Assembly: GCA_046330135.1 (NCBI GenBank) | Contig: JAXLTI010000004.1 | Span: forward strand, 1,174,394 to 1,238,393 | Origin: a bacterium | Lineage (GTDB): Bacteria; ARS69 | Length of the DNA stretch: 64,000 bases | Direction of reading: 5' to 3' | Program-made: the position numbers and the translations under genes | Shown: positions 1 through 64,000 of the stretch, piece after piece | Layout of the letters: each line of letters opens with the position of its first letter | Position numbering within the stretch: position 1 is the first letter of the stretch | The notes under the pieces: model-generated | Told to the model about the DNA's origin: nothing | Database searches by the model: none | What the model saw: the letters and a program-made list of their open reading frames with translations, nothing else

Positions 1-1
1 C

Positions 2-643
2 GTGGCCGCGATCGACGTGGTGAGCGACGATCAGATCGGATTGGGGCGCTCGTGGGCGTTGATGAAGGAAGCCGGCACGTGTTTCGACCCCGTGATCGGC
101 GACAGCGAAAACCTCCCCTTCTTCCCCGGCACCTTCGATCTCGTGTTCTGCGCGGGCGTGCTTCACCACACGTCGGACCTGCCCCGGGTCTTCGCGAGCG
201 TGCACAAGGTCCTGAAGCCCGGCGGGCGACTTCTCGCCGTGAACGAGCCCTGCATCAGCATCTACGAGAACGCCGGCGAGATGCTGCGCCGGGACTCGGC
301 GGCGGAGCTCGCGCACGGGATCAACGAGAGCCGCCCGAATTACGTGGACTACTGGAGCGCCGCCGCCGGCGCGGGCTTCCGAGACGTCCACATCGCTTCG
401 CTGGACACCTACGAGATGACCGACGCGCAGATCGAAGCGTGGGCGGAGGCCTTGCGCGTGATTCCGCCGCGCAGCGGACCCCTGCGGCAACGGCTGAACG
501 AGGCCTGGGAGCTCTGGAAGAAGCGCCGGCGGAGCGCGGCCTGGCGCCGGCGTCTTCCGCGACCCCGCTCGAAGCGCGAGAGCCGGATCCGCGAGGTCTT
601 CCTCAACGTGGGCACCGACGTGGTCCTCGTGGCTCGGCGATGA
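2..643 (+). CDS. class I SAM-dependent methyltransferase (5' end truncated by window edge)
   Basis: ORF 2..643. Motifs DLVFCAGVLHH and VLKPGGRL are typical of Methyltransf_11/25 SAM-binding folds. The N-terminus is cut by the window start. Confidence 0.7.
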   Translation: MAAIDVVSDDQIGLGRSWALMKEAGTCFDPVIGDSENLPFFPGTFDLVFCAGVLHHTSDLPRVFASVHKVLKPGGRLLAVNEPCISIYENAGEMLRRDSAAELAHGINESRPNYVDYWSAAAGAGFRDVHIASLDTYEMTDAQIEAWAEALRVIPPRSGPLRQRLNEAWELWKKRRRSAAWRRRLPRPRSKRESRIREVFLNVGTDVVLVARR

Positions 644-707
644 CGGCAGCCGCGCGAGCTTCAGAAGACGGCGGGGGAGTGGGAGGACTCGCGCATCGGC
701 GGCGCAC

Positions 708-2300
708 CTAGAACCCTGCTGCCTGCCCATCCTTGCGCGAGTCCGACGCCGCTTCGTACCCGTCGCCGAGCCTGCGCACGAGCTGGGCGCCGCCGAAGAG
801 GCCGAACGTTCCGCCGACCGCGATGTGATGCCCCCGGGTGCGCAGACCTTCCGCGGCGGCGCGGGGGAAGCCGGCTTCGACGACCACCGCGCCGACCTCG
901 TCCACGAACCAGCGCGGCGCGTCGGAGGCGGCTTGCGGATCCTGACCGTGCGCGAAGATGCGCACCATCATCTGCAAGTGACCCTGCGGTTGCATCGCGC
1001 CGCCCATCACGCCGAACGCCATCACCGGGGCGCCCGCGCGCGTGACGAACGCGGGAATGATCGTGTGGAAGGGGCGCTTCCCGCCGGCCACTCGGTTCGG
1101 GTGACCTTCCTGAAGCGTGAAGCCGCGACCGCGGTTCTGGAGGCTGATGCCCGTCCCCGGAACGACCACGCCGGAGCCGAACCCCGCATAGTTCGACTGG
1201 ATGAAGGAGACCATCCGACCCTCGGCGTCGGCGGCCGCGAGGTACACCGTGCCGCGCTCCGTGGGAAGCGTTCGCGAAAGGGGACGCGCGCGCTTCGGAT
1301 CGACGTGACGGGCGAGCTCGTCGAGGAACGCCGGCGCCACGAGCGAGTCGGGCGTCCGCTCCATCGCGTCGGGATCCGCCACGTGGCGACTCGCCGCCGC
1401 GATGCCCAGCTTCATCGCTTCGATCTGGAGATGGAAGCTCTCGGTGGAATCGGGCGCCGTCTCCCGGATGCCGCATCGCTCCAGGACGCCGATCGCCACC
1501 AGCGCGGCGAGACCCTGTCCGTTCGGGGGAAGCTCGTGCAGCTCGACCTCGCCGAAGGGGACCGCGAGGGGCCGGACGTCGAGCGCTGCGTGCGCCGCGA
1601 GATCCTCGCGCGTCATCGCGCCGCCCTCCGCGGCGGCGGCCGCCGCGATGCGCTCGGCGAGAGCGCCGCGATAGAACGACTCGCCGCGCGTCGCGGCGAT
1701 GTCCTCGAGCGACTTCGCGAGCGCCTCGCACCGGAACGTCTCGCCCGGCTGCGGCGCGCGACCGAGCGGCAGGAACGTGCGTACGAACTCCGGGAACGCG
1801 GCATACCGCCGCTCGGCCGTGCGCCACGCGAACGCGGTGATCGGGCTCACCGCGTAGCCATCGCGGGCGTAGCGGATCGCGGGATCGAAGAGCCGCTCGA
1901 AGGGGAGGCGCCCGAAGCGCTCGGAGAGGCGGCGCCACACGTCCACCGCGCCGGGCACGGTGACCGCGTCCCAGCCGAGGTCGGGCATGGATGTCCGACC
2001 GGCGAAGCGCTCCGGCGTCCACGCGCGCGGCGAGCGTCCGGATCCGTTGCTCCCGTGGAGCGCCGTACCGTCCCAGACGATCGCGAAGGCGTCGGAGCCG
2101 AGCCCGTTGCTCGTGGGCTCCACGACCGTCAGCGTGATCGCGGTGCAGAGCGCGGCGTCCACCGCGTTGCCGCCGGCGGCCATCGCGGCGAGCCCCGCGT
2201 GCGCGGCGAGCGGCTGCGACGCGGCCACCACGTTCCGCGCGAACACCGGCATGCGCCGGGACGGGTACGGGAACGCGCCGGTGGGATCCACAGAGGTCAT
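708..2300 (-). CDS. ggt: gamma-glutamyltransferase
   Basis: 530-aa ORF with GGT hallmarks: the TVYLAAADAEGRMVSFIQSNYAGFGSG autoprocessing region and GGKRPFHTIIPAF. Full length. Confidence 0.85.
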   Translation of the reverse strand: MTSVDPTGAFPYPSRRMPVFARNVVAASQPLAAHAGLAAMAAGGNAVDAALCTAITLTVVEPTSNGLGSDAFAIVWDGTALHGSNGSGRSPRAWTPERFAGRTSMPDLGWDAVTVPGAVDVWRRLSERFGRLPFERLFDPAIRYARDGYAVSPITAFAWRTAERRYAAFPEFVRTFLPLGRAPQPGETFRCEALAKSLEDIAATRGESFYRGALAERIAAAAAAEGGAMTREDLAAHAALDVRPLAVPFGEVELHELPPNGQGLAALVAIGVLERCGIRETAPDSTESFHLQIEAMKLGIAAASRHVADPDAMERTPDSLVAPAFLDELARHVDPKRARPLSRTLPTERGTVYLAAADAEGRMVSFIQSNYAGFGSGVVVPGTGISLQNRGRGFTLQEGHPNRVAGGKRPFHTIIPAFVTRAGAPVMAFGVMGGAMQPQGHLQMMVRIFAHGQDPQAASDAPRWFVDEVGAVVVEAGFPRAAAEGLRTRGHHIAVGGTFGLFGGAQLVRRLGDGYEAASDSRKDGQAAGF

Positions 2301-2376
2301 GGGGCGGCGAGTGAGGTCGGGTGGCAGTCGACGGATTTCATGTGACGGCGATAGTGCGCGGTCCTCGCCGAAAGAG

Positions 2377-3834
2377 CTACTTGATGTAGCCGAGCGAGCG
2401 CAGCTTCTCGAGATCCCGCTCGGCGATCGGCGACGGCTCGTCCTTCCATTTCCCGGCCTTCGCCCACTCGAGGAGGATGGGCTTCAATTCCTGGAAGTGA
2501 GGCTGGTCCGCTCGCCAGAGGTCGTGCGTCTCGTGCGGGTCCTTGCGGAGATCGTACAGCTCCCACTCGAGCGCGCCGGTCTGGAACGGCGTCCAGATGA
2601 GCTTCCAGTCCCCGAGCACGACGCACCGGAAGGCGCCCTCCACGTCGTTGCGGACTCGCCGCGTCACGACCTCCGGATAGAAGGCGTGGCCGCTCTCGCC
2701 GAAGACGGGCCTCTCCGGCGGCGAATCGCCCTGGAGGAAGGGGACGAGCGAGCGACCCTCGAGACGGGAGGCGAACTCGGGCGACGCCTTCACGCTCAGC
2801 AGCTCCAGCAGAGTGGGCGCCACATCCACGAGGGAAACTCGTCCGGAGAGGTAGCCCTTGCCCGCGAAACGGCTCGAGGGCGGAAGGCTGAACGCCAGCG
2901 GCACGCGAATCTCGCCCTCGTAGCAGTAGTCGCCGTGATCGAAGAAGTAAGCGTGCTCGCCGAGCGACTCGCCGTGATCCGCCGCGAACACCACGAGGAG
3001 GTTCTTGCCGCTGCGCGCGCGGAACGCGGCGAGGAGCCGGCCGATCTCGTCGTCCGCGGAGCGGATGTCGGCCGCGTAGAGGCGGCGAATGTGGGCCACG
3101 ACGTTCTCGGGTAGATGATTGCGATGCGTGGCGTCCACCTTCGGCAGATCGTCGGGGAAGGGCTTCACCGGACCGGCGGGCTCGCCCGGGAGCGGCGTCC
3201 ACCCGAACGCCAGCGGGTAGCGGCTGCGATACCCGGGGTCGAAGCTCTGGATGATCTTCGGATCCGAGCGGTACGGCACGTGCGGGTCGATGTAGTGGAC
3301 CCACGCGAAGAGCGGCTGGTCCTTCGGTATGCGCGCGAGCTGCTCGATCGCCTTGTCGGTGGTGACGCGCGCCGGCCGCGAGTCTTCCGCCGTGTCGTAG
3401 ATGTCGAAGCCGCGGTCGAGGCCGCGATCGGTCGTGAGCACGTTGTTCGTGACGACCGCCAGCGTGCGCCAGCCGGCCGCGCGCAGGACCTGCGGCAAGG
3501 TCACGACCTCCGGGGGCATGTTCTCCCAGAGCGCGCGCACGCGAGTGCTGTGCGGGTAAGCGCCGGTGAGGAGCGAGGCGAGCGCCGGGGTCGTCCGCCC
3601 GATCGGTGACGCCGCGTCCTCGAAATACCAACCGGAGAGGATGAGCGCGTCTAGCACAGGCGAGGTGGGCCGGTCGTAGCCGTTCACGGAGAGATAGTCC
3701 GGCCGCAGCGTGTCGATCGTGAGGAGGAGGACGTCCGGGGCGCGATCGGCCCGCGCGGGGACGGCGATGGTGGCCGCGACAGAACAGCCGAGCGACAAGA
3801 CGGCGACGAAGCGACGGCGCATGGGAGTCCGCAC
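2377..3834 (-). CDS. sulfatase-like hydrolase/transferase (alkaline phosphatase superfamily), secreted
   Basis: N-terminal signal peptide. LLLTIDTLRPDYL metal-binding N-terminus and the AADHGESLGEHAYFFDHG C-terminal motif are typical of the sulfatase family. The formylglycine motif is not canonical (SPIGR), so the exact activity is uncertain. Confidence 0.75.
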   Translation of the reverse strand: MRTPMRRRFVAVLSLGCSVAATIAVPARADRAPDVLLLTIDTLRPDYLSVNGYDRPTSPVLDALILSGWYFEDAASPIGRTTPALASLLTGAYPHSTRVRALWENMPPEVVTLPQVLRAAGWRTLAVVTNNVLTTDRGLDRGFDIYDTAEDSRPARVTTDKAIEQLARIPKDQPLFAWVHYIDPHVPYRSDPKIIQSFDPGYRSRYPLAFGWTPLPGEPAGPVKPFPDDLPKVDATHRNHLPENVVAHIRRLYAADIRSADDEIGRLLAAFRARSGKNLLVVFAADHGESLGEHAYFFDHGDYCYEGEIRVPLAFSLPPSSRFAGKGYLSGRVSLVDVAPTLLELLSVKASPEFASRLEGRSLVPFLQGDSPPERPVFGESGHAFYPEVVTRRVRNDVEGAFRCVVLGDWKLIWTPFQTGALEWELYDLRKDPHETHDLWRADQPHFQELKPILLEWAKAGKWKDEPSPIAERDLEKLRSLGYIK

Positions 3835-4229
3835 TATGTCACCGAAGCGGCTGCGAGGTCCAGCGCTCGTCAGCGCGGCGCGAAAACCGTGCGGATGAGT
3901 GGGACCTTACGCCCACGCGAGGGCAACATCACGACGCATACGCCGAGAGGACCCCCGCACCCTCCGCTGACACGGCACAAACTTGACTCAGCAGGCCACA
4001 AAGGTCTACCGTGCCGGCGTTCCGAGCCACCTGCTAGCACGCGTGCCGCCCGCGGCAGGCGAGACACCGGTCCGCAGGTCGCTCAAGGGGAGGGAGCCGC
4101 CCTCTTGTGCCGGACCCCGCTGAACGGCCCGCCTGCTCGGCTTCCACACGAGCCGCTTCGCGAGACCCCTGCACTCTTTTCCGGAGGTCTCCTCTTCTGG
4201 CGGGACCTCCAGGATCGAGGAGACGCGTC

Positions 4230-6140
4230 GTGAAGAAAGTCATCGTCGCTTGTGTCCTTGCCAGCCTCGTTGCGACATCGAGCGCCGTCGCGCAGCACCA
4301 GTACGGATGGACGATCAGCGCGAGTCAAACGGATCCCCATGCGAACACCGGCGGCATCGCTGCCGGGGGCCTCGGGCACCTCTACCTCTGGTACATGTGC
4401 AGCGTGGGTGGCGGCATGTCCGCTGCGGACTTCGGCCTACAATCCACGGGCGTGATCTTCGCCGGCTTCTCGCCTCTAAGCGGCTTCCTGAATGCGGGAT
4501 CGGGCTCAAACCTACTGCTCGCCGTAGGGGGTTGCCCCACGGGCCCGGTCGTCGCCGGCGACATCACCGTATTCTACTTCGGCGGCGCGGGCAGCATGTG
4601 CATCGTCAACTCCACTAACAACATCCGCGTGACGGTGGACTGCGAGTCGCCCAGTCCCTTGGCGTGGAACCTCCACGCCGTCGGCTGGGACGCGCTGGGC
4701 ACTCCGTCGTGCAGTGAGCCACTCTGCTCATCGCCCTGCAGTCCCGTGCTCACCGTTGGATCCGGGTCCACCTACGTCTACCGCGATTGCCCGGCCCAGG
4801 TGCCGATCACCATCACGGATTCCTGCGATCTAGGCGCCTTTCAATTTGACATGCCGTTCGACGATGCGACCCTCGACTTCACGAGCGCAGCGCTCGGTCC
4901 CTTCTTGGGCAGCACGGGTCGCAACGTGCTGGCGGTGGGCCCCCACGTGCTTCTGGGGCGCGTGAGTTACGGCGCCATCTCGTTCGGAGGCGCTGCCGGG
5001 CCGACGGGTGCCGGCAATCTGGCGACCCTCACGTTCACGAACCGCAACGGTGGCTCAACGCCGATCAGTGAGTCTCTGGACCTTCAGGCGATCGAAGTCC
5101 TCAACACGAGTGGAGTGCCGGTGACGGCGCTGTCTACGCCCGGCACTGTGAATCTGCGGAACTCGATCTACGCAGACTTCGACGCGAACTGCGAGGTCAC
5201 GGTCACCGACCTGATGCAGATCGCTACGCGGTGGGGAGCCGTGTCCGGGGATTCGCGCTACAACGCGCTCTATGATATCGACCTCGTCACCCCTGGAGAC
5301 TTCTGCGCGTCAGCGCCGGACGGCGACATCGACATCGTGGATATCCAGCTCGGAGCTTCGCGCTGGGCGGCGACGTGCGCGAGCGCGCCAGCGTGGCTCG
5401 CCACCTCGTCCATCGTTACGCCGGCGCCGGTCTCATTCGCTCTCGACCCGGACGTGGTGGCCGGTGCCGTCGGTCAGATCGCCACGGTCGGTATCCGGGC
5501 GAGCGGCGCACAGGACCTCGGGGCATTCGAGGCGCAGCTCGCGTTCGATTCCGATGTCGTTGAGGTGGTCGGCATTCGATCCGGAGGATTCCTGGAGCAC
5601 GGCCAGAACACTGCGGTGCCACTGATGGCGCCGCGGGGCGATGGCGTGCAGGCCGTGAGCGCTTTCAGCTTCGGTTCCGCGGAGGGTGCGGACGGCGAAG
5701 GCATCGTTGCCTACGTCGACCTTCGGCTGAAGACGTGTGGGGAGTCAGCGCTGCGGATCAAGGACGCGCGAGGCGTCACAAAGGCCGGAGCCGAGTGCCC
5801 CAGGGGTCAAACGCAGAACGGCGAGATCGTCTGCGCGACCGGGATCGAAGCGACGGCCGGCACCGCGCCTCGGGGTCTGCAGATCGCGCCGAACCCATTT
5901 GCCAGTCGGACAACGGTGTCGTTCGCGCTCGCGGCGCAGGAACACGTTCTCGTCGCCGTGTTCGACATCGGGGGGCGTCGCGTTCGCGAACTGGCCGACA
6001 ACGAGCTTGCGACCGGCGTGCACGCGCTCGCCTGGGACGGTCGCGATGACGCGGGGCGAGTGGTGCCCGCGGGCATCTACTTTGTGAGAGTGACTGGTCC
6101 GGTCACGCGGCACACGGAAAAGGTGGTCGTGTCCCGATAG
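4230..6140 (+). CDS. secreted multidomain protein: novel N-terminal QQYGW/DPHxNTGG domain, two cohesin-like domains, a dockerin-like Asp-rich repeat and a C-terminal FlgD-Ig/T9SS-type domain
   Basis: GTG start at 4230 with GAGGAG 9 nt upstream. The start is chosen by analogy to its paralogue at 57239 (signal peptide VKKVIVACVLASLVATSSAVA-QHQYGW). The table ORF starts at 4107, but that N-terminal extension has no signal and Arg-rich composition. Cohesin-like block CDLGAFQFDMPFDDATLDF. Dockerin-like DFDANCEVTVTDLMQIATRW. C-terminus PNPFASRTTVSFAL...VFDIGGRRVREL...WDGRDDAGRVVPAGIYFVRV matches the FlgD-Ig/Por-secretion tail pattern. Confidence 0.6.
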   Translation: MKKVIVACVLASLVATSSAVAQHQYGWTISASQTDPHANTGGIAAGGLGHLYLWYMCSVGGGMSAADFGLQSTGVIFAGFSPLSGFLNAGSGSNLLLAVGGCPTGPVVAGDITVFYFGGAGSMCIVNSTNNIRVTVDCESPSPLAWNLHAVGWDALGTPSCSEPLCSSPCSPVLTVGSGSTYVYRDCPAQVPITITDSCDLGAFQFDMPFDDATLDFTSAALGPFLGSTGRNVLAVGPHVLLGRVSYGAISFGGAAGPTGAGNLATLTFTNRNGGSTPISESLDLQAIEVLNTSGVPVTALSTPGTVNLRNSIYADFDANCEVTVTDLMQIATRWGAVSGDSRYNALYDIDLVTPGDFCASAPDGDIDIVDIQLGASRWAATCASAPAWLATSSIVTPAPVSFALDPDVVAGAVGQIATVGIRASGAQDLGAFEAQLAFDSDVVEVVGIRSGGFLEHGQNTAVPLMAPRGDGVQAVSAFSFGSAEGADGEGIVAYVDLRLKTCGESALRIKDARGVTKAGAECPRGQTQNGEIVCATGIEATAGTAPRGLQIAPNPFASRTTVSFALAAQEHVLVAVFDIGGRRVRELADNELATGVHALAWDGRDDAGRVVPAGIYFVRVTGPVTRHTEKVVVSR

Positions 6141-6221
6141 GAGGTTGGGGATGGGGCAAGCCGGTGCCTGCCCCATCTCGACCGGCCGAGTCGTTGCGCA
6201 CGACCCCGCAACTCAGAGCAG

Positions 6222-7739
6222 GTGGAGTCGGAAACCCGGAGCGGCAACGTGCGACGCGGATCAACTCTCTTCGGCTTCGGCCTACTCGGCTTCGTCGTCG
6301 TGGCCGCCGGCTCGCTATCGGTCTCCCTTGCCCAGACCCCTTGTACTCCCAAGGTGGTCGTACGCTTGCCCGCGTTCGTCGACTACGGCTGTCCCGTGTC
6401 AGCACCCGTGAGGGTCTCGTCCATATGCGACCTGGGAGGCTTTCAGTTCGACGTGGTGTTCGACGAAACGCTTCTCGAGTTCGACCGGGTCGAGCTCGGC
6501 CCCTTCCTGGGAAGTACCGGGCGCAGCGTGATGCAGCTCGGGCCTGTCGTTCAGGTCGGGAGAGTGCGTTACGGGGCGCTGTCGTTCGGAACCCAGGCCG
6601 GATCGACCGGATCCGGCGACCTTGCGACCTTGACCTTCATCAATCGGAATCCAGGGCCCACGCGTCGCGCCTCGACGGTCACGCTCGAAGCGCTTGAGCT
6701 GGTGGATACGGAAGGCCGAGCGATGGAGACCGAGAGCGCACCTGGAAGCGTGAGCCTTCTTCATCACATCTTCGGGGACTACGACGAGGACTGCGAGGTC
6801 ACGGTCGGCGATGCCATGCAGCTGGCCACCCGGTGGGGGGCACGTAGCGGAGACGAGCGCTATGATCCCACCTGTGACGTGGACCTTGCCTCTCCGGGAG
6901 AGTACTGCGCGTCCGTCCCGGACGGCGACATCGACATCGTGGACGTCCAACTGGTCGCGTCGCGGTGGTCAGCCACCTGCGCGACCAGCACATCGGTGAC
7001 GTCGAGTGCCGTGATCACCGCGCCGGTGTCGTTCTCCTTCGATCCTCCCTCCGTGGCGGGGAGCGAGGGAGGCCTCACCTCGGTGGCGATCGTCGCATCA
7101 GGTGCGGAGGATCTCGGTGCGTTCGAAGGTCGCTTGGTGTTCGACCCCGAGGTCGTGGAGATCACAGCGGTCCGTGGAGGTGAATTTCTGACTCAAGGAG
7201 GCAACGGCACGGTCTCCTTGAGCGATGCGCCGACGCAAGGTGCGGAGGCCGTCGGGGCCTTTAGCTACGGGCCGTCTGGAGGCGCCTCGGGTGCCGGCAC
7301 GGTTGCGTACGTGGACCTACGACTCAGAACCTGTGGCCGCTCGGAGTTGGTACTCGAGGATGTCCGCGTGGTGTCGAAAGACGGAAGAGAAGAGACGCTC
7401 GGCGCAACGTCGACCGGCGAGGTGGCGTGCGCCGCATCCGGAGTCGGACCGGGGGCAGCGGCTGCGCGCCACGGAATCTGGGCCACGCCAAGCCCATTCC
7501 GCGAGGGGACGACGATCTTCCTTGAGGTTCCGGCCGCGTCGAAGCTCCGCGTGGACGTCTTCGATGTATCAGGACGTCGCGTGCGTGGCCTCGTCGACTC
7601 GGAATTGCAGGCGGGAGTGCACCGTTGGCAGTGGAATGGCTGCGACGATGCGGGACGGCCTGTTCCGACCGGGATCTACTTCGTCAGAGGTCTCGACCCG
7701 ACCGCGTGCCGTACGCTTAAGGTCATCCGCACTCGGTGA
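6222..7739 (+). CDS. secreted cohesin/dockerin-like protein with C-terminal FlgD-Ig/T9SS-type domain (paralogue of the 4230..6140 C-terminal two-thirds)
   Basis: Signal peptide. CDLGGFQFDVVFDETLLEF cohesin-like block, DYDEDCEVTVGDAMQLATRW dockerin-like block, and C-terminus SPFREGTTIFLEV...VFDVSGRRVRGL...WNGCDDAGRPVPTGIYFVRG. Collinear with the upstream gene. Confidence 0.6.
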   Translation: MESETRSGNVRRGSTLFGFGLLGFVVVAAGSLSVSLAQTPCTPKVVVRLPAFVDYGCPVSAPVRVSSICDLGGFQFDVVFDETLLEFDRVELGPFLGSTGRSVMQLGPVVQVGRVRYGALSFGTQAGSTGSGDLATLTFINRNPGPTRRASTVTLEALELVDTEGRAMETESAPGSVSLLHHIFGDYDEDCEVTVGDAMQLATRWGARSGDERYDPTCDVDLASPGEYCASVPDGDIDIVDVQLVASRWSATCATSTSVTSSAVITAPVSFSFDPPSVAGSEGGLTSVAIVASGAEDLGAFEGRLVFDPEVVEITAVRGGEFLTQGGNGTVSLSDAPTQGAEAVGAFSYGPSGGASGAGTVAYVDLRLRTCGRSELVLEDVRVVSKDGREETLGATSTGEVACAASGVGPGAAAARHGIWATPSPFREGTTIFLEVPAASKLRVDVFDVSGRRVRGLVDSELQAGVHRWQWNGCDDAGRPVPTGIYFVRGLDPTACRTLKVIRTR

Positions 7740-7834
7740 GTTGAACTGGGGACAGGTTGCGAGCGCTCACGCACCTGCACTGGGGTTGCGTCGGGGGAGA
7801 AGGGCGACCACCGCGAAGGCGGTCCGCGCCATCT

Positions 7835-8647
7835 CTAGCCCCCCGAAGCCTCCAGGAAGTCCAGCACGACGTCGTTGAACCGCGCCGGGTCTTCCATGTT
7901 CGGGAGGTGCCCCACTCCCGGCATCACCAGGCGGCGGGCGCCGGGGACGTCGCGCTCGATGGTCTCGGCCACCCGCTGGAAGTCGGCGGCGTCTCGCTCG
8001 CCCACCACTGCGAGGGTGGGCACCTGGATCTCGGAAAGCCGCAGGATCGCCGGCGGTACGATGGGCTGTCCCCGATCGCGGTTCAGCCAGTGCCACCCCG
8101 AGTAGCCTTCGATCATGGCGCGCAGGCGCGGCGCCAGCTCCTTCCGCGCGAGCGCATTCGCCAGGAGCGGTGACGCGAGCCACTCGCGCCTCGCGGCATC
8201 GAGTCCCTCCTTCTTCGCGGTCTTCGACACGGCCCCGAGGGAATCCGTGAAGTCCTTCGACCACGCGAATCCCGCGAGGAAGGTGTCCACGAGCACGAGG
8301 GCCCGTGCGCGCCCCGGGTTCGAGGTGGCGAAGCCGATCACCGCGCCGCCGCCCATCGACAGCCCCACGAGCGCCGGCGAATCGATCTGCAGATGATCGA
8401 GCAGCGCCGCGAGGTCGTCCGCGTGGCGATACGGAACGTCGGCGGCGGGGGAGCGGCCGAAGCCGCGCAGGTCGTAGCGAACGACCGTGTAGCGCGGCGC
8501 AAAGGCGTCGACCTGGTCGTCCCACATCCTCCGGTCGAGCGAGAAGCCGTGGAGGAACACGACCGGCGGACCCTCGCCGGCCATCTCCCACGCGAGCGTG
8601 GTTCCGGCGACGGGCACGAAGCCGGTGCGAGGTTCGCGCGTCATCAC
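7835..8647 (-). CDS. alpha/beta hydrolase
   Basis: VVFLHGFSLD and the GLSMGG nucleophile elbow; 270 aa. Confidence 0.75.
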   Translation of the reverse strand: MMTREPRTGFVPVAGTTLAWEMAGEGPPVVFLHGFSLDRRMWDDQVDAFAPRYTVVRYDLRGFGRSPAADVPYRHADDLAALLDHLQIDSPALVGLSMGGGAVIGFATSNPGRARALVLVDTFLAGFAWSKDFTDSLGAVSKTAKKEGLDAARREWLASPLLANALARKELAPRLRAMIEGYSGWHWLNRDRGQPIVPPAILRLSEIQVPTLAVVGERDAADFQRVAETIERDVPGARRLVMPGVGHLPNMEDPARFNDVVLDFLEASGG

Positions 8648-8710
8648 GCGTTCCCCTCACCGACAGTCGGATCGTGTCGCTCGCCGCTCATTTCGCGGTC
8701 CTCTCGCCCC

Positions 8711-10441
8711 TCATTGCGCCACCGGCGCGCGCTGGTAGATGCGCACGAGGTCGATGCCCTTCAGCCCGAACGACTTCACGCCGTGATACGGACCGGCCTG
8801 CCCGTTCGTGAACAGCTTCCAGAGGAGACGCGAGGTCCAGTAGGCCTGATTCGTCTCGAGCACCCAGTAGTCCGCGCCCTGCGCGAAGGTGAAGTCGGCG
8901 CGCAGGAGACCGTAGCGCTGATACTCGCGGAGCGACGTGTACGACCCCGCGTTCCAGTCGATCGTGGCGCGCTCGGGGAGGTTCGCGTTGATCCAGCTCA
9001 CGACCTCCGGCGTCACCGCTTCCGCGCCCCAACAGGTGGACTCGAGGCCCGCCCCCTGAGGCGGCGGGAGTCCGGCGCGCGGTCCGTTCACGAACGCGTT
9101 GTAGTAGGCGAGCGGATAGGGCTGCACGGACGCCACGGCCCACACTCCGCATCCGAGAAGCGCCGCTCCCACGAGAAGCGGCGCCGCCTGCGCAACTCGA
9201 GGCGCGGGCGACCTGTCCGCGCGCAGCCATTTCTTCGCGCCGTCCATCAGCGTGGCGAAGCCGACCCCGGCGAGCACGCCCACGACGAGCGGAGCGAGGA
9301 GGAAGTGGCGAACGCCGTCGTAGACCGGAGAGCGCAGCGCCACGAACGGCAGCATCGACGCGGCGGCACCGAGGAGCAGCAGCGTCACGAGGCTGTGCCG
9401 GCGCCGCACGCGCACGCACGCGGCGGCCGCGAGCACCAGGAACGGAATGGGTGTGGTGAGCAAGAGCATCGCGGGCAGGTACGTGCGCGGCACGGTGTAG
9501 CCGTCGTACTGCGTCCCGAAGAAGTACACGGGGAAAGTGCGGTGGGCCAAGTGGAACTCGACGAGGTGGCGCAATCGGCCCACCGGGTCCGTCCAGAGAT
9601 ACGGCCACACGGCGTAGAAGAGAATCGCGGCGCCGATCGCGAGCGTCGCAGCGATGACCAAGGTCCGGCGCGGCGCCACGAGGAGGACCCAAGGCACGAT
9701 CGCCCCCACGAGGAAGAGCGCGTTCAGCTTCGTGGCCACCCCGAGGCCGAAGAGGGCGGCGAGCGGAAGGAGCCGTCGAGCGCCGAGGCGATCCGCGCGG
9801 GCCAGTCGCGCCACCCAGGCCAGCGTGGCCAGCTCGAGCGCCGCCACCGGCAAGTCGAGGCAGGCGAAGTGCGCGTGTCCGAAGACGTGCGGCATCGCGG
9901 GGAGCGCGGCGGCGGCGAAGAGCCCGGCGCTCGGGCCCGCCTCGGCCGCGGCCAGCCGGAACGCCGCGATCTGCGCGAGGAGCAGGAACACCAAGGCGCC
10001 CGCCCGAACGCCGGCGATCGGCCCGAGAGGTCCGGGGACCAGCGGGGCGCGGAGCGCGCCCGGGGAATCGACGCGCTCGTCGTAGTCCGCGCCGTACCGC
10101 TCCTGGGAAACGCCCGGCCCGAGCAGCGCATCGGAGGCCGCGTACACCCACTTCGCGAACGGCGGGTGCTCGACGTTGTACTCCCACACGGCGGGATCCG
10201 GAGCGCGGAGCGACGTCTCGCCCGCCGCCACCCGATGCACCCAGTCCTCGATCAGCCACGCGGCGCGGAAGTACCAGACCTCGTCCACGAACGTCCCGTA
10301 GTCGTCGAGCGTGGCGATCATGACGACTTGTGTCAGGAGGAGAATCGAGATGAGGACGATCATCGTCGCGCCGGGTCGCCGGCCAGCGAGGCGCGGAGCA
10401 TCGACGTGCGGAAGCGACGCGGCGTCGCCAGTCAGCTTCAT
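8711..10441 (-). CDS. glycosyltransferase family 39 (ArnT/PMT-like) polytopic membrane protein
   Basis: The table ORF extends to 10861 with an Arg/Ala-rich, non-hydrophobic N-terminus. Start moved to MKLTGD (10441), just before the first TM helix. Multiple TM segments, a DDYGTFVDEVWYF-type loop and PPFAKW are typical of GT-C/GT39. The stop of the upstream SGNH gene (10438) overlaps this start. Confidence 0.6.
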   Translation of the reverse strand: MKLTGDAASLPHVDAPRLAGRRPGATMIVLISILLLTQVVMIATLDDYGTFVDEVWYFRAAWLIEDWVHRVAAGETSLRAPDPAVWEYNVEHPPFAKWVYAASDALLGPGVSQERYGADYDERVDSPGALRAPLVPGPLGPIAGVRAGALVFLLLAQIAAFRLAAAEAGPSAGLFAAAALPAMPHVFGHAHFACLDLPVAALELATLAWVARLARADRLGARRLLPLAALFGLGVATKLNALFLVGAIVPWVLLVAPRRTLVIAATLAIGAAILFYAVWPYLWTDPVGRLRHLVEFHLAHRTFPVYFFGTQYDGYTVPRTYLPAMLLLTTPIPFLVLAAAACVRVRRRHSLVTLLLLGAAASMLPFVALRSPVYDGVRHFLLAPLVVGVLAGVGFATLMDGAKKWLRADRSPAPRVAQAAPLLVGAALLGCGVWAVASVQPYPLAYYNAFVNGPRAGLPPPQGAGLESTCWGAEAVTPEVVSWINANLPERATIDWNAGSYTSLREYQRYGLLRADFTFAQGADYWVLETNQAYWTSRLLWKLFTNGQAGPYHGVKSFGLKGIDLVRIYQRAPVAQ

Positions 10442-11526
10442 TTCCGAAGCGCGCCGAGCAGATCCGGACTGTCCATGACCCAGCGTGCGAGCGCCCGCCC
10501 GGCCACGTGATTGCCGCGCTCGGTGAAGTGCCCGTCCCGCGGCAGGTACAGCCCGGCGATGCGCTGCTCCGCGGTGACCACCGGCAGCAGATCGATCGAT
10601 GGGATGCCCGCCGCCGCCACGCGACGCTGCAGCTCGGTCTGCAGCGGGATGTCCTCCGGCCGCGTCCTGGCGAGCGCGTAGACGTCCGCGGGCAGCCACA
10701 CGACCGCGAAGCGCGCGCCCAGGCCGTCGGCGATCTGCTTCATCCGCAGGATCTGCTTCTCGGAGAGATCGAGGCCGCGCTGGAACTCGGCGGGCGTGAA
10801 CTGCTTGAGCGGGCGGGCGCTGGGCATGCCGTGGAGGTAGCGGACGCGGAAGGTCTCCCACGCGGAGGAGAAGAGCCGGTAGAGATGGCTCTCGCGGGCG
10901 AGCCAGCTTTCGCGGAAGTACTGCTGCGTGAACGAGTCGAAGAGGTAGCCGTCCCGTACGCCGTAGGGGGCCGGCGCTCCCAGGAGATCGGCCAGCAAGT
11001 TATCCGTGTAGTCGTTCGCGAAGAAGCCGAGCAGCACCACGTCGGGCGCCACCTTCGCACCGATCTCTTCGAGAAGCCCCGCCTCGGAGCCGGTGCCGTA
11101 CGCGTTCACGCCGCAGTTCACGGTCTGCACCTTCGGGCCGCCCAGCCGCTCCAGCTCCTGCCCGAGAACGTGGATCCATTCCTTGCCCTGCGGGCAGCCC
11201 CAGCCCCACGTGAACGAGTCGCCGAAGGCGGCGATGCGCGGTCGCGTCTTCGGCCCGAGCTCCGCTCCGCGCAGCCCCAGCGAGTTCAGGGAGAACTCCG
11301 TGACCACGCCGTCGCGCTCGATCTTCCCTGCGAAATTCGGCGCCGGCCGGAAGCCGGCCTTCGCGTCGGGCACGTACATGCCCTTCAGCACGTACGTGCG
11401 AATCTGCTCCTGCGAGGGCAGGGTCTGCGGCGCGAAGATCCGCACGGCGATCTCGGCGAGCGGCAGCATGACGAGCAGCGTGATCGGAACGAGCAGGATC
11501 TCCGCGAGCCGAATCCGGCGGGTCAT
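10438..11526 (-). CDS. SGNH/GDSL-family hydrolase, membrane-anchored
   Basis: Start at MTRRIRLAEILLVPITLL (TM anchor). GDSFTWGWG block I (GDS), LGFFANDYTDN block (DxxN-like). Tightly packed: its start is 2 bp from the upstream gene's stop. Confidence 0.65.
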   Translation of the reverse strand: MTRRIRLAEILLVPITLLVMLPLAEIAVRIFAPQTLPSQEQIRTYVLKGMYVPDAKAGFRPAPNFAGKIERDGVVTEFSLNSLGLRGAELGPKTRPRIAAFGDSFTWGWGCPQGKEWIHVLGQELERLGGPKVQTVNCGVNAYGTGSEAGLLEEIGAKVAPDVVLLGFFANDYTDNLLADLLGAPAPYGVRDGYLFDSFTQQYFRESWLARESHLYRLFSSAWETFRVRYLHGMPSARPLKQFTPAEFQRGLDLSEKQILRMKQIADGLGARFAVVWLPADVYALARTRPEDIPLQTELQRRVAAAGIPSIDLLPVVTAEQRIAGLYLPRDGHFTERGNHVAGRALARWVMDSPDLLGALRK

Positions 11527-11527
11527 C

Positions 11528-13711
11528 TCACGCTCCGGCCGGGAACAGGGACGCGCGGCGACCGAAGATCGCGACCGCGGCCAGGAGCAGCAGGCCTGCG
11601 ATGAGCAGGAATCTCCTCGAAGGATCCGGGCGGAAGCGCAGCGCCACGTCGTGCTCGCCCGGCGCGAGCGGCACGCCGACGAAGCTCGGCATGAGCTGCC
11701 TCGTGGCGGCCGGCGCACCGTCGACCGTGGCGCGCCACAGCGGGTGATACGTCATCTTCAGCACGAGATCCCCCGGCCGATCGACGCGCACGCGTGCAAG
11801 GAAGTCCTCGCCCTCGCGCCGCACCGACAGCACTTCGCCCACGGGCGAGGCCGGCGGCGAGGCCGGCGGGAAGCGGAAGTCCACGTCGTCCGCCGCGATC
11901 CCTTCACCCTCGCCAGGGCCTCCTTCCTCGCGGAGATGCACGGCCGGGTGAATGCCTCGCGCGGGCTGGTCGCTCCGGAGCCACGCGGCGTGGAGCCTGG
12001 AGACGTTGCGCTTGGCCACGTCGAGACGGTACGGCACGTCGACGAGCTGCACCAGGCCCGGACCGTCCACGCCGTACACGCAGAAGCGACCTTGCTGCGC
12101 GAGCGGGTGCGCGAAGGGCGGCACGTGCAGTCCCGCGGGGGCGATGATCCGGCGCACGCCGAGCGCGCGGTAGTTCGAGGGATCCCCCTCGTCGAATGCG
12201 TCGTGGAGATCCGAGTTCAACGACTCCATGTGGTAGAGGTAGCCGAGCCCGTCCATCTCGTGGAACGCGAACCACGCGTACACCGGCACCCAGCCCACGA
12301 GGAACGTCCCGCCCCACGGCGTATTCAGCCCGCCGAGCCCCGCGTAGGTGCGGCCCTCGCGGTCGCCGGCGGCGATCGAGAGCGCCCGGTCCAGCGCCGG
12401 ACCCTCCGCGGCGTAGCCGGCAGCCGACTCGCGAACCAGCTCGGCGTTGCGGAGGAGATACGACGTGCGCTCCGCCAGCAGCGGAACGAACGCGAGCAGA
12501 GCGAGCGCACCGGCCCACGCGATCCCCGCCGGGCGCCGACTCGCGAAGCGCAGGGCGCCGCCGAGGAAGACCCCGGCGAGCATCGTGCCGAACACGTGCA
12601 CGCCGAACACCGCGCGCGAGTAGTGGAAGCCCGATCCCAGCGGCACGAGCTTCAAGAGATCTCCCCACGTGGGGCGCCCGAAGTAGAGAAGCAGGAAGAA
12701 CACGAAGAGCGCGAGCAGCGTCCGCTCGCCCTCGCGCCGGACGCGGATCGCAGCGAGCACGACGCCCGCGCCGACCAGCCCGGTGAGTACCGGCAACGGT
12801 CCGAAGGAGCGGCCGGCGATCGTCACGATCCGCGTGAAGTCGAAGATCTCGCCCTGGACGAGCCAGGGCAGGATGACGCCCGCTCCGAAGCTGTTGTACT
12901 TCCAGGTGGGCACGAGCGTGCTCACGTTGTACCAGGCGAAGTCGCGGACGATGGGCAGCAGCATCCACGAGCAGCCGGCTCCCGCGACGAGCCCGAGGAC
13001 GGCGAGACGCAGGAGGCGACGCGGCGCCTCGCGCGGCGTGACGAGCGCAATCACTCCGCCCGCGAGGCAAGCCATCGTGCCGAGCGCGAGGTGCGAGAGA
13101 AACGTGATCGCCAGGAGGACGGCGGCCACGCTCCAGCTCCGCCCGGTGCGCAGGGCCGTGGCGATCCACGCGACGGTGAGCGGGAAGACCCACCCGCCGA
13201 CCGCCTGCGTGTACTCGCCGAGCCCCTGCCACACGTAGCTCTCGAGATCGTTGCCGTGCAGGTAGTTCGTCTTCACGAGCGGCGCCAGCGCGGCCGCGGC
13301 CACCGCCTCGACGCGCCCGAACCCCAGCCGCCGCGTCGCGACGTACACCGGCACGGGGAGCGTGCCGATGGCCGCCCACTGCATCAGCTGGAAGCACCGG
13401 ACGAGGGAGACCCCGTGGCCGAGGAGCTTCCAGAGCCCGATCACGAGGAAGTGGGGGAGGCTCTGGTAGTAGTGGAAGACGGGGAAGCCGAGGCACCAGG
13501 TGGAGATCCAGGGGTCGAGCACGCTCTGCCCGCGCAGGCGCGCGCTCGCGAGCGAGCGGATGAGGCCGAAGTGCAGCACGTCGTCGTTGAGGAACGGAAA
13601 CGGATGACGCACCTGCACGAACAAGAGGCCCAGCAGCCACGCGCACGCGGCGGCGACGCATGCCGCCGCCGCGCGCGCGCCGCGAGATCGCCCCGCGGGC
13701 CCCTCGGTCAT
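11528..13711 (-). CDS. large polytopic membrane protein (GT-C-like/YfhO-like) with a C-terminal soluble domain
   Basis: 727 aa starting at MTEGPAGRS. There are at least 12 predicted TM helices, followed by a roughly 230-aa soluble tail. ATGA overlap with the M16 peptidase stop at 13708. Family assignment is tentative. Confidence 0.55.
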   Translation of the reverse strand: MTEGPAGRSRGARAAAACVAAACAWLLGLLFVQVRHPFPFLNDDVLHFGLIRSLASARLRGQSVLDPWISTWCLGFPVFHYYQSLPHFLVIGLWKLLGHGVSLVRCFQLMQWAAIGTLPVPVYVATRRLGFGRVEAVAAAALAPLVKTNYLHGNDLESYVWQGLGEYTQAVGGWVFPLTVAWIATALRTGRSWSVAAVLLAITFLSHLALGTMACLAGGVIALVTPREAPRRLLRLAVLGLVAGAGCSWMLLPIVRDFAWYNVSTLVPTWKYNSFGAGVILPWLVQGEIFDFTRIVTIAGRSFGPLPVLTGLVGAGVVLAAIRVRREGERTLLALFVFFLLLYFGRPTWGDLLKLVPLGSGFHYSRAVFGVHVFGTMLAGVFLGGALRFASRRPAGIAWAGALALLAFVPLLAERTSYLLRNAELVRESAAGYAAEGPALDRALSIAAGDREGRTYAGLGGLNTPWGGTFLVGWVPVYAWFAFHEMDGLGYLYHMESLNSDLHDAFDEGDPSNYRALGVRRIIAPAGLHVPPFAHPLAQQGRFCVYGVDGPGLVQLVDVPYRLDVAKRNVSRLHAAWLRSDQPARGIHPAVHLREEGGPGEGEGIAADDVDFRFPPASPPASPVGEVLSVRREGEDFLARVRVDRPGDLVLKMTYHPLWRATVDGAPAATRQLMPSFVGVPLAPGEHDVALRFRPDPSRRFLLIAGLLLLAAVAIFGRRASLFPAGA

Positions 13712-16434
13712 CGCGCGACCGCGACCACCGGCGATCGGAACGCCAGGTACTTCGCCGCCACGCGCGCCACGTCCTGCGGCGTCACCGCCCGGAGCCGGGG
13801 CACGTCCGCGTCGAGCGCGGTGGGATCGCGGCCGCGCAGCTCCGCCATCGCCATCGCGTAGGCGATCCCCATGCGCGAGAGCCGACGCATGCGCTCGGTC
13901 CCTTCGCTCCGGTTCCGTACGCCCTCGAGATCGTCCGCGCCCGGCGGCGCCTGCTCGAGCGTCGCGGCGATCTCGAGCATGCCCTTCTCCATGCGGTCGA
14001 GGTTCTGAGCGCGCGTGCCCGCTTCCATCAGCACGCACGCACCCGTTCCGTCGAGCCGCGCAGTCGCGCCGATCGAGTACGCCAGGCCTTCCTTCTCGCG
14101 CAGGCGCTCGGACAGCCGATCCGAGAGGACGGAAGCGGCGAGGCGGACCGCGAGCCGGTCCGCGGGATCCACGCTCAGCGGCGCGCCCACCACGATCCAC
14201 GACTGCTCGCGGCCGACCGGCTTCTCCACGCGCGCGGACTCCGGCTTCGCCGTCCACGCGAGCGGCGGAAGAGCCGTCGACGGGATCGAGTGCTTGCCGA
14301 AGGTGCGCCGCGCCGCCTCGAAGATCACGTCGACCGGCAGATTCGAGGAGACGGTGAGGATCACGTTCGCCGGCGCCACGATGGCCTGGTGCAGGCGTCG
14401 CGCGGTGTCGAGGTCCAGATGCTTCAGCGCGTCGGCCGGTCCGTACACGCCGCCTGCCAGGGGATGGCCCGTGCCGAGCGCGTCGTAGAAGCTCGCTTCC
14501 GCCACGGCCCGCGGCGTCCCCGCGTCGTGGTCCGCGCGGAGCGCGGCCGCATCCAGCGCCTTCTGGAAGTTCTCCGGCGAGAAGTCCGGCGCGTAGATGA
14601 CCTCGTCCAGCAGCTCGAGGGCCGCGAGGCCCCAGAGGTCGATCGACTCGAGGCGGACGTACGAGTACTCCGGCGAGAAGTAGTAGTCGTCGTAGGGGAG
14701 ATTGTCGATGTCCGTGGTCTTGAGCGTGGCGCCGTAGGCCGCGAGCAGCCCGCGCAGCTCGTCGGCGCTGCGCTTCGCCGTGCGCTCGCCCATCATCCGC
14801 TGCACCACGTCCACCGCGCCGCGCGGCGCATGCAGCTCGGCCTCGTGACGCGCGCGATCCTCGAGGAGCACGTGCGCCGCGAAGGTGCGCGAGTCCGGCG
14901 ACGCGTGTGCCACGACCACCAGGCCGTTGTCCAGCACGATGCGCTTCGTCTCGGTGCGCGTGGTCCGGGGCGGAGCGGGCGGCAGGGGCGCCGGCTCGCC
15001 GTGTCCGCCGCCTTCGAGCCACGAGGCGGCGGCGATGCCGGGGACCGGTCCCACCGTGGCGCTGCCGTCGGCCACGCTGTCGCCGCAGGCGGTGACCAGC
15101 ACGCGCCCGTCGGCGACGATCCCCTGCAGCAACGCCTGGGCGGCGCGCTCGGCGACGGCCAGGTCGTCGGTCTCGTGAAGGGCCGCGGCAGGATCGAGAG
15201 CGAGCACGTCGGCCCGCATGAGGCCGTAGTAGTGCATCTTCTCGCGCAACGAGATGTCGTCGGCGAGGAGCGCGCGCCGGGACGACTCGCGATCGGATAC
15301 GTTCGCGCCGCGCGCGGCGATCGAGCCGAGGTGCGCGAGCAGCGCGTTCACCACGGGCTGCACGTCCTTCGTTTCCACGGGCAGATCCACCGCGATCGTG
15401 AGGACCGAGGACGGGTCGATCGAGACGGATGCATCGAGCGGATGGATCCCGGTCGCCTCCACCGCGCGCCGCACGGCGGATTGCTCGCCGGACGAGAGCA
15501 GATTCTCCAGGAACGCCGCGCCGGCGAAGCCGTCGCCCTCGAGCGTGGGACCCGGCATCATCAAGTGCATTCGCGTCTTGCCGAGCCCGGCGAGGTGTTT
15601 CGTCACCAGGGTCCGCCCCACGGGAAACGGGGGCCGCGCGCGCAGGGGCGCCACGCGCTCCGACGCGCCGCCGTACAGCCTGACGATCTCGGCGCGCGCC
15701 TGCTCGACGTCGAAATCCCCCATCACGACGATCGTCATCCCCGACGGGCGGTAGCGCGCCTGGTAGAACGCCACGACGGAGTCGCGCGGCATCGCCGAGA
15801 TGGTGGCCTCCGTGCCGAGCACGGGAAGCGAGCGCGGGTCCTCGCCCCAGAGCGCCTTCCCCTCGAACACGCCGGCGTCGTACTCGGGATCCGTGCGGTC
15901 CTTCGCCAGCTCCTCGAGGATGATCCCCTTCTCCTTCTCGAACATGTCCGCGGGAATCGTCGAGTGCAGGAGCATGTCCGCCTGCAGCGCGAGGCCGTCG
16001 CGCCAGCGCTCCGAAGGGAGCAGCAGCTGGAAGACCGTCCGCTCGGCCTGCGTGGAGGCGTTGTTGTACGCGCCCAGCAAGTCGGTCTGCGCGTAGATCT
16101 GCTCGCGCGTCCGCGTCTGCGTCCCGTTGAAGAGGAGGTGCTCGAGGTAGTGCGCGGCGCCGTTGGTGCTCGGCGTCTCGAGGACCGACCCCGCGGGCAC
16201 CAGTACCGTGCACGAGAACATGGGGACCGAGCGTTGCGGGATGAACACGAGCTGCGGTCCGCCGGGCAGCCGCTCCACGCGCGCCATGTCCGCGGGAACC
16301 GAGGGGACGGCCGGTGTCACGGGGGGCGGTGTCGCGGGCGGCGTGGCGGGAGGCGTCACCTTGTTCGCGGCGCCCGCCTGCACGCAGAGCAGCGCGACCC
16401 ATGCGACGGCGAAGCTCGAAAGTCTCGTTCTCAT
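13708..16434 (-). CDS. M16 (pitrilysin/insulinase) family peptidase, double-length with two M16 units, secreted
   Basis: Start at MRTRLSSFAVAWVALLCVQAGA (signal peptide). Inverted zinc motif HYLEHLLFNGT (HxxEH) in the first half. The second half is M16-like but inactive (no HxxEH). Confidence 0.75.
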   Translation of the reverse strand: MRTRLSSFAVAWVALLCVQAGAANKVTPPATPPATPPPVTPAVPSVPADMARVERLPGGPQLVFIPQRSVPMFSCTVLVPAGSVLETPSTNGAAHYLEHLLFNGTQTRTREQIYAQTDLLGAYNNASTQAERTVFQLLLPSERWRDGLALQADMLLHSTIPADMFEKEKGIILEELAKDRTDPEYDAGVFEGKALWGEDPRSLPVLGTEATISAMPRDSVVAFYQARYRPSGMTIVVMGDFDVEQARAEIVRLYGGASERVAPLRARPPFPVGRTLVTKHLAGLGKTRMHLMMPGPTLEGDGFAGAAFLENLLSSGEQSAVRRAVEATGIHPLDASVSIDPSSVLTIAVDLPVETKDVQPVVNALLAHLGSIAARGANVSDRESSRRALLADDISLREKMHYYGLMRADVLALDPAAALHETDDLAVAERAAQALLQGIVADGRVLVTACGDSVADGSATVGPVPGIAAASWLEGGGHGEPAPLPPAPPRTTRTETKRIVLDNGLVVVAHASPDSRTFAAHVLLEDRARHEAELHAPRGAVDVVQRMMGERTAKRSADELRGLLAAYGATLKTTDIDNLPYDDYYFSPEYSYVRLESIDLWGLAALELLDEVIYAPDFSPENFQKALDAAALRADHDAGTPRAVAEASFYDALGTGHPLAGGVYGPADALKHLDLDTARRLHQAIVAPANVILTVSSNLPVDVIFEAARRTFGKHSIPSTALPPLAWTAKPESARVEKPVGREQSWIVVGAPLSVDPADRLAVRLAASVLSDRLSERLREKEGLAYSIGATARLDGTGACVLMEAGTRAQNLDRMEKGMLEIAATLEQAPPGADDLEGVRNRSEGTERMRRLSRMGIAYAMAMAELRGRDPTALDADVPRLRAVTPQDVARVAAKYLAFRSPVVAVAR

Positions 16435-16653
16435 CGTCGACCTCCAGGGGGAGCCGAGCATAGGCGAGCCGTCCGTGCCGCGCCAGGGGCGCCCTCTAAG
16501 GAGTGGCCGGCCGGCTCGTGCAGGGCCGCCGTCGAGCCCGGCCGGGGCGTCCGGCGGCTGCGACATCCGGGCGGGTGTGCTAACGTTCCCGGCGTTCTTG
16601 CGCCGCTTCGAAGACGGCGCCGTTCGTCGGGCAGCTTCGGAAGGGAGGACGGG

Positions 16654-17313
16654 ATGAAGCGCATCGTCATCATGCTCGCCATCGTCGCCTTGGTGGTCGG
16701 CGGGGTGGGCTGCACGCAGACGCAGAAGGGTGGCGCGATCGGCGGCAGCGCCGGCGCCATCATCGGCGGGCTCATCGGCAAGCAGTCGGGGCACACCGCG
16801 ACCGGTGCGATCATCGGCGCGGCGGTCGGCGGCGCCACCGGCGCCACCATCGGTCACTACATGGACAAGCAGAAGCAGGAGCTGGATCAGGACCTCAAGG
16901 GCGCGAAGATCGAGCGCGTCGGCGAGGGCATCAAGATCACGTTCGACTCCGGCATCCTCTTCGACGTCAACAAGGCGGACCTGCGGCCCGAGGCGCAGAC
17001 GAACCTGCAGAGCCTCGCGAAGGTCCTCAACAAGTACGCGGACACGAAGGTCCTGATCGAGGGCCACACGGACTCGGACGGCTCCGAGGACTACAACCTG
17101 ACCCTGTCGCAGCGCCGCGCGCAGGCGGTCGCGAACTACATCTCGGGGCTCCAGGTGGACGCCACCCGCCTCACCACGATGGGCTACGGCGAAGCGCAGC
17201 CGATCGCGTCGAACGAGACGGCGGAAGGCAAGCAGCAGAACCGCCGCGTCGAGATCGCGATCATGGCGAACGACGAGCTGAAGAAGAAGGCGGAGAACGG
17301 CCAGCTCGGTTAG
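16654..17313 (+). CDS. OmpA-family protein with Gly-zipper N-terminal region
   Basis: ATG at 16654 with AAGGGAGG RBS and a signal peptide. The OmpA C-terminal domain is NLQSLAKVLNKY..LIEGHTDSDGSEDYNLTLSQRRAQAV. Only the last 220 codons of the 1217-aa table ORF are real; the rest is antisense to the M16 gene. Confidence 0.8.
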   Translation: MKRIVIMLAIVALVVGGVGCTQTQKGGAIGGSAGAIIGGLIGKQSGHTATGAIIGAAVGGATGATIGHYMDKQKQELDQDLKGAKIERVGEGIKITFDSGILFDVNKADLRPEAQTNLQSLAKVLNKYADTKVLIEGHTDSDGSEDYNLTLSQRRAQAVANYISGLQVDATRLTTMGYGEAQPIASNETAEGKQQNRRVEIAIMANDELKKKAENGQLG

Positions 17314-17413
17314 GACAGCTCGGTCAGGACACGTCGGGCCGGGCTCGCCACGTCGAGCTCGGCCCACACGTTCGGGCCGAGCCCGCCCTGTCGAGCTCGG
17401 CCCATCACGTTCT
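17305..17413. repeat. two pairs of tandem direct repeats upstream of the aquaporin gene
   Basis: GCTCGGTTAGGACAG / CTCGGTCAGGACAC (17305-17334) and GTCGAGCTCGGCCCA(T)CACGTTC twice (about 17352-17374 and 17390-17413). Confidence 0.5.
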
Positions 17414-17428
17414 CGAGGGGGTGGAGTC

Positions 17429-18103
17429 GTGGCTTCGAACGCCAGTGTCTTCGCGGCGGAAGCCGTGGGCACGTTCTTCCTCACGTTCTTCGGGGCGGGA
17501 GCGATCCTGCAGAACACGTCGATGGGCGCCGCGGGGTACGGGCTCCTCGGCATCGCGCTCGCGCACGGGATCGCTCTGTCGATCGCGATCACGGCCGCCG
17601 GCGCCACATCGGGCGGTCACATCAACCCGGCGGTCTCCATCGCGCTCGCGGCCTCGGGCAAGGTGCCGTGGCCGCGCGTCCCCCTCTACATCGTGGCGCA
17701 GGTCTTCGGGTCCGCGGTGGCCGCGTTCTTCCTGACGCGGATCTTCTCGGCCGACGTCGTGACCACGGCCGGGCTCGGAACGCCGGCGCCGGCCGCGGGC
17801 GTGTCCTTCGCCACCGTGATCTTCCTCGAAGCCGTCATGACGTTCCTGCTCGTCTGGGCGGTGTGCGGCACCGCGGTGGATCCGCGCGCGCCGAAGATCG
17901 GCGGCTTCGGGATCGGGCTCGCGGTGTTCGTCGACATCCTCGTGGGCGGCCCCATCACCGGCGCCTCCATGAACCCTGCGCGCTCGATCGGGCCGGCGCT
18001 CGTGAGCGGCGTGTGGACCATGCACGCGGCCTACTGGATCGGTCCCATCGTGGGCGGCGTGCTCGCGAGCCTGCTCTACAAGGCCTTCCTCGAGAAAGCG
18101 TGA
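17429..18103 (+). CDS. MIP-family channel (aquaporin/aquaglyceroporin)
   Basis: GTG start. Both NPA boxes are present (HINPAVS and SMNPARS) across six TM helices. It sits at the head of the arsenic cluster, consistent with an arsenite-conducting aquaglyceroporin. Confidence 0.85.
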   Translation: MASNASVFAAEAVGTFFLTFFGAGAILQNTSMGAAGYGLLGIALAHGIALSIAITAAGATSGGHINPAVSIALAASGKVPWPRVPLYIVAQVFGSAVAAFFLTRIFSADVVTTAGLGTPAPAAGVSFATVIFLEAVMTFLLVWAVCGTAVDPRAPKIGGFGIGLAVFVDILVGGPITGASMNPARSIGPALVSGVWTMHAAYWIGPIVGGVLASLLYKAFLEKA

Positions 18104-18164
18104 GCGGGGCGGACCCGTCGCGCTGACCCGTCCGGGCCCGGCGATCCCTTGCCGGGCCCGTTCT

Positions 18165-18200
18165 TCGGTATTATATTTCGCCATATGACCATATGACGGA
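18165..18200 (+). promoter_or_regulatory. AT-rich promoter/operator upstream of arsR (TATTATAT -10-like; tandem CATATGAC boxes)
   Basis: GGTATTATATTTCGCCATATGACCATATGACGG is an island of low GC immediately 5' of arsR. CATATG is palindromic and duplicated. This is a typical location for an ArsR/SmtB operator overlapping the -10. Confidence 0.4.
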
Positions 18201-18208
18201 GGCGTGTC

Positions 18209-18586
18209 GTGCGCGACCTCGAGACGGCCCTCAAGGCGGCAGGCGATCCCACCCGCACGCGGATCCTGAAGCTGCTCGAGAAGAGCCCCTTGTGCGTCTG
18301 CCAGATCCAGGCCGTGCTGGACCTCGCCCCGTCCACGATCTCGAAGCACCTCGCGCTCCTGAAGGCGGCCGGGCTCGTCGTGGACCGGCGCGACGGCAAG
18401 TGGGTGGAGTACGCGCTCGCCGAGCGGTCGGACAACCCGTACGCGAGGCCGCTGCTCGATTTGCTCCGGGGTCCCCTGGACCGGGACGGCGCGATCCGCG
18501 CGGACCGGACCCGCTTGCGCCAGGTCCAGGCCGTGCCTCGCGAAACGCTCTGCCAGATCTCGCTCCCGGAGCGCCGCCGTGACTGA
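18209..18586 (+). CDS. arsR: ArsR/SmtB-family metalloregulator
   Basis: HTH block LCVCQIQAVLDLAPSTISKHLALLKAAGLV with a CVC metal(loid)-binding site in helix alpha3. Its stop overlaps the arsC GTG. Confidence 0.8.
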   Translation: MRDLETALKAAGDPTRTRILKLLEKSPLCVCQIQAVLDLAPSTISKHLALLKAAGLVVDRRDGKWVEYALAERSDNPYARPLLDLLRGPLDRDGAIRADRTRLRQVQAVPRETLCQISLPERRRD

Positions 18587-18998
18587 CGGGGGAGCGCGCA
18601 TCCTCTTCGTGTGCGTGGAGAACTCCTGCCGCTCGCAGATGGCGGAGGGGTTCGCCCGCGCGCGCGACGCGACGGGCCGCCTGGAGGTCTGGAGCGCGGG
18701 CTCGCGCCCCTCGGGAAGCGTGAACGCCCGCGCGATCCGGTTCATGGCGGAGAAGGGCGTCGATCTGTCGGCGCACGGGTCGAAGTCCCTGGAGAGCGTG
18801 CCGCAAGGCGTGACGTGGGATTGGGTCGTCACCATGGGCTGCGGCGACGCGTGTCCGCACGTGCCGGCGCGTCGACGACTGGACTGGGATCTTCCGGACC
18901 CGAAGAGCCTGGACGACGCCGGATTTCGCGCCGTGCGCGATCGCATCGAGCAGCTCGTGGGCGATCTCGCGAGCCAAGCCCTCGCGCCCGCCCGCTAG
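18579..18998 (+). CDS. arsC: arsenate reductase, LMW protein-tyrosine-phosphatase family (thioredoxin-coupled type)
   Basis: CVENSCRS P-loop (CX5R) at the N-terminus; 139 aa; additional Cys residues downstream (MGCGDAC) for the disulfide cascade. Confidence 0.8.
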   Translation: MTDGGARILFVCVENSCRSQMAEGFARARDATGRLEVWSAGSRPSGSVNARAIRFMAEKGVDLSAHGSKSLESVPQGVTWDWVVTMGCGDACPHVPARRRLDWDLPDPKSLDDAGFRAVRDRIEQLVGDLASQALAPAR

Positions 18999-19015
18999 CC
19001 GTGAGGAGGGAAGCC

Positions 19016-20140
19016 GTGTCGGCGCCATCGGAAAGGCGCGAAGCAGCGCACGAAGCGGCGCCCGCCAAGCGGCTGGCCTTCTTCGAGCGCTATCTCACGG
19101 TCTGGGTGGCGGCGTGCATGGTGGCGGGCGTGCTGCTCGGGCGCCTCGTGCCGGGGCTCGTGGGCGCGCTGCGCGACCTGGAGCTCGGGCGCGGCAGCCG
19201 GATCAACCTGCCGATCGCCATCCTCATCTGGCTCATGATCTACCCGATGATGCTGAAGATCGACCTCGCGAGCGTCCTGAACGTGAGGCGCCGGCCCACC
19301 GGCATCCTCGTGACGCTCTTCGTGAACTGGCTCGTGAAGCCGTTCTCGATGGCCTTGCTCGCCTGGATCTTCTTCAAGCACGTGTTCGTCGCGTGGATCG
19401 GGCCCGGTCTCGCGGACCAATACGTGGCCGGCGCGATCATCCTCGCGGCGGCGCCGTGCACCGCCATGGTGTTCGTGTGGTCGTACCTGACCGACGGCGA
19501 TCCGGCGTACACGCTCGTCCAGGTCTCGCTGAACGACCTCATCATGCTCGTTCTCTTCGCTCCGATCGTGGGGCTTCTCGTGGCCGGAGCGAGCGGGTTG
19601 CACGTGCCGTTCCAGGTGCTGCTCACGAGCGTGCTGGCCTTCATCGTGATCCCGCTCGCGGCGGGAAGCCTGAGCCGCGCGTGGCTGCTGCGTACGAAGG
19701 GCCGCGAGTGGTTCGAAGGCTACGTGCGCGCGTTCCACCCCGTCACCACGACGGCGCTGCTCGCCACGCTCGTGCTCATCTTCGCGTTCCAGGCGGAGAA
19801 CGTCACGGGCCGCGCCTTCCACGTGGTCCTGATCGCGGTGCCCATCCTCATCCAGGTCTACTTCAACGCCGGCCTCGCGTACTGGCTCATGAGGCGGCTG
19901 AGAGTGACTCATTCCGTCGCGGCTCCGGGCGCCCTCATCGGCGCCAGCAACTTCTTCGAGCTGGCGGTGGCCGTGGCCATCGCGTTGTTCGGACCCAGCT
20001 CGGGCGCCGCCCTCGTCACGGTGGTGGGTGTCCTGGTCGAGGTGCCGGTGATGCTCTCGGTGTGCGCGGCGTGCAACCGGACGCGCCACTGGTTTCCCGC
20101 GCCGCCCAGGGCGCTGGCGACGGAAGCGAACGTGTCATGA
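19016..20140 (+). CDS. acr3: arsenite efflux transporter, ACR3 family
   Basis: GTG at 19016 with GAGGAGGG RBS. Ten TM helices. The ILAAAPCTAMV motif with the conserved Cys in TM4 is typical of ACR3. The table ORF N-terminus (18611-19015) lies in the arsC reading region and was discarded. Confidence 0.85.
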   Translation: MSAPSERREAAHEAAPAKRLAFFERYLTVWVAACMVAGVLLGRLVPGLVGALRDLELGRGSRINLPIAILIWLMIYPMMLKIDLASVLNVRRRPTGILVTLFVNWLVKPFSMALLAWIFFKHVFVAWIGPGLADQYVAGAIILAAAPCTAMVFVWSYLTDGDPAYTLVQVSLNDLIMLVLFAPIVGLLVAGASGLHVPFQVLLTSVLAFIVIPLAAGSLSRAWLLRTKGREWFEGYVRAFHPVTTTALLATLVLIFAFQAENVTGRAFHVVLIAVPILIQVYFNAGLAYWLMRRLRVTHSVAAPGALIGASNFFELAVAVAIALFGPSSGAALVTVVGVLVEVPVMLSVCAACNRTRHWFPAPPRALATEANVS

Positions 20141-21195
20141 CCGAGGCTGCGCGGCTTCGAGCGCGATCCACGGCGCGAGGGCTTCGCATTCCGACCGTCG
20201 TCGCCGCCGCCGCGGCGGCCTGGCTCCTCGTCTTCGTCGCCCTCGGGTCGATCTCCGCGTGGATCGCCCGCGATCTCCTGCGCCTGTCTCCGGCCACCCG
20301 CGTCGGCCGGGCGGTCGAGTTCTTCGTCTTCGAGGCGCCGAAGGTCCTGCTGCTGCTCGTGGCCGTCGTCTTCGCCGTGGGCATCGTGCGCTCGTTCTTC
20401 AGCCCGGAGCGGACCCGCGCCATCCTCGCGGGGAGGGGGCGCTCGCTCGGCAACGTGCTGGCGGCCGCGTTGGGCACCGTCACACCCTTCTGCTCGTGCT
20501 CGGCCGTTCCCCTGTTCATCGGATTCCTCACGGCGGGCGTGCCGCTCGGCGTGACGTTTTCATTCCTCGTGGCGGCGCCCATGGTGAACGAGGTCGCGCT
20601 CGCGCTGCTCTTCGCGATGTTCGGCTGGCGGGTGGCGGCGCTCTACCTTTCCACGGGTCTCGGCGTCGCGATCGTCGCGGGGTGGGTCCTCGGGCGGCTG
20701 CACATGGAGCGCCACGTGGAACCGTGGGTGTACGGGTCCGCGCCGGCCGCCGCCTCCGCAGCTCCGCGGGGCGGGTTGCTCGCGGAGCAGCCCGTGCTCG
20801 CGGGGTGGGCGTCCGTGCGCGAGATCGTGGGGCGGGTCTGGCCCTTCGTGCTCGCCGGAATCGCGGTGGGCGCAGCGATCCACGGATACGTGCCCGAGGG
20901 ATTCCTCGCGTCGATCATGGGCAAGGCCGCGTGGTGGTCGGTGCCGCTGGCCGTGATCATCGGCGTGCCGATGTACTCGAACGCCGCCGGGATCATCCCC
21001 GTGGTGCATGCGCTCCTCGAGAAGGGCGCGGCGCTCGGGACGGTGCTGGCGTTCATGATGTCGGTGATCGCCCTGTCCCTGCCCGAGACGATCATCCTGC
21101 GCAAGGTCCTGAAGCCGAGGCTGATCGGCGTGTTCGTCGGCGTCGTCGCGGCCGGCATCGTCGGCGTCGGCTTCCTGTTCAACTGGCTGATCTGA
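20137..21195 (+). CDS. arsP: permease, ArsP-like (DUF318 two-domain permease with TPFCSCS motif)
   Basis: ATGA overlap with the acr3 stop. Contains GTVTPFCSCSAVPLF; the TPFcSCS motif is the signature described for the organoarsenical efflux permease ArsP. Confidence 0.65.
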   Translation: MTEAARLRARSTARGLRIPTVVAAAAAAWLLVFVALGSISAWIARDLLRLSPATRVGRAVEFFVFEAPKVLLLLVAVVFAVGIVRSFFSPERTRAILAGRGRSLGNVLAAALGTVTPFCSCSAVPLFIGFLTAGVPLGVTFSFLVAAPMVNEVALALLFAMFGWRVAALYLSTGLGVAIVAGWVLGRLHMERHVEPWVYGSAPAAASAAPRGGLLAEQPVLAGWASVREIVGRVWPFVLAGIAVGAAIHGYVPEGFLASIMGKAAWWSVPLAVIIGVPMYSNAAGIIPVVHALLEKGAALGTVLAFMMSVIALSLPETIILRKVLKPRLIGVFVGVVAAGIVGVGFLFNWLI

Positions 21196-21238
21196 GCGGC
21201 CGGGAGACGCGCTGCGGCCCTCGGAAGGAGGATCGATC

Positions 21239-21469
21239 GTGAGAGTCGAGATTCTGGGAAGCGGCTGCCGCAAGTGCGAGGCGCTCTACGAGCAGACGAA
21301 GCGCGCGGCGGCGGAGCTGGGCCTCGAGTGCACCCTGGAGAAGGTCACGGACGTCGAGGCGATCGTGGGTCGCGGCGTGATGGCCACGCCCGCGCTCGTC
21401 GTCGACGGGAAGGTGAAGGTCGCCGGCCGCGTTCCCTCGACGTCGCAGATCAAGGAGATGTTGTCGTGA
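21239..21469 (+). CDS. small thioredoxin-family protein (Thioredoxin_3/redox-active disulfide protein 2 type, CxxC)
   Basis: 76 aa. MRVEILGSGCRKCEALYEQ...VTDVEAIVGRGVMATPALVVDGKVKVAGRVPS closely follows the TM0996/MTH895 pattern (CxxC near the N-terminus, VMSTPALV-like). Confidence 0.65.
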   Translation: MRVEILGSGCRKCEALYEQTKRAAAELGLECTLEKVTDVEAIVGRGVMATPALVVDGKVKVAGRVPSTSQIKEMLS

Positions 21470-21996
21470 GCGCGCGCGGAGCGGGTGCGCGTCTCGCGAC
21501 CGGCCGCGCGGCGGTGCTGGCCGGGCTCTGCCTCCTCGTGGGCGCCGCCGCCCTCGCCGGCCCCCGGTCGCCGGCGGACCCGGGGACGCCGGTGCACTCC
21601 AAGTCGCCGGCCGAACCGAAGACGACGCCGGAGACGCCGGCCGTCGCCGTTCCCTCCCATCAGGTCACCGCCTACTATTTCTTCATGAACTTCCGCTGCC
21701 CATCCTGCCGGAAGATCGAGGCGTGGTCGCACGAGGCCATCGACGCAGCGTTCGCGAAGGAGCTGAAGGAGGGGCGCCTGGTCTGGCGTCCGGTGAACGT
21801 CGAGGAGAAGGGCAACGAGCACTTCATGAAGGACTACAAGCTGTTCACGAAGTCGCTGGTCATCGTGGACGAGCGCGACGGTCGCGAGGTGCGCTGGAAG
21901 AACCTCGGGAAGGTCTGGGAGCTCCTGCGGACGAAGGACGCCTTCGTAGCCTACGTGCAGAACGAAGTGCGGGGCTACCTGACCGAGACCTCGTGA
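21466..21996 (+). CDS. secreted thioredoxin-like CxxC protein (possibly ArsF-like)
   Basis: GTGA overlap with the upstream gene. Signal peptide. FMNFRCPSCRKIE carries the CxxC. Confidence 0.5.
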   Translation: MSARGAGARLATGRAAVLAGLCLLVGAAALAGPRSPADPGTPVHSKSPAEPKTTPETPAVAVPSHQVTAYYFFMNFRCPSCRKIEAWSHEAIDAAFAKELKEGRLVWRPVNVEEKGNEHFMKDYKLFTKSLVIVDERDGREVRWKNLGKVWELLRTKDAFVAYVQNEVRGYLTETS

Positions 21997-22682
21997 CGCC
22001 CCTGGCCGCGATCGGCTCGGCGCTCTGGCTGGGGGTCCTGACGGCCCTCAGTCCCTGCCCGCTGATGTCCAACGTCGCGGCGATCTCGTTCCTGGGCCGC
22101 GACGTCCGCAGCCCCCGCCGAGTTCTGGCGGCCGGCGCGTGCTACTCGATCGGACGGGCATTGACCTACGTGGTCATCGCCATGCTCGTGGTCTCGAGCC
22201 TTCTCTCGGTTCCGAGTCTGTCCTTCTTCCTGCAGAACCGCATGAACGAGATCCTGGGTCCGCTCCTCGTGGTCGTCGGCATTGCGATTCTCCTCGCCCC
22301 GCGCTTCGTTTCGCCGACCTGGCGCGTGGGCGAGGGGTTGGCACGGCGCGTGGCGGGCCACGGCGCGCTGGGCGCGACCGCGCTCGGCGTTCTCTTCGCG
22401 CTCTCGTTCTGCCCCGTTTCGGCGGGCCTCTTCTTCGGCGGCCTCGTGCCGCTCGCGATCGGCGCGGGCTCGCGTGTGGTCCTGCCGGCGGCCTTCGGAC
22501 TCGGCACCGCGCTGCCGGTCGTCCTCTTCGCGCTGCTCGTGGCGCTCGCCGCGGGGAAGATCGGACGGGCCTTTCACGCGGCGAGCCGTGTCGAGCGCGT
22601 CGCCCGGCCGGCGACGGGCGTCGTATTCGCCCTCGCCGGCGCGTGGCTGACGCTGCGACACTTCTTCGGCCTCGAAATCTGA
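21993..22682 (+). CDS. DsbD_2/CcdA-family transmembrane thiol-disulfide transporter
   Basis: GTGA overlap with the upstream gene. Six TM helices, with LTALSPCPL and FALSFCPVS Cys-containing TM motifs as in cytochrome-c-biogenesis-type electron transporters. Confidence 0.6.
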   Translation: MTPLAAIGSALWLGVLTALSPCPLMSNVAAISFLGRDVRSPRRVLAAGACYSIGRALTYVVIAMLVVSSLLSVPSLSFFLQNRMNEILGPLLVVVGIAILLAPRFVSPTWRVGEGLARRVAGHGALGATALGVLFALSFCPVSAGLFFGGLVPLAIGAGSRVVLPAAFGLGTALPVVLFALLVALAAGKIGRAFHAASRVERVARPATGVVFALAGAWLTLRHFFGLEI

Positions 22683-22689
22683 GGCGCGC

Positions 22690-23205
22690 TCACTTCACCG
22701 CGCCGGGCTTCCCGCACAGCCTACGCAGGACGCCGAGCTGCCCCACGTGGTAGCCGTCGTGGAACGAGAACGCGGCGATCATGTCGCCCACGCTGTCCAC
22801 GCCGAACGGGTTCCTGTCGGCCGGCAAGGGCGCGGCGAGCCGCTCCGGCGTGAGCGACGCGAGCCCCGCGCGGAGGCGCTCTTGCGACGTGTCCAGCGCC
22901 GCCACGATGCGGTCCCAGGCCAGAGCCTTCGCGGGATCGGTGAGCGGAGGCGCGCCGCGCTTGTAGGTCTCGTTCTCGGCCGGCGTCAGCACGGGCGTCT
23001 GCCCGAGGAGTCCCAGGAGATTGTCGCGGGTGGCGACGACGTGCCCGCCGACCCAGTTGATGCAGTTCGCGGTCGGCTGCGGGATGCGCAGGCTCTCCGC
23101 ATGCGTGACGCCTTCGGTATTGCGCCGGAACACGCCGTACGTGAACTCGAAGAGGGTTCCGAGCGTCTTCGCGCTCACGGGAACGGCCGTCGTCTGCGTG
23201 GTCAT
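22690..23205 (-). CDS. DinB/YfiT-like family protein
   Basis: Start at MTTQTT (23205). The table ORF N-terminus up to 23787 is Arg-rich and overlaps marR. The C-terminus FHDGYHVGQLGVLRRL is characteristic of DinB_2. ATGA overlap with the marR stop. Confidence 0.6.
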   Translation of the reverse strand: MTTQTTAVPVSAKTLGTLFEFTYGVFRRNTEGVTHAESLRIPQPTANCINWVGGHVVATRDNLLGLLGQTPVLTPAENETYKRGAPPLTDPAKALAWDRIVAALDTSQERLRAGLASLTPERLAAPLPADRNPFGVDSVGDMIAAFSFHDGYHVGQLGVLRRLCGKPGAVK

Positions 23206-23648
23206 CTCGGCTCCTTTCGCTTGGTTCGCACTTCGACTTCCGTGGCTTTCGCGATTCCCTCGAGGACCCGCTGGAAGCCGCGCAAGTCCTCGTCGTCGAT
23301 CTCCGAACGAATCCGGCCCTCGAGATCCTCGACGTGCCGCTGCACCTGGTCGGCGAGACGCCGACCTTCCTCCGTCACGTGCACGAGCACCGAGCGCCGA
23401 TCGTGAGGATGCGGCTCGCGGCGAACGAGCCCGCGGCGCTCGAGTCGATCGAGGAGGCTCGTGAGCGTCGACTTCTTGAAGCCGAACACGCGGACGAGCT
23501 CCGAGATGGGAGCGGGCGAGTAGCTCCGGAGGAACGAGAGCAGATGTCCCTCCGGATTCTGCAGACCGAGCTCCGACACGTGACCGGCGAGGAAGATCCC
23601 GATCTGGCGCGTGGCGCGATGCAGGGGAGAGAGGAAGAGAAGGGGCAT
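23202..23648 (-). CDS. MarR-family transcriptional regulator
   Basis: Winged-HTH block ISELVRVFGFKKSTLTSLLDRLERRGLVRREPHPHDRRSVLVHVTEEG. An AT-rich palindromic stretch lies upstream (23655-23700). Confidence 0.8.
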   Translation of the reverse strand: MPLLFLSPLHRATRQIGIFLAGHVSELGLQNPEGHLLSFLRSYSPAPISELVRVFGFKKSTLTSLLDRLERRGLVRREPHPHDRRSVLVHVTEEGRRLADQVQRHVEDLEGRIRSEIDDEDLRGFQRVLEGIAKATEVEVRTKRKEPR

Positions 23649-23834
23649 GGCGCCTCCAGATAGTCCGAAATCGGATAGTACGATATCGGATTATATGCCG
23701 GGGCGCAAGAGGGAATTCCGTGGGCGCGGGGAGCAGCGGCAGGGCGGCGCGCCCCCCTGAGAAGGGGTCCCGGTCAGGATCCGGCAAGATCCGGCGCGAT
23801 CCAGGCCGCCCATCAGGCCGCCATCAGGCTGCGT

Positions 23835-24605
23835 TCAGGCCGCGACGATCCGGACCTCGTGGAAGCGCGGCGAGGCGTCGCGCCAGGCCTGCCGGAGCGT
23901 CTCGGCGCTCGTGCAGCGGGCGCGGGGCAGGTCCCGGCAGGGGATCGCCAGGTGAACCGACCGGCGGAAGGGGTACGGCCGGAAGGTGAGCACGTCCGGG
24001 CCGATCCACTCGGGGACGTGGCGCCGGCCGTCGGGCGAATCCGCGACGCGCTCGAGCGGCAGCCAGTCCGGCGGGTTGCCGGACTCCGGCCCGCACAGGC
24101 AGGCGAAGAGCGAGAGGTCGTCGAAGTGGCGCAGGAGCGCCGCCTCCGCGGCGAGCCGCGGGTCGCCCGCGTCGAGGCCGAAGCCCGCCGCGATCCGCTC
24201 GCGACGTTCCTCCTCGTTCTGCCGGAACTCCTCGCCCTCGGGCTCGTCCACGAAGCGCGAGAAGTGGATGCTCGCGAGGAGCGTCGCGTAGGCGTCGATC
24301 TGCTCGAGGCGATCCAGGCCGTGCGCGTAGAGCGGCCGGCGGCGGGCACCCTCGAGCGTCTGAAAGGTGACGGGCGCGCGACGCCCTTCGTCCCACACCG
24401 GCTCGACGTCCTCCTCCGCCCACACGACGTCGTGCCAGGCGATGGCGAAGGCGAGGCGCGGCGCGAGGGCGGCCCCGTCGATGTCGAGCCACTCGAGCGC
24501 CATGCGACCCGACGCGAGCGAGTGATCGAGCTGCCGCATCAGCCGAAGGGAGTCTCCCCGCTCCAAGACGACCATGCGTCTCCCTGCGCTCGTGGCGCCA
24601 TCCAC
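23835..24605 (-). CDS. conserved hypothetical protein
   Basis: 256-aa ORF without Arg-rich bias; acidic central region. No confident family assignment. Confidence 0.4.
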   Translation of the reverse strand: MDGATSAGRRMVVLERGDSLRLMRQLDHSLASGRMALEWLDIDGAALAPRLAFAIAWHDVVWAEEDVEPVWDEGRRAPVTFQTLEGARRRPLYAHGLDRLEQIDAYATLLASIHFSRFVDEPEGEEFRQNEEERRERIAAGFGLDAGDPRLAAEAALLRHFDDLSLFACLCGPESGNPPDWLPLERVADSPDGRRHVPEWIGPDVLTFRPYPFRRSVHLAIPCRDLPRARCTSAETLRQAWRDASPRFHEVRIVAA

Positions 24606-24680
24606 TCCGGAGAGCCGGGCGCCACCGCCATCATCCCCGGAGAATCCCCGGGGCGCCGCCTCGATTCCGGAGAATCTCGC
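24605..24680. repeat. three direct copies of YCCGGAGARYC at about 30-bp spacing in a divergent intergenic region
   Basis: tccggagagcc (24607), cccggagaatc (24636), tccggagaatc (24666). Too short and too few copies for a CRISPR array; a candidate regulator binding array. Confidence 0.4.
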
Positions 24681-24739
24681 TCAACGCCGCGGCATCCCCT
24701 AGGATGTCAGTCGGACCCACCGGTCCGGAAGGGGGTACC

Positions 24740-24943
24740 ATGACGAAGAACATGGGCGGTGTCGACCGCGGTCTGCGCGCGCTCCTCGGGGTGGTCATCC
24801 TCGGCGCCGGTCTCGGCCTCTCGAAGGGTGCTTGGTGGGGTTGGCTCGGACTCATTCCGCTCGCCACGTCGTTCGTCGGCTTCTGCCCGGCGTACGCTCC
24901 CTTCCGCTTCTCGACCTGCAAGAAGGAGAAGCCCGCGAGCTGA
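24740..24943 (+). CDS. DUF2892-family small membrane protein (YgaP-like)
   Basis: RALLGVVILGAGLG..WGWLGLIPLATSFVGFCP matches the DUF2892 pattern. Start could be 24704 or 24740. Confidence 0.55.
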   Translation: MTKNMGGVDRGLRALLGVVILGAGLGLSKGAWWGWLGLIPLATSFVGFCPAYAPFRFSTCKKEKPAS

Positions 24944-24995
24944 CCCGAGGCGCCCGGGCTTGCCGAGCCCGGGCGCTCTCGCAGGCGGCGGCCTC

Positions 24996-25727
24996 ATGAG
25001 CAAGATCACGGCGCCTCCGCCGCTTCGCCGCGGACGGCAGAGCGGACCCCCGCACATGGAGTGGCGCCTGGACGGCGCGGCCGACGCGGGCGACGCGTCC
25101 GCGCCGCTCGTCCTGTGCCTGCACGGCTACGGGATGGACGAGGATCTGTTCGCGGCGCTCCTCCAGAAGCTCTTCGCGCTGCCCATGCGCTTCCTCGTGC
25201 CGCGCGCGCCGCACCCGGTCCGCCTTCACGCAGGGCCCGAAGCCGCGAACGGCGGGAGCTGGTACGCGTACGACGGCATCCAGGAGCACTTCCGCAAGGA
25301 GCTCGAGCGTGTGGAAGGGGAGCTGCTCGATCTCGTACGGGACGCGGAGGCCGAGGCCGGGCTCCACCCGCGAAGCCGCTGGGTGATGGGATTCTCGCAG
25401 GGCGGCTACTGCGGCGCGTGGCTGGCGATCCGGAACCCGTCCACGTTCTCGGGGCTCATCGTCTCCGGCGCCCGCGTGAAGACGGAGCTTCTCGTCGCCG
25501 AGATGGCGGCCGCGGCGGCGCAGCGCTTCGGCGTCCTGCTCTGCCACGGAGAGAAGGATCGCTCGGTCACGCCCGAAGCCGCGCAGCGCAGCCATGACGC
25601 GCTCGCCGCGGCCGGCGTGGACGTTCAGCTCAAGACGTTCGACGTGGGGCACTCGCTGGGGCGGGGACAGGTCGCCGCGATGGCCGAGTGGCTGACTCGG
25701 GCGACGGGAGCGGACGCGGCGCGGTGA
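24996..25727 (+). CDS. phospholipase/carboxylesterase-family alpha/beta hydrolase
   Basis: GFSQGG nucleophile motif, LCLHGYG and the Abhydrolase_2 layout. ATG at 24996 in the frame of the longer table ORF. Confidence 0.75.
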   Translation: MSKITAPPPLRRGRQSGPPHMEWRLDGAADAGDASAPLVLCLHGYGMDEDLFAALLQKLFALPMRFLVPRAPHPVRLHAGPEAANGGSWYAYDGIQEHFRKELERVEGELLDLVRDAEAEAGLHPRSRWVMGFSQGGYCGAWLAIRNPSTFSGLIVSGARVKTELLVAEMAAAAAQRFGVLLCHGEKDRSVTPEAAQRSHDALAAAGVDVQLKTFDVGHSLGRGQVAAMAEWLTRATGADAAR

Positions 25728-26901
25728 CGTCGTCCGGTCGACGGACGAGCTCCTCGAAGAGTGCGCGCATGTTCGCCACGAAGGCGTCGCTCGAGAAGAG
25801 GCGCTCGAAGCGTCGACGTCCTGCTTCGCCGAGGCGCGCGGCCAGCTCCGGATCCCGGGCGATGCGCGCGACGCCCGCCGCCAGCGCGGGCGCGTCGCCC
25901 GCGGGCGCGAGGAAGCCCGTGACCTCCCGAGCGACGGCCTCCTTCGTGCCGCCCACGTCGGTCGCCACGACCGGCAGCCCCATCGCCATCGCCTCGCGAA
26001 CCGCCCCGGGCAGGCCCTCGGCGCGCGAGGTCTGCACGTACACGTCGAGGCGGGCGAGGAACGCCCACGGATCCTCGATCCAACCGGCCAGCTCCAGACG
26101 CTCGCCGAGGCCGTGGCGATACGCCACCTTGCGCAGCTCGTCGCGGTAGGACGCGTCCTCGGGAAGCGCGTCGCCGCCGATCACGAAGCAGGCGGCGGGA
26201 ACGTCGCGCGCGAGCTGCGCGGCCATCTCCACGAAGGTCTGCGGATCCTTGCGCGGCGAGAGGGCGCCGAGAGTCCCGACGACCAGCCGATCGCCCGGCG
26301 CGCGACGTCGCGGCGCGGGCGGCGGCGGGGCCGCGTGTCCCGTGTATACCGCGCGGAGCTTCGGCCGAGCGCGCGAGAGCTGCGCCTTCCGGAAGATCTC
26401 CGCCGCCTGGGCTTCGTACTCGGTGACGATGCGCGCCGCCGCGCCGATCGCGACGTCGTTCAGGACGCGCACCACACCCGTCGAGCGCTGGCCGAGCCAG
26501 ACGTTCCACACGAGCGGCACCCGTGCGCGCCGGCACGCGGCGGCCACCGTGAGCATCGTGCGGAGATTCGTGGCCCACACGGCCGCCGGCTGCATCTCGG
26601 CGAGAAGCGCTGCGAACGACCCGTCGTAGGCCAGGAGGCCGCCGGCCGCGCGGAGCGCGCCCAGAGCCGACGGGCGCGCGAGCTCCCCGCCGAACACGTC
26701 GAGGCTGCGGGGAAGCGAGAGGACTCGCACCGCCACGCCGTCCGCGGCCACCGCCCGCGTGAGGTCGCTCTCCCGCTGCGTCACGAGGCAGGGCTCGATC
26801 ACGCCGCCGCGCAGCCCTGCGAGGAGCGTGCGGATCATGCGCGGCCCGCCGGTCAGGCGATCGCCCTGCGTGGTGTGCACGAAGAGGACGCGCGCGCTCA
26901 T
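25630..26901 (-). CDS. glycosyltransferase family 4
   Basis: Start MSARVLFVHTT. The C-terminal half contains the EGLPGAVREAMAMGLPVVATDVGG (E-x7-E) GT4 motif. ATGA overlap with the polymerase stop. Confidence 0.8.
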   Translation of the reverse strand: MSARVLFVHTTQGDRLTGGPRMIRTLLAGLRGGVIEPCLVTQRESDLTRAVAADGVAVRVLSLPRSLDVFGGELARPSALGALRAAGGLLAYDGSFAALLAEMQPAAVWATNLRTMLTVAAACRRARVPLVWNVWLGQRSTGVVRVLNDVAIGAAARIVTEYEAQAAEIFRKAQLSRARPKLRAVYTGHAAPPPPAPRRRAPGDRLVVGTLGALSPRKDPQTFVEMAAQLARDVPAACFVIGGDALPEDASYRDELRKVAYRHGLGERLELAGWIEDPWAFLARLDVYVQTSRAEGLPGAVREAMAMGLPVVATDVGGTKEAVAREVTGFLAPAGDAPALAAGVARIARDPELAARLGEAGRRRFERLFSSDAFVANMRALFEELVRRPDDVTAPRPLPSPESATRPSRRPVPAPASAPRRTS

Positions 26902-28370
26902 CGCGACGTCGCTTCCCGCGGACGGGTGCCGCCGTGCGGGCGCCCGGCGCGGACGAGGAGGCTTCCGAGGAAGATCGGCACGATGCGCATCGCCCAGGTG
27001 GAGCCCACCTGGAAGAAGGAGCCGCGCGTCACCATGCCCACGAACACCAGCGTGGCGCCGAGGAAGAGCGCGAGGAAGGGATGCCGCCTCTCGCGCTTCG
27101 AGTACGTCCACGCGACGCGTACGAGCGCGCCGAACAGCGCCATGCCCACCACCACGCCCGCGAACTGGAAGTTGAAGTACAGCTCGCCGATCGTCCCGGG
27201 CGGCGCGCCGCCCATCGCCCAGCCGTAGATCTTCTCCGCGAGGATCGAGTCGATGCCCTTCGGCTTTCCCGGCCACAGCCCGCGCGGGACGAAGTTCACG
27301 AAGAAGTGCAGATACGAGCTGCCGAGGAGGAAGGGCAGGCGGTCCGGCGTGTACCAGAGGACGCTCAGCAGGTTGTCCATCATGTCGAAGTTGCGCCCGC
27401 CGAGCACGCCGTCGTAGACCGCGGTGGCGCTCCCCACCGAGATCTCCTTCGCCTCGCTCGCGCGAAAGCCGTGGTGCGTGAGGTTCCGGTACTGGTCGTA
27501 GACCGAGAAGAGGAAGAGACCGGACGCCACGACGATCGCGAGCGTGCGAAGGCGCGGCGGCCGGAGCATCGCGGCGCGCACGACGAGCATCATGAACAGC
27601 ACTTCCATCGCCCAGGCACGGCTGCCGAGCAGCCCGACCGCCACCATCACGGCGAGCGCGTGGATCGCGAGCGAGAAGCGGCGCAGGCGACCGGCGCGCC
27701 CGCGCAGGTGACCCACGTACCGGAAGAGCAGACCCAGCTCCAGGAAGCGGATCCCGAAGAAGTAGAGATGCATGCCGGCCGACAGCTCGCTGCGCAGCTC
27801 CATGTTGGTGGCGAGGAAGATCAGCCCGCCCGCCGCGTGCGCGTACGCGGCGTAGGACGCGGCGCCGATCGTCGTGAAGAGGAGCGAGAGCGCGCGCACG
27901 CGACGCACGGACCAGCGCGAGCGCGGCACCGGGAGGCGCGCGCCGAGGGAGGCGGCCTGCGGCGACGCGTACCCGAGGTAGAACCCGCACACGCCGAGGA
28001 TCACCACGAGGAGCCCGCGCGCGAGGAGATCGAGCGCGGTCGGGCGGTCCACGAGGATGTGATACAGGTTCAGCTTCTCGTGCCACACGAGATGCATCGA
28101 GCGGAGGAAGTACCCGAAGAAGCAGAACGCCGTGAAGATCACGAGCGGGTGGAAGGCCGTCCAGCGTCCCTCGAGAGCGGCCACCACGTGCGGCAGGAAG
28201 AGGAGCAGCCCGAGCACGGCGAGCAGCGGGACCACGGGTCCCGCGTCGGTGCGGGTGGACAGGGCGGCCAGGAGCGCCAGCAACGCGCCCGCGCCGGCGA
28301 CACCGAGGCGGGCGGCGCGCGGGGCGCGCACGTCGCGCGGAGCGGCGAGGGGTGCGGCGGATCCGCTCAT
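26898..28370 (-). CDS. O-antigen/oligosaccharide repeat-unit polymerase (Wzy-like) membrane protein
   Basis: 490 aa with about 11 TM helices and a large periplasmic loop (FRASEAKEISVGSATAVYDGVLGG) typical of Wzy/O-antigen ligase-like proteins. Confidence 0.6.
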   Translation of the reverse strand: MSGSAAPLAAPRDVRAPRAARLGVAGAGALLALLAALSTRTDAGPVVPLLAVLGLLLFLPHVVAALEGRWTAFHPLVIFTAFCFFGYFLRSMHLVWHEKLNLYHILVDRPTALDLLARGLLVVILGVCGFYLGYASPQAASLGARLPVPRSRWSVRRVRALSLLFTTIGAASYAAYAHAAGGLIFLATNMELRSELSAGMHLYFFGIRFLELGLLFRYVGHLRGRAGRLRRFSLAIHALAVMVAVGLLGSRAWAMEVLFMMLVVRAAMLRPPRLRTLAIVVASGLFLFSVYDQYRNLTHHGFRASEAKEISVGSATAVYDGVLGGRNFDMMDNLLSVLWYTPDRLPFLLGSSYLHFFVNFVPRGLWPGKPKGIDSILAEKIYGWAMGGAPPGTIGELYFNFQFAGVVVGMALFGALVRVAWTYSKRERRHPFLALFLGATLVFVGMVTRGSFFQVGSTWAMRIVPIFLGSLLVRAGRPHGGTRPREATSR

Positions 28371-28383
28371 CGCGGCGCCGACG

Positions 28384-29487
28384 TCACTCGGGGCTCAGAC
28401 GCGCGCGGGGGCGTCGGCGGAAGAGGCGGCGGACGTCGCCCGCGAGCGGCGCCACGGCGTCGGCGAGGTCGGGCGAGGTGCGGAGCGCGGCGCGGAGCAG
28501 CACCCACGTCGTCGAGGCGAACGCGGCCAGGAGCAGAGCGGCCGCCACCATGAGCACGCGCATCGGCCGGCTCGGACGGATCGGCGGCACGGCCGTGTCC
28601 AGGACCTTGATCACCGGCGTGTTCTTCACTTCCTCGATCTCCGCGATCTCCTTCTGCTTCTGCAGCTCCAGGAAGACCTGCTCCTGGATCATGACGTCGC
28701 GCTGCAGGCGCGCTTCCTCGGTCTGCAGCTCCGGCGAGCTGCCGATCTGCCGGTTCGCCTGCCGGAACTTCGTCAGGCGGTCCTCGGCGGCGCTCAGCTC
28801 GTGCGAGACGTCGCCGAGACGGCCGTCGATGAACGTGCGGTTCTTGCGCCCTTCGTCCTGACGCAGCGCGATCAGGTAGGCCTCGAGCGATCCCACCAGC
28901 GCGTTCGCCACGTCGGCGGAGAGGTGCGGGTTCTTGGTGGTGACGTCGAGGGAGACGATGCCGGTCTCCTCGTCCTTCGCCGCGGTCACGACGTTCCTCT
29001 CGAGCGTGCGGATCGCCTTCATGCGCGTCTTGTGGGAGTCGCGGTCGTGCGGGCGGAGGATCGCCAGGAACGGCTTCGGCGGAGCGCCTTCCTCTTCGGA
29101 GAACGGCTTGTCGAGGAGGCCGCTGAGGAGGCGCTCGCTCGTCAGGATCGAAGGGTAGAGATCGGATTGGCTCGCCGGGCCGAACGGGAACTGCAAGCCC
29201 ATGGACGAGGCGAGGCCGCTGAGCTGCGACGGCAAGGCGCTGGCTTCGTCGTCGGTGGGGAGGAGAACGGCATGCGCCGTCCACTCGCGTGGGAGGAGGA
29301 AGGCGAGGAGCACGGTGGCGACGGTCGCGCCGGCGGTGAAGAGCGCGATCCGGCCCCGCGCCTGCACGAGCGCGCGCACGTAGCCGCTGAGCTCCCCGGG
29401 CGCCGCGGACGTCGCGTGGTGCGCGGCGGCCCCCCCCCGCGGGGCGGTCGTCTCCTCGGACAGATCCTCTCGAACGAGCGTATCCAT
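28384..29487 (-). CDS. polysaccharide chain-length determinant (Wzz/PCP-like) protein
   Basis: An N-terminal TM helix, a periplasmic coiled-coil region (LEAYLIALRQDEGRKNRTFIDGRL...QTEEARLQRDVMIQEQVFLELQKQKEIAEIE) and a C-terminal TM helix give the Wzz topology. Confidence 0.65.
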   Translation of the reverse strand: MDTLVREDLSEETTAPRGGAAAHHATSAAPGELSGYVRALVQARGRIALFTAGATVATVLLAFLLPREWTAHAVLLPTDDEASALPSQLSGLASSMGLQFPFGPASQSDLYPSILTSERLLSGLLDKPFSEEEGAPPKPFLAILRPHDRDSHKTRMKAIRTLERNVVTAAKDEETGIVSLDVTTKNPHLSADVANALVGSLEAYLIALRQDEGRKNRTFIDGRLGDVSHELSAAEDRLTKFRQANRQIGSSPELQTEEARLQRDVMIQEQVFLELQKQKEIAEIEEVKNTPVIKVLDTAVPPIRPSRPMRVLMVAAALLLAAFASTTWVLLRAALRTSPDLADAVAPLAGDVRRLFRRRPRARLSPE

Positions 29488-29649
29488 GCGAATCCCGTCC
29501 CCGGGCTCGAGGGAGGCCTCGATCCTCTTTTCGTGAGGAATTCGATGGATCCTTAGGTTTTTCTGGCAGAGGGCGACCGTGGCGTTTCCGGACGCACCCG
29601 AAGAGCCGCCCGGCCGCTGCAGGGGCGTGGCGGCCGCCCCGGAGCCTGG

Positions 29650-30036
29650 CTAGATCTCGTCGTGCTCGTCGAAGGAGTGTCCGGGAATCCGCCGGCGGCC
29701 CGCGAAGCCTGCTTCCCGCGCGTGGTACCACTCCACGTGGGGCTCGTCGCTTCGCCAGCACAGCAGCACCTCGCGACCGTCGATCTTCGCGGGGAAGTCC
29801 ACCAGGCCGACCTCGAAGTCCCAGTCCTTGTACGTGGCCCCGAGGTCTTCGAGCTCCTGCATGAGGTCCAGGATGTCCTGGCGGATCTGCTCGAGCGCCT
29901 CGTCCTCGTCGGGCTCCTTCGAGAGCGCCGTGCGGCCCCTCAGCTCGCGAGCCTTCTCCAGGATGTCGGCGACGATGCTGCGCACCAGCGGCAGAGTCCG
30001 GTTGGCCTCCGCCGGGGTGAAGAGCTTGGCGGTCAT
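29650..30036 (-). CDS. DUF2203-family protein
   Basis: MTAKLFTPAEANRTLPLVRSIVADI matches the DUF2203 N-terminal pattern. An alternative start lies 10 codons upstream (30066). Confidence 0.5.
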   Translation of the reverse strand: MTAKLFTPAEANRTLPLVRSIVADILEKARELRGRTALSKEPDEDEALEQIRQDILDLMQELEDLGATYKDWDFEVGLVDFPAKIDGREVLLCWRSDEPHVEWYHAREAGFAGRRRIPGHSFDEHDEI

Positions 30037-30278
30037 GACCCCTTTGGGAGATCGGGAAGTGTTCATGGCGTCTCCATGGTAGGGCGCGAGAGGCTGTTCG
30101 GGGAGGGCCAGGTGCGACGTCTCGTACGCTCTCGCCGGCTTCGCGTCAAGGAGCGGGAAAGCCGGGAGCGTCCGGATTCGGACCCTGCCCGCCCGGGCGG
30201 TGGACGCGCCCACGACCAAGACTCCGGAGGCGGGAGGGAGAGGCAGATTCCTCGCCCCGGAGGCGACCCCGGGGCGTC

Positions 30279-31511
30279 TCAGCCCGCGATCCGGATCTCC
30301 TCCGGGCCGGCGGTGAGGTCCCGGCCGCCCTGTTCCGTCACCACGTAGGTGTTCTCGACTCCCACCGCCCCCGGGTCTCCGAAGAAGATCTTCGGCTCCA
30401 CCGCGAGCACGTTTCCAGCCTCCAGCGGTGTTTCGAAGCCGGAGGCCAGAACCGGAAGCTCGTCGAGGTCGAGGCCGACGCCGTGCCCCACAAATTGGAC
30501 GCGATTCTCCCCGAAGCCCATGAACCGGTCCGCCCACGGGCTCCTCGCCGCCTTCGCGGTGGCGGCGGCCCAGATCGCCGCAGGGATTGCTCCCGGGCGG
30601 AGCAACGCCTTGATGTCCGAGAGGATCTCGCGACACAGCTCGTGCGCGTCGCGCGCCTCCTTCGAGGGCTCGCCCACGCAGTAGACCCGCGCGCGGTCGG
30701 CGAGGTACCCGCCCGCTCCGCCCACGTAGTCCACGAGGATGGTGGCGCCCTTCTCGAGCACCCGCTCGCCGCCGCCCTGCTGCACCGCGGGATAGAGGCC
30801 CTCGAGGCCGTCCGGCCCGTCGAAGTAGCAGGGATAGGACGCGGACGCCCCGGCGGAGACCGTGCCGAGGTGCATCTCCAGATTCCAGCGACGCACGCGC
30901 ACGACGCCCTGATGCCGAAGCCGGCGCATCTCGCCCTCCACGAAGGCGGACAGCTCGATCTCCGAGACGCCGGCGGCGAGGCGCCGCGGGAGGAGGACGT
31001 CCATCGCCTCCCCCACGATCCGCCCCGCTTTCTCGATCCACTCGATCTCGTAGGCCGACTTCACCGCGCGCACCTCGCGGATCGCGCGGGAGACGTCGCG
31101 GAAGTCCACGCTCGGGAACGCGCGACGCAGGCGCTCGAAGGTCGCCACCGGCACGACGTCCAGCTCGAGGCCCACCGCGCCGGACACCGTGACGCCGAGC
31201 GCCGCGAGCGCGCCGGGCAGGTCCGCCGGGCGCCGCGCGGGGCAGCATGGCAGGGGAGACTCCGCGGCCGCGCGCTCCACGCTCATGCGGATCGGCAGCA
31301 CCGCCCGCCCCTCCGCCGTCACGAAGGGCCAGCCCTCGCCGAGCGTCCCGGAGATCCAGAAGAGGCTCGAGGGGTGGAGGAGGAAGGCGCCGTCGAGCTT
31401 GTCCTGTCGAAGGCGCGCGGCGAAGCGCTCGGCGCGCGCGGCCAGCTCCGCCGGGGGAACGAGCGGCAGCGGGGAAGGGACGAGAGAGGTCGATGCCGGA
31501 GAGGTGCGCAA
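30279..31511 (-). CDS. M24-family metallopeptidase (Xaa-Pro aminopeptidase-like)
   Basis: Creatinase N-terminal domain plus a pita-bread fold with metal ligands (VDYVGGAGGYLADRAR, VGHGVGLDLDE, EPKIFF). Confidence 0.7.
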   Translation of the reverse strand: MRTSPASTSLVPSPLPLVPPAELAARAERFAARLRQDKLDGAFLLHPSSLFWISGTLGEGWPFVTAEGRAVLPIRMSVERAAAESPLPCCPARRPADLPGALAALGVTVSGAVGLELDVVPVATFERLRRAFPSVDFRDVSRAIREVRAVKSAYEIEWIEKAGRIVGEAMDVLLPRRLAAGVSEIELSAFVEGEMRRLRHQGVVRVRRWNLEMHLGTVSAGASASYPCYFDGPDGLEGLYPAVQQGGGERVLEKGATILVDYVGGAGGYLADRARVYCVGEPSKEARDAHELCREILSDIKALLRPGAIPAAIWAAATAKAARSPWADRFMGFGENRVQFVGHGVGLDLDELPVLASGFETPLEAGNVLAVEPKIFFGDPGAVGVENTYVVTEQGGRDLTAGPEEIRIAG

Positions 31512-31667
31512 GGGTCTGTCCCGAGAGTGGGGATTCAGCGGCGATTCTACCCGGCTTTCCTCAAGAGAGGACCGCTCTTAGCCGATGGCGATGAAGACTG
31601 TCGCGACCCCACCTCGCCCGAGACCGTCCGCGTCGCGATTTCGGCCCCCCTGGCCACGGATGTGGGA

Positions 31668-32615
31668 ATGAAGAACCTCCGAGAGATCATCCTCCGGCAC
31701 TTCGAGCCGTTGCTGGTCGCCTCGATCTTCGGCGGCCTGCTGGTGATGAACTTCTTCGTGGTCTATAAGGCCTCGTTCCTCAACTTCTACTACGTGCCCA
31801 CGCTCGTGGCCGGCCTCGTGGTGGGCATGCGCATGTCCCTCCTGGTGGCGTGCCTTTCCGTCTCGTCCGTCTCCCTGCTCACGATCCTGATGCCGCAGCG
31901 CTTCGCGCTCGGCGAGACCCGCCTCGAGACGTGGCTCACGCTGGCGCTCTGGGGCGGCTTCCTGATCTTGACGAGCTGGGTGGTCGGTGTGCTTCACGGC
32001 CGGAACGCCGAGAAGGTCCGCTCCCTGCGCCAGGCGTACATGGGCACGCTGGAGATCCTGACGAAGTACCTCGAGGCGAGCGATCCCAGCGCGTTCGGTC
32101 ACAGCACGCGCGTGTCCCGGCTGGCCGCGGAGCTGGCCACGGTGATGGGGCTCTCTCCGGGTCGGATCGAGAATTGCCGCGTGGCGGGCTTGCTCCACGA
32201 GGTCGGCAAGATCGACCTGACGGAAGACCTGGGTCGCGTGCTCAGCGAGGAGAGCGGCGGCGAAGAGACGTCGCCGGCCAAACGGCCCGCGGTCCGCAGC
32301 GCTCGCCTGATCGACTCGGTCGGCGGGATCCTGCACGACATCGTCCCGATCATCGAGTACCACGAGGATCCGTACATCCAGGACGGACGCGTCAACGTGG
32401 ACGTTCCGCTGGAGGCCCAGATCCTCGCCGTGGCCAACGGCTACGACGAAGCGGTTCGCAGTCGCCCGCGCCGCCGGGGCCTGCCGCGGGAGAAGGCGCT
32501 CGCCGAGCTCGAGAAGTGGTCCGGCGGCAACTACGCCCCGGACGTCGTCACCGCTTTCAAGCTCATCCCCCCCGCGATCGTCGAGCGGATCGAGACGGAA
32601 GCCGTCGGCTCCTGA
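31668..32615 (+). CDS. HD-domain membrane protein (HD-GYP-like phosphohydrolase, degenerate GYP)
   Basis: Four N-terminal TM helices. HD motif HSTRVSRLAAELA...GLLHEVGKI. The HHE..DG.GYP signature is degenerate (YHEDPYIQDGRV). Confidence 0.65.
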   Translation: MKNLREIILRHFEPLLVASIFGGLLVMNFFVVYKASFLNFYYVPTLVAGLVVGMRMSLLVACLSVSSVSLLTILMPQRFALGETRLETWLTLALWGGFLILTSWVVGVLHGRNAEKVRSLRQAYMGTLEILTKYLEASDPSAFGHSTRVSRLAAELATVMGLSPGRIENCRVAGLLHEVGKIDLTEDLGRVLSEESGGEETSPAKRPAVRSARLIDSVGGILHDIVPIIEYHEDPYIQDGRVNVDVPLEAQILAVANGYDEAVRSRPRRRGLPREKALAELEKWSGGNYAPDVVTAFKLIPPAIVERIETEAVGS

Positions 32616-32690
32616 GTCCGTGAAATCGCGAGGTGCTGGGGCCGGCCCGCCCTGAGTTCGGGCCTGGCCGCCCGATCCGCTGCCGGATTC

Positions 32691-33860
32691 TCAGGTTCGC
32701 GCGGCCAACTCGCGAAGCTTCCTCACCGCACGCACCACGTCGGTCGCCGCTTCGTCGATCTCTTCGGGGGTCGTGAAGCGGTGCAGCCCGAAGCGGATCG
32801 ACGACTGCGCGCGCGCCTGCCCCAGCCCGAGCGCCGTGATCACGTGACTCGGCTCGGGGCTCGCCGACGAGCACGCGGCCCCCGTGGACACCGCGACGTT
32901 CGGGATCTCGTGCAGGAGATCCTCGGCCTCCACGCCGGTGAAGGAGACGTTGAGGTTGTTCGGCAGGCGAAGGGTCGGGTGCCCGTTGAGCTGGATGTCC
33001 GGGAGCCCCTCGCGCAAGGCGCTCCAGAGACGGTCACGCAGAGCGCAGACGCGGGCGGTCTCGGCTTCCCGCTCCGCCGCCGCGATCGCGAGAGCTTCGC
33101 CCATGCCCACCACTCCCGGCACGTTCAGCGTCCCGGAGCGGAGCCCGCGCTCGTGTCCGCCGCCGTGGAGGATGGGCGCGAGGCGCACGGTGGGCCGCCG
33201 GCGGCGCACCCACAAGGCGCCGACGCCCTTCGGGCCGTAGACCTTGTGACCGGACATGGAGAGAAGGTCGACGCCGTCGCGCTCCACGTTCACGTCCACG
33301 CGGCCGAGCGCCTGCGCGGCGTCCGTGTGGAAGAGCGCGGCGCCGCGCTCGTGCACGATCCGCGCGATCGCTGCGATCGGATGCAGCGTGCCGACCTCGT
33401 TGTTCGCGGTCATGATCGTGACGAGGATCGTGCGATCCGTGAGCGTGGCCGCGAGCGCGTCGAGGTCCAGGAGTCCGGTGGAGTCCACGGGGAGGACGGT
33501 GACGCGGAAGCCGATGCGCTCGAGATGGCGGCACGGGTCCAGTACCGCCGAATGCTCCGTGGTGCACGTCACCACGTGGTCGCCCTTCTCGCGGTAAGCC
33601 TCCGCCGCGCCGAGGATCGCCAGGTTGTTCGCCTCGGTCGCCCCGGACGTCCACACGATCTCCTTCGCCGACCCGCCGATCGCCGCGGCCGCCTGGGCGC
33701 GCGCCTGCTCCACCGCATCCTCGGCCACCCAGCCATACGCGTGCGTGCGGCTCGCGGCATTCCCGAAGGACTCGGCGAAGTACGGCAGCATCGCTTCCAG
33801 CACGCGCGGGTCCACCGGCGTGGTGGCGTGGGCGTCCAGGTAGATGGGGCGGTCTCGCAC
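32691..33860 (-). CDS. cysteine desulfurase (IscS/NifS family)
   Basis: GTG start at 33860 (the table ORF begins 21 codons upstream). PLP-lysine motif SMSGHKVYGPKGVGAL and the catalytic Cys loop STGAACSS. Confidence 0.8.
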   Translation of the reverse strand: MRDRPIYLDAHATTPVDPRVLEAMLPYFAESFGNAASRTHAYGWVAEDAVEQARAQAAAAIGGSAKEIVWTSGATEANNLAILGAAEAYREKGDHVVTCTTEHSAVLDPCRHLERIGFRVTVLPVDSTGLLDLDALAATLTDRTILVTIMTANNEVGTLHPIAAIARIVHERGAALFHTDAAQALGRVDVNVERDGVDLLSMSGHKVYGPKGVGALWVRRRRPTVRLAPILHGGGHERGLRSGTLNVPGVVGMGEALAIAAAEREAETARVCALRDRLWSALREGLPDIQLNGHPTLRLPNNLNVSFTGVEAEDLLHEIPNVAVSTGAACSSASPEPSHVITALGLGQARAQSSIRFGLHRFTTPEEIDEAATDVVRAVRKLRELAART

Positions 33861-34389
33861 GCAAGCTCCTCGGGAGGCGGGCTCCCATGATGCCGCGGAT
33901 CGCCCTCGGCGGCCACTCGGCACACCGTTGTGCGAATGAGCCCCCGATGGAGGGGCCCCTCTTCGCAGTCCACCCGAAAGCGGGGCAGCGGGTGAACACC
34001 GCGTGGCCCGGCGGTGCGATGGCGACCGCTAACCACCGGCCGCCCGCGCCGCTGCGAGGCCTGTGCTCCTTCCGGCCTCGCGAGCCGCCCCGATGGCCGG
34101 AAATGACCCAGCCCCCGCACCCCTTCCGGCGCGGCGATTGCTTTATCTCAGCGCGGCCCGAGCGCCTCCCGATGATTCTGCTGGGCGCCCGGGCCGAGCG
34201 CCCCCACCGAGCGAGCAAGATGCGAGACGCGTTCTGCGAAACGGCCGAATGTCAGTCGGTGACAGATGCGAATGGTGCGCAGGACGCGGCGGGTGTCTAC
34301 TTCGCGCGGGCTCGAAGCGGGTTGCGAGAGCTGCACCGTCGAACACGTGCTCGTGCCGCTCTCCCAATCCGCTGGGAAGGAGACGCGCG

Positions 34390-36525
34390 ATGCGCACGAT
34401 GAACTGGTGCTCGATTCTGCTGCCGCTCGTGACCGCAACGGCCTTCAGCGCTGGCTCAGCGCAGGCGGCTGAGCTCGATCCTCCCGCGATGGAGCGCACC
34501 TGGCCGGTGGTCCCGGTGGATCCGTCGGGGCACGTGAACCTCGCGGCGATCGTCGTGACCACGGAAGACGACGTCGTGGCGTTCGACGACGTCAGCCACA
34601 AGCTCCTCAAACTGACCTCGTCCGGAACGCTTCTCGACACGTGGGCCGTTCCGGAGTCACTCGAGGTCCAGAAGCTCGACACGGGCCCGCAGGGCTCGGT
34701 GTACGTGGGTTGCTCGGGCCGCATCCTCGTGTTCGACCACGACGGCGGGATTCTCTCCGACCGCGCGATGCGCTGGAGGGACTTCGCGGTGGGCGGTGCA
34801 GGCGAGATCTACCGCATCGATCCGGATCTGCGGGACGTCATCGTGGTCTCGACGCGCGACGGCACCTTCCTGCGCGAGTGGGATCTTCCCCTCAACCCAT
34901 GGGGTCTGCCCTACCGCCCTCTCGCGATCGCCGCAGACCCCGACGGGGTGATCGCGTTCTGCGACACGATGGATGGGCCGCACTGCGTCGTGTCGTGGAC
35001 TTTCTCCGGCGTGCTGCGCGACTCCAGGACCGTGCCTCTCGATGAGTGGCACTCGTTGACGTCCGGTCGCGCCGGGACTCTGTACTTCTTCGAGAACGCC
35101 ACACCGTCCTTGGAGGCCATGGATGGTTCCCTGATCCATCTGGCGTGGTGGTCGGACCTGTTCGAATTACCGTGGGACTACTACGTCAGTCCCTCGGGGG
35201 ACTCCGGCGGGCGCACCTACCTCGCGGAGACCCTCGACGATCTCACCGGAGCCCGAGTCCTGGTCTTCGCGCCCATCGGCCCCGGGGCAATCCTCGAGGC
35301 GGACCACCCGGGCGCCCCCTACTGGGTCGACGGCGTCCAATACCTGGGGAATCACCGCTTCGATTGGACGCCGGGGACCGTCCACACCGTGACGGCCGCG
35401 CCTGAGTTCGAGACCTCGCCGGGGACGCGCGAATCCTTCCTTTCGTGGTCCGACGGCGGCGATGCGCAACACGACGTCACCGTGCCCTCGCACGCGTTCG
35501 GTCTGCGTGGCCTCTTCCGCACCGAACGTCTCGTCTCCACCGTCGTGGACTCCGGCGGCACGGCGACGGCGAGCGCCTGGGTCGCCGACAGCACCCAGGT
35601 GACGCTCTCCGCGCACGAAGCGCCCGGCTACCGATTCGTGAAGTGGGGAAACCCGGACTCCGTCGGTTGGAAGCCGGGCGACGTGCTCACGCCGGAGTGG
35701 ACGCACACGGTGACTCATCCGGAATCATGGGAGGCGTGCTTCGTCCGGCAGGGACTCGTGCTTTCGATCAGCGCGAGCGCCACGGATCCGAGCGCGAACA
35801 CCGCCGCGCCCGCGATGGGCCCGCGCCAGCTCTACTTGTGGGCGAAGTGCTTGGACCACGGAATCTCCGCGCTCGAAGCCGACGTGACGGGCTCGCTGCA
35901 GGCGGGTGGGTTCATCCCGGCGAACGGCGTGCTGAACCTTGGCGAAGGACCGAATCTCCTCTGCGCGATCCCCGGCTGCCCGATCGGGGCGGAAGTGAAC
36001 CACCTGCTGGGATCGTGGTGGGTGGCCGATGTCGGCGGCGACTTCTGTCTCACGCGGTCGGCGGCGAACGGCGTGCTGGTCGTGGTGGAATGCCCGTCTC
36101 AGTTCCCGCAAACGTTCACGCCGACGATCGTGGGGTTCTCGTCGATCGGGGATCCCTGCGTGACCGGTCCGCTCTGCGGTGCGGATCCCGACTCGCTGCC
36201 GTTGGATCCGAACGACGTCCCGGTGGTCGCGTTGTCGTCGGTGCCGAGCGTTCTCATGCTCTCCTCGCGCGGGAACCCCTTCCGAGGTTCGATCGAGCTG
36301 GCGCTGGATCTTCCGACGAACGCGCGTGCGGAGCTTCGCATCTTCGACGTGGCCGGGCGACTCGTACGCACCCTCCTTGCGGACAACGTGACCGCGGGCC
36401 GGCGCGCGATCTCGTGGGACGGCCGCGACGCGAGCGGCGCGGTGACGCCTTCGGGAATCTACTTCGCGCGCCTCGACGCGGCGGGCGAGCGCCGGACGCT
36501 GAAGCTGGTGAGGGTGTCTCGGTGA
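34390..36525 (+). CDS. secreted protein with an NHL/beta-propeller-like N-terminal region, an internal copy of the DPHxNTGG domain and a C-terminal FlgD-Ig/T9SS-type domain
   Basis: ATG at 34390 with GGAAGGAG RBS and a signal peptide. The internal segment DPSANTAAPAMGPRQLYLWAKC...GPNLLCAIPGCPIGAEVN...GVLVVVEC aligns with the domain in 4230 and 57239. C-terminus NPFRGSIELALDL...IFDVAGRLVRTL...WDGRDASGAVTPSGIYFARL. Confidence 0.6.
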   Translation: MRTMNWCSILLPLVTATAFSAGSAQAAELDPPAMERTWPVVPVDPSGHVNLAAIVVTTEDDVVAFDDVSHKLLKLTSSGTLLDTWAVPESLEVQKLDTGPQGSVYVGCSGRILVFDHDGGILSDRAMRWRDFAVGGAGEIYRIDPDLRDVIVVSTRDGTFLREWDLPLNPWGLPYRPLAIAADPDGVIAFCDTMDGPHCVVSWTFSGVLRDSRTVPLDEWHSLTSGRAGTLYFFENATPSLEAMDGSLIHLAWWSDLFELPWDYYVSPSGDSGGRTYLAETLDDLTGARVLVFAPIGPGAILEADHPGAPYWVDGVQYLGNHRFDWTPGTVHTVTAAPEFETSPGTRESFLSWSDGGDAQHDVTVPSHAFGLRGLFRTERLVSTVVDSGGTATASAWVADSTQVTLSAHEAPGYRFVKWGNPDSVGWKPGDVLTPEWTHTVTHPESWEACFVRQGLVLSISASATDPSANTAAPAMGPRQLYLWAKCLDHGISALEADVTGSLQAGGFIPANGVLNLGEGPNLLCAIPGCPIGAEVNHLLGSWWVADVGGDFCLTRSAANGVLVVVECPSQFPQTFTPTIVGFSSIGDPCVTGPLCGADPDSLPLDPNDVPVVALSSVPSVLMLSSRGNPFRGSIELALDLPTNARAELRIFDVAGRLVRTLLADNVTAGRRAISWDGRDASGAVTPSGIYFARLDAAGERRTLKLVRVSR

Positions 36526-36683
36526 GGAGGCGCGCGGAGGAGGCACGATCATGAGCTCTCGATTCAGCGGCGCGCTCTTCGGCTTCGCTGCCCTGGCGGC
36601 GCTCGCGCCCGCCGCCGCATCGTCGACCGAGCCCTTGCAAGCTGGGGACCGTGTCCCGGTGACGGCTGGATGCCGCGCCTGGC

Positions 36684-36766
36684 CATTATCGGGTATAACT
36701 CATATAAATAACCTATAGAGGCATTGACTTGACGCCCTCCTCAGGTTATTCATAGCTGAAATAGCC
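36684..36766 (+). promoter_or_regulatory. AT-rich promoter island with an 8-bp inverted repeat flanking a TTGACT box
   Basis: ccattatcgggtataactcatataaataacctatagaggcattgacttgacgccctcctcaggttattcatagctgaaatagcc. AATAACCT (36707) and AGGTTATT (36743) are exact reverse complements. TTGACT (36724) has a TATTCA-like -10 about 17 nt downstream. The local GC content is far below the window average. Confidence 0.45.
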
Positions 36767-36775
36767 GGAGGGGTT

Positions 36776-37480
36776 ATGAGCGCACCCAACCTCGTTGCGC
36801 TCGTGGGCGACGTCGTGGCGTCCCGCCACTACCCGCATCAGGGTCGCCTCCTATCGTTCGTCCAAGGTGCTCTGGAACGAACGAACCACGCGGCACCGGC
36901 AATTCAACCGCTGCAGCCCACCGTCGGCGACGAGTTCCAGGGCGTCTACGAGAGCGTCGCGCGAGCCTTGCGTGCGGCGCTTCTCGTGCGCCTCGAGCTC
37001 GCGGCGGACGCCGGGCTCGCCCCCCTGCCTGACGTGCGCATCGGCCTCGGCGGGGGGGACGTCACGGCGGTTCCGGAGGCGAAGTCCCCGTTCGTGCAGA
37101 GCGGAAGCGGGTGGTGGCATGCTCGGCAGGCGCTCGATCATCTGGAGGCGCTCCGCCATCAGGCGTTGTGGCCGCGGAGTCTTCGGACTTGGTACTTCGG
37201 CGACGGGCGGGAGGACGATCTCGTGAACGCGCTCCTCCTTTGTCGCGACGAGCTGCTGGACGGCATGGACGCGCGCGATCGTCGCATCGCGCTCGGTCTC
37301 TTCCGCGGCGAGAAGCAGCTTGAGATCGCGGCGGCGCTCGGAATCAGCCAGCCCGCCGTCGCGAAGAGACAGAAGCGAAACGGGATCCAAGCGGTCTATC
37401 GCGCGCAGCTCGCCCTCGAGAGAACCCCGACGCGCCCCGCGGCCCGACGTGCGGTTGCTCGCGTCGACCTCGCCCGCTAG
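36776..37480 (+). CDS. hypothetical regulator, SatD-like N-terminal domain plus a C-terminal sigma-70 region-4-like HTH
   Basis: N-terminus LVALVGDVVASRHY resembles SatD-family proteins. C-terminus LGLFRGEKQLEIAAALGISQPAVAKRQKR is a region-4/LuxR-type HTH. Confidence 0.45.
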   Translation: MSAPNLVALVGDVVASRHYPHQGRLLSFVQGALERTNHAAPAIQPLQPTVGDEFQGVYESVARALRAALLVRLELAADAGLAPLPDVRIGLGGGDVTAVPEAKSPFVQSGSGWWHARQALDHLEALRHQALWPRSLRTWYFGDGREDDLVNALLLCRDELLDGMDARDRRIALGLFRGEKQLEIAAALGISQPAVAKRQKRNGIQAVYRAQLALERTPTRPAARRAVARVDLAR

Positions 37481-37534
37481 ACTCCCTCATCGCCCCTGCA
37501 CAGACTCAGTTCCCGCTCGGATCCCGGAGGACCC

Positions 37535-39529
37535 ATGGCCCCGCGCCCCAAGCCGATGACGCTCACGCAGAAGATCCTCTGCCATCACGCGGTGGGGCTC
37601 ACGAAGCCGTGGGTCGAGACGGGGGACGTGCTCCGCATCCGCGCGGACTGGACGATCGCGTCCGAGCTGGCGTGGAACGGCATGAACTCGACCTACGAGA
37701 AGCTCGGCCGCCCCGCCGTCCACGACCGCAGCCGCTTCTACCTGGCGCTCGATCACACGGTGGATCCCGGCACGCTCGCGAACGACAAGCGCACGCAGAA
37801 GCTGGTGCAGCTCTCGCGCGACTTCGCGAAGGAGGCGAAGCTCTCGCACTTCTTCGACGCGAACGAGACGATCATGCACACGAAGTTCTTCCGCGACCTC
37901 GTGCAGCCGGGAGAGACCGTGATCGGCGCGGACTCGCACACCTCCAGCCACGGCGGCGTGGGCGCGTTCGCGATCGGGCTTGGCGGCGCGGACGTCTGCA
38001 TCGCCATGGTGCTGGGCGAGACGTGGATTCAGGTCCCCGAAGCGATCCGCGTGGAGTACCGCGGACGGCTCCCCTTCGGGCTGACCGGCAAGGACGTCAT
38101 CCTGAAGACGCTGGGCTCGCTGAAGCGGAACACCGTGGCGATGGAGCGCACGGTGGAGTACGTCGGCGACGCGCTGGAGCACTTCTCCACGGACTTCCGC
38201 TTCACGGTGGCGAACATGACGGCGGAGTTCGGCGGGCTGAACGGCATCTTCCCGGCGGACGAGCGCACCGCGGAGCTTCTCGCGAAGCGGAAGTCCCACA
38301 ACGACGGTGCGCTCTTCTTCCGCGCGGACGAAGGCGCTTCCTACGTCGCCACGCACTCCTTCGAGCTGGCGAAGCTCGTGCCGCAGGTGGCGAAGCCCTT
38401 CTCGCCCGACAACGTCTTCGACGTGAAGGACGCGGCCGGCCAAGCGCTGGACGGCGTCTTCATCGGCGCCTGCAACACCACCGAAGAGGAGCTGGTGCTC
38501 TCCGCGCTCGTGCTGCGCGAGGCGATGGCGGCAGGGAAGACGCCGAAGAAGGCAGACGGCGACAAGCGCATCGTGGTGCCGGGCTCGCGCGAGATCGCCG
38601 AGAACCTGAGGAAGCGCGGGCTGCTGGAGATCTTCGTGAAGGCGGACTTCCGCGTGGGCGTGCCCGGCTGCTCGATGTGCCTCGGCATCGCGAGCGACAA
38701 GGCCGGCCCCGGGGAGCACTGGCTCACCAGCCAGAACCGGAACTTCGAGAACCGCATGGGCGCGGGCTCGATCGCGTACCTGTCGAGCGGACCGACCGTG
38801 GCGGCCAGCGCGTTCGACTTGAAGATCGCCGATCCGCGGCCTTATCTCGCGAAGCTCGGCGAGGCGGAGCTGCGTCGTTTCCTGGATGCGGCGCCTTCCC
38901 GCCCGCGCGTGGTCGTCGCCGAGCCGCAGGCGCACGTGGGACCTGCGCACGGCAACGGGAACGGCGCGTCAGCGTCGGCGGTCGGCGGCGGGGAGGTCCT
39001 CCGCGGCAAGGTGCAGGTCTTCGGCGAGAACGTGGACACGGACGCCATGATCCCCGGCGAGTTTTGCCACCTCACGGATTCGGCGGAGATCGGGAAGGTG
39101 GCGTTCCACTACGTGCGCCCGGACTTCGGCGCGCGAATCGCGCGCGGCGAGGACGTGCTCGTGGCGGGCGAAGGCTGGGGCTCGGGCAGCTCGCGCGAGC
39201 ACGCGGTCTGGGCGCTCAAGTTCGCGGGCGTGAGGGCGGTGATCGCGAAGTCGTACGCCTTCATCCACAAGCGCAACCTCGTGAACGAAGCGGTGCCGTT
39301 CTTCGTGCTCGACGATCCGGAGTTCCACGCCGCCGCGAAAGATGGCGATGCGATCTCGATCCGCATGGACGACGGCGTGGTCACCGTGCGAGGTCGCGAG
39401 TACCGCGCGCATCCGGCGGGAGGGATCGCGTCCAGGATCCAGTCCGCGGGCGGCCTCGTGCCGGCAGTGCAACGCTACGGGAAAGAGACCTTCGATGTCC
39501 TGATGTCGGGAGCGCCCGCGGCGAAGTGA
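37535..39529 (+). CDS. aconitase-family hydro-lyase with fused large and small subunit domains (3-isopropylmalate dehydratase/homoaconitase-like)
   Basis: 664 aa. LeuC-like Fe-S ligands (GADSHTS, IGACNTT, VPGCSMCLG) followed by a LeuD-like swivel domain (GENVDTDAMIPGEF, AGEGWGSGSSREHAVWAL). Confidence 0.8.
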   Translation: MAPRPKPMTLTQKILCHHAVGLTKPWVETGDVLRIRADWTIASELAWNGMNSTYEKLGRPAVHDRSRFYLALDHTVDPGTLANDKRTQKLVQLSRDFAKEAKLSHFFDANETIMHTKFFRDLVQPGETVIGADSHTSSHGGVGAFAIGLGGADVCIAMVLGETWIQVPEAIRVEYRGRLPFGLTGKDVILKTLGSLKRNTVAMERTVEYVGDALEHFSTDFRFTVANMTAEFGGLNGIFPADERTAELLAKRKSHNDGALFFRADEGASYVATHSFELAKLVPQVAKPFSPDNVFDVKDAAGQALDGVFIGACNTTEEELVLSALVLREAMAAGKTPKKADGDKRIVVPGSREIAENLRKRGLLEIFVKADFRVGVPGCSMCLGIASDKAGPGEHWLTSQNRNFENRMGAGSIAYLSSGPTVAASAFDLKIADPRPYLAKLGEAELRRFLDAAPSRPRVVVAEPQAHVGPAHGNGNGASASAVGGGEVLRGKVQVFGENVDTDAMIPGEFCHLTDSAEIGKVAFHYVRPDFGARIARGEDVLVAGEGWGSGSSREHAVWALKFAGVRAVIAKSYAFIHKRNLVNEAVPFFVLDDPEFHAAAKDGDAISIRMDDGVVTVRGREYRAHPAGGIASRIQSAGGLVPAVQRYGKETFDVLMSGAPAAK

Positions 39530-39623
39530 TCGCCGATCGCGGTGTGGGCGAAGCCGCGCCGAGCCGCGAGGCCTGCGCGCCCGACGCGTCGATCGGCACA
39601 CGTCGGCCGCCGCATCTGGAGCG

Positions 39624-40397
39624 CTACGTCTCGTCTCTCTCGCGCAGCCACTGCACGTACGCCCAGAGCGCGTCCACGTCCTGCGGCGCCACCTTGTCCT
39701 TGTAGGCCGGCATGTGGAGCACCGCGCGACGGAGGAAGAACTTCGCCGCCGGATTCGCCGCGAAGCGCGCAGAGCTTCCATCGCGCACCCACTCGGTGAA
39801 CTCCGCACGGTCGCGCACGAGATCCGGGAAGTCGTCGCCGTCCCAGGACGGCACGTAGCCCTTGAGCGAGCCGGGGTTCGAGCGCTCGAAGCGCCCGCCC
39901 GGACCGTGACAGCCGAAGCAGCCGAGACGTCGCGCGGCCTCGAGTCCGCCGAGCGCCACGGAGTCCTGCGGCTCCGGCGTGCCGTTCACGGCTTGGACGA
40001 ACTGCACGAGATCGTCGATCTGCCGCTTCGAGAGGCGCTTCCCGAACGCCGGCATGCGGAGCGCGCCCTGTCGGCGCTGCTCCTGGAACGTGGCGCTCTG
40101 CGCGCGCGAGGCGGGCGCGCCGTCGCGGATCCACTCGCGGATCTGGCTCTCGCTCGACGCGTACATCATCAGCTCGGAGCCGAACGTGGGCACCGGGCCG
40201 TCCTTGCGCCCGGCGTTCGGCGTGCCGCGCGTCCCTTCGGGCCCGTGGCACCCGAAGCACCCCGTGTGCTCGGCGAGACGCCGGCCCCGCTCGGCGGCAG
40301 AAAGACGAGGCCGGATGGTGAACCACCATCCGGCCCCGATCGCGATCAACGACAATGCGCCCGCGAGGGCGATCGTGCGTTGCGCTCGTCCTCTCAT
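39624..40397 (-). CDS. dihaem c-type cytochrome, membrane-anchored/periplasmic
   Basis: Two CFGCH haem-binding motifs (CxxCH). Start set at MRGRAQRTIALAGALSLIAIG (signal/anchor); the table ORF begins 28 codons upstream in Pro/Arg-rich sequence. Confidence 0.7.
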   Translation of the reverse strand: MRGRAQRTIALAGALSLIAIGAGWWFTIRPRLSAAERGRRLAEHTGCFGCHGPEGTRGTPNAGRKDGPVPTFGSELMMYASSESQIREWIRDGAPASRAQSATFQEQRRQGALRMPAFGKRLSKRQIDDLVQFVQAVNGTPEPQDSVALGGLEAARRLGCFGCHGPGGRFERSNPGSLKGYVPSWDGDDFPDLVRDRAEFTEWVRDGSSARFAANPAAKFFLRRAVLHMPAYKDKVAPQDVDALWAYVQWLRERDET

Positions 40398-40437
40398 GTC
40401 GGGAAAGACACGAGGCTCGTCAGGGACGCCCGAGCCT

Positions 40438-40911
40438 CTAGCCCTTGGTCCCGGTGGTGGCGGGCTTCGCCATGGTCGCAAGCTCGATGGCGTCGACTTC
40501 GATCGCCTCCATGCCGCTGCGCTTGCTCACCGGCCCCGTCACCTTGACCTCCTCCGCCGCCATGTCCTTCGCCTTCGTGAACGGCTCAGCGTTGTCGTGG
40601 CTCATCACGAGCAGATAGAGCTTCCCTTCCTTCGTCAGGACGCCCATCGGCATGCCGCCCGCGATGCACTTGGTGGCGCAGTCCTTGTGAGATGCGCCCT
40701 TCGCGCCGTGACCCAGGTAGCACCCGAGGTCCACGATCTCGCCGGTGACGGTCATGCTCTTCGCCGCCTCCGGCTCCTTCGCCGCGGACGCGGCCTGCGC
40801 GTGCATCTGCGCATGAGTGCCCGCGTGATGCGCCTGCGTGTGCGTCTGCGCGTGTGCTGCCATGCCGGCGAAGAGCACGACGCCAGCCAGTGCGATGCCG
40901 ACTCCCCTCAT
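40438..40911 (-). CDS. secreted His-rich protein of unknown function
   Basis: Start MRGVGIALAGVVLFAGMAAHA (signal peptide) with AGGAGAGG RBS. A HAQTHTQAHHAGTHAQMHAQ His-rich stretch is followed by a Cys-containing domain (GCYLGHG...HKDCATKCIAGG). It sits immediately upstream of the dihaem cytochrome on the same strand. Confidence 0.45.
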   Translation of the reverse strand: MRGVGIALAGVVLFAGMAAHAQTHTQAHHAGTHAQMHAQAASAAKEPEAAKSMTVTGEIVDLGCYLGHGAKGASHKDCATKCIAGGMPMGVLTKEGKLYLLVMSHDNAEPFTKAKDMAAEEVKVTGPVSKRSGMEAIEVDAIELATMAKPATTGTKG

Positions 40912-41050
40912 CGATCCTCTCCTTGTGAGCCCGGTTTCCTTCCGGGGCACCCCCCAAGACCCCCGAGGCGTCCCAAAGTTCCCTGCGATCCCTCGCCGCC
41001 TTGACGTGCGGCTCCCGACTTGCTACAGCCCGAGCGTCGGGTGCACTTCC

Positions 41051-42226
41051 GTGCGGAAGGTCTACTTGGAACCGATTCCGTTTGCAAGCCCCTCGACACT
41101 GCCCACCGGGCCCGGCGACGAATGGCACGCCTCGCCCGCGCTCGAGAGCGTCGAGACCCCTGCGCTCGTCCTGGACGAGGACGTCCTCCTGGCGAACGTT
41201 CGTGCGATGGCGAGCGTCGCGGCGTCGGCCGGCGTGGCCCTGCGGCCGCACTTCAAGACGCACAAGTGCGTCGAGATCGCGCGAATCCAGCTAGAACACG
41301 GAGCCGTGGGCGGGACCGTGGCGAAGGCCTCGGAGGCCGAGGTCTTCGTCGTCGCGGGAGTGCGCGATCTCGTCGTGGCCACTTCGGTCGTCGACCCGAG
41401 GAAGATCGAGCGCCTGCTCATGTATGGGCGTCACGCCGAGATCGCCGGAGTCGTGGAGTCGGCCGAGGGCGTGCGCGCGTGGGCGGAGGCCGCTTCACGA
41501 GTGGGGAATCGTGTTCCCGTCCTCCTGGAGGTCGACGTGGGGCTCGGTCGGACCGGAGCGTCCTCGGAGGAAGCGGCCGTCCTCCTGGCGCGCCGTGTCG
41601 CGTCCACTCCGCATCTCGAGCTTCGCGGAGTCCTCGGGCACGGCGGGCACGCGTACGGCGCCAAGTCGCGGGAGGAGATCGAAGCGATCGGTCGAGCGGA
41701 GGGCGAAGCGCTCGTTCGGACGGCGGAAGCGATCCGAGCGGCCGGCATGCCCTGCCCGGTCGTGAGCGCGGGCTCCACGCCGACGGCACCGCACGTGGCG
41801 AAGGTCGCCGGCGTCACCGAGATCCGCCCCGGAAACTACGTGTTCCACGACGGCATCCAACAGGCGTTGGGCGTCGCGTCGGCGTCGAGCTGCGCGCTCA
41901 CCGTGCTCGCGACGGTCGTCGCGCGGCCCACGCCGGAACGAACGGTGCTGGACTGCGGTTCCAAGACGCTGTCCTCCGACGGCTCGGCGGCGGTGAGCGG
42001 GTTCGGGCATGTCGCGGGGAGGCGGGACCTCACGTTGACGAGGCTGTGGGAGGAGCACGCGCTCTTGCCCGTCCCGCGAGAGACGCATCTCGCCGTCGGT
42101 GATCGCGTGCGCGTCGTGCCGAATCACGCGTGCGCCACCGTGAACCTCCACGACGAGCTCGTGGTCCTGCGCGGAGGCGAGGTGAAGGAGCGCTGGCGCG
42201 TCGCGGCACGCGGTCGCGTTCGCTGA
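41051..42226 (+). CDS. alanine racemase N-terminal-domain protein (D-serine deaminase/D-threonine aldolase-like PLP enzyme)
   Basis: ALVLDEDVLLANVRAM...RPHFKTHKC (PLP-Lys region HFKTHK), and a C-terminal D-serine dehydratase-like beta domain (VVPNHACATVNLHDELVV). Confidence 0.6.
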   Translation: MRKVYLEPIPFASPSTLPTGPGDEWHASPALESVETPALVLDEDVLLANVRAMASVAASAGVALRPHFKTHKCVEIARIQLEHGAVGGTVAKASEAEVFVVAGVRDLVVATSVVDPRKIERLLMYGRHAEIAGVVESAEGVRAWAEAASRVGNRVPVLLEVDVGLGRTGASSEEAAVLLARRVASTPHLELRGVLGHGGHAYGAKSREEIEAIGRAEGEALVRTAEAIRAAGMPCPVVSAGSTPTAPHVAKVAGVTEIRPGNYVFHDGIQQALGVASASSCALTVLATVVARPTPERTVLDCGSKTLSSDGSAAVSGFGHVAGRRDLTLTRLWEEHALLPVPRETHLAVGDRVRVVPNHACATVNLHDELVVLRGGEVKERWRVAARGRVR

Positions 42227-42315
42227 GGAGCGGCGGCGCCGCGCACGCGCGGAAAGGCGAGGATGGAGCGGCACGCGGCCTCGCGTGCCGGGCATCTCAA
42301 CGAAGGGAGGGCGCT

Positions 42316-43311
42316 GTGCCGAGCATCCACGTCCGCAAGGGTTGGGCGATCGCCGAACGAGATCTGACGCCGGAGTCGGTCTACGTGAACCGGCGAGAGA
42401 TTCTCAAGGGACTCGGCTTCACGGGGCTCGGGCTGGCGGCGCTGATGGCCGGCTGCGGTACGGACAAGGTCGACGCGCAGGGCGAGCTCGTCTGGAAGCC
42501 CACGGGCGTTCCGTCGAACAACCCGAACGCGGCGCTCTATCCGGCGAAGCGCAACCCGAAGTACGTGCTCGACCGCCCCCTCACCGCCGAGAAGCCCACC
42601 GCCACGTACAACAACTACTACGAGTTCACGACCGACAAGGGCGGCGTGTGGAAGCTCGCCGAAGGCTTCCAGGCTCGGACCCGGCCATGGCACGTGGAGG
42701 TGACGGGCCTCGTGGAGCATCCCGGCAAGTTCTCCATCGACGACCTCGTGAAGGAATTCGGCGTGGAGGAGCGCACGTATCGTCACCGCTGCGTCGAGGC
42801 GTGGGCGATGGCGGTGCCGTGGACCGGCTTCCCGTTCTCGAAGCTCTTGGCGAAAGTCCAGCCGAAGAGCGAAGCCACGCACGTCCGCACCGTCACGTAC
42901 CTGGACAAGGAGCACGCGCCCGGCCAGAAGTCGCAGCCCTGGTATCCCTGGCCGTACTTCGAAGGGCTGCGCATGGACGAGGCGATGAACGAGCTGACGT
43001 TCGTGGCCACCGGGATCTACGGCCACGAGCTGCCCGCGCAGAACGGCGCTCCGTGGCGCCTCACCACGCCCTGGAAGTACGGCTACAAGAGCATCAAGGC
43101 GATCGTGAAGATCGAGCTGGTGAACAAGCAGCCGGCCACGTTCTGGAACCAGGTGGCGCCGCTCGAGTACAGCTTCCTCTCCAACGTGGATCCCACGAAG
43201 CCGCACCCGCGCTGGTCGCAGGCCCACGAGAAGCTCATCGACACGGGCGAGACCGTGCCCACGCAGCCGTTCAACGGCTACGGAGACTTCGTGGCGAAGA
43301 TGTACGCTTAG
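42316..43311 (+). CDS. msrP: protein-methionine-sulfoxide reductase catalytic subunit MsrP (YedY-like molybdoenzyme)
   Basis: Tat signal RREILKGLGFTGLGLAALMAGC. Conserved YNNYYEF, WKLAEGF and HRCVEAW blocks of the YedY/sulfite-oxidase fold. No msrQ is adjacent. Confidence 0.8.
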   Translation: MPSIHVRKGWAIAERDLTPESVYVNRREILKGLGFTGLGLAALMAGCGTDKVDAQGELVWKPTGVPSNNPNAALYPAKRNPKYVLDRPLTAEKPTATYNNYYEFTTDKGGVWKLAEGFQARTRPWHVEVTGLVEHPGKFSIDDLVKEFGVEERTYRHRCVEAWAMAVPWTGFPFSKLLAKVQPKSEATHVRTVTYLDKEHAPGQKSQPWYPWPYFEGLRMDEAMNELTFVATGIYGHELPAQNGAPWRLTTPWKYGYKSIKAIVKIELVNKQPATFWNQVAPLEYSFLSNVDPTKPHPRWSQAHEKLIDTGETVPTQPFNGYGDFVAKMYA

Positions 43312-43883
43312 CCCGAGCTAGCGCCCGGCCTGGGCACGCCCGGGCGCCTCGCGATCAGCCAGCCGGCGAGCACGATGGCCGCGAGGAGCGCCACGAGGGG
43401 CAGGAGGATCGCGAGCACGCTGGTGACGACCGCGCCGGCCAGCTCCACCGTCGCGAGGAGGAAGTTCGCCGCGCCGCCCGTCGTCAACGTCGAGGCGGCG
43501 CGCGCCGCGGCGGTGGTGCCGTGCAGGATCCCGGCGGCGCCGCCGCCCCCGATCACCGCGAGCGACCACTTGAGAAGCGGCGGCAGGTCCGTGACCACCG
43601 AAGCGGTGGCGAGAATGCCCGCCGCGATGGCCACGGGCGGCCCGAGCATGTCCAGGAGGTTGTCGAGCCAGGGCACGTAGTACGCCGTGACCTCCACGAT
43701 CGTGGCCACCGCGAAGGCCGCGAGCGCCGGCGTCGACGCGATCCAAGCGAATCCCGGCGCCAGCGGAAGGTGCCCGGCCCTCGCCGCGACGCTCATCACG
43801 AGGAACGGGACGAAGATCCGCAGCCCGACCGCGGCGCTCAGCGCGATCCCGATCGCGACGGCGAGCAACGTATCGAAGGTCAT
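43308..43883 (-). CDS. DUF4126-family membrane protein
   Basis: Start MTFDTLLAVAIGIAL. Four or five TM helices. ATGA overlap with the S9 peptidase stop. Confidence 0.55.
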   Translation of the reverse strand: MTFDTLLAVAIGIALSAAVGLRIFVPFLVMSVAARAGHLPLAPGFAWIASTPALAAFAVATIVEVTAYYVPWLDNLLDMLGPPVAIAAGILATASVVTDLPPLLKWSLAVIGGGGAAGILHGTTAAARAASTLTTGGAANFLLATVELAGAVVTSVLAILLPLVALLAAIVLAGWLIARRPGVPRPGASSG

Positions 43884-46633
43884 CGCCCGGTCTTCGTTTC
43901 GCGGCTCGGCTTGCCTGCGGCGCGGTCGGGGTACAGGTCGTTCCACCACTCGGGCTGGCCCTTCAACCAGCGATCGAACCAGGCCACGATGGACCGCGAC
44001 CACACGAGGCGCTTCGCGTGGTCGGTGATGAGGTGATCGAGGCCTTCGACCTGCACGTACTCCACCGGCGCGCCGAGCAGCTTCAGCGCCGTGTAGAACG
44101 CATCGCTCTCGCCGGTGGGCACGTTCGTGTCCGACGTCCCGTGCGTGAGGAGAATCGGCGTGCGCACGCTGTCGGCATGGAAGAGCGGGCTCTTGTCCAC
44201 GTAGACGTCGCGGCGATTCCACGGGAAGGACTCCGCGGTGGCGACGCTGCTGTACGAGTAGCCCCAGTATCCGTCGCCCCAGTAGTACTCGAGCGACGAG
44301 ATCCCCGCGTGCGACACCGCGGCGGCGAAGCGGTTCGTCACCGTCACGAGGCGCATCGTGAGGAACCCTCCGTAGGAGGCGCCGATGCAGCCGACGCGCT
44401 TCGTGTCGACGTACGGATGCGTCTCGACGAAGCGATCCGTGCCTTCGATCACTTCCTTCGCCGTTTTCTCGCCCCAGTCGTTCACGTGCGCGGCCGAGAA
44501 GCGCTGCCCCCAGCCGATCGCGCCCGACGGCTGCAGCACGTAGACCACGTAGCCCTCGGCCGCCCACCACTCCAAGGGATAGCGCCCGCCGAAGTCGCGC
44601 TCCACTGGCGCCGTGCCGCCGTAGTAGTACACGATGCACGGGTACTTCGCGCTCGGGTCGAAGTCCGGCGGGAGATAGAAGCGCCCGTCGATGGTTACGC
44701 CGCTCGAGGCCGTGAAGCTCCACGGCTCCACCTTTCCGCGGCGCACGCGGGCGAAGCGATGCGCGGCCGGCCGGTCGAGCACGCGGTGCGCGCCGGTGCG
44801 CAGGTCGAGCGACACGAGCGAGGGCGGGCTCCACGGGGAGGTGGCGGTGAGCACGAGGACGGGCGCTTGCCGAGCGAGGCTCATCGACCGCACGACGTCC
44901 TCGCCCACCTCCAGGCGCGTGAACGTCTTCGCGACGGGATCGTAGCGATAGAGGCGCTGGCAGTCGCCCTCCGCGACGCGCAGATAGATCATCCCGTCCG
45001 CGCGGCTCCACTCCGCGTCGAGAACCGCGGGGTCGAAGTCGCGCGTGATGCACTCCGCGGCGTTCGACGACGGATCCCACACGTACAGCTCCTGGTCGAA
45101 CTCGTTCGGAATGACGCTGTCCGGCAGCGAGCGTCCGACCTTGCCGAGCTCCGAGGACCCGCCGCGCAGCAGGATCCGCGTGCCGTCCGGGGAGTACCCG
45201 GCGTCGTTCAGCCACGGCTCGTCGCGGAGCTTCTTCGCCGCGAAGGTGGCGAGATCCAGCTCCCACAGCTCCGTCCGCTCGAACGGGCGCTCCGTGAGAT
45301 CCTCGACGGTGCGCGTGAAGAGGAGCCTCTTCCCGTCCGCGGAGAAGGACACCGCGCCGGTCGTGATCGGCCCCGCCGTCAGCCGGCGCACCGTACGGCC
45401 GGGCAGAGCGAGGAGGCTCAGGTGCGACTTCTCCCGGTAGTTCGCCTGCCGGTCGGCGAGCCCTTCGAGGCGCTTCAGCCCGCGCGAGTCCGGGTCCGGC
45501 GAGACCGAGGTGGAAAAGACGAGCGCCGTCCCGTCCGGCGACCAGGCGTAGCTCTCCAGGTTCTCGACGCGCTCCAGCAACGGCCCGGTGCGTCCCGTGT
45601 CCAGCTCCGCGACCCAGATCGTGCCGAGCGACTTCTTCGTCTTCGCGTCGTCGTCGCCGCCCGCGCTCTCGGTCGTGAGGTAGCTGATCGCGCGCCCGTC
45701 GGGGCGCCACGCGAGCTGCCGGCCCGTGAATCCGCCGCGCCAGGTGCTGACGAGATCGCCGTTCTCGGTCGAGCGGATTTCCGCCCACGTCTCGCTGCGG
45801 TCGGAGCCGGCGACCACGCGCTCGAGGCTCGCGACCACGCGCTTGCCGTCCGGGGACGTGGCGATCGACGTGACGTGCGGCAGGTCGACGACGTCGAGGA
45901 TGTCGACGTCGCGCTCGGGGTCGAGCGAGAAGGAGAGCTGCGCGGGGAGCGAGTCCGGCGGCAAGCGGAGCGACGCGCCGGCCATCCAGTTCGCGCCCCG
46001 CGAGGGATCCAGCACCGTCTCGACGACGAGCAAGTGCTTCCCGCGCGTCAGCTTCACCTTGCCCTGGACTTCCGCGCGCGCGGAGTCGAGCCCGCCGGAG
46101 GCCACCGGCTCGTCGTCGAGCCAGGCGCGCCGGGGGTGCGAGCCGAGCACCACGAGATCGCACGCGGTGAAGCGCGCGACCGAGACGTAGGCGGCGAGGC
46201 GCGCGACCTGAGGCGGGCTCTCGGACACGCCAGGCTCAGCTCGAGGCGGACGGGCCGCGCCGCGCGGAAGGGACACTTCGCCGTCTTTCGCGTCCGTCGC
46301 GCGCCAGGGCAGCACGGCGCCGCCGGGCCAGGCCACGCTCGAGTCGGCGGCCGGCGGATCCGCGTCGCGCGCGAAGCGATCGTCCTTCAGGAGGTCCTCG
46401 AGCCCGTACGCGAAGGGGGTGTCGCCGTGGAAGACCGGCAGCACGGCCGGCGCCGGGCCGAGGACGAGCCAGCGGGAAACGGGCGAAGGGGCGGGGCGCT
46501 TGGCCGGCGACGTCTTCGTCGATCCGGCAGGAGAGGCCTTCGCGACGGTGGCCGACGCCGGCCAAGCCCACGTCAGCGCGAGGAGGAGCGTGCCGGCCAG
46601 GACCCCATCGAAACCGCCGCGGCGCAAGCGCAT
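43880..46633 (-). CDS. S9-family serine peptidase with N-terminal beta-propeller (prolyl oligopeptidase/acylaminoacyl peptidase-like), secreted
   Basis: Signal peptide and WD40-like propeller repeats (YAWSPDGT, AGYSPDGT). Catalytic triad region CIGASYGGFLT (GxSxGG), with Asp and His blocks (THGTSDTNV, GLDHLI). Confidence 0.8.
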   Translation of the reverse strand: MRLRRGGFDGVLAGTLLLALTWAWPASATVAKASPAGSTKTSPAKRPAPSPVSRWLVLGPAPAVLPVFHGDTPFAYGLEDLLKDDRFARDADPPAADSSVAWPGGAVLPWRATDAKDGEVSLPRGAARPPRAEPGVSESPPQVARLAAYVSVARFTACDLVVLGSHPRRAWLDDEPVASGGLDSARAEVQGKVKLTRGKHLLVVETVLDPSRGANWMAGASLRLPPDSLPAQLSFSLDPERDVDILDVVDLPHVTSIATSPDGKRVVASLERVVAGSDRSETWAEIRSTENGDLVSTWRGGFTGRQLAWRPDGRAISYLTTESAGGDDDAKTKKSLGTIWVAELDTGRTGPLLERVENLESYAWSPDGTALVFSTSVSPDPDSRGLKRLEGLADRQANYREKSHLSLLALPGRTVRRLTAGPITTGAVSFSADGKRLLFTRTVEDLTERPFERTELWELDLATFAAKKLRDEPWLNDAGYSPDGTRILLRGGSSELGKVGRSLPDSVIPNEFDQELYVWDPSSNAAECITRDFDPAVLDAEWSRADGMIYLRVAEGDCQRLYRYDPVAKTFTRLEVGEDVVRSMSLARQAPVLVLTATSPWSPPSLVSLDLRTGAHRVLDRPAAHRFARVRRGKVEPWSFTASSGVTIDGRFYLPPDFDPSAKYPCIVYYYGGTAPVERDFGGRYPLEWWAAEGYVVYVLQPSGAIGWGQRFSAAHVNDWGEKTAKEVIEGTDRFVETHPYVDTKRVGCIGASYGGFLTMRLVTVTNRFAAAVSHAGISSLEYYWGDGYWGYSYSSVATAESFPWNRRDVYVDKSPLFHADSVRTPILLTHGTSDTNVPTGESDAFYTALKLLGAPVEYVQVEGLDHLITDHAKRLVWSRSIVAWFDRWLKGQPEWWNDLYPDRAAGKPSRETKTGR

Positions 46634-46637
46634 CCCG

Positions 46638-47414
46638 CTACTCGCCGCGGAACTCGGCCGGGCGCTTGTCGAGGAAGGCGGTCATCCCTTCCTTCACGTC
46701 GGCCGTGGAGTTCAACACCGTCTGCGCCACGATCTCGAGCTGCATTCCCCAATCGGCCGGGACGTTCGAGGAGGCCTGCAGCACCATCTTCGCGAGACGC
46801 AGCGCCACGGGCGCGCGCTTCGCGATGCGCTCGGCCAGCTCCCGGGCGGCGGCCGCCAGCTCCGCCGGCGCCACGACCCGGCTCACGAGCCCGATGCGCA
46901 GCGCGCTCTCCGCGTCGTGGATCGTGCCGGCGAGGATCATGTCCTTCGCGAGGCCGAGCCCCACGATCCGCGGCAAGCGCTGCGTGCCTCCGGCGCCGGG
47001 AAGGATGCCGAGCCCCGTCTCCGGGAGCCCGAGCTTCGCGTTGGCCGACGCGATGCGGAGGTCGCACGCGAGCGCCAGCTCGAGCCCGCCGCCGAGCGCC
47101 CAGCCGTTGATCGCGGCGATCGTGGGGAAGGGGAGGCTCTCGAGACGCGCGAAGAGGCGGTTGTTCGCGGCCGCGAGGACGTCGGCGTTCGAGCGCGCCA
47201 GGAGCGTTCGCACGTCGGCGCCGGCGACGAAGACCTGATCGCCCGCGCCGGTCACTATCAGCACGCGGGTGACCGCGCCGCGCTCGATCTCGTCGAAGGC
47301 CGCGTGCAGCTCGCGCACCGTGTCCGCGTCGAGGGCGTTGCGCGCGGCGGGTCGATCGATCGTGACGAGGGCGATGGCGCCGTCCGTCGCCAGGCGAATC
47401 CTCTCGAACGACAT
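46638..47414 (-). CDS. enoyl-CoA hydratase/isomerase (crotonase) family protein
   Basis: ALVTIDRPAARNAL, VTGAGDQVFVAGADV, and INGWALGGGLELALACD oxyanion-hole/catalytic Glu region. Confidence 0.8.
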   Translation of the reverse strand: MSFERIRLATDGAIALVTIDRPAARNALDADTVRELHAAFDEIERGAVTRVLIVTGAGDQVFVAGADVRTLLARSNADVLAAANNRLFARLESLPFPTIAAINGWALGGGLELALACDLRIASANAKLGLPETGLGILPGAGGTQRLPRIVGLGLAKDMILAGTIHDAESALRIGLVSRVVAPAELAAAARELAERIAKRAPVALRLAKMVLQASSNVPADWGMQLEIVAQTVLNSTADVKEGMTAFLDKRPAEFRGE

Positions 47415-47476
47415 GGATCCTCCTTCGTCGCGCTCGGGTGTCGCGGCGGAGCGGATCGTAGCGGAATCGAGAGGGA

Positions 47477-48190
47477 GTGCCCACCGCAGGCGACGCGATC
47501 GTCAACGCGGGGATGCGCCGGCGGGCGAGGCGGCTGCGTTCGCCTCGAAGGGAGCGCCGGGAGGGCGTCCTCGCGGCCGGAGGCGCCCGGGGCCGGCGGA
47601 ATGCGCCTTGCAAGGGGGAACGCGCACGCGCGGGAAGGAGGTGCGTCGCCACGCATCCACGACGGCTCGCGGCGTTCGTTCTCGCGGGGGTGGCGCTCGG
47701 CGTGTCCGGGATGGCGGAGCTCGCGACGGCGCGGTGGCCGGTCCCCGCGCTGGTCGCGTGGGCACGGGATGCCCGCTTCCTGGGAGAGGGCGGCGTGCGG
47801 CAGCGGCGCGCCACGGACTGCGGCCCGGCCGCGCTCACGGAGGCGCTCCGATGTCTCGGGATGGACGTGCCGTACCCCGACCCGGAAGGGGGCATCGCGC
47901 TCGGTCCGCGGGGCTGCGGGCTGGATGACCTGGAGCGGGCGGCCGCCCGTCGCGGAGCGGTCGCGCGGATGCGTCGCCTCGATCCGCCGGAGCTGGACGG
48001 CGTGCGCGCGCCGGCGGTGCTGCACCTCCGCGAGGGTCACTTCGTGGTCTTCGAGGGGAGAGGCCCTTCCGGCGGCGTCCTGATCGTCGACCCCTCGCTG
48101 GGGCGCCTGGAGCAGTCGTCGAGAAACCTCGCCCGGCATTGGTCCGGGTGGGTCCTGGAGTTGAGTCTCCCCGAGAGGAGGAACCCATGA
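47477..48190 (+). CDS. standalone C39-like papain-fold cysteine peptidase domain protein (membrane-anchored)
   Basis: C39 signature RRATDCGPAALTEALRCLG (catalytic Cys) and EGHFVVFEG (His), preceded by a hydrophobic anchor LAAFVLAGVALGVSG. There is no ABC transporter domain. Its stop overlaps the ATG of the downstream small ORF (ATGA). Start position is uncertain. Confidence 0.5.
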   Translation: MPTAGDAIVNAGMRRRARRLRSPRRERREGVLAAGGARGRRNAPCKGERARAGRRCVATHPRRLAAFVLAGVALGVSGMAELATARWPVPALVAWARDARFLGEGGVRQRRATDCGPAALTEALRCLGMDVPYPDPEGGIALGPRGCGLDDLERAAARRGAVARMRRLDPPELDGVRAPAVLHLREGHFVVFEGRGPSGGVLIVDPSLGRLEQSSRNLARHWSGWVLELSLPERRNP

Positions 48191-48411
48191 AGGCGCGTTG
48201 GAAGGCGGCGGTCGTCGTGACCGCTCTTGGCATCCTCAGCTCGAGCGGAGGGGCGTCGGGGATCTCCTCCCCGGGGCGAGAGGTCCCCAGCGGCGGACGG
48301 AATCTGCAGGGATGCCTCCTGGGAATCCAAGCCTGCTCACTGGGCCGGAACACCGGGGACGGGCTCCTGGAGATTGCCGGAGGAGTCCTCGCTTATTTCA
48401 GCTGCCGCTGA
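48187..48411 (+). CDS. small secreted Cys-containing peptide (74 aa), possible precursor peptide
   Basis: ATG 48187 with GAGAGGAGGAA RBS. Sequence MKARWKAAVVVTALGILSSSGGASGISSPGREVPSGGRNLQGCLLGIQACSLGRNTGDGLLEIAGGVLAYFSCR has three Cys and several Gly-Gly sites. Translationally coupled to the C39-like gene. Confidence 0.35.
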   Translation: MKARWKAAVVVTALGILSSSGGASGISSPGREVPSGGRNLQGCLLGIQACSLGRNTGDGLLEIAGGVLAYFSCR

Positions 48412-48493
48412 CCGCCGATGACGAGGGTGGTAGGATTCAGGTGGTTCCGGGGAGGTGGCCGGGAATCCCGTCCCCCGGGTGAAGGAGGGCGTC

Positions 48494-49300
48494 GTGAGCT
48501 CCTATCGCGAAGCTCCGCAGCCGTCCCGTGTGCTCGGCGAGACCAACTCGGGAGCGCGCAACCTGCCGCGCTTCCTCTGCTCGTTGCTCGAGCCGGGCCC
48601 GGTTCTCGTCCTCGGTGCGTCGGAGGCGGCGCTCGAAGCCGCCAACCACCATGACGTCACGGTTCTCGATTGGAACCACGCGCGTCTGGCCGCGCTCGGA
48701 GAGATGGCCCGCGATCGCGGCAACGACGTGAGGCTCCTCTGCCGGAACCCGGTTCACGAGGATCTCGGTCTGGCGCCGCGCAGCTACCGGAACGTCGTCT
48801 GTCTCGACGTTCTCGAGCGTCTTCCCAACGACGTCGCGGTCCTGGAGAAGCTGCAGCGCGTGCTGGAGGCCGGCGGGCGTCTCGTCGTCCGCGTGCCGGC
48901 GCGGCCGTGGTCCCGGAACGGCGTCGCAGCGGACTTCGGCGCGCGTCGCTACGACTCCGAGAGCCTGCGAAGCGCGCTCGAGGAAGCGGCGTTCCGCACG
49001 ATCCGGGTGCGGCACTGGAATCTCGTGGGCGTGCCGTCGGCCCTGCTCGAAGGGAGGCGTAGGCAGCCCGACGACGCGGAGGGGCGGCGTGTCTCGCGCC
49101 GCCGGCCGTGGTGGGATTCCACGGTGGACCTCTGGTACCGGGAGGTCGAGCGACGCGTGAGCTTCCCGGTGGGAGTGAGTCTCGTCGCGGTGGCCACGCC
49201 GTTCCTGGAGAGGGCCCGCGTGGAGCGGCCGGACTTCACCCGCGCGCTCAGGCGGCGCGGGCACCGCGAGGCGTACGAGCCGATGGCCGCGGCTCGCTGA
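48494..49300 (+). CDS. class I SAM-dependent methyltransferase
   Basis: GTG 48494 with GAAGGAGGG RBS. VLVLGASEAALEAA, VVCLDVLERL and LEAGGRLVV motifs. Confidence 0.6.
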   Translation: MSSYREAPQPSRVLGETNSGARNLPRFLCSLLEPGPVLVLGASEAALEAANHHDVTVLDWNHARLAALGEMARDRGNDVRLLCRNPVHEDLGLAPRSYRNVVCLDVLERLPNDVAVLEKLQRVLEAGGRLVVRVPARPWSRNGVAADFGARRYDSESLRSALEEAAFRTIRVRHWNLVGVPSALLEGRRRQPDDAEGRRVSRRRPWWDSTVDLWYREVERRVSFPVGVSLVAVATPFLERARVERPDFTRALRRRGHREAYEPMAAAR

Positions 49301-49358
49301 GGCTCGCCGCCCCGCCGAGATCCCCCGGGAGATTCGGCTCGAGGACCGGCCCGTCGCG

Positions 49359-49742
49359 CTACGTGCGGCGGGAGTGGCTCTGCACGCGCCGCATGACGAG
49401 GGAGCGGTGCTTCGCGTCGGCGAACTCCTCGCCGCGCCCCTTGCCGCGCAGCTCGTCCACGAGCTTGTCCGCGGCCGCCACGTCCACGTCCGCCACCTCG
49501 GACGCCGCCTCGGTCAGCACGGTCACCTTGTCGGCGGCGACCTGGACGAAGCCGCCCTCCACGAAGAGCTCGCGCGTCTTGCCGCCGCTCGTGACCCGCA
49601 GCACGCCGACTCCCAGCTTCGCGAGGAGCCGCGCATGTCCGGGGAGGATGCCGATCTCGCCGTCGTGCGCGGGCACGACCACCCGCTCGGCGTCCTCGTC
49701 GAGGATCGCCCGCTCCGGCGTGACGACGGTGCATTTCAGCAT
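49359..49742 (-). CDS. atpC: F1Fo ATP synthase epsilon subunit
   Basis: MLKCTVVTPERAILDEDAERVVVPAHDGEIGILPGHARLLAKL is a canonical epsilon N-terminal beta-sandwich. Confidence 0.85.
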   Translation of the reverse strand: MLKCTVVTPERAILDEDAERVVVPAHDGEIGILPGHARLLAKLGVGVLRVTSGGKTRELFVEGGFVQVAADKVTVLTEAASEVADVDVAAADKLVDELRGKGRGEEFADAKHRSLVMRRVQSHSRRT

Positions 49743-49824
49743 GGTCAGCGAGCCCTCCCGCCCCGAACGGCCGTCGCCCGGCGCGCGGCCCGTTCGCCGG
49801 GCGGCACCGGATGCGAAGGCGACA

Positions 49825-52222
<2,398 letters not shown>

Positions 52223-52240
52223 GTCGAGGTCTCCTGGGTC

Positions 52241-54314
<2,074 letters not shown>

Positions 54315-54318
<4 letters not shown>

Positions 54319-54974
54319 GATCCCGTCCGCGCCCCCGTGCCCTTCGACTCCGTCTGCATCTGCTCGACGAGCTCCTTCACCAGCCGCTCCTGGTCGGCGC
54401 CGTCGAGACGTCGGCCGAGGATGCGCCCCGCGAGGTCCGTCGAAAGGTCCGCCGCCAGGTTCCAGATCTCCTGAATCGCGGCGTCCTTCTGGAGCTCGAT
54501 CTCCCGCCGCGCGCGGTCCTTGAACTCCGTCGCCTCCTTCTGAGCGGTGGCGCGGATCTCCTCCTGCACGCGGCGACCGTCCGAGCGAGCCTCGTCCAGG
54601 ATGGCGCGCGCCTCGTCCTTCGCGGACTTCAGCATCTCCTGGTACTTCCCGAGCAGCGCCTCCGCCTCGTTCTTGATGCGGCGCGCGTCCTCGATGGCGC
54701 CCTCGATGCTCCGCTGGCGGTCGGCGAGCGACTTGGCGAGCGGCTTCCACGCGGTCATCCGCAGGACCAGGAGGACCACGAGGAACGTGACGATGGTCCA
54801 GATGAGCAGCCCCGGCTCCACGCTGAAGAGGCTGGGCGCCGCGTGCGCAGCCTCCGCGCCGGCAGCCGTCTCGGCCGCGTGCGACTCGACGCCGCCCGGA
54901 GGCGCCTGCGCGAGCGCTGCGGCCGGAAGCGCCGCGAGGCAGAGCGCCCCGAGCGGGAAGTCGATTCGTTTCAC
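54315..54974 (-). CDS. atpF: F1Fo ATP synthase subunit b
   Basis: Single TM LIWTIVTFLVVLLVL followed by a long charged coiled coil. Confidence 0.8.
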
Positions 54975-55008
54975 GACGTGCCCTCCCTCGCCGATCGCTC
55001 GACCGCGA

Positions 55009-56049
<1,041 letters not shown>

Positions 56050-56053
<4 letters not shown>

Positions 56054-56481
56054 CGCGGCGCCTCGAGGGGCTGCCGGGCGAGGATCCACGCCTCGAGAAC
56101 GATGAGTGCGAAGTAGAACCCGACGAGCCACAACACGAACGCGGCGGGCCGCAGCCCCGCGCCGGCCACGAGCGTGGCGACGACGCCGAAGAGCAGGAGC
56201 ATCCGCGTCACGAAGCCGCCGACCACGAGCTTCGTCGCGAATCGGTCGGGTCCCCGGAAGGCGAGCTGCGCCAGCCAGAAGCCGCCCACGACGGTGAAGA
56301 GGCTCGCCGCGGCGCCCACCGCCATCATCACGAGGGCTTCAGTCCCTCCGAGCAGAATCGTGGGGAGAGCTGCGGCCGCCGCGAGGATCAGCGTGGCCAG
56401 GGCCAGCAGCGCGGGGATCCGACGCCGAGGAATGGCCGTCGTCCGGAGGACGGGTCTCTCGGTACAGGAGATAGAAGCCAA
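56050..56481 (-). CDS. atpI: ATP synthase protein I (AtpI-like, 4 TM)
   Basis: Position immediately upstream of atpB. Four hydrophobic helices. Overlaps the atpZ tail by about 140 bp in another frame, so the true start may be internal. Confidence 0.5.
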
Positions 56482-56647
56482 CGCCAGCTCCCAAGAACGT
56501 CCCGACCAGGGTCAGGATCCCGGTCGACAAATGCAGGCGGCGATCCAGCCAGTGTCCAGCCCAGATCGCCCCCAGCACGATGACGGCAAACTGGATTCCG
56601 AGGTGCGAGTACCGGAGGATCTCGGAAGGTCCCGAACGACCCGCCAC
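56339..56647 (-). CDS. atpZ: AtpZ/ATPase_gene1-family small membrane protein
   Basis: LGIQFAVIVLGAIWAGHWLDRRLHLSTGILTLVGTFLGAGVGFYLLYRETR matches the ATPase_gene1 pattern. The low-complexity C-terminal tail overlaps atpI. Confidence 0.5.
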   Translation of the reverse strand: MAGRSGPSEILRYSHLGIQFAVIVLGAIWAGHWLDRRLHLSTGILTLVGTFLGAGVGFYLLYRETRPPDDGHSSASDPRAAGPGHADPRGGRSSPHDSARRD

Positions 56648-57238
56648 AGGACCTCCGCCAGCCGTCCACGTGGACCCGGAAGGGTCCGAGCGGCAGCTTC
56701 CGACGCGCTCAGGGCCCCCGGAGGCCGAAGGTGTTCAGCCGGTTTCCCCACGCCCGCCCGCGAAGGAGGCACGGTACGGGCCTTTGCGGAAGCTCGCAAG
56801 TGTTTTCGTTCACAAGCAGGGTCAGTCAACCCTCTCGTGGGCAGCGTCCCTCCCGTCGGTGCCGGGCCTCGTAGCCGGAATTGGCTCTCCGCTAGATTCG
56901 TGAGCGAAAGTCCGGCACCCTGGATGCCGATCTAGGGGGGACCGCCGTCGATCCGGTCCGGGTGGTGCCCCGGGGCGCTTTTCCCCGGCTTCACCCCTTG
57001 CGTTCGGACCCCGGGGTTGTGCTAGAATGGCCACCGGCCCGGGAGGCCAGGGTGCCTTCGTAGGAAATGACCTCTGGGGCCGCGCGGAATCTCGGTGCGC
57101 GGCGGTGCTGGGGCGGAAAGGGCGAGCTCCTTCGAATGAAGGGCTTGAACTCATGCCCTGGGATTGCTAGAGTAGCGAGTGCGAACAGGGTCCACTCAAC
57201 CCGGTGTCGCGCTCACTGAATCGATTCGGAGGAACACC

Positions 57239-57790
57239 ATGAAGCGTATCCTGACGATTGCTCTCGCTCTGTTGGTGATCGCGATGCCGGCGTTTGCCCA
57301 GCAGCAGTACGGCTGGACGGTCAGCGCCAGCCAGACCGACCCGCACATGAACACCGGCGGCCTCGCTGCTGGCGGGCTCGGGCACCTGTACCTCTGGTAC
57401 TTCTGCAACGCCCCGATGGGAATGTCGGCTGCGGACATGGGCCTGGCGGCCACGGGCGTCGTCTTCGCGGGCTTCTCGCCGTTGAACGGCTTCCTGAACG
57501 CGGGCTCCGGCCAGAACCTGCTGCTCGCGGTCGGTGGCTGCCCGAACGGCCCGGTCGCGGCGGGTGACATCACCGTCTTCTACTTCGGTGGCGCTGGCAG
57601 CATGTGCATCGTCAACTCGAACAACAACATTCGTGTGACGGTGGACTGCACCTCCCCCACGCCGAGCGCGTGGGACATCCACGCTGTCGGTTGGGATGCC
57701 CTCGCGGCGCCCGCCTGCAGCGAAGTGCTCTGCCCGCCCACGGCCGTCGAGCCTCAGAACTGGGGCGCGATCAAGAGCCTGTACCGCTAA
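57239..57790 (+). CDS. small secreted protein: standalone QQYGW/DPHxNTGG domain with a W-x-x-IK-x-LYR C-terminal tail
   Basis: ATG 57239 with GGAGG RBS. Signal peptide MKRILTIALALLVIAMPAFA. About 60% identical over about 150 aa to the N-terminal domain of the 4230..6140 protein. Ends EPQNWGAIKSLYR. Confidence 0.65.
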   Translation: MKRILTIALALLVIAMPAFAQQQYGWTVSASQTDPHMNTGGLAAGGLGHLYLWYFCNAPMGMSAADMGLAATGVVFAGFSPLNGFLNAGSGQNLLLAVGGCPNGPVAAGDITVFYFGGAGSMCIVNSNNNIRVTVDCTSPTPSAWDIHAVGWDALAAPACSEVLCPPTAVEPQNWGAIKSLYR

Positions 57791-57820
57791 CGCTGGTACT
57801 GGGTTCGGCCCAGAAAAAGT

Positions 57821-57855
57821 GCGGGGCCTCCTCTCGGAGGCCCCGCTTCTTTTTG
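57821..57855. terminator. bidirectional Rho-independent terminator
   Basis: AAAAAGT-GCGGGGCCTCC-TCTC-GGAGGCCCCGC-TTCTTTTT is a perfect 11-bp GC stem with a 4-nt loop, flanked by an A-tract and a T-tract. It lies between the convergent genes at 57790 (+) and 57921 (-). Confidence 0.7.
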
Positions 57856-57920
57856 CCCAGCGCGAGCGCGATCTCTCGCGAGACGCCGCAACGACCGAAC
57901 GGCTGAGGGCGTGCCGCGGA

Positions 57921-58553
57921 TCAGCCGAAGCTTCCGGGCATCACGACCTGCAGTGCGTGCACGAGAAGACGCTCGGCCCTCCGCAGCTGACGCACGTGGT
58001 AGGGCTCGTCGGAGGAATTCCACAGGAACGCGAACGCGGCGGGCACCGTGTCCATGCTACGCGCCCGCTGATTCCGGAGGGACAGCACTTCCACCAGCTC
58101 CTCGGCGGACCACACGTCAGGTCGCAGCCGATCCACGTCCATCCAGATCTCACGGAATCCGAAGAGCAGCTCTTGGATGTCGTGCATCGCGGCGCCGTGC
58201 TTCAGGAGGTACCGAACGACTCGGTCCATCTCCGGCAGGTCGGCGAACTCCTCGACTTGCGGCAGCTTCGGTGAGCGCCCGTGCGAGCGCATCGCCTTCG
58301 GCAGGAACTCCACGCTCGCCTCGACGCCCTGCTGGCCGAGCCAGCGGAAAGCGCCGCGAATCGGGCCCCCGTCATATCCGATCATCCACGAGGCGGCGTA
58401 TTCGGGCGGACCCGAGCCGTGGGGTGGGGGACCCCAGGGAGGAGTGACCTTCTCGAAGCGCGAGAGACGGTAAAGGTCCTTCGGAAGCGGCTGCTCGAGG
58501 AACGCCGCCACGAGCTCCGGAGCGGTCCGGTAGATCGAACGAGTGCCGGGCAC
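57921..58553 (-). CDS. hypothetical protein
   Basis: C-terminal 210 aa of the 371-aa table ORF have normal composition (start set at GTG 58553). The upstream part is Pro/Arg/Gly-rich and overlaps the thiC leader. No family recognised. Confidence 0.4.
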   Translation of the reverse strand: MPGTRSIYRTAPELVAAFLEQPLPKDLYRLSRFEKVTPPWGPPPHGSGPPEYAASWMIGYDGGPIRGAFRWLGQQGVEASVEFLPKAMRSHGRSPKLPQVEEFADLPEMDRVVRYLLKHGAAMHDIQELLFGFREIWMDVDRLRPDVWSAEELVEVLSLRNQRARSMDTVPAAFAFLWNSSDEPYHVRQLRRAERLLVHALQVVMPGSFG

Positions 58554-58834
58554 GTCCGCACCCTCCTTCCGACGCGGGTGGGCGCCCGGGCGTGACCGCC
58601 GCTCCGGGAACCCACCGGCAACGGGTGGAGGGGTGACCCGACCCGCGCCGGGTCCACGGCCAACGCCCCACTCGACGCCTGCCGCCCCGACCAAGCAACT
58701 GACACACTGGCAAGGAGTTGCGGGACGGTCCACGACGGTGGGGGCCGACCGCGAGAGTCGCCCTTCCCATCGCTCCGAACATCCCACGGAATTGCGCGCG
58801 AAGCAAGGGTCGTGCGAAGAGGCATAGGGGCGCA

Positions 58835-58975
58835 GCAGCGGTCCGCTGGACTGAGACGAGCCTCCGGCCAGGGTCAGTCGGGGTCGGGACGAGTCCTCCG
58901 GCGGCGCCGACGGGTCGTCGGCTGGACCCGGCCGGTGCGATCCCCTAGATTCCGGACAACGGAGATCTTGGAGGT
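58835..58975 (+). ncRNA. candidate TPP (THI-box) riboswitch in the thiC leader
   Basis: A 440-bp untranslated leader precedes thiC. It contains GGACUGAGACGAG (the CUGAGA box) and a downstream GGCUGGACCCGGCCGGUGCGAUCCCCUAGA segment that could form P4/P5 and close P1 against an upstream GGGGCGC. The pyrimidine-sensing ACCUGAUCYGG-UAAU box is not clearly recognisable, so this is low confidence. Confidence 0.25.
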
Positions 58976-58992
58976 CCCTGAAGGGAGGATCC

Positions 58993-60462
58993 ATGGCCAC
59001 GATCGAGCAGGGGATTCCCGCGGAAGCTTCCGCCATCGGGCGCGACGTGGGCGCGGGCTACGGCGATCTTGCGGGAATGACCCCCGTCGCGCCGCTCCGC
59101 TCCGAGTGGGTCGCGCGACGCCGCAATGACTCGGTGCGGACGCAGATTCGCTACGCGCGAGAGGGCCTCGTGACCGAGGAGATGTGGGTCGTGGCGCAGC
59201 GCGAGGCGCTCTCCCCGACCTTCGTTCGTGACGAGGTGGCGCGCGGGCGCATGATCATCCCCGCGAACGTCCACCACGAGAACCTCGTGCCGATGGCGAT
59301 CGGCATCCACGCGCGCTGCAAGATCAACGCGAACATCGGAAACAGCGCCGTCACCTCGGACGTCGAGGGCGAGCTCGAGAAGCTCCGGCGCTGCATCAAG
59401 TACAAGGCCGACACCGTGATGGACCTCTCCACGGGCGGCGGGATCGACGAGATCCGCGAGGCGGTCATCCGCCACAGCCCGATCCCCGTCGGGACCGTGC
59501 CGGTCTATGAAGCCGTGCAGGCCGTGCGCAAGGCGCAGGATCTGACCGCGGACGGGCTCGTGGCCACGATTCGCCACCAGGCGGAGCAGGGCGTGGACTA
59601 CATGACGGTCCACGCGGGCATCCTCCGCAAGCACCTCCCGCTCGTCGATCGGCGCATCACCGGCATCGTGAGCCGCGGCGGCTCGATCATGGCGATGTGG
59701 ATGCTCGCCCACCGGCGGGAGAACCCGCTCTACGAGCGCTACGACGAGATCCTCGAGATCTGCCGCGCGCACGACGTGTCGCTCTCGCTCGGCGACAGCT
59801 TGCGACCCGGCTGCATCCACGACGCGTCGGACGATGCGCAATTCGCGGAGCTGGACGTCCTGGGCGAGCTGACGGCTCGCGCGTGGGAGAAGGACGTGCA
59901 GGTGATGGTGGAGGGTCCGGGACACGTGCCCCTGGACCAGATTCCGATGAACATCCAGCGCCAGATCGAGGTGTGTCACGAGGCGCCGTTCTACGTGCTG
60001 GGTCCGCTCGTGACCGACGTGGCGCCCGGCTACGACCACATCACGTCGGCGATCGGCGCTGCGGTGGCGGGCCAGCACGGCGCGGCGATGCTCTGCTACG
60101 TCACGCCGAAGGAACATCTCGGGCTGCCGAAGGCGGCGGACGTGCACCAGGGCATCATCGCCTATCGGATCGCGGCGCACGCGGCGGACGTGGCGCGCGG
60201 GCGGCCGGGGGCGCGGGACTGGGACGATGCCATCTCCCGCGCGCGCTACACCTTCGACTGGCACGAGCAATTCGCGCAGTCCATGGACCCCGAGGTCGCC
60301 CAGTCCATGCACGACGAGGACCTGCCCCACGAAGCGTTCAAGACGGCGGAGTTCTGCTCGATGTGCGGGCCGAAGTTCTGCTCCATGAAGATCTCTCAGG
60401 CCGTCGACGAGTACAACGCGAAGCTCCGCCGCGGAGAGGTCGTCGGGACGGCGGCGCTGTAG
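58993..60462 (+). CDS. thiC: phosphomethylpyrimidine synthase
   Basis: 489 aa, conserved throughout ([14 protein letters not shown]-like VPVYEAV) with the C-terminal CxxCxxxxC radical-SAM cluster [11 protein letters not shown]. Confidence 0.95.
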
Positions 60463-60606
60463 TCGGGCCGGGACGCCGCCCGAGACCGCGGTCGCGCGCT
60501 GCAGGGTGTGGAGGGGGTGCTCGACGAGCGCCCCGCTCCGAAGTAAATTTGCGACCGCTCAGTCCACTGTGATAGTCTGGGCGTCCCCCCTGAAAGAAGG
60601 CACGTC

Positions 60607-61212
60607 ATGGCCCGCGTGTCCGCGTCCCGGGCCGTCGCCGCGCTGGCGGCTCTCGGCCTGGCCGGTTGCATCACCTCTCCCGATCAGGCGCCCAAGCCGC
60701 ACGATCTGCCCGGCTACACCGACCCCTCGGCGTTCGTGCAGGCCTACGCCGCTTCGCTGCAGGAAAGAAACCTGGCCAACTACCGGAAGCTCCTCGCGGA
60801 TGAGTTCGAGTACTTCCCGAGGGCCGCGGATCTCCCCATTCCCTGGCTCGACGGCGACTCCTGGGGCTACGCCGACGAGCTCGGCATGATCGGACACATG
60901 ATGGACTCCGCGTTCGTCCCGAAGGACCCGGACTGCGGCGCCGTTCGCGCGATGTACGCCGAGCTCACGGTGTCCTCTCGGCGCGACGTCGGCGACGGAA
61001 CGATCGAGGTCGGGACCGTCGGTTTGATCCGCGTCGTCTGGGGCGCGGACGGCGGGGGGGTCGCGAACGCGCGCTTCGTCTTCGATCTCGCGAGGGGCGA
61101 GGACGGGTATCTCCGCCTGCGCGCCATGCACGAGCTCCCGCTGTTCCGGGAGGGATCCCTCGAGGTCACTCCCCGGACCTGGGCCGGTCTCAAGGCGGGC
61201 TACCGCGAGTAG
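60607..61212 (+). CDS. NTF2/SnoaL-like lipoprotein, member 1 of a tandem paralogue array; C-terminal W-x-x-LK-x-GYRE
   Basis: Lipobox LGLAGC. Family blocks Y.DP.A.V.AYA..L..R.L..Y..LL.D.F.YFP....LP.PWL.GDSWG...ELGMIGHM. Ends TPRTWAGLKAGYRE. Confidence 0.6.
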   Translation: MARVSASRAVAALAALGLAGCITSPDQAPKPHDLPGYTDPSAFVQAYAASLQERNLANYRKLLADEFEYFPRAADLPIPWLDGDSWGYADELGMIGHMMDSAFVPKDPDCGAVRAMYAELTVSSRRDVGDGTIEVGTVGLIRVVWGADGGGVANARFVFDLARGEDGYLRLRAMHELPLFREGSLEVTPRTWAGLKAGYRE

Positions 61213-61232
61213 TTGGAAGGGGAAGCGTCCCG

Positions 61233-61820
61233 ATGTCGCGCCCGTGCGTTCGAATCGCGAGCATCGCCGGCCTGCTGGGGCTCTTCGCGGCCGGATGCCT
61301 CACGGATTCCGACAAGCCGTCGGGCGCGGTGGCGGGCACCACGGATCCGGCGACGCTCGTGGCGAGGCACGCCGCGGCTCTCTCGCACCGCGACTACGAT
61401 GCCTATGCCGCGCTTCTCAGCGACGACTTCATGTTCTACCCGGGGTCCCTCGCCATCCTGGACACGAGCGACCTCCAGGACTTCCCCTGGCTGACCGGGG
61501 AGGGCGCGTTCGCCTGGGACCGCATCGGCGAGCTCGGCATGATCGGGCAGATGTTCGCGACGCCGAACACGTCGATCGGAGCCGCGTTCGAGGTGCTGAG
61601 CATTCGAGGCACGTTGGACGCGGGCTTCGACGTCGACACACACGCGACCTTCAGCGTGGCCTCGCGCACTTTCAGTGCCGAGGCGGACACGCGCCTCGTC
61701 TTGCGCCTCTCGAAGGCGCGCGACGGCTACCTGCGCATCCACTCGATCCGCGAGATCCCGCCGGAGCTCTTCTACGGGGGAGTGACCTGGGCTGCGATCA
61801 AGATGAGGTATGAGCCATGA
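61233..61820 (+). CDS. NTF2/SnoaL-like lipoprotein, member 2
   Basis: Lipobox FAAGC. Blocks TDPATLVARHAAALSHRDYDAYAALLSDDFMFYP and FPWLTGEGAFAWDRIGELGMIGQMF. Ends VTWAAIKMRYEP. Confidence 0.6.
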   Translation: MSRPCVRIASIAGLLGLFAAGCLTDSDKPSGAVAGTTDPATLVARHAAALSHRDYDAYAALLSDDFMFYPGSLAILDTSDLQDFPWLTGEGAFAWDRIGELGMIGQMFATPNTSIGAAFEVLSIRGTLDAGFDVDTHATFSVASRTFSAEADTRLVLRLSKARDGYLRIHSIREIPPELFYGGVTWAAIKMRYEP

Positions 61821-62947
61821 CCACCGCTCGCAACCTGCGCATCCTCCTGGGGCTGGGCGCCGCGCTCGCGTCGGCGGCGTGCGGGCACGACGACGGACCC
61901 ACGGCGCCGCCGCACTTCACGGAGCCCGCCGCGCTGGTCGGGGGCTACGCGACGGCCTTCACGGCGCGAAACGCCGGCGCATGCGTGGATCTGCTCGAGG
62001 CCGCGAGCGGTACGAGCGGCGGCTTCCGTTTCTTCCCGAAGAGCGAGGATCTTCCGGCCTTGGATTGGCTCGCCGGCGACAGCTGGGGCTACGAGCGCGA
62101 GGGAGGGATCCTCTCCAACATGCTCGACCGGACCTACGTGAGCGAGGCGGCGGCCGCCGCCGGGTTCACCGGCGTGGGCACGCTGACGCTCGAGACGGAC
62201 TCGACCACCCCGCTCGCGGGGCACGAGTACGACGTCCTCGCCTCGGGGACTTTCGCGATGAAGCGCGCCGCCCTTGCCGACGTTCTCTATCCCGTCGGGC
62301 TGCGCTTCGTGCTGGCGACGTCGACGGACGGCACCCTCGTGATCCGCGAGATGCACGAGCTGTCCATGGGGATGGACCGCTCGCCGGGCGCGCTGAGCTG
62401 GGGGACGGTGCAGAGCTGGTACCGCGAGCCGCCGCCGCGGTACACGGATCCGACCGCGCTGATCGCGGCGCACGCCGCCGCGCTCACGGATCGCGACCTC
62501 GAAGACTACGCGAGCCTCCTCGACGGCAGCTTCCAGTACTTCCCGCAGCCCCAAGACCTCAGCGATCTTCCGTGGATGACGGGCTCGTCGTGGGGGCGCT
62601 CGGACGAGCTTGAGATGATCCGCCACATGTTCGACCCGAGCTACGAGCCCATGGGCTCCCACGCGGGGAGCATCGACTCGATCCACGCGACCTTCCAGGT
62701 TCTCCACGTCCAGCCGGACTCCATCCTCGGTGGGACCCAGGTCTCGACGAGCGCCGTTCTTCAGGTGATGTACGACGCGTCGAGCGGCGCGGCGGCCAAT
62801 GTCCGATTCGACTTCCACCTCGTGTCGCACGACGGGCATCTCCTCATCTCGGAGATCCGCGAGCTGCCGCTCCACGCGCCGGCCCGTGACGAGTTGCCGG
62901 TCGAGCCGCAGACCTGGGCGAACATCAAGGCGCTGTACCGAGAGTGA
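61817..62947 (+). CDS. NTF2/SnoaL-like lipoprotein, member 3 (internally duplicated: two family domains in one protein)
   Basis: Lipobox LASAAC. ATGA overlap with member 2. First repeat ends ALSWGTVQSWYRE and runs directly into the second repeat PPPRYTDPTALIAAHAAALTDRDL...; the second ends PQTWANIKALYRE. Confidence 0.6.
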   Translation: MTTARNLRILLGLGAALASAACGHDDGPTAPPHFTEPAALVGGYATAFTARNAGACVDLLEAASGTSGGFRFFPKSEDLPALDWLAGDSWGYEREGGILSNMLDRTYVSEAAAAAGFTGVGTLTLETDSTTPLAGHEYDVLASGTFAMKRAALADVLYPVGLRFVLATSTDGTLVIREMHELSMGMDRSPGALSWGTVQSWYREPPPRYTDPTALIAAHAAALTDRDLEDYASLLDGSFQYFPQPQDLSDLPWMTGSSWGRSDELEMIRHMFDPSYEPMGSHAGSIDSIHATFQVLHVQPDSILGGTQVSTSAVLQVMYDASSGAAANVRFDFHLVSHDGHLLISEIRELPLHAPARDELPVEPQTWANIKALYRE

Positions 62948-62991
62948 CGGGCGTCGCCGAGCCGGAGTGCAGTGAACAGGAGGCAACCCAT

Positions 62992-63615
62992 ATGACCACC
63001 CCTCGTACCCTGAGTCTCTTCCTGGGGCTGACTGCCGCGCTCGCGTTGGCGGCATGTCACGACGACACCTCGACCGGTCCTCCGACCCACTCCGGTCCGC
63101 CGAGGTACAACAATCCGAACGCGTTGATCGACGCGCACGCGTCGGCGCTCACCAACCGCGATCTCGCGGCCTACACGAACCTCCTCGACGAGGGCTTCCA
63201 GTACTTCCCGCAATCGGAAGACCTCGCGGACTTGACTTGGCTGACGGGCGACTCCTGGGGACGAGCGGACGAGCTGGGGATGATCGGCCACATGTTCGAC
63301 CCGGACTTCCAACCTGCCTCGGGCATGCATGCGGGGAGCGTCGACTCGATCGACGCGACCCTCACCGTCGTGACGGTCCAGCCGGCGCCCACCGGCGTCG
63401 GGTACGTGGTCACGACGCACGCCGTGATCCGAGTGATGTACGACGCCTCGAACGGCGCCGCGACCGACGTCCGGCTCGAGTTCCACCTCGTGCCGCACGA
63501 CGGGTACTTCCTCATCTCGGAGATCCACGAGATGCCGCTTCACGCGCCGGCGCTGTCCGGGATGCGGGCGGTCGAGCCGTCCTCCTGGGGGCAAGTCAAG
63601 TCGCTGTACCGCTAG
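62992..63615 (+). CDS. NTF2/SnoaL-like lipoprotein, member 4
   Basis: ATG 62992 with AGGAGG RBS. Lipobox LALAAC. NPNALIDAHASALTNRDLAAYTNLLDEGFQYFPQSEDLADLTWLTGDSWGRADELGMIGHMFD. Ends PSSWGQVKSLYR. Confidence 0.6.
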   Translation: MTTPRTLSLFLGLTAALALAACHDDTSTGPPTHSGPPRYNNPNALIDAHASALTNRDLAAYTNLLDEGFQYFPQSEDLADLTWLTGDSWGRADELGMIGHMFDPDFQPASGMHAGSVDSIDATLTVVTVQPAPTGVGYVVTTHAVIRVMYDASNGAATDVRLEFHLVPHDGYFLISEIHEMPLHAPALSGMRAVEPSSWGQVKSLYR

Positions 63616-63635
63616 GCATGCGCGAGGGTCCGGCC

Positions 63636-64000
63636 ATGACCGACGCCAGACGGCTGGGCCACTTCCTGGGATGGAGCGCCGCGCTCGTGCTGACGGCGTG
63701 TCGGTGGCGGCCGACCGCTCTTCTCCTCCGCCGAGTTTCGCGACGGTGCAGGCCTGGTACCGTCACCCTCCGCGGAGGTACTCCGATCCGAACGCGCTGA
63801 TCGACGCGCACGCGTTTGCCCTCACGAACAAGATGTTCGACGAATACGTAGGCCTCCTCGACCCGTCCTTCGCGTACTTCCCGCCGCCCTGGGACGTCCC
63901 GGATCTCCCCGTCCGGCTCGCCTTGCGCACGCACGGCCGCCGGCGTTCGCGTCTCGACGGGCGGTGTGCCCCGGCGCCCCGAAAGGCCAAACCCTTGCTA
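63636..64000 (+). pseudogene. degenerate fifth copy of the lipoprotein family (frame-shifted), running off the window
   Basis: The lipoprotein-like N-terminus (MTDARRLGHFLGWSAALVLTAC) is in frame 0 and stops at 63800. Family sequence continues in another frame from about 63722 (SFATVQAWYRHPPRRYSDPNALIDAHAFALTNKMFDEYVGLLDPSFAYFPPPWDVPDLP), then diverges where W[LM]TGDSWG is expected. This is either a pseudogene or local sequence errors. Confidence 0.3.

Follow-up and report, generated by a model that had tools for sequence, protein, structure and literature searches.

Peptidases of family C39 are known as cytoplasmic domains of bacteriocin exporters. In exporters of the PCAT/AMS type (LahT, ComA, PCAT1, CvaB), the C39 domain is fused to ABC transmembrane and nucleotide-binding domains and uses catalytic Gln, Cys, His and Asp residues, the substrate gene adjoins the protease gene, and a Gly-Gly/Ala site is expected before a small core. 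FapD, from the Pseudomonas Fap amyloid system, is a periplasmic, Sec-exported C39 peptidase that requires its catalytic Cys and whose substrate is still unclear (PMC5557850). A search of the literature on stand-alone or periplasmic C39 peptidases, and on C39 peptidases associated with Yip1 or thioredoxin, found only FapD and the standard PCAT systems; apart from FapD, the topology of an exported stand-alone C39 peptidase has no described precedent. On the substrate side, double-glycine and Sec leaders have been treated as alternatives (PMC12648112).

The locus described here lies in a 64-kb stretch of bacterial DNA (64,000 nucleotides, hereafter the window) and contains, on the forward strand, genes for a stand-alone C39 cysteine peptidase (47513..48190), a 74-residue precursor peptide (48187..48411; NCBI hypothetical protein U0167_10525) and a 268-residue class I SAM-methyltransferase-like protein (48494..49300). 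The reading that we favour, with slightly more confidence than doubt, is that the first two genes form a translationally coupled protease–substrate pair working outside the cytoplasm.

The longest C39 open reading frame (47477-48190, +) encodes 237 residues, of which residues 107-229 match the Pfam family Peptidase_C39 (PF03412; E 3.2e-14, 53.4 bits against a cut-off of 22). The match covers positions 5-128 of the 133 in the profile and places the protein in family C39. The oxyanion residue Gln109 and the catalytic residues Cys115, His188 and Asp205 are invariant in a 10-sequence alignment. Cys115 (codon 47819..47821, +) occurs in a QxxxxDCGPAAL motif and corresponds in alignment to the Cys nucleophile of both LahT150 and ComA, and His188 (codon 48038..48040, +) occurs in a GHFVV motif (GHFVVFEG). 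In profile comparisons with solved structures, these active-site motifs were aligned with those of LahT150 and ComA, and the best solved relatives were LahT150 (6mpz, E 9e-18), then ComA and PCAT1. The sequence thus supports a C39 peptidase of the double-glycine processing type with intact catalytic residues, and not an inactive C39-like domain; a grouping with non-processing C39-like domains, which would have spoken against the original prediction, was not found. Homologues of this protein are rare, with only nine found in a set of 5.8 billion proteins, all of 159-205 residues.

The original prediction had described the TDCGPAAL and HFVVFEG regions in a 237-residue protein free of a transporter, and all of these elements are present. 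The open reading frame stops 8 residues past the Pfam match, leaving no ABC domain; only the first 126 positions of the NHLM_micro_ABC1 model are matched, and the next gene is the 74-residue open reading frame. The window C39 shares its catalytic residues and the adjoining candidate substrate gene with the homologous PCAT/AMS peptidases, but lacks their transmembrane and ATPase domains. It resembles FapD in being a stand-alone C39 peptidase with a predicted Sec signal and periplasmic location. However, it scores 18.1 bits with the NCBIfam C39_FapD model (NF058616) against a cut-off of 330, and so is not a FapD orthologue, and its neighbours are ECH, methyltransferase and ATP synthase genes instead of fap genes. 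A further difference is that the window C39, unlike FapD, comes with a translationally coupled candidate substrate.

The topology of both the peptidase and the peptide was judged heuristically from hydropathy and the positive-inside rule. The C39 protein contains an N-terminal hydrophobic segment, LAAFVLAGVALGVSGMA (47666..47716, +), that follows an Arg-rich stretch and is predicted to be a signal anchor or signal peptide; its mean hydropathy is 2.1 over 17 residues, with six Lys/Arg in the 15 residues before it and one after. Among the 12 C39 proteins scored, 11 have one to six Lys/Arg in the 15 residues before the segment and zero to two after it, the other one (P0008) having a called start inside the hydrophobic segment and no Lys/Arg before it. 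The segment would place the C39 domain outside the cytoplasm, whereas the peptidase domain of PCAT exporters is cytoplasmic. The membrane anchoring claimed in the original prediction is supported, as a predicted topology, by this segment.

The start of the C39 gene is uncertain, with ATG 47513, GTG 47477 and the deposited ATG 47711 as candidates. GTG 47477 falls within a conserved non-coding block, and no canonical start was found near the RBS-like sequence GGAAGGAGG (47633-47641). Codon-position GC is flat across 47513-47626 and resolved no start, and no start codon of canonical type is well placed close to the hydrophobic segment. The NCBI model, which begins at ATG 47711 and encodes 159 residues, drops the hydrophobic segment that all relatives keep, and is probably truncated at the N-terminus.

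The C39 stop codon (TGA, 48188-48190) overlaps the ATG of the small open reading frame (48187-48189) as ATGA, as the original prediction had it. The same 4-nt overlap is found at the same gene position in the window, in L051, L053, L054 and L055, and on the contig encoding P0002, and a 4-nt overlap also occurs in a Gemmatimonadota locus (L008). Homologous short peptides were found beside C39-only proteins in relatives, and the syntenic loci keep both the overlap and the gene order, in which the C39, peptide and methyltransferase genes on the forward strand are flanked by ECH and ATP synthase genes on the reverse strand. The locus is single-copy, and relatives with 46-63% identity in the C39 protein likewise have it between the ECH gene and the ATP synthase operon. 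For the conserved blocks, Rfam returned no family and consensus folding no meaningful structure.

Long chance open frames are common in high-GC DNA, and the small frame lies in DNA of 70% G+C and has a GC3 of 0.78, below that of the neighbouring genes, so that a spurious frame has to be considered. Against this, frame, length, start overlap and the C-terminal C-R-stop are kept at 30-82% identity in about 16 sequences. The core shows a dN/dS of 0.22 in the peptide frame as opposed to 0.8 and 2.6 in the other two frames, so that purifying selection is seen in the peptide frame alone, and several annotation pipelines independently called the frame as a gene. The chance-frame reading is ruled out as far as sequence evidence reaches and is given next to no weight; on the same evidence, the 74-residue open reading frame is a real conserved gene. 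Loss of the frame in syntenic relatives, which had been named as grounds for rejecting the original prediction, was not observed.

Relatives of the peptide number about 16 among 1.84 billion representative proteins, of which nine were retrieved by a word-indexed search and 11 true matches by exhaustive HMMER. Two further HMMER matches (P0023 and P0028) are long repeat proteins whose scores sum many weak repeats, and were discarded as spurious. All relatives are 64-91 residues long and follow a common plan: a Sec-like signal, a variable linker, a conserved G-G/A, and a Cys-bracketed core ending in C-R. No Pfam or NCBIfam family, and no bacteriocin model, was matched by the window peptide. A tblastn search of all fetched loci gave matches in the close clade only, and a six-frame hmmsearch with a 17-sequence peptide profile detected no paralogue elsewhere in the 64-kb window.

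The N-terminal Sec-type signal sequence of the peptide, MKARWKAAVVVTALGILSSSGGASG (48187..48261, +), has an n-region with three Lys/Arg and an h-region of mean hydropathy 2.35. By the same heuristic, 15 of the 16 peptides have a Sec-type signal, with one to three Lys/Arg followed by a 12-residue window of mean hydropathy 1.5-3.2; the shortest (P0027, 64 residues) has the hydrophobic window with no Lys/Arg before it. AxA-like sites are frequent among the relatives. The original prediction noted a Sec-type signal in the place of a classic double-glycine leader; both observations hold, although the signal is not an oddity but the defining feature. Protease and peptide thus both look exported by N-terminal signals, and if so should meet outside the cytoplasm.

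In the AF2 model of the precursor, a helix at residues 3-20 is followed by a disordered linker and by core helices at 40-56 and 59-73 (pLDDT about 87). The proposed C39 cleavage site, G36-G37 (48292..48297, +), sits at the border of the variable linker and the conserved core, in the low-confidence part of the model just ahead of the predicted hairpin. The predicted mature core, RNLQGCLLGIQACSLGRNTGDGLLEIAGGVLAYFSCR (48298..48408, +), is 37 residues long, moderately hydrophobic and near neutral, and would form a helical hairpin with C43 (48313-48315) and C73 (48403-48405) at its open end. Comparison of the AF2 model with the PDB by Foldseek gave nothing better than E 3, the matches being generic helical hairpins.

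The original prediction also drew attention to three Cys and several GG sites. The window peptide does contain Cys at 43, 49 and 73 and GG at 21-22, 36-37 and 65-66 behind its basic, hydrophobic N-terminus, but relatives conserve only C43, C73 and the 36-37 GG. G36 is invariant in a nine-sequence alignment and is Gly in 16 of 17 sequences of a larger one, the exception (P0013) being due to an alignment shift, with its own A-G-G one residue downstream. Position 37 is G, A or Q in the larger alignment, and [VA]-P-x often precedes G36. C43, G46, G53, L61, E62, G65, C73 and R74 are invariant in the smaller alignment and largely kept in the larger one. Linkers of the window clade show no classical pattern of hydrophobic residues at -4, -7 and -12 and do not follow the leader consensus LSxxELxxIxGG, only [VA]-P-x-G-G being semi-conserved; cleavage by C39 at G36-G37 is therefore suggested by analogy with double-glycine sites. 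A disulfide between C43 and C73 would be in keeping with their placement in the core. In some pediocin-like bacteriocins a disulfide ties down the C-terminal hairpin, and the Cys pair of the window peptide recalls this arrangement.

The 74-residue peptide is probably the substrate of the coupled C39 peptidase. In the mechanism that we propose, both proteins would be made from one transcript, and each would be exported via the Sec translocon under the direction of an N-terminal signal of its own. The C39 domain would come to lie on the periplasmic face of the inner membrane, either anchored or freed by signal peptidase. In the precursor, the signal peptide would take up about residues 1-25 and be followed by the disordered, variable linker, G36-G37 and the 37-residue core; cleavage by C39 after G36-G37 would release the core, which would fold as a two-helix hairpin with its open end stapled by the C43-C73 disulfide. 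The chemistry would be that by which double-glycine leaders are removed, but the topology would be inverted, with Sec export first and cleavage outside the cytoplasm second, as opposed to cytoplasmic cleavage by PCAT exporters. The substrate differs from PCAT substrates in having a Sec-type signal ahead of its proposed double-glycine site; with separate signals on protease and substrate, export and cleavage would be uncoupled and their order reversed.

Not every relative has the pair. L001 and L004, whose C39 proteins are 46-47% identical, keep an intact C39 gene with no peptide gene within about 6 kb, and a six-frame hmmsearch of both loci with the 17-sequence profile detected no copy, so that C39 may have other or additional substrates. 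Such active-looking C39 peptidases would also be expected if the small protein were a membrane-tethered partner of C39 (an inhibitor, adaptor or regulator) and C39 acted on other envelope proteins, a reading that we consider unlikely. In its favour, stoichiometric partners would be well served by tight translational coupling, the window clade has no classical leader motif, and the substrate of FapD is not an adjacent small peptide (PMC5557850). However, the conserved G-G/A coincides with the boundary of linker and core, within a disordered stretch, and in related cassettes the C39 gene is followed by as many as three or four paralogous frames with diverse cores and one textbook double-glycine leader, which is the signature of substrates and not of a regulator.

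These related cassettes were found around stand-alone anchored C39 genes of Acidobacteriota and Gemmatimonadota. In all five such loci with downstream sequence (L003, L006, L007, L008 and L009), the C39 gene is followed by open reading frames encoding signal peptides, a double-glycine-type site (G-G, G-A or G-x-G) and Cys-bracketed hydrophobic cores. The second such frame of L006 has, in addition to its signal peptide, a leader that matches LSxxELxxIxGG exactly (LSEEDLALVVGG), and the first, also with a signal peptide, meets the consensus loosely. Genes for periplasmic-type thioredoxin-like proteins, together with ABC and Yip1 genes, were observed near the C39 genes. The wider cassettes comprise a thioredoxin-like protein, an anchored C39 peptidase and one to four Sec-plus-double-glycine peptides, together with a large membrane protein, an ABC ATPase and a Yip1-like protein. 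None of nine peptides from these cassettes matched a Pfam or NCBIfam family above threshold, the nearest approach being a sub-threshold match of one L007 peptide to Bacteriocin_IIc (E 0.08). Sequence homology between these peptides and the window peptide was not detectable, and the likeness is architectural only. In architecture, the window pair is proposed to be a stripped-down relative of the larger cassettes.

The wider cassettes look bacteriocin-like, and their hydrophobic, Gly-rich, Cys-bracketed cores and their ABC, Yip1 and thioredoxin-like genes recall pediocin-type operons (PMC5465099), which likewise have thioredoxin-like accessory genes. Together with a C39 peptidase of the bacteriocin-processing type and the sub-threshold L007 match, this raises the question of whether the window locus is a class II bacteriocin or microcin system of the classical kind, with a peptide that kills competitors. 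Like class II bacteriocins and microcins, the product would be a small unmodified peptide freed by leader removal. Unlike in these systems, the precursor would have both leader types, Sec and double-glycine, in tandem, the leader consensus is degenerate, no bacteriocin model is matched, and no immunity gene, exporter or outer-membrane component was found near the locus in the window clade. The core is only moderately hydrophobic and near neutral, and the single-copy locus sits in the core genome between ECH and the ATP synthase operon and not on a mobile island. We thus regard a competitor-killing role in the window clade as doubtful, though a little less so than the partner role discussed above. 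From the single-copy, vertically inherited, core-genome position, and the lack of immunity gene and exporter, we infer that the peptide may once have been a bacteriocin and may now serve as a signal or envelope factor.

Taken with the wider cassettes, the protease–substrate pair points tentatively, at somewhat less than even confidence, to an undescribed route of double-glycine maturation, in which precursors whose Sec signal is followed by a double-glycine propeptide would be exported and then cut in the periplasm by an anchored stand-alone C39 peptidase, with thioredoxin-like help in the larger cassettes. The hosts would be uncultured Eiseniibacteriota-like bacteria, Acidobacteriota and Gemmatimonadota, and the disulfide-stapled hairpin of the window would be a product of this route that is specific to its lineage and vertically inherited, possibly a bacteriocin domesticated as a signal or envelope factor. 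The Sec-plus-double-glycine plan is plainer in the Acidobacteriota and Gemmatimonadota cassettes than in the window. If this is true, these peptides would be the first clear substrates for the periplasmic C39 class, export followed by double-glycine cleavage outside the cytoplasm would be a new processing logic, and the locus would provide a directly testable enzyme–substrate pair for periplasmic C39 peptidases, as well as a new small-peptide family in phyla with almost no characterised natural products. Bacteriocin-mining tools hold Sec and double-glycine leaders to be mutually exclusive, and would therefore miss or mis-cleave this class.

The original prediction treated the methyltransferase as the tailoring enzyme of a RiPP-like module. 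If the three genes were one biosynthetic unit, the methyltransferase would methylate the peptide and C39 would remove its leader. The three genes are indeed adjacent and on the same strand in every close-clade locus. The methyltransferase family is uncharacterised and lineage-restricted, a metagenome scan with its profile having found only two further loci, too few to map its distribution but sufficient to show that it can occur in the absence of C39 and peptide genes. In addition, a short motif of the methyltransferase N-terminus (SGARNLPRFLCSLL) recurs in the peptide (SGGRNLQGCLLGI), but it persists in a locus that has no peptide (L056). There, both C39 and peptide genes are missing and ECH and methyltransferase are directly adjacent; in L001 and L004 the methyltransferase is kept without the peptide, and in L004 a sulfatase on the opposite strand parts it from C39. 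The methyltransferase has no signal sequence, unlike the peptide and C39, which look exported, and no methyltransferase was found among the genes examined beside the wider stand-alone-C39 cassettes. Among solved structures it comes closest to methyltransferases that act on small molecules, such as MitM (E 1e-5); these weak PDB matches support the fold assignment.

The methyltransferase also has an extended -10-like motif of its own in all loci. In the window this motif, TGGTAGGAT (48428..48436, +), is intergenic and upstream of the methyltransferase gene, with CTGACC 17 nt further upstream as a possible -35 element; it is conserved in L055, L002, L051, L053 and L054, and equivalent TGnTAnnAT motifs precede the gene in L001, L004 and L056. 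A generic promoter and terminator scan of 47200-49500 gave no match, TGGTAGGAT agreeing with 8 of 12 consensus positions and falling below threshold. On these grounds the methyltransferase is probably a separately transcribed neighbour outside the C39–peptide module, and a three-gene RiPP module is judged improbable. As the methyltransferase was the sole candidate, no dedicated core-modifying enzyme co-occurs with the precursor, as a RiPP cluster would require. Proteolysis and a probable disulfide are the only modifications indicated, and "double-glycine-type secreted peptide" is thus a better label than RiPP. For annotation, this argues against labelling the methyltransferase a tailoring enzyme.

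The gene itself was predicted correctly, as was its good RBS (GAAGGAGGG), but the spacing from the small-frame stop to the likely start, GTG 48494, is 82 nt rather than 80; a start at 48455 was set aside in favour of this GTG. The protein matches Methyltransf_11 at 27.2 bits (cut-off 21.2) from profile position 12, after motif I, which reads VLVLGASE and is thus a degenerate GxGxG. Orthologues of the methyltransferase are 51-70% identical.

At 70% G+C, the region is flanked on one side by a minus-strand gene for an enoyl-CoA hydratase (ECH, 46638-47414; ECH_1, E 1e-62) and on the other by the genes for F1 ATP synthase subunits epsilon, beta, gamma and alpha, likewise on the minus strand (49359-53770). 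Three plus-strand genes occupy the space between. The first is an open frame (47477-48190) for a C39 peptidase, in which residues 107-229 give a Peptidase_C39 match of 53 bits (cut-off 22; E 3.2e-14). The second, a small ORF of 74 aa (48187-48411), is translationally coupled to it, its ATG overlapping the C39 stop codon as ATGA. The third, methyltransferase-like, starts at an in-frame GTG (48494) preceded by the ribosome-binding site GAAGGAGGG, giving a 268-aa product that agrees in length with its orthologues (263-274 aa). This layout had been described accurately in the original prediction. A further minus-strand gene, at 43880-46633 between the DUF4126 gene and ECH, encodes a secreted protein of 917 aa that belongs to the S9 prolyl-oligopeptidase family and has PD40 beta-propeller repeats. 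The gene order is otherwise conserved, and because the syntenic contig L054 lacks this gene, it was regarded as an insertion specific to the lineage. Between the divergent ECH and C39 genes lies a conserved non-coding block (47451-47495; GCGGATCGTAGCGGAATCG ... GGGAGTGCCCACCGCAGGCGAC), common to the related loci L051, L053 and L054 irrespective of reading frame. Its minus strand includes TACGAT, a likely -10 element of the ECH gene. The block matched nothing in Rfam, and folding gave no RNA structure that was convincing.

The C39 frame ends 8 residues past the Pfam match and therefore has no ABC transporter part. Only nine homologues were found in a collection of 5.8 billion proteins, all of 159-205 aa. 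Q109, C115, H188 and D205, the oxyanion glutamine and catalytic triad of double-glycine peptidases, are invariant across their alignment, and among solved structures the enzyme comes closest to LahT150 (6mpz, E 9e-18), the ComA peptidase domain and PCAT1. Judged from sequence, the protein is a stand-alone enzyme with an intact active site and an N-terminal export signal. In every relative, a basic stretch and then a 17-residue hydrophobic segment lie upstream of the C39 domain. The 15 residues before this segment contain 1-6 K/R, and 0-2 follow it, in 11 of the 12 C39 proteins scored; the exception, P0008, has a called start within the segment and no K/R before it. By the positive-inside rule, a heuristic, this bias predicts a C39 domain located outside the cytoplasm. 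For the window, the NCBI model (MFN8178357.1, 159 aa) begins at 47711 (Met79) and omits the segment, and the L054 gene call is truncated in the same way; the segment is conserved in frame despite both models. As for the start, GTG 47477 lies within the DNA block conserved whatever the reading frame, and ATG 47513 would add an Arg-rich tail that lacks a codon-position GC signal. No canonical start codon was found in the window near the ribosome-binding-site-like GGAAGGAGG (47633-47641), which could reflect an unusual start, a long Arg-rich N-terminal tail or an assembly indel.

With the window peptide as query, one relative of 82% identity was recovered besides the NCBI entry for the peptide itself ('hypothetical protein U0167_10525'); a profile search returned nine relatives, and exhaustive HMMER searching across 1.84 billion representatives gave 13 matches, 11 of them genuine (36-82 aa, the 36-aa P0021 being a fragment with the peptide core only). 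The two others were spurious repeat proteins. All full-length peptides follow one plan: a K/R-containing n-region and hydrophobic h-region, a variable linker of 10-35 residues, a conserved G-[G/A/Q], and a core of the form x-[N/D]-[L/W/M]-x-x-C...G...LE-x-x-G...C-[R/P/L]-stop. C43 and C73 are the only conserved cysteines, the window's third, C49, not being conserved. Compared with the 82% relative (L055), the core has a dN/dS of 0.22, against 0.8 and 2.6 in the other two reading frames and 0.14 for the C39 C-terminus. In L051, L053, L054, L055 and the contig of P0002, the ORF comes directly after C39 and overlaps it by the same 4 nt; in L002 the two are separated by a 12-nt gap instead. These comparisons show that the small ORF is a real, conserved gene. 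AlphaFold2, run with a nine-sequence alignment, predicted a signal-sequence helix (residues 3-20), a low-confidence linker (21-39) and, with confidence (pLDDT about 87), a helical hairpin as the core (40-56 and 59-73). The two conserved cysteines sit at the open end of the modelled hairpin, so that a stapling C43-C73 disulfide is a reasonable inference. G36-G37, at the linker/core border where G-G/A is conserved, falls in the flexible stretch immediately before the hairpin. In the window's clade the leader lacks the classical hydrophobic pattern.

Is the methyltransferase part of this module? It had been proposed as a tailoring enzyme, a role that was not borne out. The motif TGGTA(G/C)GAT occurs 14-20 nt past the stop of the small ORF in six loci (window, 48428-48436; L055, L002, L051, L053 and L054), and reads as an extended -10 element (TGnTAnnAT) with CTGACC 17 nt upstream; in the window this possible -35 element overlaps the stop codon of the small ORF. 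Equivalents precede the gene in L001 (TGATACGAT), L004 (TGCTAGAAT) and L056 (TGATAAGAT), and TGnTA(G/C/A)(G/A)AT lies 45-85 nt upstream of every orthologue in these nine loci. L001 and L004 possess C39 and the methyltransferase and lack the peptide gene, whose place between the two in L004, a complete MAG chromosome (OZ244210.1), is taken by a sulfatase-like gene on the opposite strand (6482-7957, minus). L056 has neither C39 nor peptide, and its methyltransferase gene lies immediately beside ECH. The methyltransferase has no signal sequence, its orthologues (51-70% identical) are more conserved than C39, and none was found among the genes examined in the wider cassettes described below. Its fold is generic class I with a degenerate motif I, and the nearest solved structures are small-molecule methyltransferases. 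Four observations agree that the methyltransferase is a neighbour and not a partner of C39 and the peptide. Its residues 15-28 (48536-48577; GETNSGARNLPRFLCSLL), nearly invariant in orthologues, resemble residues 34-47 of the peptide, the site region (48286-48327; PSGGRNLQGCLLGI), probably by coincidence, because the motif persists in the peptide-less L056.

A genome scan with the C39 profile yielded 47 loci, most of them full-length PCAT transporters (C39-peptidase-containing ABC exporters) of 710-980 aa. A stand-alone, anchor-bearing C39 was found in seven: L004 (a MAG), L005 (a Candidatus Eiseniibacteriota MAG), L006 (Thermoanaerobaculia), L007 (Aminicenantia), and L008, L009 and L019 (Gemmatimonadota). 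The metagenome contig L003 (C39 44% identical), from a separate contig look-up, raises the total to eight. Outside the window's clade, all five loci with downstream sequence have between one and four ORFs of 87-109 aa after C39. Every one of these ORFs has an unmistakable signal peptide and carries a double-glycine-type site (G-G, G-A or G-x-G), along with a hydrophobic core that is rich in Gly/Ala and flanked on both sides by Cys. Around the site, the two L006 ORFs read ...ELLSDADLLAVTGTG / LFKDVAC...ICLF and ...LSEEDLALVVGG / LGSMGTEEC...AAC, the second matching the classical LSxxELxxIxGG consensus exactly, and the L007 ORF reads ...MSQIEGA / WSWKC...RGCIPAI. The peptide start overlaps the C39 stop as ATGA in L008, and the Gemmatimonadota peptides have CxxC near the core start and CxxxC near its end. 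A TlpA-like thioredoxin-fold protein adjoins C39 in L003, L006 and L007, and lies downstream of the peptide genes in L009, there with sub-threshold Pfam matches only. The cassettes also encode a large polytopic membrane protein (466-579 aa, no Pfam match), an ABC ATPase and a Yip1-like protein; for the last two, the L003 and L006 proteins are homologous to each other. The window lacks all of these accessory genes. The cassette recurs, unannotated, in Acidobacteriota and Gemmatimonadota (L003:708-6460; L006:5211-10494; L007:1317-3301; L008:1733-5724; L009:5560-8247). The peptides of window and cassettes match no described family, and the window peptide shares an architecture, but no sequence resemblance, with those from other lineages. 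Given this shared plan, the window pair is a pared-down relative of a broader, unannotated class that pairs an exported C39 with precursors whose Sec signal and double-glycine site are arranged in tandem, and it is best studied together with these clearer cassettes.

In the open-access papers and preprints covered, double-glycine and Sec leaders are treated as alternatives by reviews and mining tools (PMC12648112; PMC10885120). FapD of the Pseudomonas Fap system, a C39 exported by Sec, provides a precedent for activity in the periplasm, and the substrate of FapD is still unclear (PMC5557850). C39 and the peptide, both with signal-like N-termini by sequence, would each cross the membrane via Sec; C39 would act on the periplasmic face and cut after G36-G37, and the released 37-aa core may then be oxidised to a disulfide-stapled hairpin. 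C39 is kept without the peptide in L001 and L004, and other substrates are therefore possible. The RiPP/bacteriocin-like module originally suggested is partly supported. C39 and the peptide form a genuine module of protease and peptide, of the double-glycine type and with a predicted topology that is unusual and inverted; it cannot be called a demonstrated RiPP, and the methyltransferase is dropped from it. The larger cassettes look bacteriocin-like. At the window's locus, which occupies a conserved core-genome position, no immunity or export genes were found, and a domesticated signal or envelope role fits as well as an antimicrobial one.

Stretches that would translate as Ser/Gly/Asn-rich, Cys-containing sequence (SSSGGCGGNSSSGNSSSGN...GGGC) were also observed in four Deinococcales loci (L014:5440-5508, L016:1831-1899, L017:852-929 and L018:5785-5862), roughly 140-215 nt upstream of the C39 match in full-length PCAT transporter genes. 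These could be unusual, putative low-complexity precursor cores of double-glycine type.

Follow-up and report, generated by a model that had tools for sequence, protein, structure and literature searches.

A widespread family of exported beta-sandwich modules with a predicted cohesin-like fold and a conserved C-terminal tag

Background

The window analysed here is a stretch of 64,000 nucleotides from a bacterial contig. Its initial annotation described an extracellular domain that is found in a small stand-alone secreted protein and again in two larger proteins of the same window, and that could not be assigned to any family. The locus therefore raises the question of what kind of domain this is, and what it may do outside the cytoplasm in such different contexts.

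Results

Three copies of the domain in the window

The three genes lie on the forward strand and encode proteins of 183 aa (A, 57239-57790), 636 aa (B, 4230-6140, counted from the GTG preceding the signal peptide) and 711 aa (C, 34390-36525). In tblastn searches, A is 76.8% identical to B over 164 aa (E 3e-83) and 36% identical to C over 150 aa (E 5e-15), and the copy in C matches B with an E value of 1e-17. The best score among 200 shuffled versions of A was 21.6 bits, as against 258 bits (to B) and 65 bits (to C) for the real sequence. Therefore, the similarity of the three copies is far above chance, and the description of the domain as present three times is borne out.

The domain is about 145 aa long, and its limits in all three proteins were defined by HMM. 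In A, the stand-alone form, it covers residues 21-165 (57299-57733; HMM, AF2 and Foldseek). The second copy, which is 77% identical to A, is the N-terminal module of B (residues 22-166, 4293-4727). The third, 36% identical to A and with all six conserved cysteines, covers residues 449-599 of C (35734-36186); it is present where the initial annotation had seen it, with an extent wider than the 35760-36095 given there.

All three genes are preceded by a Shine-Dalgarno-like site and encode a signal-peptide-like N-terminus. In gene A, by sequence reading, the former is GGAGGA (57229-57234), 4 nt upstream of the ATG, and the signal peptide is MKRILTIALALLVIAMPAFA (57239-57298) with a cleavage-type site AFA/Q. 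This N-terminal signal pattern is kept across the family alignment. The domain of A is followed by a C-terminal tag, TAVEPQNWGAIKSLYR-COOH (57740-57787), with the consensus VExxSWGx[IV]KxLYR derived from the aligned tails and a predicted helical structure.

Protein B, as delimited by tblastn, HMM, Pfam and NCBIfam, consists of a signal peptide (4230-4292), the domain, a first cohesin (about 4737-5162, Pfam Cohesin), a dockerin-like segment (about 5163-5426, by sequence reading only and below the Pfam thresholds), a second cohesin (about 5427-5834, Pfam Cohesin) and a T9SS-type C-terminal domain (about 5883-6131, FlgD_ig and TIGR04183). Protein C consists of a signal peptide, an N-terminal region of about 420 aa with a weak InlB B-repeat match, the domain, and a T9SS-type C-terminal domain (about 36274-36510, FlgD_ig and TIGR04183). 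The TIGR04183 scores are 32.2 bits for B and 23.4 bits for C (cut-off 23), and the FlgD_ig scores 38.5 and 38.9 bits, respectively. Thus, B and C carry at their extreme C-terminus a T9SS type A sorting domain, roughly 80 aa long, that A does not have.

The extracytoplasmic location proposed for the domain at the outset agrees with the signal peptides and with the presence of T9SS-type C-terminal domains in B and C. That the domain follows a signal peptide holds for all three genes; the propeller described upstream of it in C has no Pfam support at E ≤ 10.

A family absent from the domain libraries

The domain of A, B and C has no match in Pfam or NCBIfam at E ≤ 1, and the NCBIfam choice-of-anchor HMMs do not match it at E ≤ 1 either. 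The same Pfam and NCBIfam scans do detect other parts of B and C, namely Cohesin, FlgD_ig and the T9SS type A sorting domain, and the Pfam scan also detects the true cohesins of the protein encoded at 6222-7739. Sixty-five family members searched against Pfam gave no relevant family, and none of them matched Cohesin (PF00963). Searches of the PDB sequences with A, both as a single sequence and as a profile, found nothing, and Rfam had no match, either in the entire window (gathering thresholds) or in the surroundings of gene A (E ≤ 1). The initial annotation had named a confident match of the conserved core in Pfam or InterPro as the finding that would make the domain a known one; neither Pfam nor NCBIfam gave a match. 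With these searches empty, the view of the domain as an unrecognised one has stood.

Relatives are nevertheless abundant. A word-indexed search gave 64, of which nearly all are 141-227 aa long, stand-alone and free of Pfam domains. In a profile search of 1.84 billion cluster representatives, 814 clusters (counted at 50% identity) were found at E ≤ 1e-3, 623 at E ≤ 1e-10 and 194 at E ≤ 1e-30. The 814 clusters are mostly stand-alone proteins of 180-230 aa; where the domain has partners, these are surface-protein modules. The distribution and partner scan proposed in the initial annotation has thus been carried out, and it points to a gap in the domain databases of more than 800 clusters that carry no annotation.

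When one genome per GTDB species was scanned with the strict pattern LLLAVGGCP, 20 loci were found, all in MAGs labelled Gemmatimonadota, Candidatus Eisenbacteria or 'bacterium'; three of them belong to one complete chromosome of 4.7 Mb, OZ244210.1. For one multidomain member, the annotated source is Candidatus Eiseniibacteriota. Tandem arrays of two to four domain genes are frequent in the genome loci, and seven relatives encoded on a single MAG contig of 1.3 Mb are numbered consecutively (locus tags U0167_00490 to U0167_00520). A literature search found no paper joining Eisenbacteria with type IX secretion, and among the papers listed by a search on cohesin or dockerin none mentions Eisenbacteria.

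Conserved cysteines and motifs

Conservation was assessed over 206 aligned family instances, with residues numbered as in full-length A. C101 (in GGCP) and C137 (in VDC) are conserved in 100% of them. C123 and C160 co-vary, both being present in 153 instances and neither in 36, with 17 discordant. C56 is kept in 77% and C165 in 91%. All six cysteines are present in all three window copies. The alignment therefore gives six conserved cysteines rather than the four initially described, and, since the protein is exported, they probably form three disulfides (presumably C101-C137, C123-C160 and C56-C165) rather than the two suggested at first.

The most conserved segments are strand b1 (YGWTISxS), the NGFLNAG loop, strand b5 with its following loop (NLLLAVGGCPxGP), strand b8 (VTVDC) and the C-terminal tag. 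The family also contains a circularly permuted subfamily: P0159 and a tandem duplicate of mature A align in one HSP (E 7e-28), and three adjacent genes in another locus (L015, 9067-10937) have the same permuted order.

It was also observed that conservation is very high along whole strands (NLLLAVGGCPxGP, GMSAAD, NGFLNAG), which exceeds the need of a simple binding face and speaks against the binding role considered below.

Predicted fold and relation to cohesins

The AF2 model of A, built from an alignment of 65 sequences, is all-beta and has a mean pLDDT of 93.0 and a pTM of 0.85. Ten beta-strands extend across mature residues 1 to about 130 and are followed by a linker and by the helix of the C-terminal tag (mature residues 152-162, pLDDT about 62). 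The nine-stranded beta-sandwich (jelly-roll) that characterises cohesins is found in the predicted structure.

In a Foldseek search of the PDB, the top eight matches are all cohesins (probability 1.00, TM 0.47-0.62), and cohesins make up most of the top 50, among which there is no carbohydrate-binding module (CBM) and no enzyme fold. The best match is 4ums (E 5.7e-5, TM 0.59/0.62); further cohesin matches include 5lxv, 5nrm, 6kgf, 2ccl, the archaeal 2xdh and 2jh2 from C. perfringens. The sequence identity to these cohesins is about 5-10%. Match 9, the CLIPPER domain (PDB 9ifr), an isopeptide-bond stalk domain, was considered and set aside with a TM of only 0.37-0.47.

An hhalign comparison of the family alignment with the four cohesins of the window gave a probability of 0.1% and an E value of 0.65, the sensitivity being limited by the four-sequence cohesin alignment. 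Homology to cohesins is therefore not established, and the likeness is one of predicted fold alone. The structure prediction and Foldseek search proposed in the initial annotation thus made the fold recognisable as cohesin-like, but not the sequence family. The domain is cohesin-like in its predicted fold and no detectable member of the cohesin sequence family; it is new as a sequence family, in a fold class that is already known.

Cohesins are protein-docking modules. The domain resembles the cohesins of cellulosomal scaffoldins (PF00963, types I-III; for example, 4ums, 5lxv, 5nrm and 2ccl) in its beta-sandwich of about 145 aa, here a predicted one, and in being modular and extracytoplasmic. 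In B and in P0152 it is even on one polypeptide with canonical cohesin and dockerin-like modules. It differs from them in having no Pfam match, in the negligible hhalign probability against the window cohesins, and in its six conserved cysteines and own motifs (YGWTIS, LYLW, GMSAAD, NGFLNAG, LLLAVGGCP and VTVDC). The hosts also differ: cellulolytic Firmicutes for the cohesins, and an uncultured diderm group for the domain.

The non-cellulosomal cohesin-like modules of Archaeoglobus fulgidus (2xdh) and of the Clostridium perfringens GH84 and GH33 enzymes (2jh2, 2o4e, 2vo8) are also among the fold matches. They are examples of the cohesin fold outside cellulosomes, with a general role in protein-protein docking. 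Such modules are recognised by Pfam as cohesins and pair with dockerin or FIVAR-dockerin; in contrast, the family described here goes unrecognised by Pfam.

A conserved C-terminal tag

The last 17 residues of A, which had not been singled out in the initial annotation, are a separate C-terminal tag. Among 218 unique tails, its consensus is C-x-P-V-S-V-E-x-x-S-W-G-x-[IV]-K-x-L-Y-R, in which W and K are conserved in 100%, R in 99%, Y in 96% and G in 92%. The protein ends exactly at the Arg in 206 of 229 tag proteins.

In the window, a regular-expression search found the tag at the end of A and of four lipoprotein genes at 60607-63615 (60607-61212, 61233-61820, 61817-62947 and 62992-63615, all on the forward strand), for which an NTF2-like fold is predicted by AF2, Foldseek and alignment. 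One of these lipoproteins was modelled with AF2; the model is NTF2-like, its top Foldseek matches are 3gwr and CaMKII hub domains (E about 3e-6), and its tag forms a helix with a pLDDT of about 88 after a disordered linker. Other proteins with the tag at their end in the genome loci are beta-helix, lamin-tail-like and glycosidase-like ones, labels that come from sequence reading rather than from Pfam.

A degenerate DNA pattern of 42 bits for VE-x3-WG-x-[IV]K-x-LYR-stop was used to search metagenomes. It was found on at least 120 contigs, as against a chance expectation of about one match (a rough figure that assumes uniform base composition and ~1e12 bases). Among the matches listed, the contigs range from 42 to 72% GC, mostly 55-70%. 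There are at least 149 tag-ending ORFs in the metagenome collection; at least 138 are of 100 aa or more and fall into at least 75 clusters, including 55 singletons among the matches listed. The two largest clusters, again among the matches listed, contain the cohesin-fold domain. Pfam matches within some of the listed tag-bearing ORFs are Beta_helix, Cleaved_Adhesin, pullulanase X25 with Big_5, and PKD, and others have none. A crude test for a signal-peptide-like N-terminus was positive in 109 of the 126 tag-bearing ORFs and 151 of the 621 control ORFs among the matches listed.

Searches of Pfam and NCBIfam with 40-aa fragments containing the tag found no model at E ≤ 10, and a literature search did not find the motif in this sense. 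The tag is similar to the T9SS C-terminal domains (TIGR04183, PF18962 and FlgD_ig types) and to short sorting signals in being strictly C-terminal and in occurring on many unrelated exported proteins. It is, however, only about 17 aa long, whereas the T9SS C-terminal domain is an Ig-like domain of 80 aa. Sortase, exosortase and rhombosortase signals have a transmembrane helix and a basic tail, both of which the tag lacks; it also has no hydrophobic stretch and does not carry the signature of LPXTG, PEP-CTERM, GlyGly-CTERM or MYXO-CTERM.

A generic membrane-binding helix was considered as an explanation of the tag. Such helices (of the MinD or PBP5 type) are not usually conserved so strongly, and the near-invariance of W, K, R and Y across very diverse cargo makes this explanation less likely.

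The tag is the most unusual element of the system, more so than the domain. Even if the domain is not its receptor, the tag could by itself be a new sorting signal of the C-terminal kind. It is a candidate for this role by its strictly C-terminal position, its near-invariance at five positions, its occurrence in exported proteins of at least 75 unrelated clusters, its mutual exclusion with the T9SS domain and its absence from Pfam and NCBIfam; a receptor or processing machinery, once found, would add a new case to bacterial protein sorting.

Architectures and the choice of C-terminal element

The fusion partners of the domain are Cohesin, Dockerin, InlB B-repeats, beta-helix and DUF11. Multidomain members are always closed by FlgD_ig or Por_Secre_tail. 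The domain is at the N-terminal tip in B, P0152 and P0174, and directly before the C-terminal domain in C, P0075, P0100 and P0203.

The tag follows this architecture closely: it is present in 176 of 200 proteins in which the domain comes last, and absent in 10 of 12 in which the domain has a C-terminal extension. Among the matches listed, 48 ORFs over 33 loci end in a T9SS-type domain; 31 of the 33 loci also have tag-bearing ORFs, and no ORF has both elements.

NCBIfam uses the name 'choice-of-anchor' for domains of surface proteins that occur with one or another sorting signal at the C-terminus. The present family, likewise, is followed either by the T9SS type A sorting domain or by a different, short C-terminal element. 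It differs from the choice-of-anchor families in having no matching NCBIfam model, and in that the second, putative anchor, the tag, is itself undescribed.

Discussion

Proposed function

It is firmly supported that the domain represents a real, widespread and uncatalogued family of exported, cysteine-stabilised beta-sandwich modules. Equally well supported are its cohesin-like predicted fold and its double use, on its own and within large surface proteins of the T9SS type. The assignment of a cohesin-like fold gives this family its first testable functional frame and supports the definition of a new domain family. The family also extends the cohesin-like fold to an uncultured, high-GC diderm lineage and combines it with T9SS-type sorting domains, which is of interest for the construction of the cell surface in these bacteria.

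On balance, we consider it fairly probable that the domain is non-catalytic and serves in recognition or as a scaffold in the cell envelope or at the cell surface, its C-terminal element being an interchangeable address or anchor. The product of gene A would be exported by Sec as a small protein made up of a disulfide-stabilised beta-sandwich of about 145 aa, a linker and the 17-aa tag. The domain would bind a protein or possibly a glycan, these being the candidate ligands. It would do so from the N-terminal tip of a cohesin/dockerin-like/cohesin protein in B and from a position directly before the C-terminal domain in C, both of which close with a T9SS-type sorting domain in place of the tag. 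The tag or the T9SS domain would then decide where the module ends up. By itself, the Sec signal takes A no further than the periplasm of a diderm cell, and surface exposure of the stand-alone form is therefore assumed. Between the two roles initially suggested, a binding or a catalytic module, binding fits the predicted cohesin-like fold and nothing points to catalysis; accordingly, it is a binding function, with a partner, that we infer.

Alternative explanations

A more specific relation between domain and tag may be considered, in which the tag is a one-helix 'mini-dockerin' with the cohesin-fold domain as its receptor. The T9SS-anchored B and C would then capture tag-bearing exoproteins, and A-like proteins would act as adaptors or form head-to-tail chains. 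Such a docking pair would agree with the cohesin-like fold prediction and with the absence of the tag from the anchored forms of the domain. As with dockerins, the tag is found on exported proteins that are unrelated to one another (beta-helix, PKD, Cleaved_Adhesin, pullulanase X25 and NTF2-like lipoproteins), and the largest cargo clusters of tag-bearing ORFs, among the matches listed, are those of the domain family. Moreover, the tag is as strongly conserved as the domain core, which suggests a specific protein partner.

On the other hand, the tag lacks Ca-binding loops and does not come near the length of a dockerin, and B already possesses canonical cohesin and dockerin-like modules. The permuted subfamily attaches the tag elsewhere on the fold, to which an independent address tag fits at least equally well. 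The distributions are also discrepant: the tag-bearing contigs span 42-72% GC among the matches listed, while the domain has been traced only to high-GC MAGs labelled Eiseniibacteriota or Gemmatimonadota. We therefore regard docking between domain and tag as unlikely, and we are equally doubtful that the domain and the VExxSWGxIKxLYR-COOH tag make up a novel system of two parts for docking or sorting in Eiseniibacteriota-like diderms. If they did, dozens of unrelated exoprotein families would be captured by, or sorted with, the domain, and the system would be a functional analogue of the cohesin-dockerin pair or of the T9SS C-terminal domain, built of different parts.

Alternatively, the stand-alone proteins might be subunits of a surface fibre, sheath or layer, with the tag serving in polymerisation or attachment and the tandem paralogues as major and minor subunits. 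The arrays of two to seven paralogues, the small size of these cysteine-stabilised beta-sandwich proteins, and the seemingly monocistronic gene A with its strong Shine-Dalgarno site and own terminator are consistent with such a role. It is made quite improbable by the occurrence of the tag in dozens of unrelated families, likely enzymes and lipoproteins included, which means that the tag is not a polymerisation element specific to the domain family. In addition, no usher, chaperone or sortase-like gene is linked to gene A, the neighbours being the ATP synthase operon and thiC, and the domain also occurs as a single module within large multidomain proteins.

Beta-sandwich modules of about 145 aa are commonly CBMs, and the ligand might accordingly be a polysaccharide (a substrate, the cell's own envelope glycan or LPS) instead of a protein. 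Apart from the CBM-like size of the beta-sandwich, this is suggested by the beta-helix beside the domain in P0100, by pullulanase X25 together with a weak match to AMPK1_CBM (glycogen-binding) in a tag-bearing ORF that lacks the cohesin-fold domain, and by the conserved aromatic residues Y24, W26 and W53, which could make a sugar platform. These aromatics, however, lie in strands b1 and b2 and may be core residues; with no CBM among the top 50 Foldseek matches and no Pfam CBM match at E ≤ 1, we hold carbohydrate binding to be rather improbable.

That the Ser, Asp, Asn and Cys motifs (GMSAAD, NGFLNAG, GGCP and VDC) form the catalytic or self-processing site of an enzyme or pro-domain is very improbable: near-invariant S29, S31, N87, C101, D136 and C137 are unusual for a pure scaffold, but the structural matches include no enzyme fold, no enzyme family of Pfam or NCBIfam matches, the architectures are adhesin-like, and the invariant cysteines are better explained by a disulfide in an exported protein.

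Genomic context

A terminator-like, GC-rich hairpin (57821-57846), with an 11 bp stem and a T run on both strands, lies 31 nt past the stop codon of gene A. With this strong terminator and its own Shine-Dalgarno site, gene A looks monocistronic. It is located between a divergently transcribed ATP synthase operon and an unknown gene (57921 to about 58700), which is followed by thiC (58993-60462). The operon includes an ATPase_gene1 gene (56339-56647) and the genes for the a (55271-56338), b (54315-55025) and alpha (52241-53776) subunits.

The placement between the ATP synthase operon and thiC is shared with eight other MAG loci (L002, L003, L005-L008, L010 and L019), in which the A-type gene is present in one to three tandem copies. 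This is conserved synteny of the lineage, and the neighbours of A therefore provide no functional signal and form no functional operon with it. The neighbours of B and C are unrelated and include genes for a sulfatase, a gamma-glutamyltranspeptidase, an aminotransferase and an aconitase. Directly downstream of B, the protein encoded at 6222-7739 has the same layout of cohesin, dockerin-like segment, cohesin and C-terminal domain as B, without the new domain.

C-terminal tag

Protein A, the stand-alone exported copy of the predicted cohesin-fold domain (57239-57790, + strand), terminates in an element of about 17 residues, VExxSWGx[IV]KxLYR-COOH (the tag; window 57740-57787), which is strictly C-terminal and is found at the end of many unrelated exported proteins. 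Within it, W and K are conserved at 100%, R at 99%, and Y at 96%. The tag is also present at the 3' ends of four further genes in the window (ends 61212, 61820, 62947, and 63615) and in loci L002-L141. In a metagenome scan, at least 149 tag-ending ORFs were found on at least 120 contigs, and those of at least 100 aa (at least 138) form at least 75 clusters. The tag and the T9SS-type C-terminal domain are mutually exclusive. No Pfam or NCBIfam model matches the tag, and no publication describing this motif was found in a literature search.

Tagged NTF2-like lipoproteins

Four adjacent lipoprotein genes lie at 60607-63615 on the + strand, with the lipoboxes LAGC, AAGC, SAAC, and LAAC, and the products of all four terminate in the same tag as A. 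None of the four has a significant match in Pfam, a DUF4440 match in one of them being below threshold. For one of them an NTF2-like fold is predicted by an AF2 model (pLDDT 78.5), for which the best Foldseek matches are 3gwr and the CaMKII hub. In this model a disordered linker is followed by a tag helix with pLDDT about 88, as though it were docked onto the domain.

The lipoprotein encoded at 61817-62947 consists of two fused NTF2-like modules, and the junction between them (62396-62428) still carries the tag in a degenerate, internal form, SWGTVQSWYRE, in which Q stands in place of K. The retention of this degenerate copy in the sequence suggests a tandem gene fusion reading through a former C-terminus.

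Genomic neighborhood of gene A

Comparison of window 49359-60462 with loci L002, L003, L005-L008, L010, and L019 revealed a gene order conserved across several MAGs, namely the ATP synthase operon, one or more domain genes, a gene of unknown function, thiC, and the tagged NTF2-like lipoprotein genes. The domain gene is present in one to three tandem copies in the syntenic loci, and seven consecutive paralogues are found in MAG U0167. The conserved gene of unknown function (57921 to about 58700, - strand) is convergent with gene A and has no match in Pfam; the L019 counterpart shares 69% identity with it, and in six loci the gene adjoins the domain gene.

Gene A is separated from the divergent ATP synthase operon by an unusually long intergenic stretch of about 590 nt (56648-57238), which contains a terminator-like hairpin (56783-56800) and has no match in Rfam. 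Neither a TPP riboswitch nor any other Rfam family was detected upstream of thiC (58700-58992). Rfam searches gave zero matches, whether the full window was scanned at gathering thresholds or 56600-59100 at E ≤ 1.

Domain architectures

A paralogue of B (the multidomain protein of 4230-6140) is encoded at 6222-7739 on the + strand, and consists of a signal peptide, a cohesin, a dockerin-like segment, a second cohesin, and a FlgD_ig-type C-terminal domain. Unlike B, it lacks the new domain while sharing the remaining layout, and B therefore looks like an architecture of this type that has gained the new domain at its N-terminal tip.

In one subfamily (P0159, P0172, P0176, P0186, and P0188) the domain is circularly permuted: the signal peptide is followed by strands b7-b9 with the Cys linker and then by strands b1-b6, and the tag comes last. 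Three permuted genes are in tandem in L015 (9067-10937), and the permuted form is also present in L020 (2503-3201). P0159 aligns with a tandem duplicate of mature A in a single HSP (E = 7e-28).

Follow-up and report, generated by a model that had tools for sequence, protein, structure and literature searches.

The results presented here show that, in uncultured bacteria termed Eisenbacteria-like after the relatives of the tail-bearing genes in our window (the 64 kb stretch of DNA that was analysed), hundreds of exported proteins that are not related to one another end in a short C-terminal tail. The window itself matched no locus other than a contig from the same sample. The tail is a self-contained module of ∼18–20 residues, in which an extended linker leads into a predicted amphipathic helix of two turns. 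With modest confidence, we favour the view that it constitutes a modular C-terminal sorting or attachment tag that is read by a putative partner in the envelope.

Results

Tails in the window

The genes and tails concerned are listed in Table 1. An earlier note on this DNA had described a tail shared by all four intact members of a lipoprotein array and by the sequence-unrelated secreted protein encoded at 57239, and had placed this feature at positions 60607-63615. The array is indeed located there, but the 57239 gene lies outside these positions. A six-frame search of the window with the regular expression W..[ILVM][KRQ]..Y returned six sites, five C-terminal and one internal, and none beyond those named before; with shuffled residues the six frames gave a mean of 0.31 matches, 0.017 of them C-terminal, as compared with the 6 and 5 observed. 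Thus, the tail on 57239 is present, and so is the copy claimed for the repeat junction of member 3 (SWGTVQSWYRE), matched at 62399-62422, in which the otherwise invariant Lys is changed into Gln and the Leu into Trp. All four array members contain the site near their end, but the Tyr-Arg ending said to be common to them is not found in member 2, which ends in Y-E-P. Likewise, the short end motif is real, but the conserved module is longer and extends from about position -10 to the C-terminus.

Ala replaces Gly in three of the four array tails, a position occupied by Gly in the wider family (120 of 122 among the matches listed), and the near-invariant Leu is missing from the tails of members 1 and 2. 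This indicates that the array tails are off-consensus variants, and hence that the only canonical tails in the window are those of member 4 and 57239. The observation that the five tails differ in codon usage and use three different stop codons indicates that conservation acts at the protein level. A DNA-level repeat or gene conversion was rejected as the cause, since the tails are written in different codons and the motif is retained in DNA of 29–72% GC.

A lipobox is present in all four array members, and the stop codon of member 2 overlaps the start of member 3 (ATGA). The pseudogene at the end of the array encodes a lipoprotein signal followed, in another frame, by ATVQAWYRH, a relic of the junction, and then by the first part of an NTF2-like domain. 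The paralogue at 4230 is 71% identical to 57239 over the shared domain and, in agreement with the earlier note, continues into further domains: cohesin and dockerin-like modules and a T9SS-type C-terminal domain (FlgD_ig/Por_Secre_tail). The protein encoded at 6222 shows in addition that this alternative C-terminal signal is in use within the same genome.

Table 1. Genes and tail sequences in the 64 kb window.
Feature	Position	Strand	Sequence or remark
Tail-less paralogue of 57239	4230..6140	+	same N-terminal domain
Second cohesin-containing protein, T9SS-type C-terminal domain	6222..7739	+	
Third window protein, FlgD_ig-type C-terminal domain	34063..36525	+	
Secreted protein 57239, SPI signal peptide, cohesin-like beta-sandwich	57239..57790	+	
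Canonical tail module of 57239, ends NWGAIKSLYR-stop	57731-57787	+	CPPTAVEPQNWGAIKSLYR
Array member 1, NTF2-like lipoprotein	60607..61212	+	lipobox LAGC
Off-consensus tail of member 1, ends TWAGLKAGYRE-stop	61156-61209	+	...VTPRTWAGLKAGYRE
Array member 2, NTF2-like lipoprotein	61233..61820	+	lipobox AAGC
Tail of member 2, most degenerate, ends TWAAIKMRYEP-stop	61764-61817	+	...GGVTWAAIKMRYEP
Array member 3, two NTF2-like domains fused	61817..62947	+	
Internal relic of the tail, domain junction of member 3	62396..62428	+	SWGTVQSWYRE
C-terminal tail of member 3, ends TWANIKALYRE-stop	62891-62944	+	...VEPQTWANIKALYRE
Array member 4, NTF2-like lipoprotein	62989..63615	+	NCBI U0167_10610
Canonical tail of member 4, ends SWGQVKSLYR-stop	63562-63612	+	...AVEPSSWGQVKSLYR
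Fifth array member, frameshifted pseudogene	63637..64000	+	

The tail is an appended module, predicted to be helical

The consensus of the tail is [C]-x-[P/A]-[V/T]-[P/S]-[V/A/T]-[E/R/Q]-x-x-[T/S]-W-G-x-[I/V]-K-[small]-L-Y-R-COOH. Positions 0, 1, 3, 4, 6, 7 and 8 are conserved and only +2 and +5 are variable, a pattern with helical periodicity. AlphaFold predicted for 57239 a cohesin-like core (pLDDT >93) and a tail of pLDDT ∼50 with a helix at residues 173-182. For array lipoprotein 4 the core (residues 40-181) was predicted with high confidence and the linker as disordered, and the last seven residues had a pLDDT of ∼92. In both models the tail is a short helix that a flexible linker connects to the domain, outside the fold. 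The earlier note had offered a terminal beta-strand as one possible form of the tail; this variant is not supported because both the conservation pattern and AlphaFold point to a helix. In line with the non-hydrophobic character ascribed to the tail, this helix has a mean hydrophobicity of ∼0 and no hydrophobic run, with a hydrophobic moment of 0.46-0.55.

The top PDB matches of 57239 in Foldseek were type I cohesins (E 5e-5 to 1e-3, TM 0.5-0.66). Cohesin modules have a nine-stranded jelly-roll fold, and 57239 is cohesin-like at the fold level only, since it has no Pfam Cohesin match. The body of the array lipoproteins is an NTF2-like alpha+beta cone, for which the CaMKII hub and SnoaL/NTF2-like proteins were the top PDB matches (E ∼1e-6) and Pfam DUF4440/SnoaL matches were weak and below threshold. 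The two families, described before as unrelated in sequence, have different folds, and the tail is not a strand of an NTF2 fold common to both, because 57239 is not NTF2-like and the tail is outside both folds. Together with the 4230 paralogue and tail-less lipoprotein homologues (P0004-6) that stop just short of the tail position, the models confirm that the tail is an appended module and not part of the fold.

Distribution of the tail

We scanned the DNA of 185,579 species genomes for W-[GA]-x-[IV]-K-x-L-Y-R, leaving the presence of a stop codon free, and obtained at least 120 loci. Among the matches listed, the Arg directly precedes the stop codon in 105 of 132 and a stop codon follows within three codons in 122 of 132; the few non-terminal matches came from unrelated taxa. 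The tail therefore occupies the extreme C-terminus. A free carboxylate at exactly the Arg position is however not obligatory, since ∼20% of the tails among the matches listed have 1-6 additional residues. Related loci totalling 840 kb contained 154 C-terminal and 5 internal copies of the core motif, and the reversed-sequence control gave 0. Contigs of 29-43% GC also encode the tail.

An exhaustive profile search yielded 888 protein clusters (50% identity) at E≤0.001, and a search of a word-indexed protein database with a 42-residue tail profile gave 150 candidates, which came down to six CHRD fragments. In the 57239 family, which was gathered by whole-protein homology, the tail ends 56 of the 64 members, and W, G, K, L, Y and R are each at least 90% conserved at an overall identity of ∼40%. 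Multiple copies occur as well: P0077 has four tandem tails, P0093 has two, and P0211 retains an intact internal copy; the internal copies in member 3 and at locus L061 have lost invariant residues.

All tail-bearing genomes are those of uncultured organisms. The tail is covered by no Pfam or NCBIfam model and no PDB chain, and a PDB search with the consensus tail peptide returned nothing at E≤10. Literature searches on Eisenbacteria sorting signals, choice-of-anchor families and candidate phyla, T9SS of the FCB group, and the motif strings retrieved no description of the tail; what matched the motif strings were unrelated plant TPR/FKBP sequences or non-biology text.

Carrier proteins

The enrichment among signal-peptide proteins that the earlier note had suggested looking for is strong. 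Among the loci listed, 86 of the 102 tail genes (84%) encode a Sec signal peptide versus 140 of 412 neighbouring genes (34%; odds ratio 10, p=1e-20), in line with restriction of the tail to exported proteins. Its promiscuity across folds is equally clear. BLAST clustering of carriers trimmed of their tail gave at least 66 unrelated clusters, and a second, independent sample gave 24, which excludes confinement to a single paralogue family. Their domains include Beta_helix, LTD, CHRD, NHL, FG-GAP, CAP, CBM96, cohesin-like and NTF2-like; most carriers are without a known domain. Lipoproteins, which are already anchored, make up ∼10% of the carriers among the loci listed, the array in the window included.

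The choice-of-anchor families W, V, R and X are likewise represented among the carriers, as are homologues of PEP-CTERM, MYXO-CTERM and rhombosortase-dependent proteins. In other lineages some of these choice-of-anchor families bear PEP-CTERM, MYXO-CTERM or T9SS signals, and in such families the known signals occupy the place of the tail.

Comparison with known C-terminal signals

The same loci encode 159 tail ORFs and 46 ORFs with a T9SS-type C-terminal domain (locus-derived HMM), and among the loci listed not one ORF has both. Homologous bodies carry one ending or the other in four cases, including 57239/4230 in the window and adjacent genes in loci L076 and L119. HMM searches detected no FlgD_ig or Por_Secre_tail match in 114 + 102 carriers, and the tail peptides displayed no similarity to T9SS C-terminal domain HMMs at E≤10. 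The tail resembles the T9SS C-terminal domain (type A, TIGR04183/PF18962) in being a C-terminal module on many unrelated Sec-exported cargos of FCB-group bacteria, and the genomes that have the tail also employ the FlgD_ig-like variant of this domain, at times on a homologous body. The T9SS domain is however a folded Ig-like domain of 70-100 residues, whereas the tail is a linker plus short helix of ∼20 residues.

The PEP-CTERM/exosortase, LPXTG/sortase, GlyGly-CTERM/rhombosortase and MYXO-CTERM signals are, like the tail, short C-terminal tags on choice-of-anchor families, and in other phyla they occur on homologues of some tail carriers. They consist of a signature motif, a hydrophobic transmembrane helix and a basic cluster, while the tail has no hydrophobic segment. 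No NCBIfam CTERM model matched it. These results bear out the earlier statement that it does not resemble LPXTG, PEP-CTERM, GlyGly-CTERM or the T9SS domain. Envelope proteins with a BAM-read beta-signal likewise have a short motif at their very C-terminus, but this motif forms the last strand of a beta-barrel, with a terminal aromatic residue and alternating hydrophobic positions; the tail has a terminal Arg and a helical periodicity and is carried by soluble folds.

Genes neighbouring the tail genes

Neighbours of tail genes were surveyed at at least 120 loci by BLAST clustering of 3,243 ORFs and Pfam analysis of 96 flanking genes. Neither approach revealed a conserved partner gene, and no PDZ protease, L,D-transpeptidase or sortase-like candidate was present among the surveyed neighbours. 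The neighbours comprised T9SS-domain proteins (32-33 of the at least 120 loci), ABC ATPases, methyltransferases, sulfatases and TPR proteins, the last flanking chiefly one carrier family.

Discussion

The interpretation of the tail as a sorting or recognition tag, put forward in the earlier note, is supported; none of the observations named there as speaking against it was made. We infer that the tag has a protein reader and that localisation is the outcome. According to this model, the carrier would be exported by Sec and its signal peptide removed, or the protein lipidated, leaving the tail hanging off the folded domain. A conserved envelope protein would then bind the tail, with the helix in a groove and the nearby free C-terminus contributing, and this binding would fix the final place of the protein. 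The likeliest outcome would be hand-over to an outer-membrane export or surface-display route that would run parallel to, and be an alternative to, that of the T9SS C-terminal domain in the same genomes. The tandem and internal copies (P0077, P0093 and P0211) fit better with a binding or avidity module than with a one-shot export signal. Against the tag we weighed the negative partner search, the residues past the Arg, the tandem tails, the lipoprotein carriers, the absence of known domains from most carriers and the off-consensus tails of three of the four array members.

A related but, in our judgement, unlikely explanation is that the tail is a docking peptide, a minimal dockerin-like ligand for non-covalent assembly on surface scaffolds instead of an export signal. 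Both explanations need a protein reader; the outcome here would be assembly, not routing. Dockerins too are C-terminal modules that many unrelated secreted proteins have in common; multi-module proteins with cohesin domains and a T9SS anchor are encoded in the genome, 57239 is itself cohesin-like, and the tandem tails of P0077 and P0093 suggest avidity. The cohesin-rich T9SS-anchored proteins 4230 and 6222 could serve as scaffolds, or else the NTF2-like lipoproteins; the confidently modelled end of lipoprotein 4 hints that the helix may dock on the NTF2 cone. A dockerin (PF00404), however, is a duplicated Ca-binding F-hand module of ∼70 residues, whereas the tail lacks Ca-binding repeats and no Dockerin HMM matched the carriers or tail peptides; docking would also leave the outer-membrane crossing of Sec-only proteins unexplained. 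We regard as quite unlikely that the tail needs no protein reader and inserts directly as an amphipathic W/I/L/Y + K/R helix into the leaflet interface, or binds LPS or some other anionic polymer. Amphipathic membrane anchors of this kind are known from PBP5/6, as C-terminal helices, and from MinD, as its membrane-targeting sequence; what they conserve is physicochemical character more than sequence. The moment and near-zero mean hydrophobicity of the predicted tail helix, Trp/Tyr and Lys/Arg at the edges of its hydrophobic face, the tolerance of residues past the Arg and the tandem copies are consistent with such an anchor. The helix is however just about nine residues long with low net hydrophobicity, and seven of its nine positions, including the Gly and the small-residue position, are near-invariant across unrelated families and 29-72% GC. 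This constraint is atypical of such anchors and far exceeds the needs of membrane partitioning; moreover, the upstream P-V-P-V-E stretch is conserved too.

Covalent tethering to peptidoglycan, with an L,D-transpeptidase linking the invariant Lys of K-x-L-Y-R to the wall and the array lipoproteins acting as outer-membrane-to-wall staples, is very unlikely in our view. Braun's lipoprotein (Lpp) of E. coli ends in K-Y-R-K, and its Tyr-Arg matter for attachment. The tail shares with it a basic, helical, Tyr-Arg-containing end and some lipoprotein carriers; its Lys is invariant even where the search left it free, and a helix would bring K(i), Y(i+3) and R(i+4) next to one another. Lpp is however one small coiled-coil family with a terminal Lys, whereas in the tail the Lys occupies position -5, Arg closes ∼80% of the tails among the matches listed, and ∼90% of the carriers among the loci listed are not lipoproteins and span many folds. 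Cargo families are typical surface or extracellular modules, and the surveyed neighbours provided no L,D-transpeptidase link. A role in turnover or translation, either as degron for a tail-specific (PDZ) protease or as nascent-chain arrest peptide at termination, appears most improbable. The extreme C-terminal location would suit it, and the conserved Trp about nine residues before the stop recalls TnaC-type arrest peptides. Stop codons vary, however, and extra residues and tandem and internal copies occur; a degron is hard to rationalise on dozens of unrelated, strongly conserved secreted families, and the tail is charged, unlike the non-polar ends preferred by Prc/Tsp. Finally, for a tail without separate function, explained as the final structural element of a common fold or as a match arising by chance or from composition, we found nothing in favour beyond the possibility having been raised, and we give it practically no credence: it is refuted by the two folds, the location outside both cores, the tail-less homologues, controls near zero and the at least 66 unrelated families.

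Returning to the sorting or attachment tag, the tail may be the cargo signal of an unrecognised sorting system of Eisenbacteria and allied uncultured lineages, with its own undiscovered receptor, translocon or attachment enzyme, operating alongside T9SS; this extension we put forward tentatively, as a real possibility. If true, this would be the first case in diderms of Sec-exported proteins being sorted by a short C-terminal signal that has neither a transmembrane helix nor a folded domain. Time and again, a sorting signal at the C-terminus has pointed the way to new machinery of the envelope, as for sortases, exosortases, rhombosortases and T9SS; here the signal would be known ahead of its machine. 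The motif is sharply defined and easily searched, and flags hundreds of mostly unannotated secreted proteins in phyla without cultured members. The tail would improve annotation because no existing family model covers it, and phylogenetic profiling or structure prediction of peptide-protein pairs could use it to look for a reader with the same distribution. The tail peptide offers a bait for biochemistry on wastewater and sediment communities rich in these organisms, and the tail at once defines a subset of the secretome in these lineages.

A C-terminal tail on unrelated secreted proteins

An earlier note had pointed out six copies of a motif W-x-x-[IV/L]-K-x-[LM/G]-Y-R(E), proposed as a sorting or recognition tag, and these proved to be all six matches to W..[ILVM][KRQ]..Y in the six-frame translation of the window. 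Five of them lie at most two residues from a stop codon, at the ends of four intact NTF2-like lipoproteins (members 1 to 4) and of a secreted cohesin-like protein (57239). Shuffling of residues within the six frames gave a mean of 0.31 matches and 0.017 C-terminal matches, and the codons and stop codons used differ from tail to tail. The motif is present in all four intact members as the note had stated, but the ending is not fully shared, since member 2 ends Y-E-P. Members 1 to 3 contain Ala where the wider family almost always has Gly, and members 1 and 2 lack the conserved Leu; thus, within the window the canonical tail is present only on member 4 and 57239.

Members 2 and 3 share an ATGA in which the stop codon of the former overlaps the start codon of the latter, a sign that genes of the lipoprotein array are translationally coupled. 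A fifth array member is a pseudogene that continues in locus L141 (3263-4085); its lipoprotein signal (…LVLTAC) is intact, but the reading frame shifts once ahead of a tail or junction relic (ATVQAWYRHPPRRY) and again after the first part of an NTF2-like domain. Just past the window end begins a sixth NTF2-like lipoprotein gene, which has diverged further. Counting the five of the window and eight on another contig, the source MAG has no fewer than 13 tail genes. Seven 57239 paralogues (U0167_00490 to U0167_00520), all tail-ended, stand in tandem on another 1.3 Mb contig of the same MAG.

Window positions of tail copies, T9SS-type endings and array features
Feature	Positions	Remark
Intact lipoprotein gene with C-terminal tail	60607-61212	member 1
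Intact lipoprotein gene with C-terminal tail	61233-61820	member 2
Intact lipoprotein gene with C-terminal tail	61817-62947	member 3
Intact lipoprotein gene with C-terminal tail	62989-63615	member 4
Signal-peptide protein with C-terminal tail	57239-57790	57239
Internal tail copy	62399-62422	junction between the two domains of member 3
Protein ending in FlgD_ig/Por_Secre_tail-type (T9SS-type) domain	4230-6140	4230
Protein ending in FlgD_ig/Por_Secre_tail-type (T9SS-type) domain	6222-7739	6222
Protein ending in FlgD_ig/Por_Secre_tail-type (T9SS-type) domain	34063-36525	
ATGA overlap	61817-61820	members 2/3
Pseudogene	63637-64000	fifth array member

Anatomy and predicted structure of the tail

The motif as first described is real but too short, because the module extends upstream, at positions that were left free in the search. 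With the Trp as position 0, the upstream part reads [P/A] at -8, [V/T] at -7, [P/S] at -6, [V/A/T] at -5, [E/R/Q] at -4 and [T/S] at -1, and the core consists of W, G, x, [I/V], K, a small residue, L, Y and R, followed by the protein end. In the 57239 family, collected by whole-protein similarity, 56 of the 64 members end in the tail, and W, G, K, L, Y and R are each at least 90% conserved at an overall identity of ∼40%. Within the core +2 alone is free and +5 accepts small residues only, which indicates helical periodicity and not strand alternation. The terminal beta-strand that the note had considered is therefore not supported. Projected on a helical wheel, the residues L, I, Y and W share a face that is bordered by K and R. 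In 28 of 65 unrelated families (loci L001-L120) a Cys precedes the helix at an almost constant spacing, -8 to -13 from the Trp, versus 15% expected, ∼3 times the chance value; this residue may staple the domain end by a disulfide, or belong to the recognised module.

The AlphaFold model of 57239 comprises a beta-sandwich (residues 23-165, pLDDT above 93) whose best PDB matches are cohesins and for which Pfam gave no match, followed by the tail (166-183, pLDDT ∼50) with a helix predicted at 173-182. That of member 4 (62992-63612; model mc2f45e06c60c) shows a confident NTF2-like cone, then a disordered linker (pLDDT <50) and a short helix at 199-204. Its last seven residues reach a pLDDT of ∼92, and in this model the tail helix may dock back onto its own NTF2 cone. 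We rejected the scenario, raised in the note, that the tail is a strand shared by NTF2-like folds: it fails because one body is cohesin-like and the other NTF2-like, the tail follows the cone, and the lipoprotein homologues P0004-6 end directly after the last strand, without a tail.

Carriers and comparison with known signals

A recognisable Sec signal was present in 102 of the 125 carriers of the sampled loci, 11 of these with a lipobox. When both sets were scored alike, a signal peptide was encoded by 86 of the 102 complete tail genes versus 140 of the 412 neighbouring genes (p=1e-20), an enrichment that the note had suggested looking for. Once the tail was removed the bodies fell into 66 BLAST-unrelated clusters; the carriers are thus indeed unrelated and not one paralogue family. 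Pfam domains among them include Beta_helix, LTD, CHRD, NHL, FG-GAP, CAP and CBM96, and for most carriers Pfam found no domain. NCBIfam identified choice-of-anchor W, V, R and X domains, together with homologues of the PEP-CTERM protein ScyF, of rhombosortase-/myxosortase-dependent M36 peptidases and of a MYXO-CTERM family. This indicates that the tail sits where other phyla have known sorting signals.

In agreement with the note, the tail lacks what defines LPXTG, PEP-CTERM, GlyGly-CTERM and T9SS C-terminal signals. Unlike T9SS C-terminal domains it is not a folded domain, and it lacks the transmembrane helix that sortase-, exosortase- and rhombosortase-type signals need. Neither the aromatic end nor the strand pattern of the BAM beta-signal is present, nor are the features that define dockerins. 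Pfam and NCBIfam contain no model of the tail, even at E≤10 with isolated tail peptides, and no description of it was found in Pfam, NCBIfam 20.0, the PDB or the searchable literature. In our assessment the tail is a C-terminal tag of a new kind, with a function that we infer.

Distribution of the tail

We scanned the DNA of 185,579 species, one genome each, for W-[GA]-x-[IV]-K-x-L-Y-R in GC-rich codons (TGGGSNNNNRTCAAGNNNCTSTACCG), a pattern left without a stop codon on purpose. At least 120 loci match. Among the 132 matches listed, the stop follows the motif directly in 105, one residue later in 11 and two to three residues later in 6. The few listed matches with no stop nearby (Isosphaeraceae, Hydrogenedentes, Patescibacteria and a betaproteobacterium) look like chance background; the listed C-terminal ones are from MAGs labelled by their submitters Eisenbacteria, Krumholzibacteria, Latescibacteria, 'Gemmatimonadota', 'Fibrobacteraceae' or 'bacterium'. 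When metagenome contigs were scanned with AT-rich codons, 15 of 19 matches were true C-terminal tails, most of them on proteins in which a signal peptide could be recognised. The contigs have 29-43% GC, plus three at 54-63%, so the tail is not confined to high-GC lineages. Loci L121-L124, L126, L131-L133 and L137, on very low-GC contigs (29-43%), encode a single family of ∼235-258 residues ending ...HPR..D......[ST]SWG[KR]IKSLYR, and synteny with a small acidic membrane protein is kept in three longer contigs.

A 30-position profile, built from the tails of the window proteins and their whole-protein homologues and run against all 1.84 billion cluster representatives, retrieved 888 representatives at E≤0.001. 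The motif lies at most three residues from the end in 128 of the 145 new best hits, and a signal peptide was recognised in 69 of the 81 full-length hits; their bodies form 24 unrelated clusters.

Tails internalised by fusion, in member 3 (SWGTVQSWYRE) and locus L061 (TWTDIKILFAE), have both lost residues that are invariant elsewhere. About 20% of the tails among the listed DNA-scan matches carry 1-6 extra residues after the motif. Among the profile-search hits, P0211, a two-domain NTF2 protein, has an intact internal tail, P0093 carries the tail twice at a spacing of 25 residues, and P0077, an NTF2-like lipoprotein, has four copies in tandem at its C-terminus. These extra residues and copies speak against the idea that the end must always be free.

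Tail and T9SS-type domain as alternative endings

The note's description of the tail-less paralogue 4230 was confirmed: a domain 71% identical to that of 57239 is followed by cohesin modules and a T9SS-type C-terminal domain. Both 4230 and the 6222 protein contain a dockerin-like ('flexitail') stretch in addition to cohesin domains; this combination suggests that an uncultured bacterium of the FCB group has a scaffold anchored at its surface. Genomes with the tail are rich in FlgD_ig/Por_Secre_tail-type endings, at least one being near a tail gene in 32-33 of the 120 loci sampled. None of the 159 tail ORFs and 46 T9SS-type-domain ORFs in the sampled loci had both, and homologous bodies with either ending were found in three cases besides the window pair 57239/4230, two pairs being adjacent genes. 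Together these results indicate that tail and T9SS-type domain behave as alternatives. Sulfatase-type, PMT_2/ArnT-like glycosyltransferase, TPR and SAM-methyltransferase genes recurrently adjoin secreted tail or T9SS-domain proteins, in window positions 1-11800 and at L024, L025, L055, L074, L083 and L104, which represent one tail-carrier family.

Possible roles of the tail

A structural or chance origin of the tail is excluded. Direct binding to the membrane or LPS is a rival explanation, but seven of the nine positions of the helix hardly vary among unrelated folds and very different base compositions, which points to a specific protein that reads the tail and away from mere partitioning into the membrane. 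The invariant Lys might instead serve an Lpp-like covalent linkage; the Lpp end, however, has a terminal Lys, and the tail does not. As a further rival, the tail could be a degron or arrest peptide; the promiscuity of the tail, its restriction to signal-peptide proteins, its choice-of-anchor carriers and its exclusivity with the T9SS domain point to sorting or attachment. No partner gene emerged from the neighbourhoods of the sampled loci.

The best-supported reading is that Sec-exported proteins carry the tail as a modular C-terminal tag. A conserved envelope protein would bind it, with the helix in a groove, and this binding would set the destination of the protein, by a route parallel to that of the T9SS C-terminal domain and alternative to it. 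The outcome may be export, surface attachment or scaffold docking.

Follow-up and report, generated by a model that had tools for sequence, protein, structure and literature searches.

Introduction

Tandem arrays of paralogous lipoprotein genes are generally recognized by genes on the same strand with tight spacing, by variable copy number and by fusions, truncated copies and pseudogenes. Tandem small paralogues of the NTF2 fold are, in addition, typical of immunity islands. Among the named NTF2-like families those nearest to the proteins considered here are DUF4440 (PF14534) and the SnoaL-like PF12680 and PF13474; these are mostly single domains and cytoplasmic, and share with the array proteins an alpha+beta cone. 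C-terminal sorting signals come in several sizes, that of the T9SS being a beta-sandwich domain of roughly 80-100 residues. At the other end of exported proteins, the surface-lipoprotein export signal (LES) of Bacteroidota reads C-X-K-(D/E)2-X and was tested solely in that group (PMC5080379).

The window that we have analyzed is a stretch of 64,000 nucleotides, and its source is an uncultured soil-type bacterium. Our preferred explanation of the locus at its end, held with moderate confidence, is a birth-and-death array of unnamed NTF2-like envelope lipoproteins, presumably ligand-binding, with a shared tail related to location. The array has all of the general features listed above and is in itself ordinary, and its biochemical role is probably not exceptional. 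It departs from tandem lipoprotein arrays generally in fold and family, in showing no sign of programmed variation, antigenic switching or a host, and in being capped by a slowly evolving, conserved member. The wider value of the locus lies in the C-terminal tail, which was unexpected.

Results and Discussion

Organization of the array

Four intact genes, A to D, and a decayed copy, E, fill positions 60607-64000 of the window on the + strand (Table 1), so that the first-pass annotation was right in calling a run of same-strand, paralogous lipobox genes. Spacing is minimal, as had also been noted: the start of C and the stop of B overlap as ATGA at 61817-61820, and the remaining spacers are 20 nt (A-B), 44 nt (C-D) and 20 nt (D-E). 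The D reading frame was listed from GTG 62944, but ATG 62992 is the likely start, giving a protein that matches NCBI U0167_10610. A consensus scan of the array and of the stretch from thiC up to it returned no promoter or terminator, and the promoter-like element upstream of A scores below threshold; ahead of the A orthologue in the close relative L004, part of the -10 region and of the 5' leader is kept.

Table 1. Positions of the array features in the window
Feature	Positions	Strand	Description	Basis
Promoter-like element	60549..60576	+	Weak, 5' of A: TTGCGA, 16 nt, then TGTGATAGT (extended -10-like)	Putative; read from the sequence
Gene A (U0167_10595, 'hypothetical protein')	60607..61212	+	201 aa, predicted one-domain NTF2-like lipoprotein; signal peptide ends ..LGLAGC (lipobox LAGC); tail ..VTPRTWAGLKAGYRE	ORF; family HMM, E 7e-78
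Gene B (U0167_10600)	61233..61820	+	195 aa, one-domain member; signal peptide ends ..LFAAGC (lipobox-type AAGC); tail ..VTWAAIKMRYEP	ORF, blastp, family HMM
Gene C (U0167_10605)	61817..62947	+	376 aa, two-domain, one signal peptide and Cys (..ALASAAC)	ORF
Gene C, domain 1	61817-62428	+		
Gene C, domain 2	62429-62947	+		
Gene D (U0167_10610, identical to P0001)	62992..63615	+	207 aa, one-domain; signal peptide ends ..ALALAAC; tail ..VEPSSWGQVKSLYR	
Remnant E, piece 1	63636..63701	+	Start codon ATG 63636, signal peptide, lipobox Cys (MTDARRLGHFLGWSAALVLTAC; ..ALVLTAC)	Three-frame translation
Remnant E, piece 2	63740..63907	+	Other frame; end of domain 1 and internal tail (SFATVQAWYRH), then first ~50 residues of domain 2 (PPRRYSDPNALIDAH..FAYFPPPWDVPDLP)	
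Beginning of conserved spacer 5' of F-type gene	63976..64000	+		blastn vs L004 3101-3209, 82%

The members are significantly similar to one another, with pairwise domain blastp E values of 1e-7 to 1e-75. The identities, put at 35-50% in the first-pass annotation, are roughly of that order but span a wider range, 29-62%: second domain of C (C2) and D 62%, A and D 41%, A and C2 41%, B against the rest 32-38%, and the first domain of C (C1) against the rest 29-38%. Gene C was correctly seen to be internally duplicated. It holds two complete domain copies, matched by the family HMM at 2.5e-62 (ORF residues 14-205) and 4.6e-75 (205-377), with a copy of the tail at their junction (LSWGTVQSWYRE), and it has two-domain orthologues (P0005-P0007).

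A lipobox Cys ends the signal peptide in every member, including a sixth, F, that lies just beyond the window. The Cys column is about 90% or more conserved among 96 family representatives, and the residue is found in nearly all of 177 inspected sequences. Judged by a positively charged n-region at the N-terminus, a hydrophobic h-region and a lipobox Cys within the first ~35 residues, the members are predicted bacterial lipoproteins. This assignment holds up against homologues elsewhere, which are lipoproteins, often in tandem, and not single-copy cytoplasmic cyclases. The signal peptide and lipobox Cys in all members also argue against a soluble cytoplasmic cyclase of a polyketide cluster; no PKS genes occur among the neighbors, which are ATP synthase, thiC, ADH and RecQ.

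Fold and family

The AlphaFold2 (AF2) model of D (pLDDT 87.5, pTM 0.83) has the element order H-H-E-H-H-E-E-E-E, and a Foldseek search of the PDB with it gave 404 matches at E<=1e-3, the top 50 of which are all NTF2-like. The best reach E ~1e-6 with TM up to 0.74, normalized by target length, and the matches include the CaMKII hub, SgcJ, dioxygenase beta subunits and scytalone-dehydratase-like proteins. In the model of C (pLDDT 88.5) both halves adopt the same fold, as two alpha+beta cones whose relative orientation is not fixed, given a pTM of 0.62. The models thus bear out the NTF2/SnoaL-like fold proposed initially, and the proteins are predicted, at the level of the superfamily, to be alpha+beta cones of NTF2-like type, in which N-terminal helices pack against a curved antiparallel sheet of 4-6 strands. 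Solved NTF2-like structures have only 10-17% sequence identity to the array proteins.

Membership in the SnoaL or DUF4440 families, by contrast, finds no backing. None of the array proteins in the window reaches the threshold of any Pfam or NCBIfam model, the best score being 17.4 bits against 25.2. That score is for B with DUF4440 (PF14534, gathering threshold 25.2), where D scores 14.8 bits and A and C do not match; of the SnoaL models (PF07366/PF12680/PF13474) only SnoaL_3 gives a signal, on B, with 14.4 bits where the cut-off is 22. Weak DUF4440 matches at E<0.01 do appear in 14 of the 96 family representatives (best 6.5e-6) and SnoaL_2 matches in 3 of 96 (best E 0.004), and the link to DUF4440 is best described as a remote relationship, not membership. 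The array proteins differ from the named families in being exported as lipoproteins and in having a tether, an insertion bearing PW(L/M)TGDSWG..DEL and the C-terminal tail. Since no model is reached at threshold, we regard them as an unnamed NTF2-like lipoprotein family. It is fairly large, with 792 representative clusters (50% identity; E<=1e-3), every one derived from a metagenome or MAG. Two domains occur in 21 of 179 sequences and three domains in 3.

The proteins share one plan: a predicted Sec/SPase-II signal peptide with its lipobox Cys is succeeded by a tether of 15-20 residues rich in Asp, Pro and Gly, one NTF2-like cone (two in C) and, in most members, a 16-residue tail. They would be lipid-anchored in the cell envelope, with the cavity of the cone binding, or possibly converting, a small ligand, as the fold suggests, and with specificity differing among the paralogues. 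Nearly invariant residues, a Phe and a pair each of Trp and Glu, would mark the predicted cavity; conserved positions among the 96 representatives (D numbering) are L65, F69, W83, W89, E94, G171 and E180, of which E94 is invariant.

The same residues could be read as those of envelope-anchored enzymes of the SnoaL, ketosteroid-isomerase or limonene-epoxide-hydrolase type, the two Glu serving as acid and base and the substrates being lipids, isoprenoids or aromatics that differ from paralogue to paralogue. In keeping with this, the invariant Glu and a second, at least 90% conserved, sit beside conserved aromatics, many enzymes are found among the structural matches of this NTF2-like fold, and the sub-threshold sequence signals include SnoaL, DUF4440 and 'ketosteroid isomerase-related'. 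We nevertheless consider this reading unlikely: no enzyme family is matched at threshold, NTF2-like families are mostly binding or scaffolding modules, and moderately relaxed constraint (dN/dS 0.4-0.55; see below) together with frequent gene loss fits dispensable binders better than core enzymes.

Remodeling of the array and rates of evolution

Bounded by thiC on one side and closed on the other by a conserved F-type gene, the array does vary in length among relatives, a point that the first-pass annotation had proposed to check. Syntenic loci have 1 to 4 genes between thiC and the F-type gene: one in L130, two in L002, three plus one frameshifted copy in L006, three (5 domains) in L004 and four (5 domains) plus E in the window. 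Gene B is absent from L004, where the A orthologue directly precedes two-domain genes, and a distant relative, L131, has at least 7 members in tandem in a different gene context. Comparison of these loci shows remodeling by recombination among similar tandem copies, with duplication, fusion and deletion of genes; the two-domain genes are head-to-tail fusions. Single-domain derivatives probably arise as well. D groups with the domain-2 clade in an NJ tree and shares 66-71% identity with domain 2 of the L004 genes; its signal peptide matches that of C at 14 of 22 residues, whereas the domain bodies of D and C1 are only ~30% identical. Since D joins a signal peptide of the two-domain kind directly to a domain of the second type, it most likely reflects in-frame loss of domain 1. 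The reverse order, in which a C1-type gene was fused with a D-type gene, is possible and would yield the same picture, except for the signal-peptide similarity. The array provides a clear illustration of tandem paralogues giving rise to fusions, single-domain derivatives and remnants.

The last of these is represented by E, described at first simply as a frame-disrupted copy. The frame is indeed lost, immediately after piece 1, but the damage goes further. Positions 63624-63702 align at 75% with the start of one of the two-domain genes in L004, and piece 2 (HMM positions 27-76, E 8e-13) matches L004 2533-2700, the domain junction of its 376-aa gene, at 73% (blastn). The remaining part of domain 2 is evidently deleted. 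E is, as we read these alignments, a remnant of a two-domain gene gutted through two internal deletions, beyond a mere frameshifted copy. Nor does the array end there, as had been supposed: in L001, which runs 438 nt past the window, it goes on with gene F (U0167_10615, 292 aa), which begins ~65 nt past the window end (~64065 window-equivalent). Its signal peptide ends ..AAALAGC, and F-type proteins combine an NTF2-like domain with an Fn3-like domain.

Mis-assembly of near-identical repeats might in principle mimic both E and the frameshifted copy of L006, given that MAG assemblies can collapse or chimerize tandem repeats and that E sits between similar copies. We give this little credence. 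A Logan assembly (run SRR26348421) equals the window base for base over 3647 nt, so that the disruption of E is not specific to one assembler; the NCBI MAG and Logan assemblies probably share the same underlying reads. Moreover, DNA identity between the paralogues does not exceed 76%, and this only in short segments, a divergence too great for repeat collapse, and at the junctions of E recognizable parts of genes are linked to the conserved spacer that precedes F (blastn).

Between genomes, thiC is 85-90% identical as against 30-47% for array members, the A orthologue of L004 being closer at 71-72% amino acid identity. Values of dN/dS are 0.37 for A, 0.53-0.55 for C, 0.14 for F and 0.11 for thiC. 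The gene-wide range for the array, 0.3-0.55, is below 1 for every pair and, compared with thiC, indicates relaxed constraint without demonstrated positive selection. These numbers bear on the proposal, made in the first-pass annotation, of selection by phages or a host, under which the proteins would be a surface-antigen-like family, for example receptor decoys or variants. Copy number that differs between close relatives and divergence far faster than that of the flanking housekeeping genes would fit such a family. So would the stretch after the Cys, where the consensus is C-[GS]-D-D-[SPD]; among 138 sequences, Asp occupies +3 in 47 and +4 in 64. An acidic pair at +3/+4 is the most frequent arrangement in the family and recalls the LES, as in D (C-H-D-D) and C (C-G-H-D-D). 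The Lys/polar position of the LES is, however, mostly Gly or Ser here, the fit is poor for A (C-I-T-S-P-D) and B (C-L-T-D-S-D), and the organism lies outside Bacteroidota. A surface location is therefore only suggested by an acidic stretch that resembles the LES without matching it. Selection by phages or a host is in our view very unlikely, considering the dN/dS values, a PADLOC search that gave no match to defense systems, a locus free of mobile or phage genes whose housekeeping synteny (ATP synthase, thiC, ADH, RecQ) is stable in four genomes, the occurrence of the family in free-living soil and sediment metagenomes, and the fact that neither a hypervariable segment nor a diversity-generating element was seen.

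The resemblance to the tandem NTF2-fold paralogues of immunity islands raises one further alternative, that these are immunity proteins against polymorphic toxins. This is highly improbable, since no toxin-like or secretion-system neighbor is present at six loci (window, L002, L004, L006, L130, L131), all members are lipoproteins with a tail common to ordinary secreted proteins, and the position beside thiC is conserved.

A C-terminal tail common to unrelated secreted proteins

Most members end in 16 residues of the form ..V-E-x-S-[ST]-W-G-x-[IV]-K-x-L-Y-R (..VEPxSWGxIKxLYR), with a wider consensus over 16-20 residues of [C]-x-x-x-[TV]-[PA]-[VTA]-[EQR]-x-[ST]-[TS]-W-G-x-[IV]-K-[AS]-L-Y-R-COOH; one sub-branch of the lipoprotein family is without it. 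Unrelated secreted proteins nearby also bear the tail, and a metagenome scan gave 136 carriers, of which only 4 belonged to the NTF2-like lipoprotein family. Signal peptides are present in 81 of the carriers, and these sort into 39 unrelated clusters, LTD, CHRD and NHL-propeller proteins among them, which makes at least 39 secreted families that end in the tail. Across 121 unrelated carriers, conservation is confined to the last 16-20 residues, ending ~20 from the C-terminus, and the proteins stop at ..LYR or 0-8 residues beyond. We found neither a matching Pfam or NCBIfam model nor a description in the literature, and NCBIfam gave no CTERM model in 14 tail-bearing proteins.

A short conserved extreme C-terminus on unrelated, signal-peptide-bearing proteins is what LPXTG, PEP-CTERM, GlyGly-CTERM and the T9SS C-terminal domain have in common with the tail. 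Assignment to the LPXTG/PEP-CTERM/GlyGly-CTERM class fails because the proteins end in ..LYR, so that the motif is followed by neither a transmembrane helix nor a basic cluster. The T9SS domain does not apply either, being far longer than 16-20 residues, and there are no Por_Secre_tail or FlgD_ig matches on these proteins. In our preferred explanation the tail would direct or hold the array proteins, and likewise the other carriers, at a common envelope location or partner. Beyond this we tentatively raise the possibility, itself somewhat doubtful, that the tail is an undescribed localization or anchoring tag for Sec-exported proteins of unrelated folds in many uncultured soil and sediment bacteria. 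Lacking the transmembrane segment of sortase- and exosortase-type signals, such a tag would imply a new recognition partner or machinery. It would mark a whole class of the secretome in poorly known phyla, point to new envelope machinery and give annotators a simple sequence flag, and the lipoprotein array would be one of its client families, with a tether at each end.

The tail could also, in part, be a structural cap and not a free C-terminal signal. It is conserved internally, at the junction of 18 two-domain proteins, where its W is at least 90% conserved, and in the AF2 models of D and C it is confidently placed as a short strand and helix. Further carriers of the tail include cupredoxin-like and beta-helix-like proteins.

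Organization of the Array

Downstream of thiC lies a tandem series of four intact genes, A-D, followed by a decayed copy, E, and by a sixth member, F, that starts just past the window end (Table). In the NCBI annotation of the 1.25-Mb MAG contig A-D are all listed as 'hypothetical proteins' and E carries no locus tag; an independent Logan contig agrees with the window (G+C ~69%) base for base over 3647 nt and extends 438 nt beyond it, into F. Genes B and C overlap by an ATGA and the remaining spacers in the array are 20-44 nt in length. Neither a promoter nor a terminator was found inside the array in a scan for both, and a scan of the whole window gave no Rfam match at gathering thresholds for RNA elements in the array. 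A weak promoter-like element, read from the sequence, lies ahead of A in the 144-nt spacer that separates this gene from thiC.

Table. Coordinates of array genes, remnants and neighboring features in the window and in related loci
Feature	Location	Strand	Length	Lipobox	Tail	NCBI locus	Remark
~185-aa secreted protein	window 57236-57790	+	~185 aa		57746-57790		
Hairpin	window 57821-57846						terminator-like
210-aa gene	window 57927-58553	-	210 aa				
Spacer	window 58554-58992		~440 nt				upstream of thiC; 70% G+C
thiC	window 58993-60462						upstream of array
A	window 60607-61212	+	201 aa	LAGC	61171-61212	U0167_10595	ORF
B	window 61233-61820	+	195 aa	AAGC	61779-61820	U0167_10600	ORF
C	window 61817-62947	+	376 aa	SAAC	62906-62947	U0167_10605	ORF; two domains
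D	window 62992-63615	+	207 aa	LAAC	63574-63615	U0167_10610	ORF
E	window, start at 63636	+					decayed copy
E piece 1	window 63624-63702						5' end and signal peptide of two-domain gene
E piece 2	window 63740-63907						domain junction and first ~50 codons of domain 2
E piece 3	window 63976 onward						conserved spacer upstream of F
F	L001 3712-4083; window-equivalent ~64065 onward		292 aa			U0167_10615	starts ~65 nt past window end
F-type gene	L002 10830-11672						closes array
Split copy	L006 10503-11343						three frames
Intact orthologue of split copy	L007 719-1342						
Distant array	L131 1-4146						at least 7 members
~185-aa family	L002 5676-6224, 6458-7009				present		
~185-aa family	L006 4565-5140, 5337-5930				present		
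~185-aa family	L130 2542-4466						
Further secreted protein	L002 19822-20388				present		

The relatedness of the array genes was established by pairwise blastp, where the five intact domains share 29-62% identity with E values of 1e-7 to 1e-75, and by a family HMM that matches every array gene and C twice, each time over the full domain length. The similarity among members is therefore real. The tandem arrangement of paralogues described in the first-pass annotation is thus borne out, as is the internal duplication of C, although the range of identities is wider than the 35-50% that had been proposed and the array is longer by the member beyond the window end. The N-termini of A-D consist of a short basic and a hydrophobic stretch with the lipobox Cys at the end of the latter, and a signal peptide with a terminal Cys is found in nearly all family members, in keeping with the lipoprotein nature claimed initially; most members also end in ..SWGxIKxLYR.

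Family and Fold

An exhaustive profile search places 792 representative clusters in the family at E<=1e-3, 65 of them at E<=1e-30, and all members named by their sources are called 'hypothetical'. For the array proteins Pfam returns DUF4440 and SnoaL_3 only, both sub-threshold, NCBIfam gives no meaningful match, and a PDB search by sequence with a 96-sequence profile produced nothing below E 0.6. Across 96 single-domain representatives E94 (D numbering) never varies, and conservation reaches at least 90% at the Cys and at L65, F69, W83, W89, G171 and E180; 14 of the 96 match DUF4440 weakly. An AlphaFold2 model of mature D (pLDDT 87.5, pTM 0.83) retrieves only NTF2-like proteins from the PDB with Foldseek, at E ~1e-6 and TM scores of up to 0.74 by target length, including CaMKII hub domains, SgcJ, dioxygenase beta subunits and scytalone-dehydratase-like proteins, with sequence identities of 10-17%. 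On the strength of the predicted structure the NTF2-like assignment made from sequence holds at the level of the fold, and membership of any named family fails.

Two-domain proteins such as C account for 21 of the 179 sequences examined, and there are three three-domain proteins. The AF2 model of a two-domain protein has well folded halves and a pTM of 0.62, a value that neither supports nor excludes a fixed pseudo-dimer. In a neighbor-joining tree F-type proteins, first domains and second domains each form a clade, and D is placed with the second domains. The signal peptides of D and C match at 14 of 22 positions and the D domain is only ~30% identical to the first domain of C (C1), so that D is best read from these comparisons as a two-domain gene that has lost domain 1.

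A conserved F-type lipoprotein, 280-297 aa in length, always closes the array. It consists of an NTF2-like domain, a degenerate internal version of the C-terminal tail described below (..LTYGQLKVQVE) and a ~90-aa domain, ..TGLTPDTLYYYRIVA.., that looks Fn3-like from its sequence.

Variation among Relatives

A common gene order is found in the window, in L002 ('uncultured Gemmatimonadota bacterium'), in L006 (MAG 'bacterium isolate BC1.91') and in the related locus L130: an ATP-synthase operon (-), one to three genes for a ~185-aa secreted protein, a 210-aa gene (-), thiC, the array and the F-type gene, which in L002 and L130 is followed by an alcohol dehydrogenase, RecQ and an EVE-domain gene. 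The stretch from thiC to the F-type gene contains one array gene in L130, two in L002, at least two in L007, whose contig ends just upstream, three in L004 (the closest relative, at 67-76% aa identity, with an orthologue of A and a pair of two-domain genes), three and a copy split over three frames in L006, and four and the remnant E in the window. Array length thus varies from 1 to 4 genes among relatives, which bears out the first-pass reading on copy number. The last copy in the window had been described as frame-disrupted, and the frame is indeed lost in translation after a signal peptide with its Cys, MTDARRLGHFLGWSAALVLTAC, but this account is incomplete, since E maps in three pieces onto a two-domain gene and hence also carries two deletions. 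In L006 the gene immediately ahead of the F-type member retains its full length but is split over three frames. Its orthologue in L007 is intact, and the split copy is either a second case of decay at the array position of E or an assembly error.

A distant lineage (L131, 64% G+C) contains at least seven tandem family members in an unrelated context, so the tandem layout characterizes the family and is not confined to the window genome. One L131 member is N-terminally truncated (153 aa), and the array adjoins dihydropyrimidine-dehydrogenase-type and aminotransferase genes, not thiC. An operon with thiC, or a link to thiamine as a guide to function, was considered and rejected because the thiC linkage is limited to one clade, the L131 array lies elsewhere, and the 144-nt spacer with its promoter-like element precedes A.

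Across these genomes thiC is 85-90% identical and the array proteins 30-47%. Nei-Gojobori dN/dS is 0.11 for thiC (window vs L002, dS 0.75); between the window and L004, with dS of about 0.4-0.5, it is 0.14 for F, which evolves much more slowly than the other array members, 0.37 for A and 0.53-0.55 for C, and for D compared with its domain-2 relatives it is 0.32-0.57 (dS 0.44-0.70). Values among the deep paralogues (A/B, C1/C2, the latter being the two domains of C) are uninformative, as divergence is saturated and they drift towards 1. Constraint on the array genes is relaxed and dN/dS exceeds 1 in no pair. The setting is a housekeeping one with no phage, defence or toxin neighbors, and PADLOC gave no match to a defence system. 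The phage or host pressure that had been suggested as the driving force thus finds no support. The array is an unnamed case of well-known kinds: proteins of NTF2-like fold, and lipoprotein paralogues in tandem that evolve through unequal recombination.

Possible Function and Localization

The array proteins carry export and lipidation signals and share an NTF2-like fold with a conserved set of aromatic and acidic residues. They may be cones tethered to the envelope, each binding a small ligand with a specificity that would vary between paralogues; transformation of such a ligand would be a less likely alternative to binding. A literature search on NTF2-like lipoprotein arrays found nothing relevant. 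An acidic stretch, with the family consensus C-[GS]-D-D, follows the lipobox Cys. To our knowledge the surface-export signal of Bacteroidota has never been tested outside Bacteroidota. That signal is C-X-K-(D/E)2 (PMC5080379), which the acidic stretch recalls, although the match is poor, so that the surface location proposed initially is a possibility only.

A C-Terminal Tail Shared with Unrelated Proteins

The one feature of the array that could be new is a tail of ~16 residues, ..V-E-x-S-[ST]-W-G-x-[IV]-K-x-L-Y-R, that ends most family members; it is absent from one branch (L008, L009) and degenerate and internal in F-type proteins. The tail is not specific to the NTF2-like lipoproteins, being present on nearby unrelated secreted proteins in the window, L002 and L006 (Table). 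Carriers were collected with a degenerate DNA scan of metagenomes, and among the matches listed the NTF2-like family contributes only 4 of 136 motif-ending ORFs; 81 of the 105 other tail ORFs of at least 150 aa have a signal-peptide-like N-terminus, and with the tail removed these 81 fall into at least 39 BLAST clusters. LTD, CHRD and NHL-propeller proteins are represented, and less strong matches point to carriers of the cupredoxin-like and NosD-like beta-helix types as well. In 121 unrelated carriers positions -16 to -10, on which the search pattern placed no constraint, are still informative, [TV]-[PA]-[VTA]-[EQR]-x-[ST]-[TS]; a Cys often occurs between -20 and -18, with nothing conserved further upstream, and the full pattern is ..[TV][PA][VTA][EQR]x[ST][TS]WGx[IV]K[AS]LYR-COOH.

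No Pfam or NCBIfam model covers the motif, NCBIfam gave no meaningful match for 10 carriers, and literature searches found no paper covering the motif and nothing relevant on sorting signals in Gemmatimonadota and Eisenbacteria. The tail is unlike LPXTG, PEP-CTERM and GlyGly-CTERM signals because no transmembrane segment follows it, and it is far shorter than a T9SS domain. That it would act purely as a free C-terminus signal is disfavored, since the motif keeps its conservation inside two-domain proteins, at the point where the domains join, and is modeled confidently by AF2 as a strand and a short helix.

Neighboring Features

The genes of the ~185-aa secreted proteins, located two genes upstream of thiC, form a second fast-evolving family with an SPase-I type signal, a Cys-rich sequence and the same tail as the array proteins. 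One copy is present in the window, two each in L002 and L006 and three in L130, with 39-51% identity between genomes and no Pfam match on record. The 210-aa gene, always found between the secreted-protein genes and thiC, is conserved (69% identical in L002 and L006) and also has no Pfam match on record. No TPP riboswitch was detected upstream of thiC at Rfam gathering thresholds in the scan of the whole window. The only strong terminator found by the scan is the hairpin that separates the convergent secreted-protein and 210-aa genes; it is bidirectional, with an 11-bp stem that includes 10 G-C pairs and T-runs on both strands.
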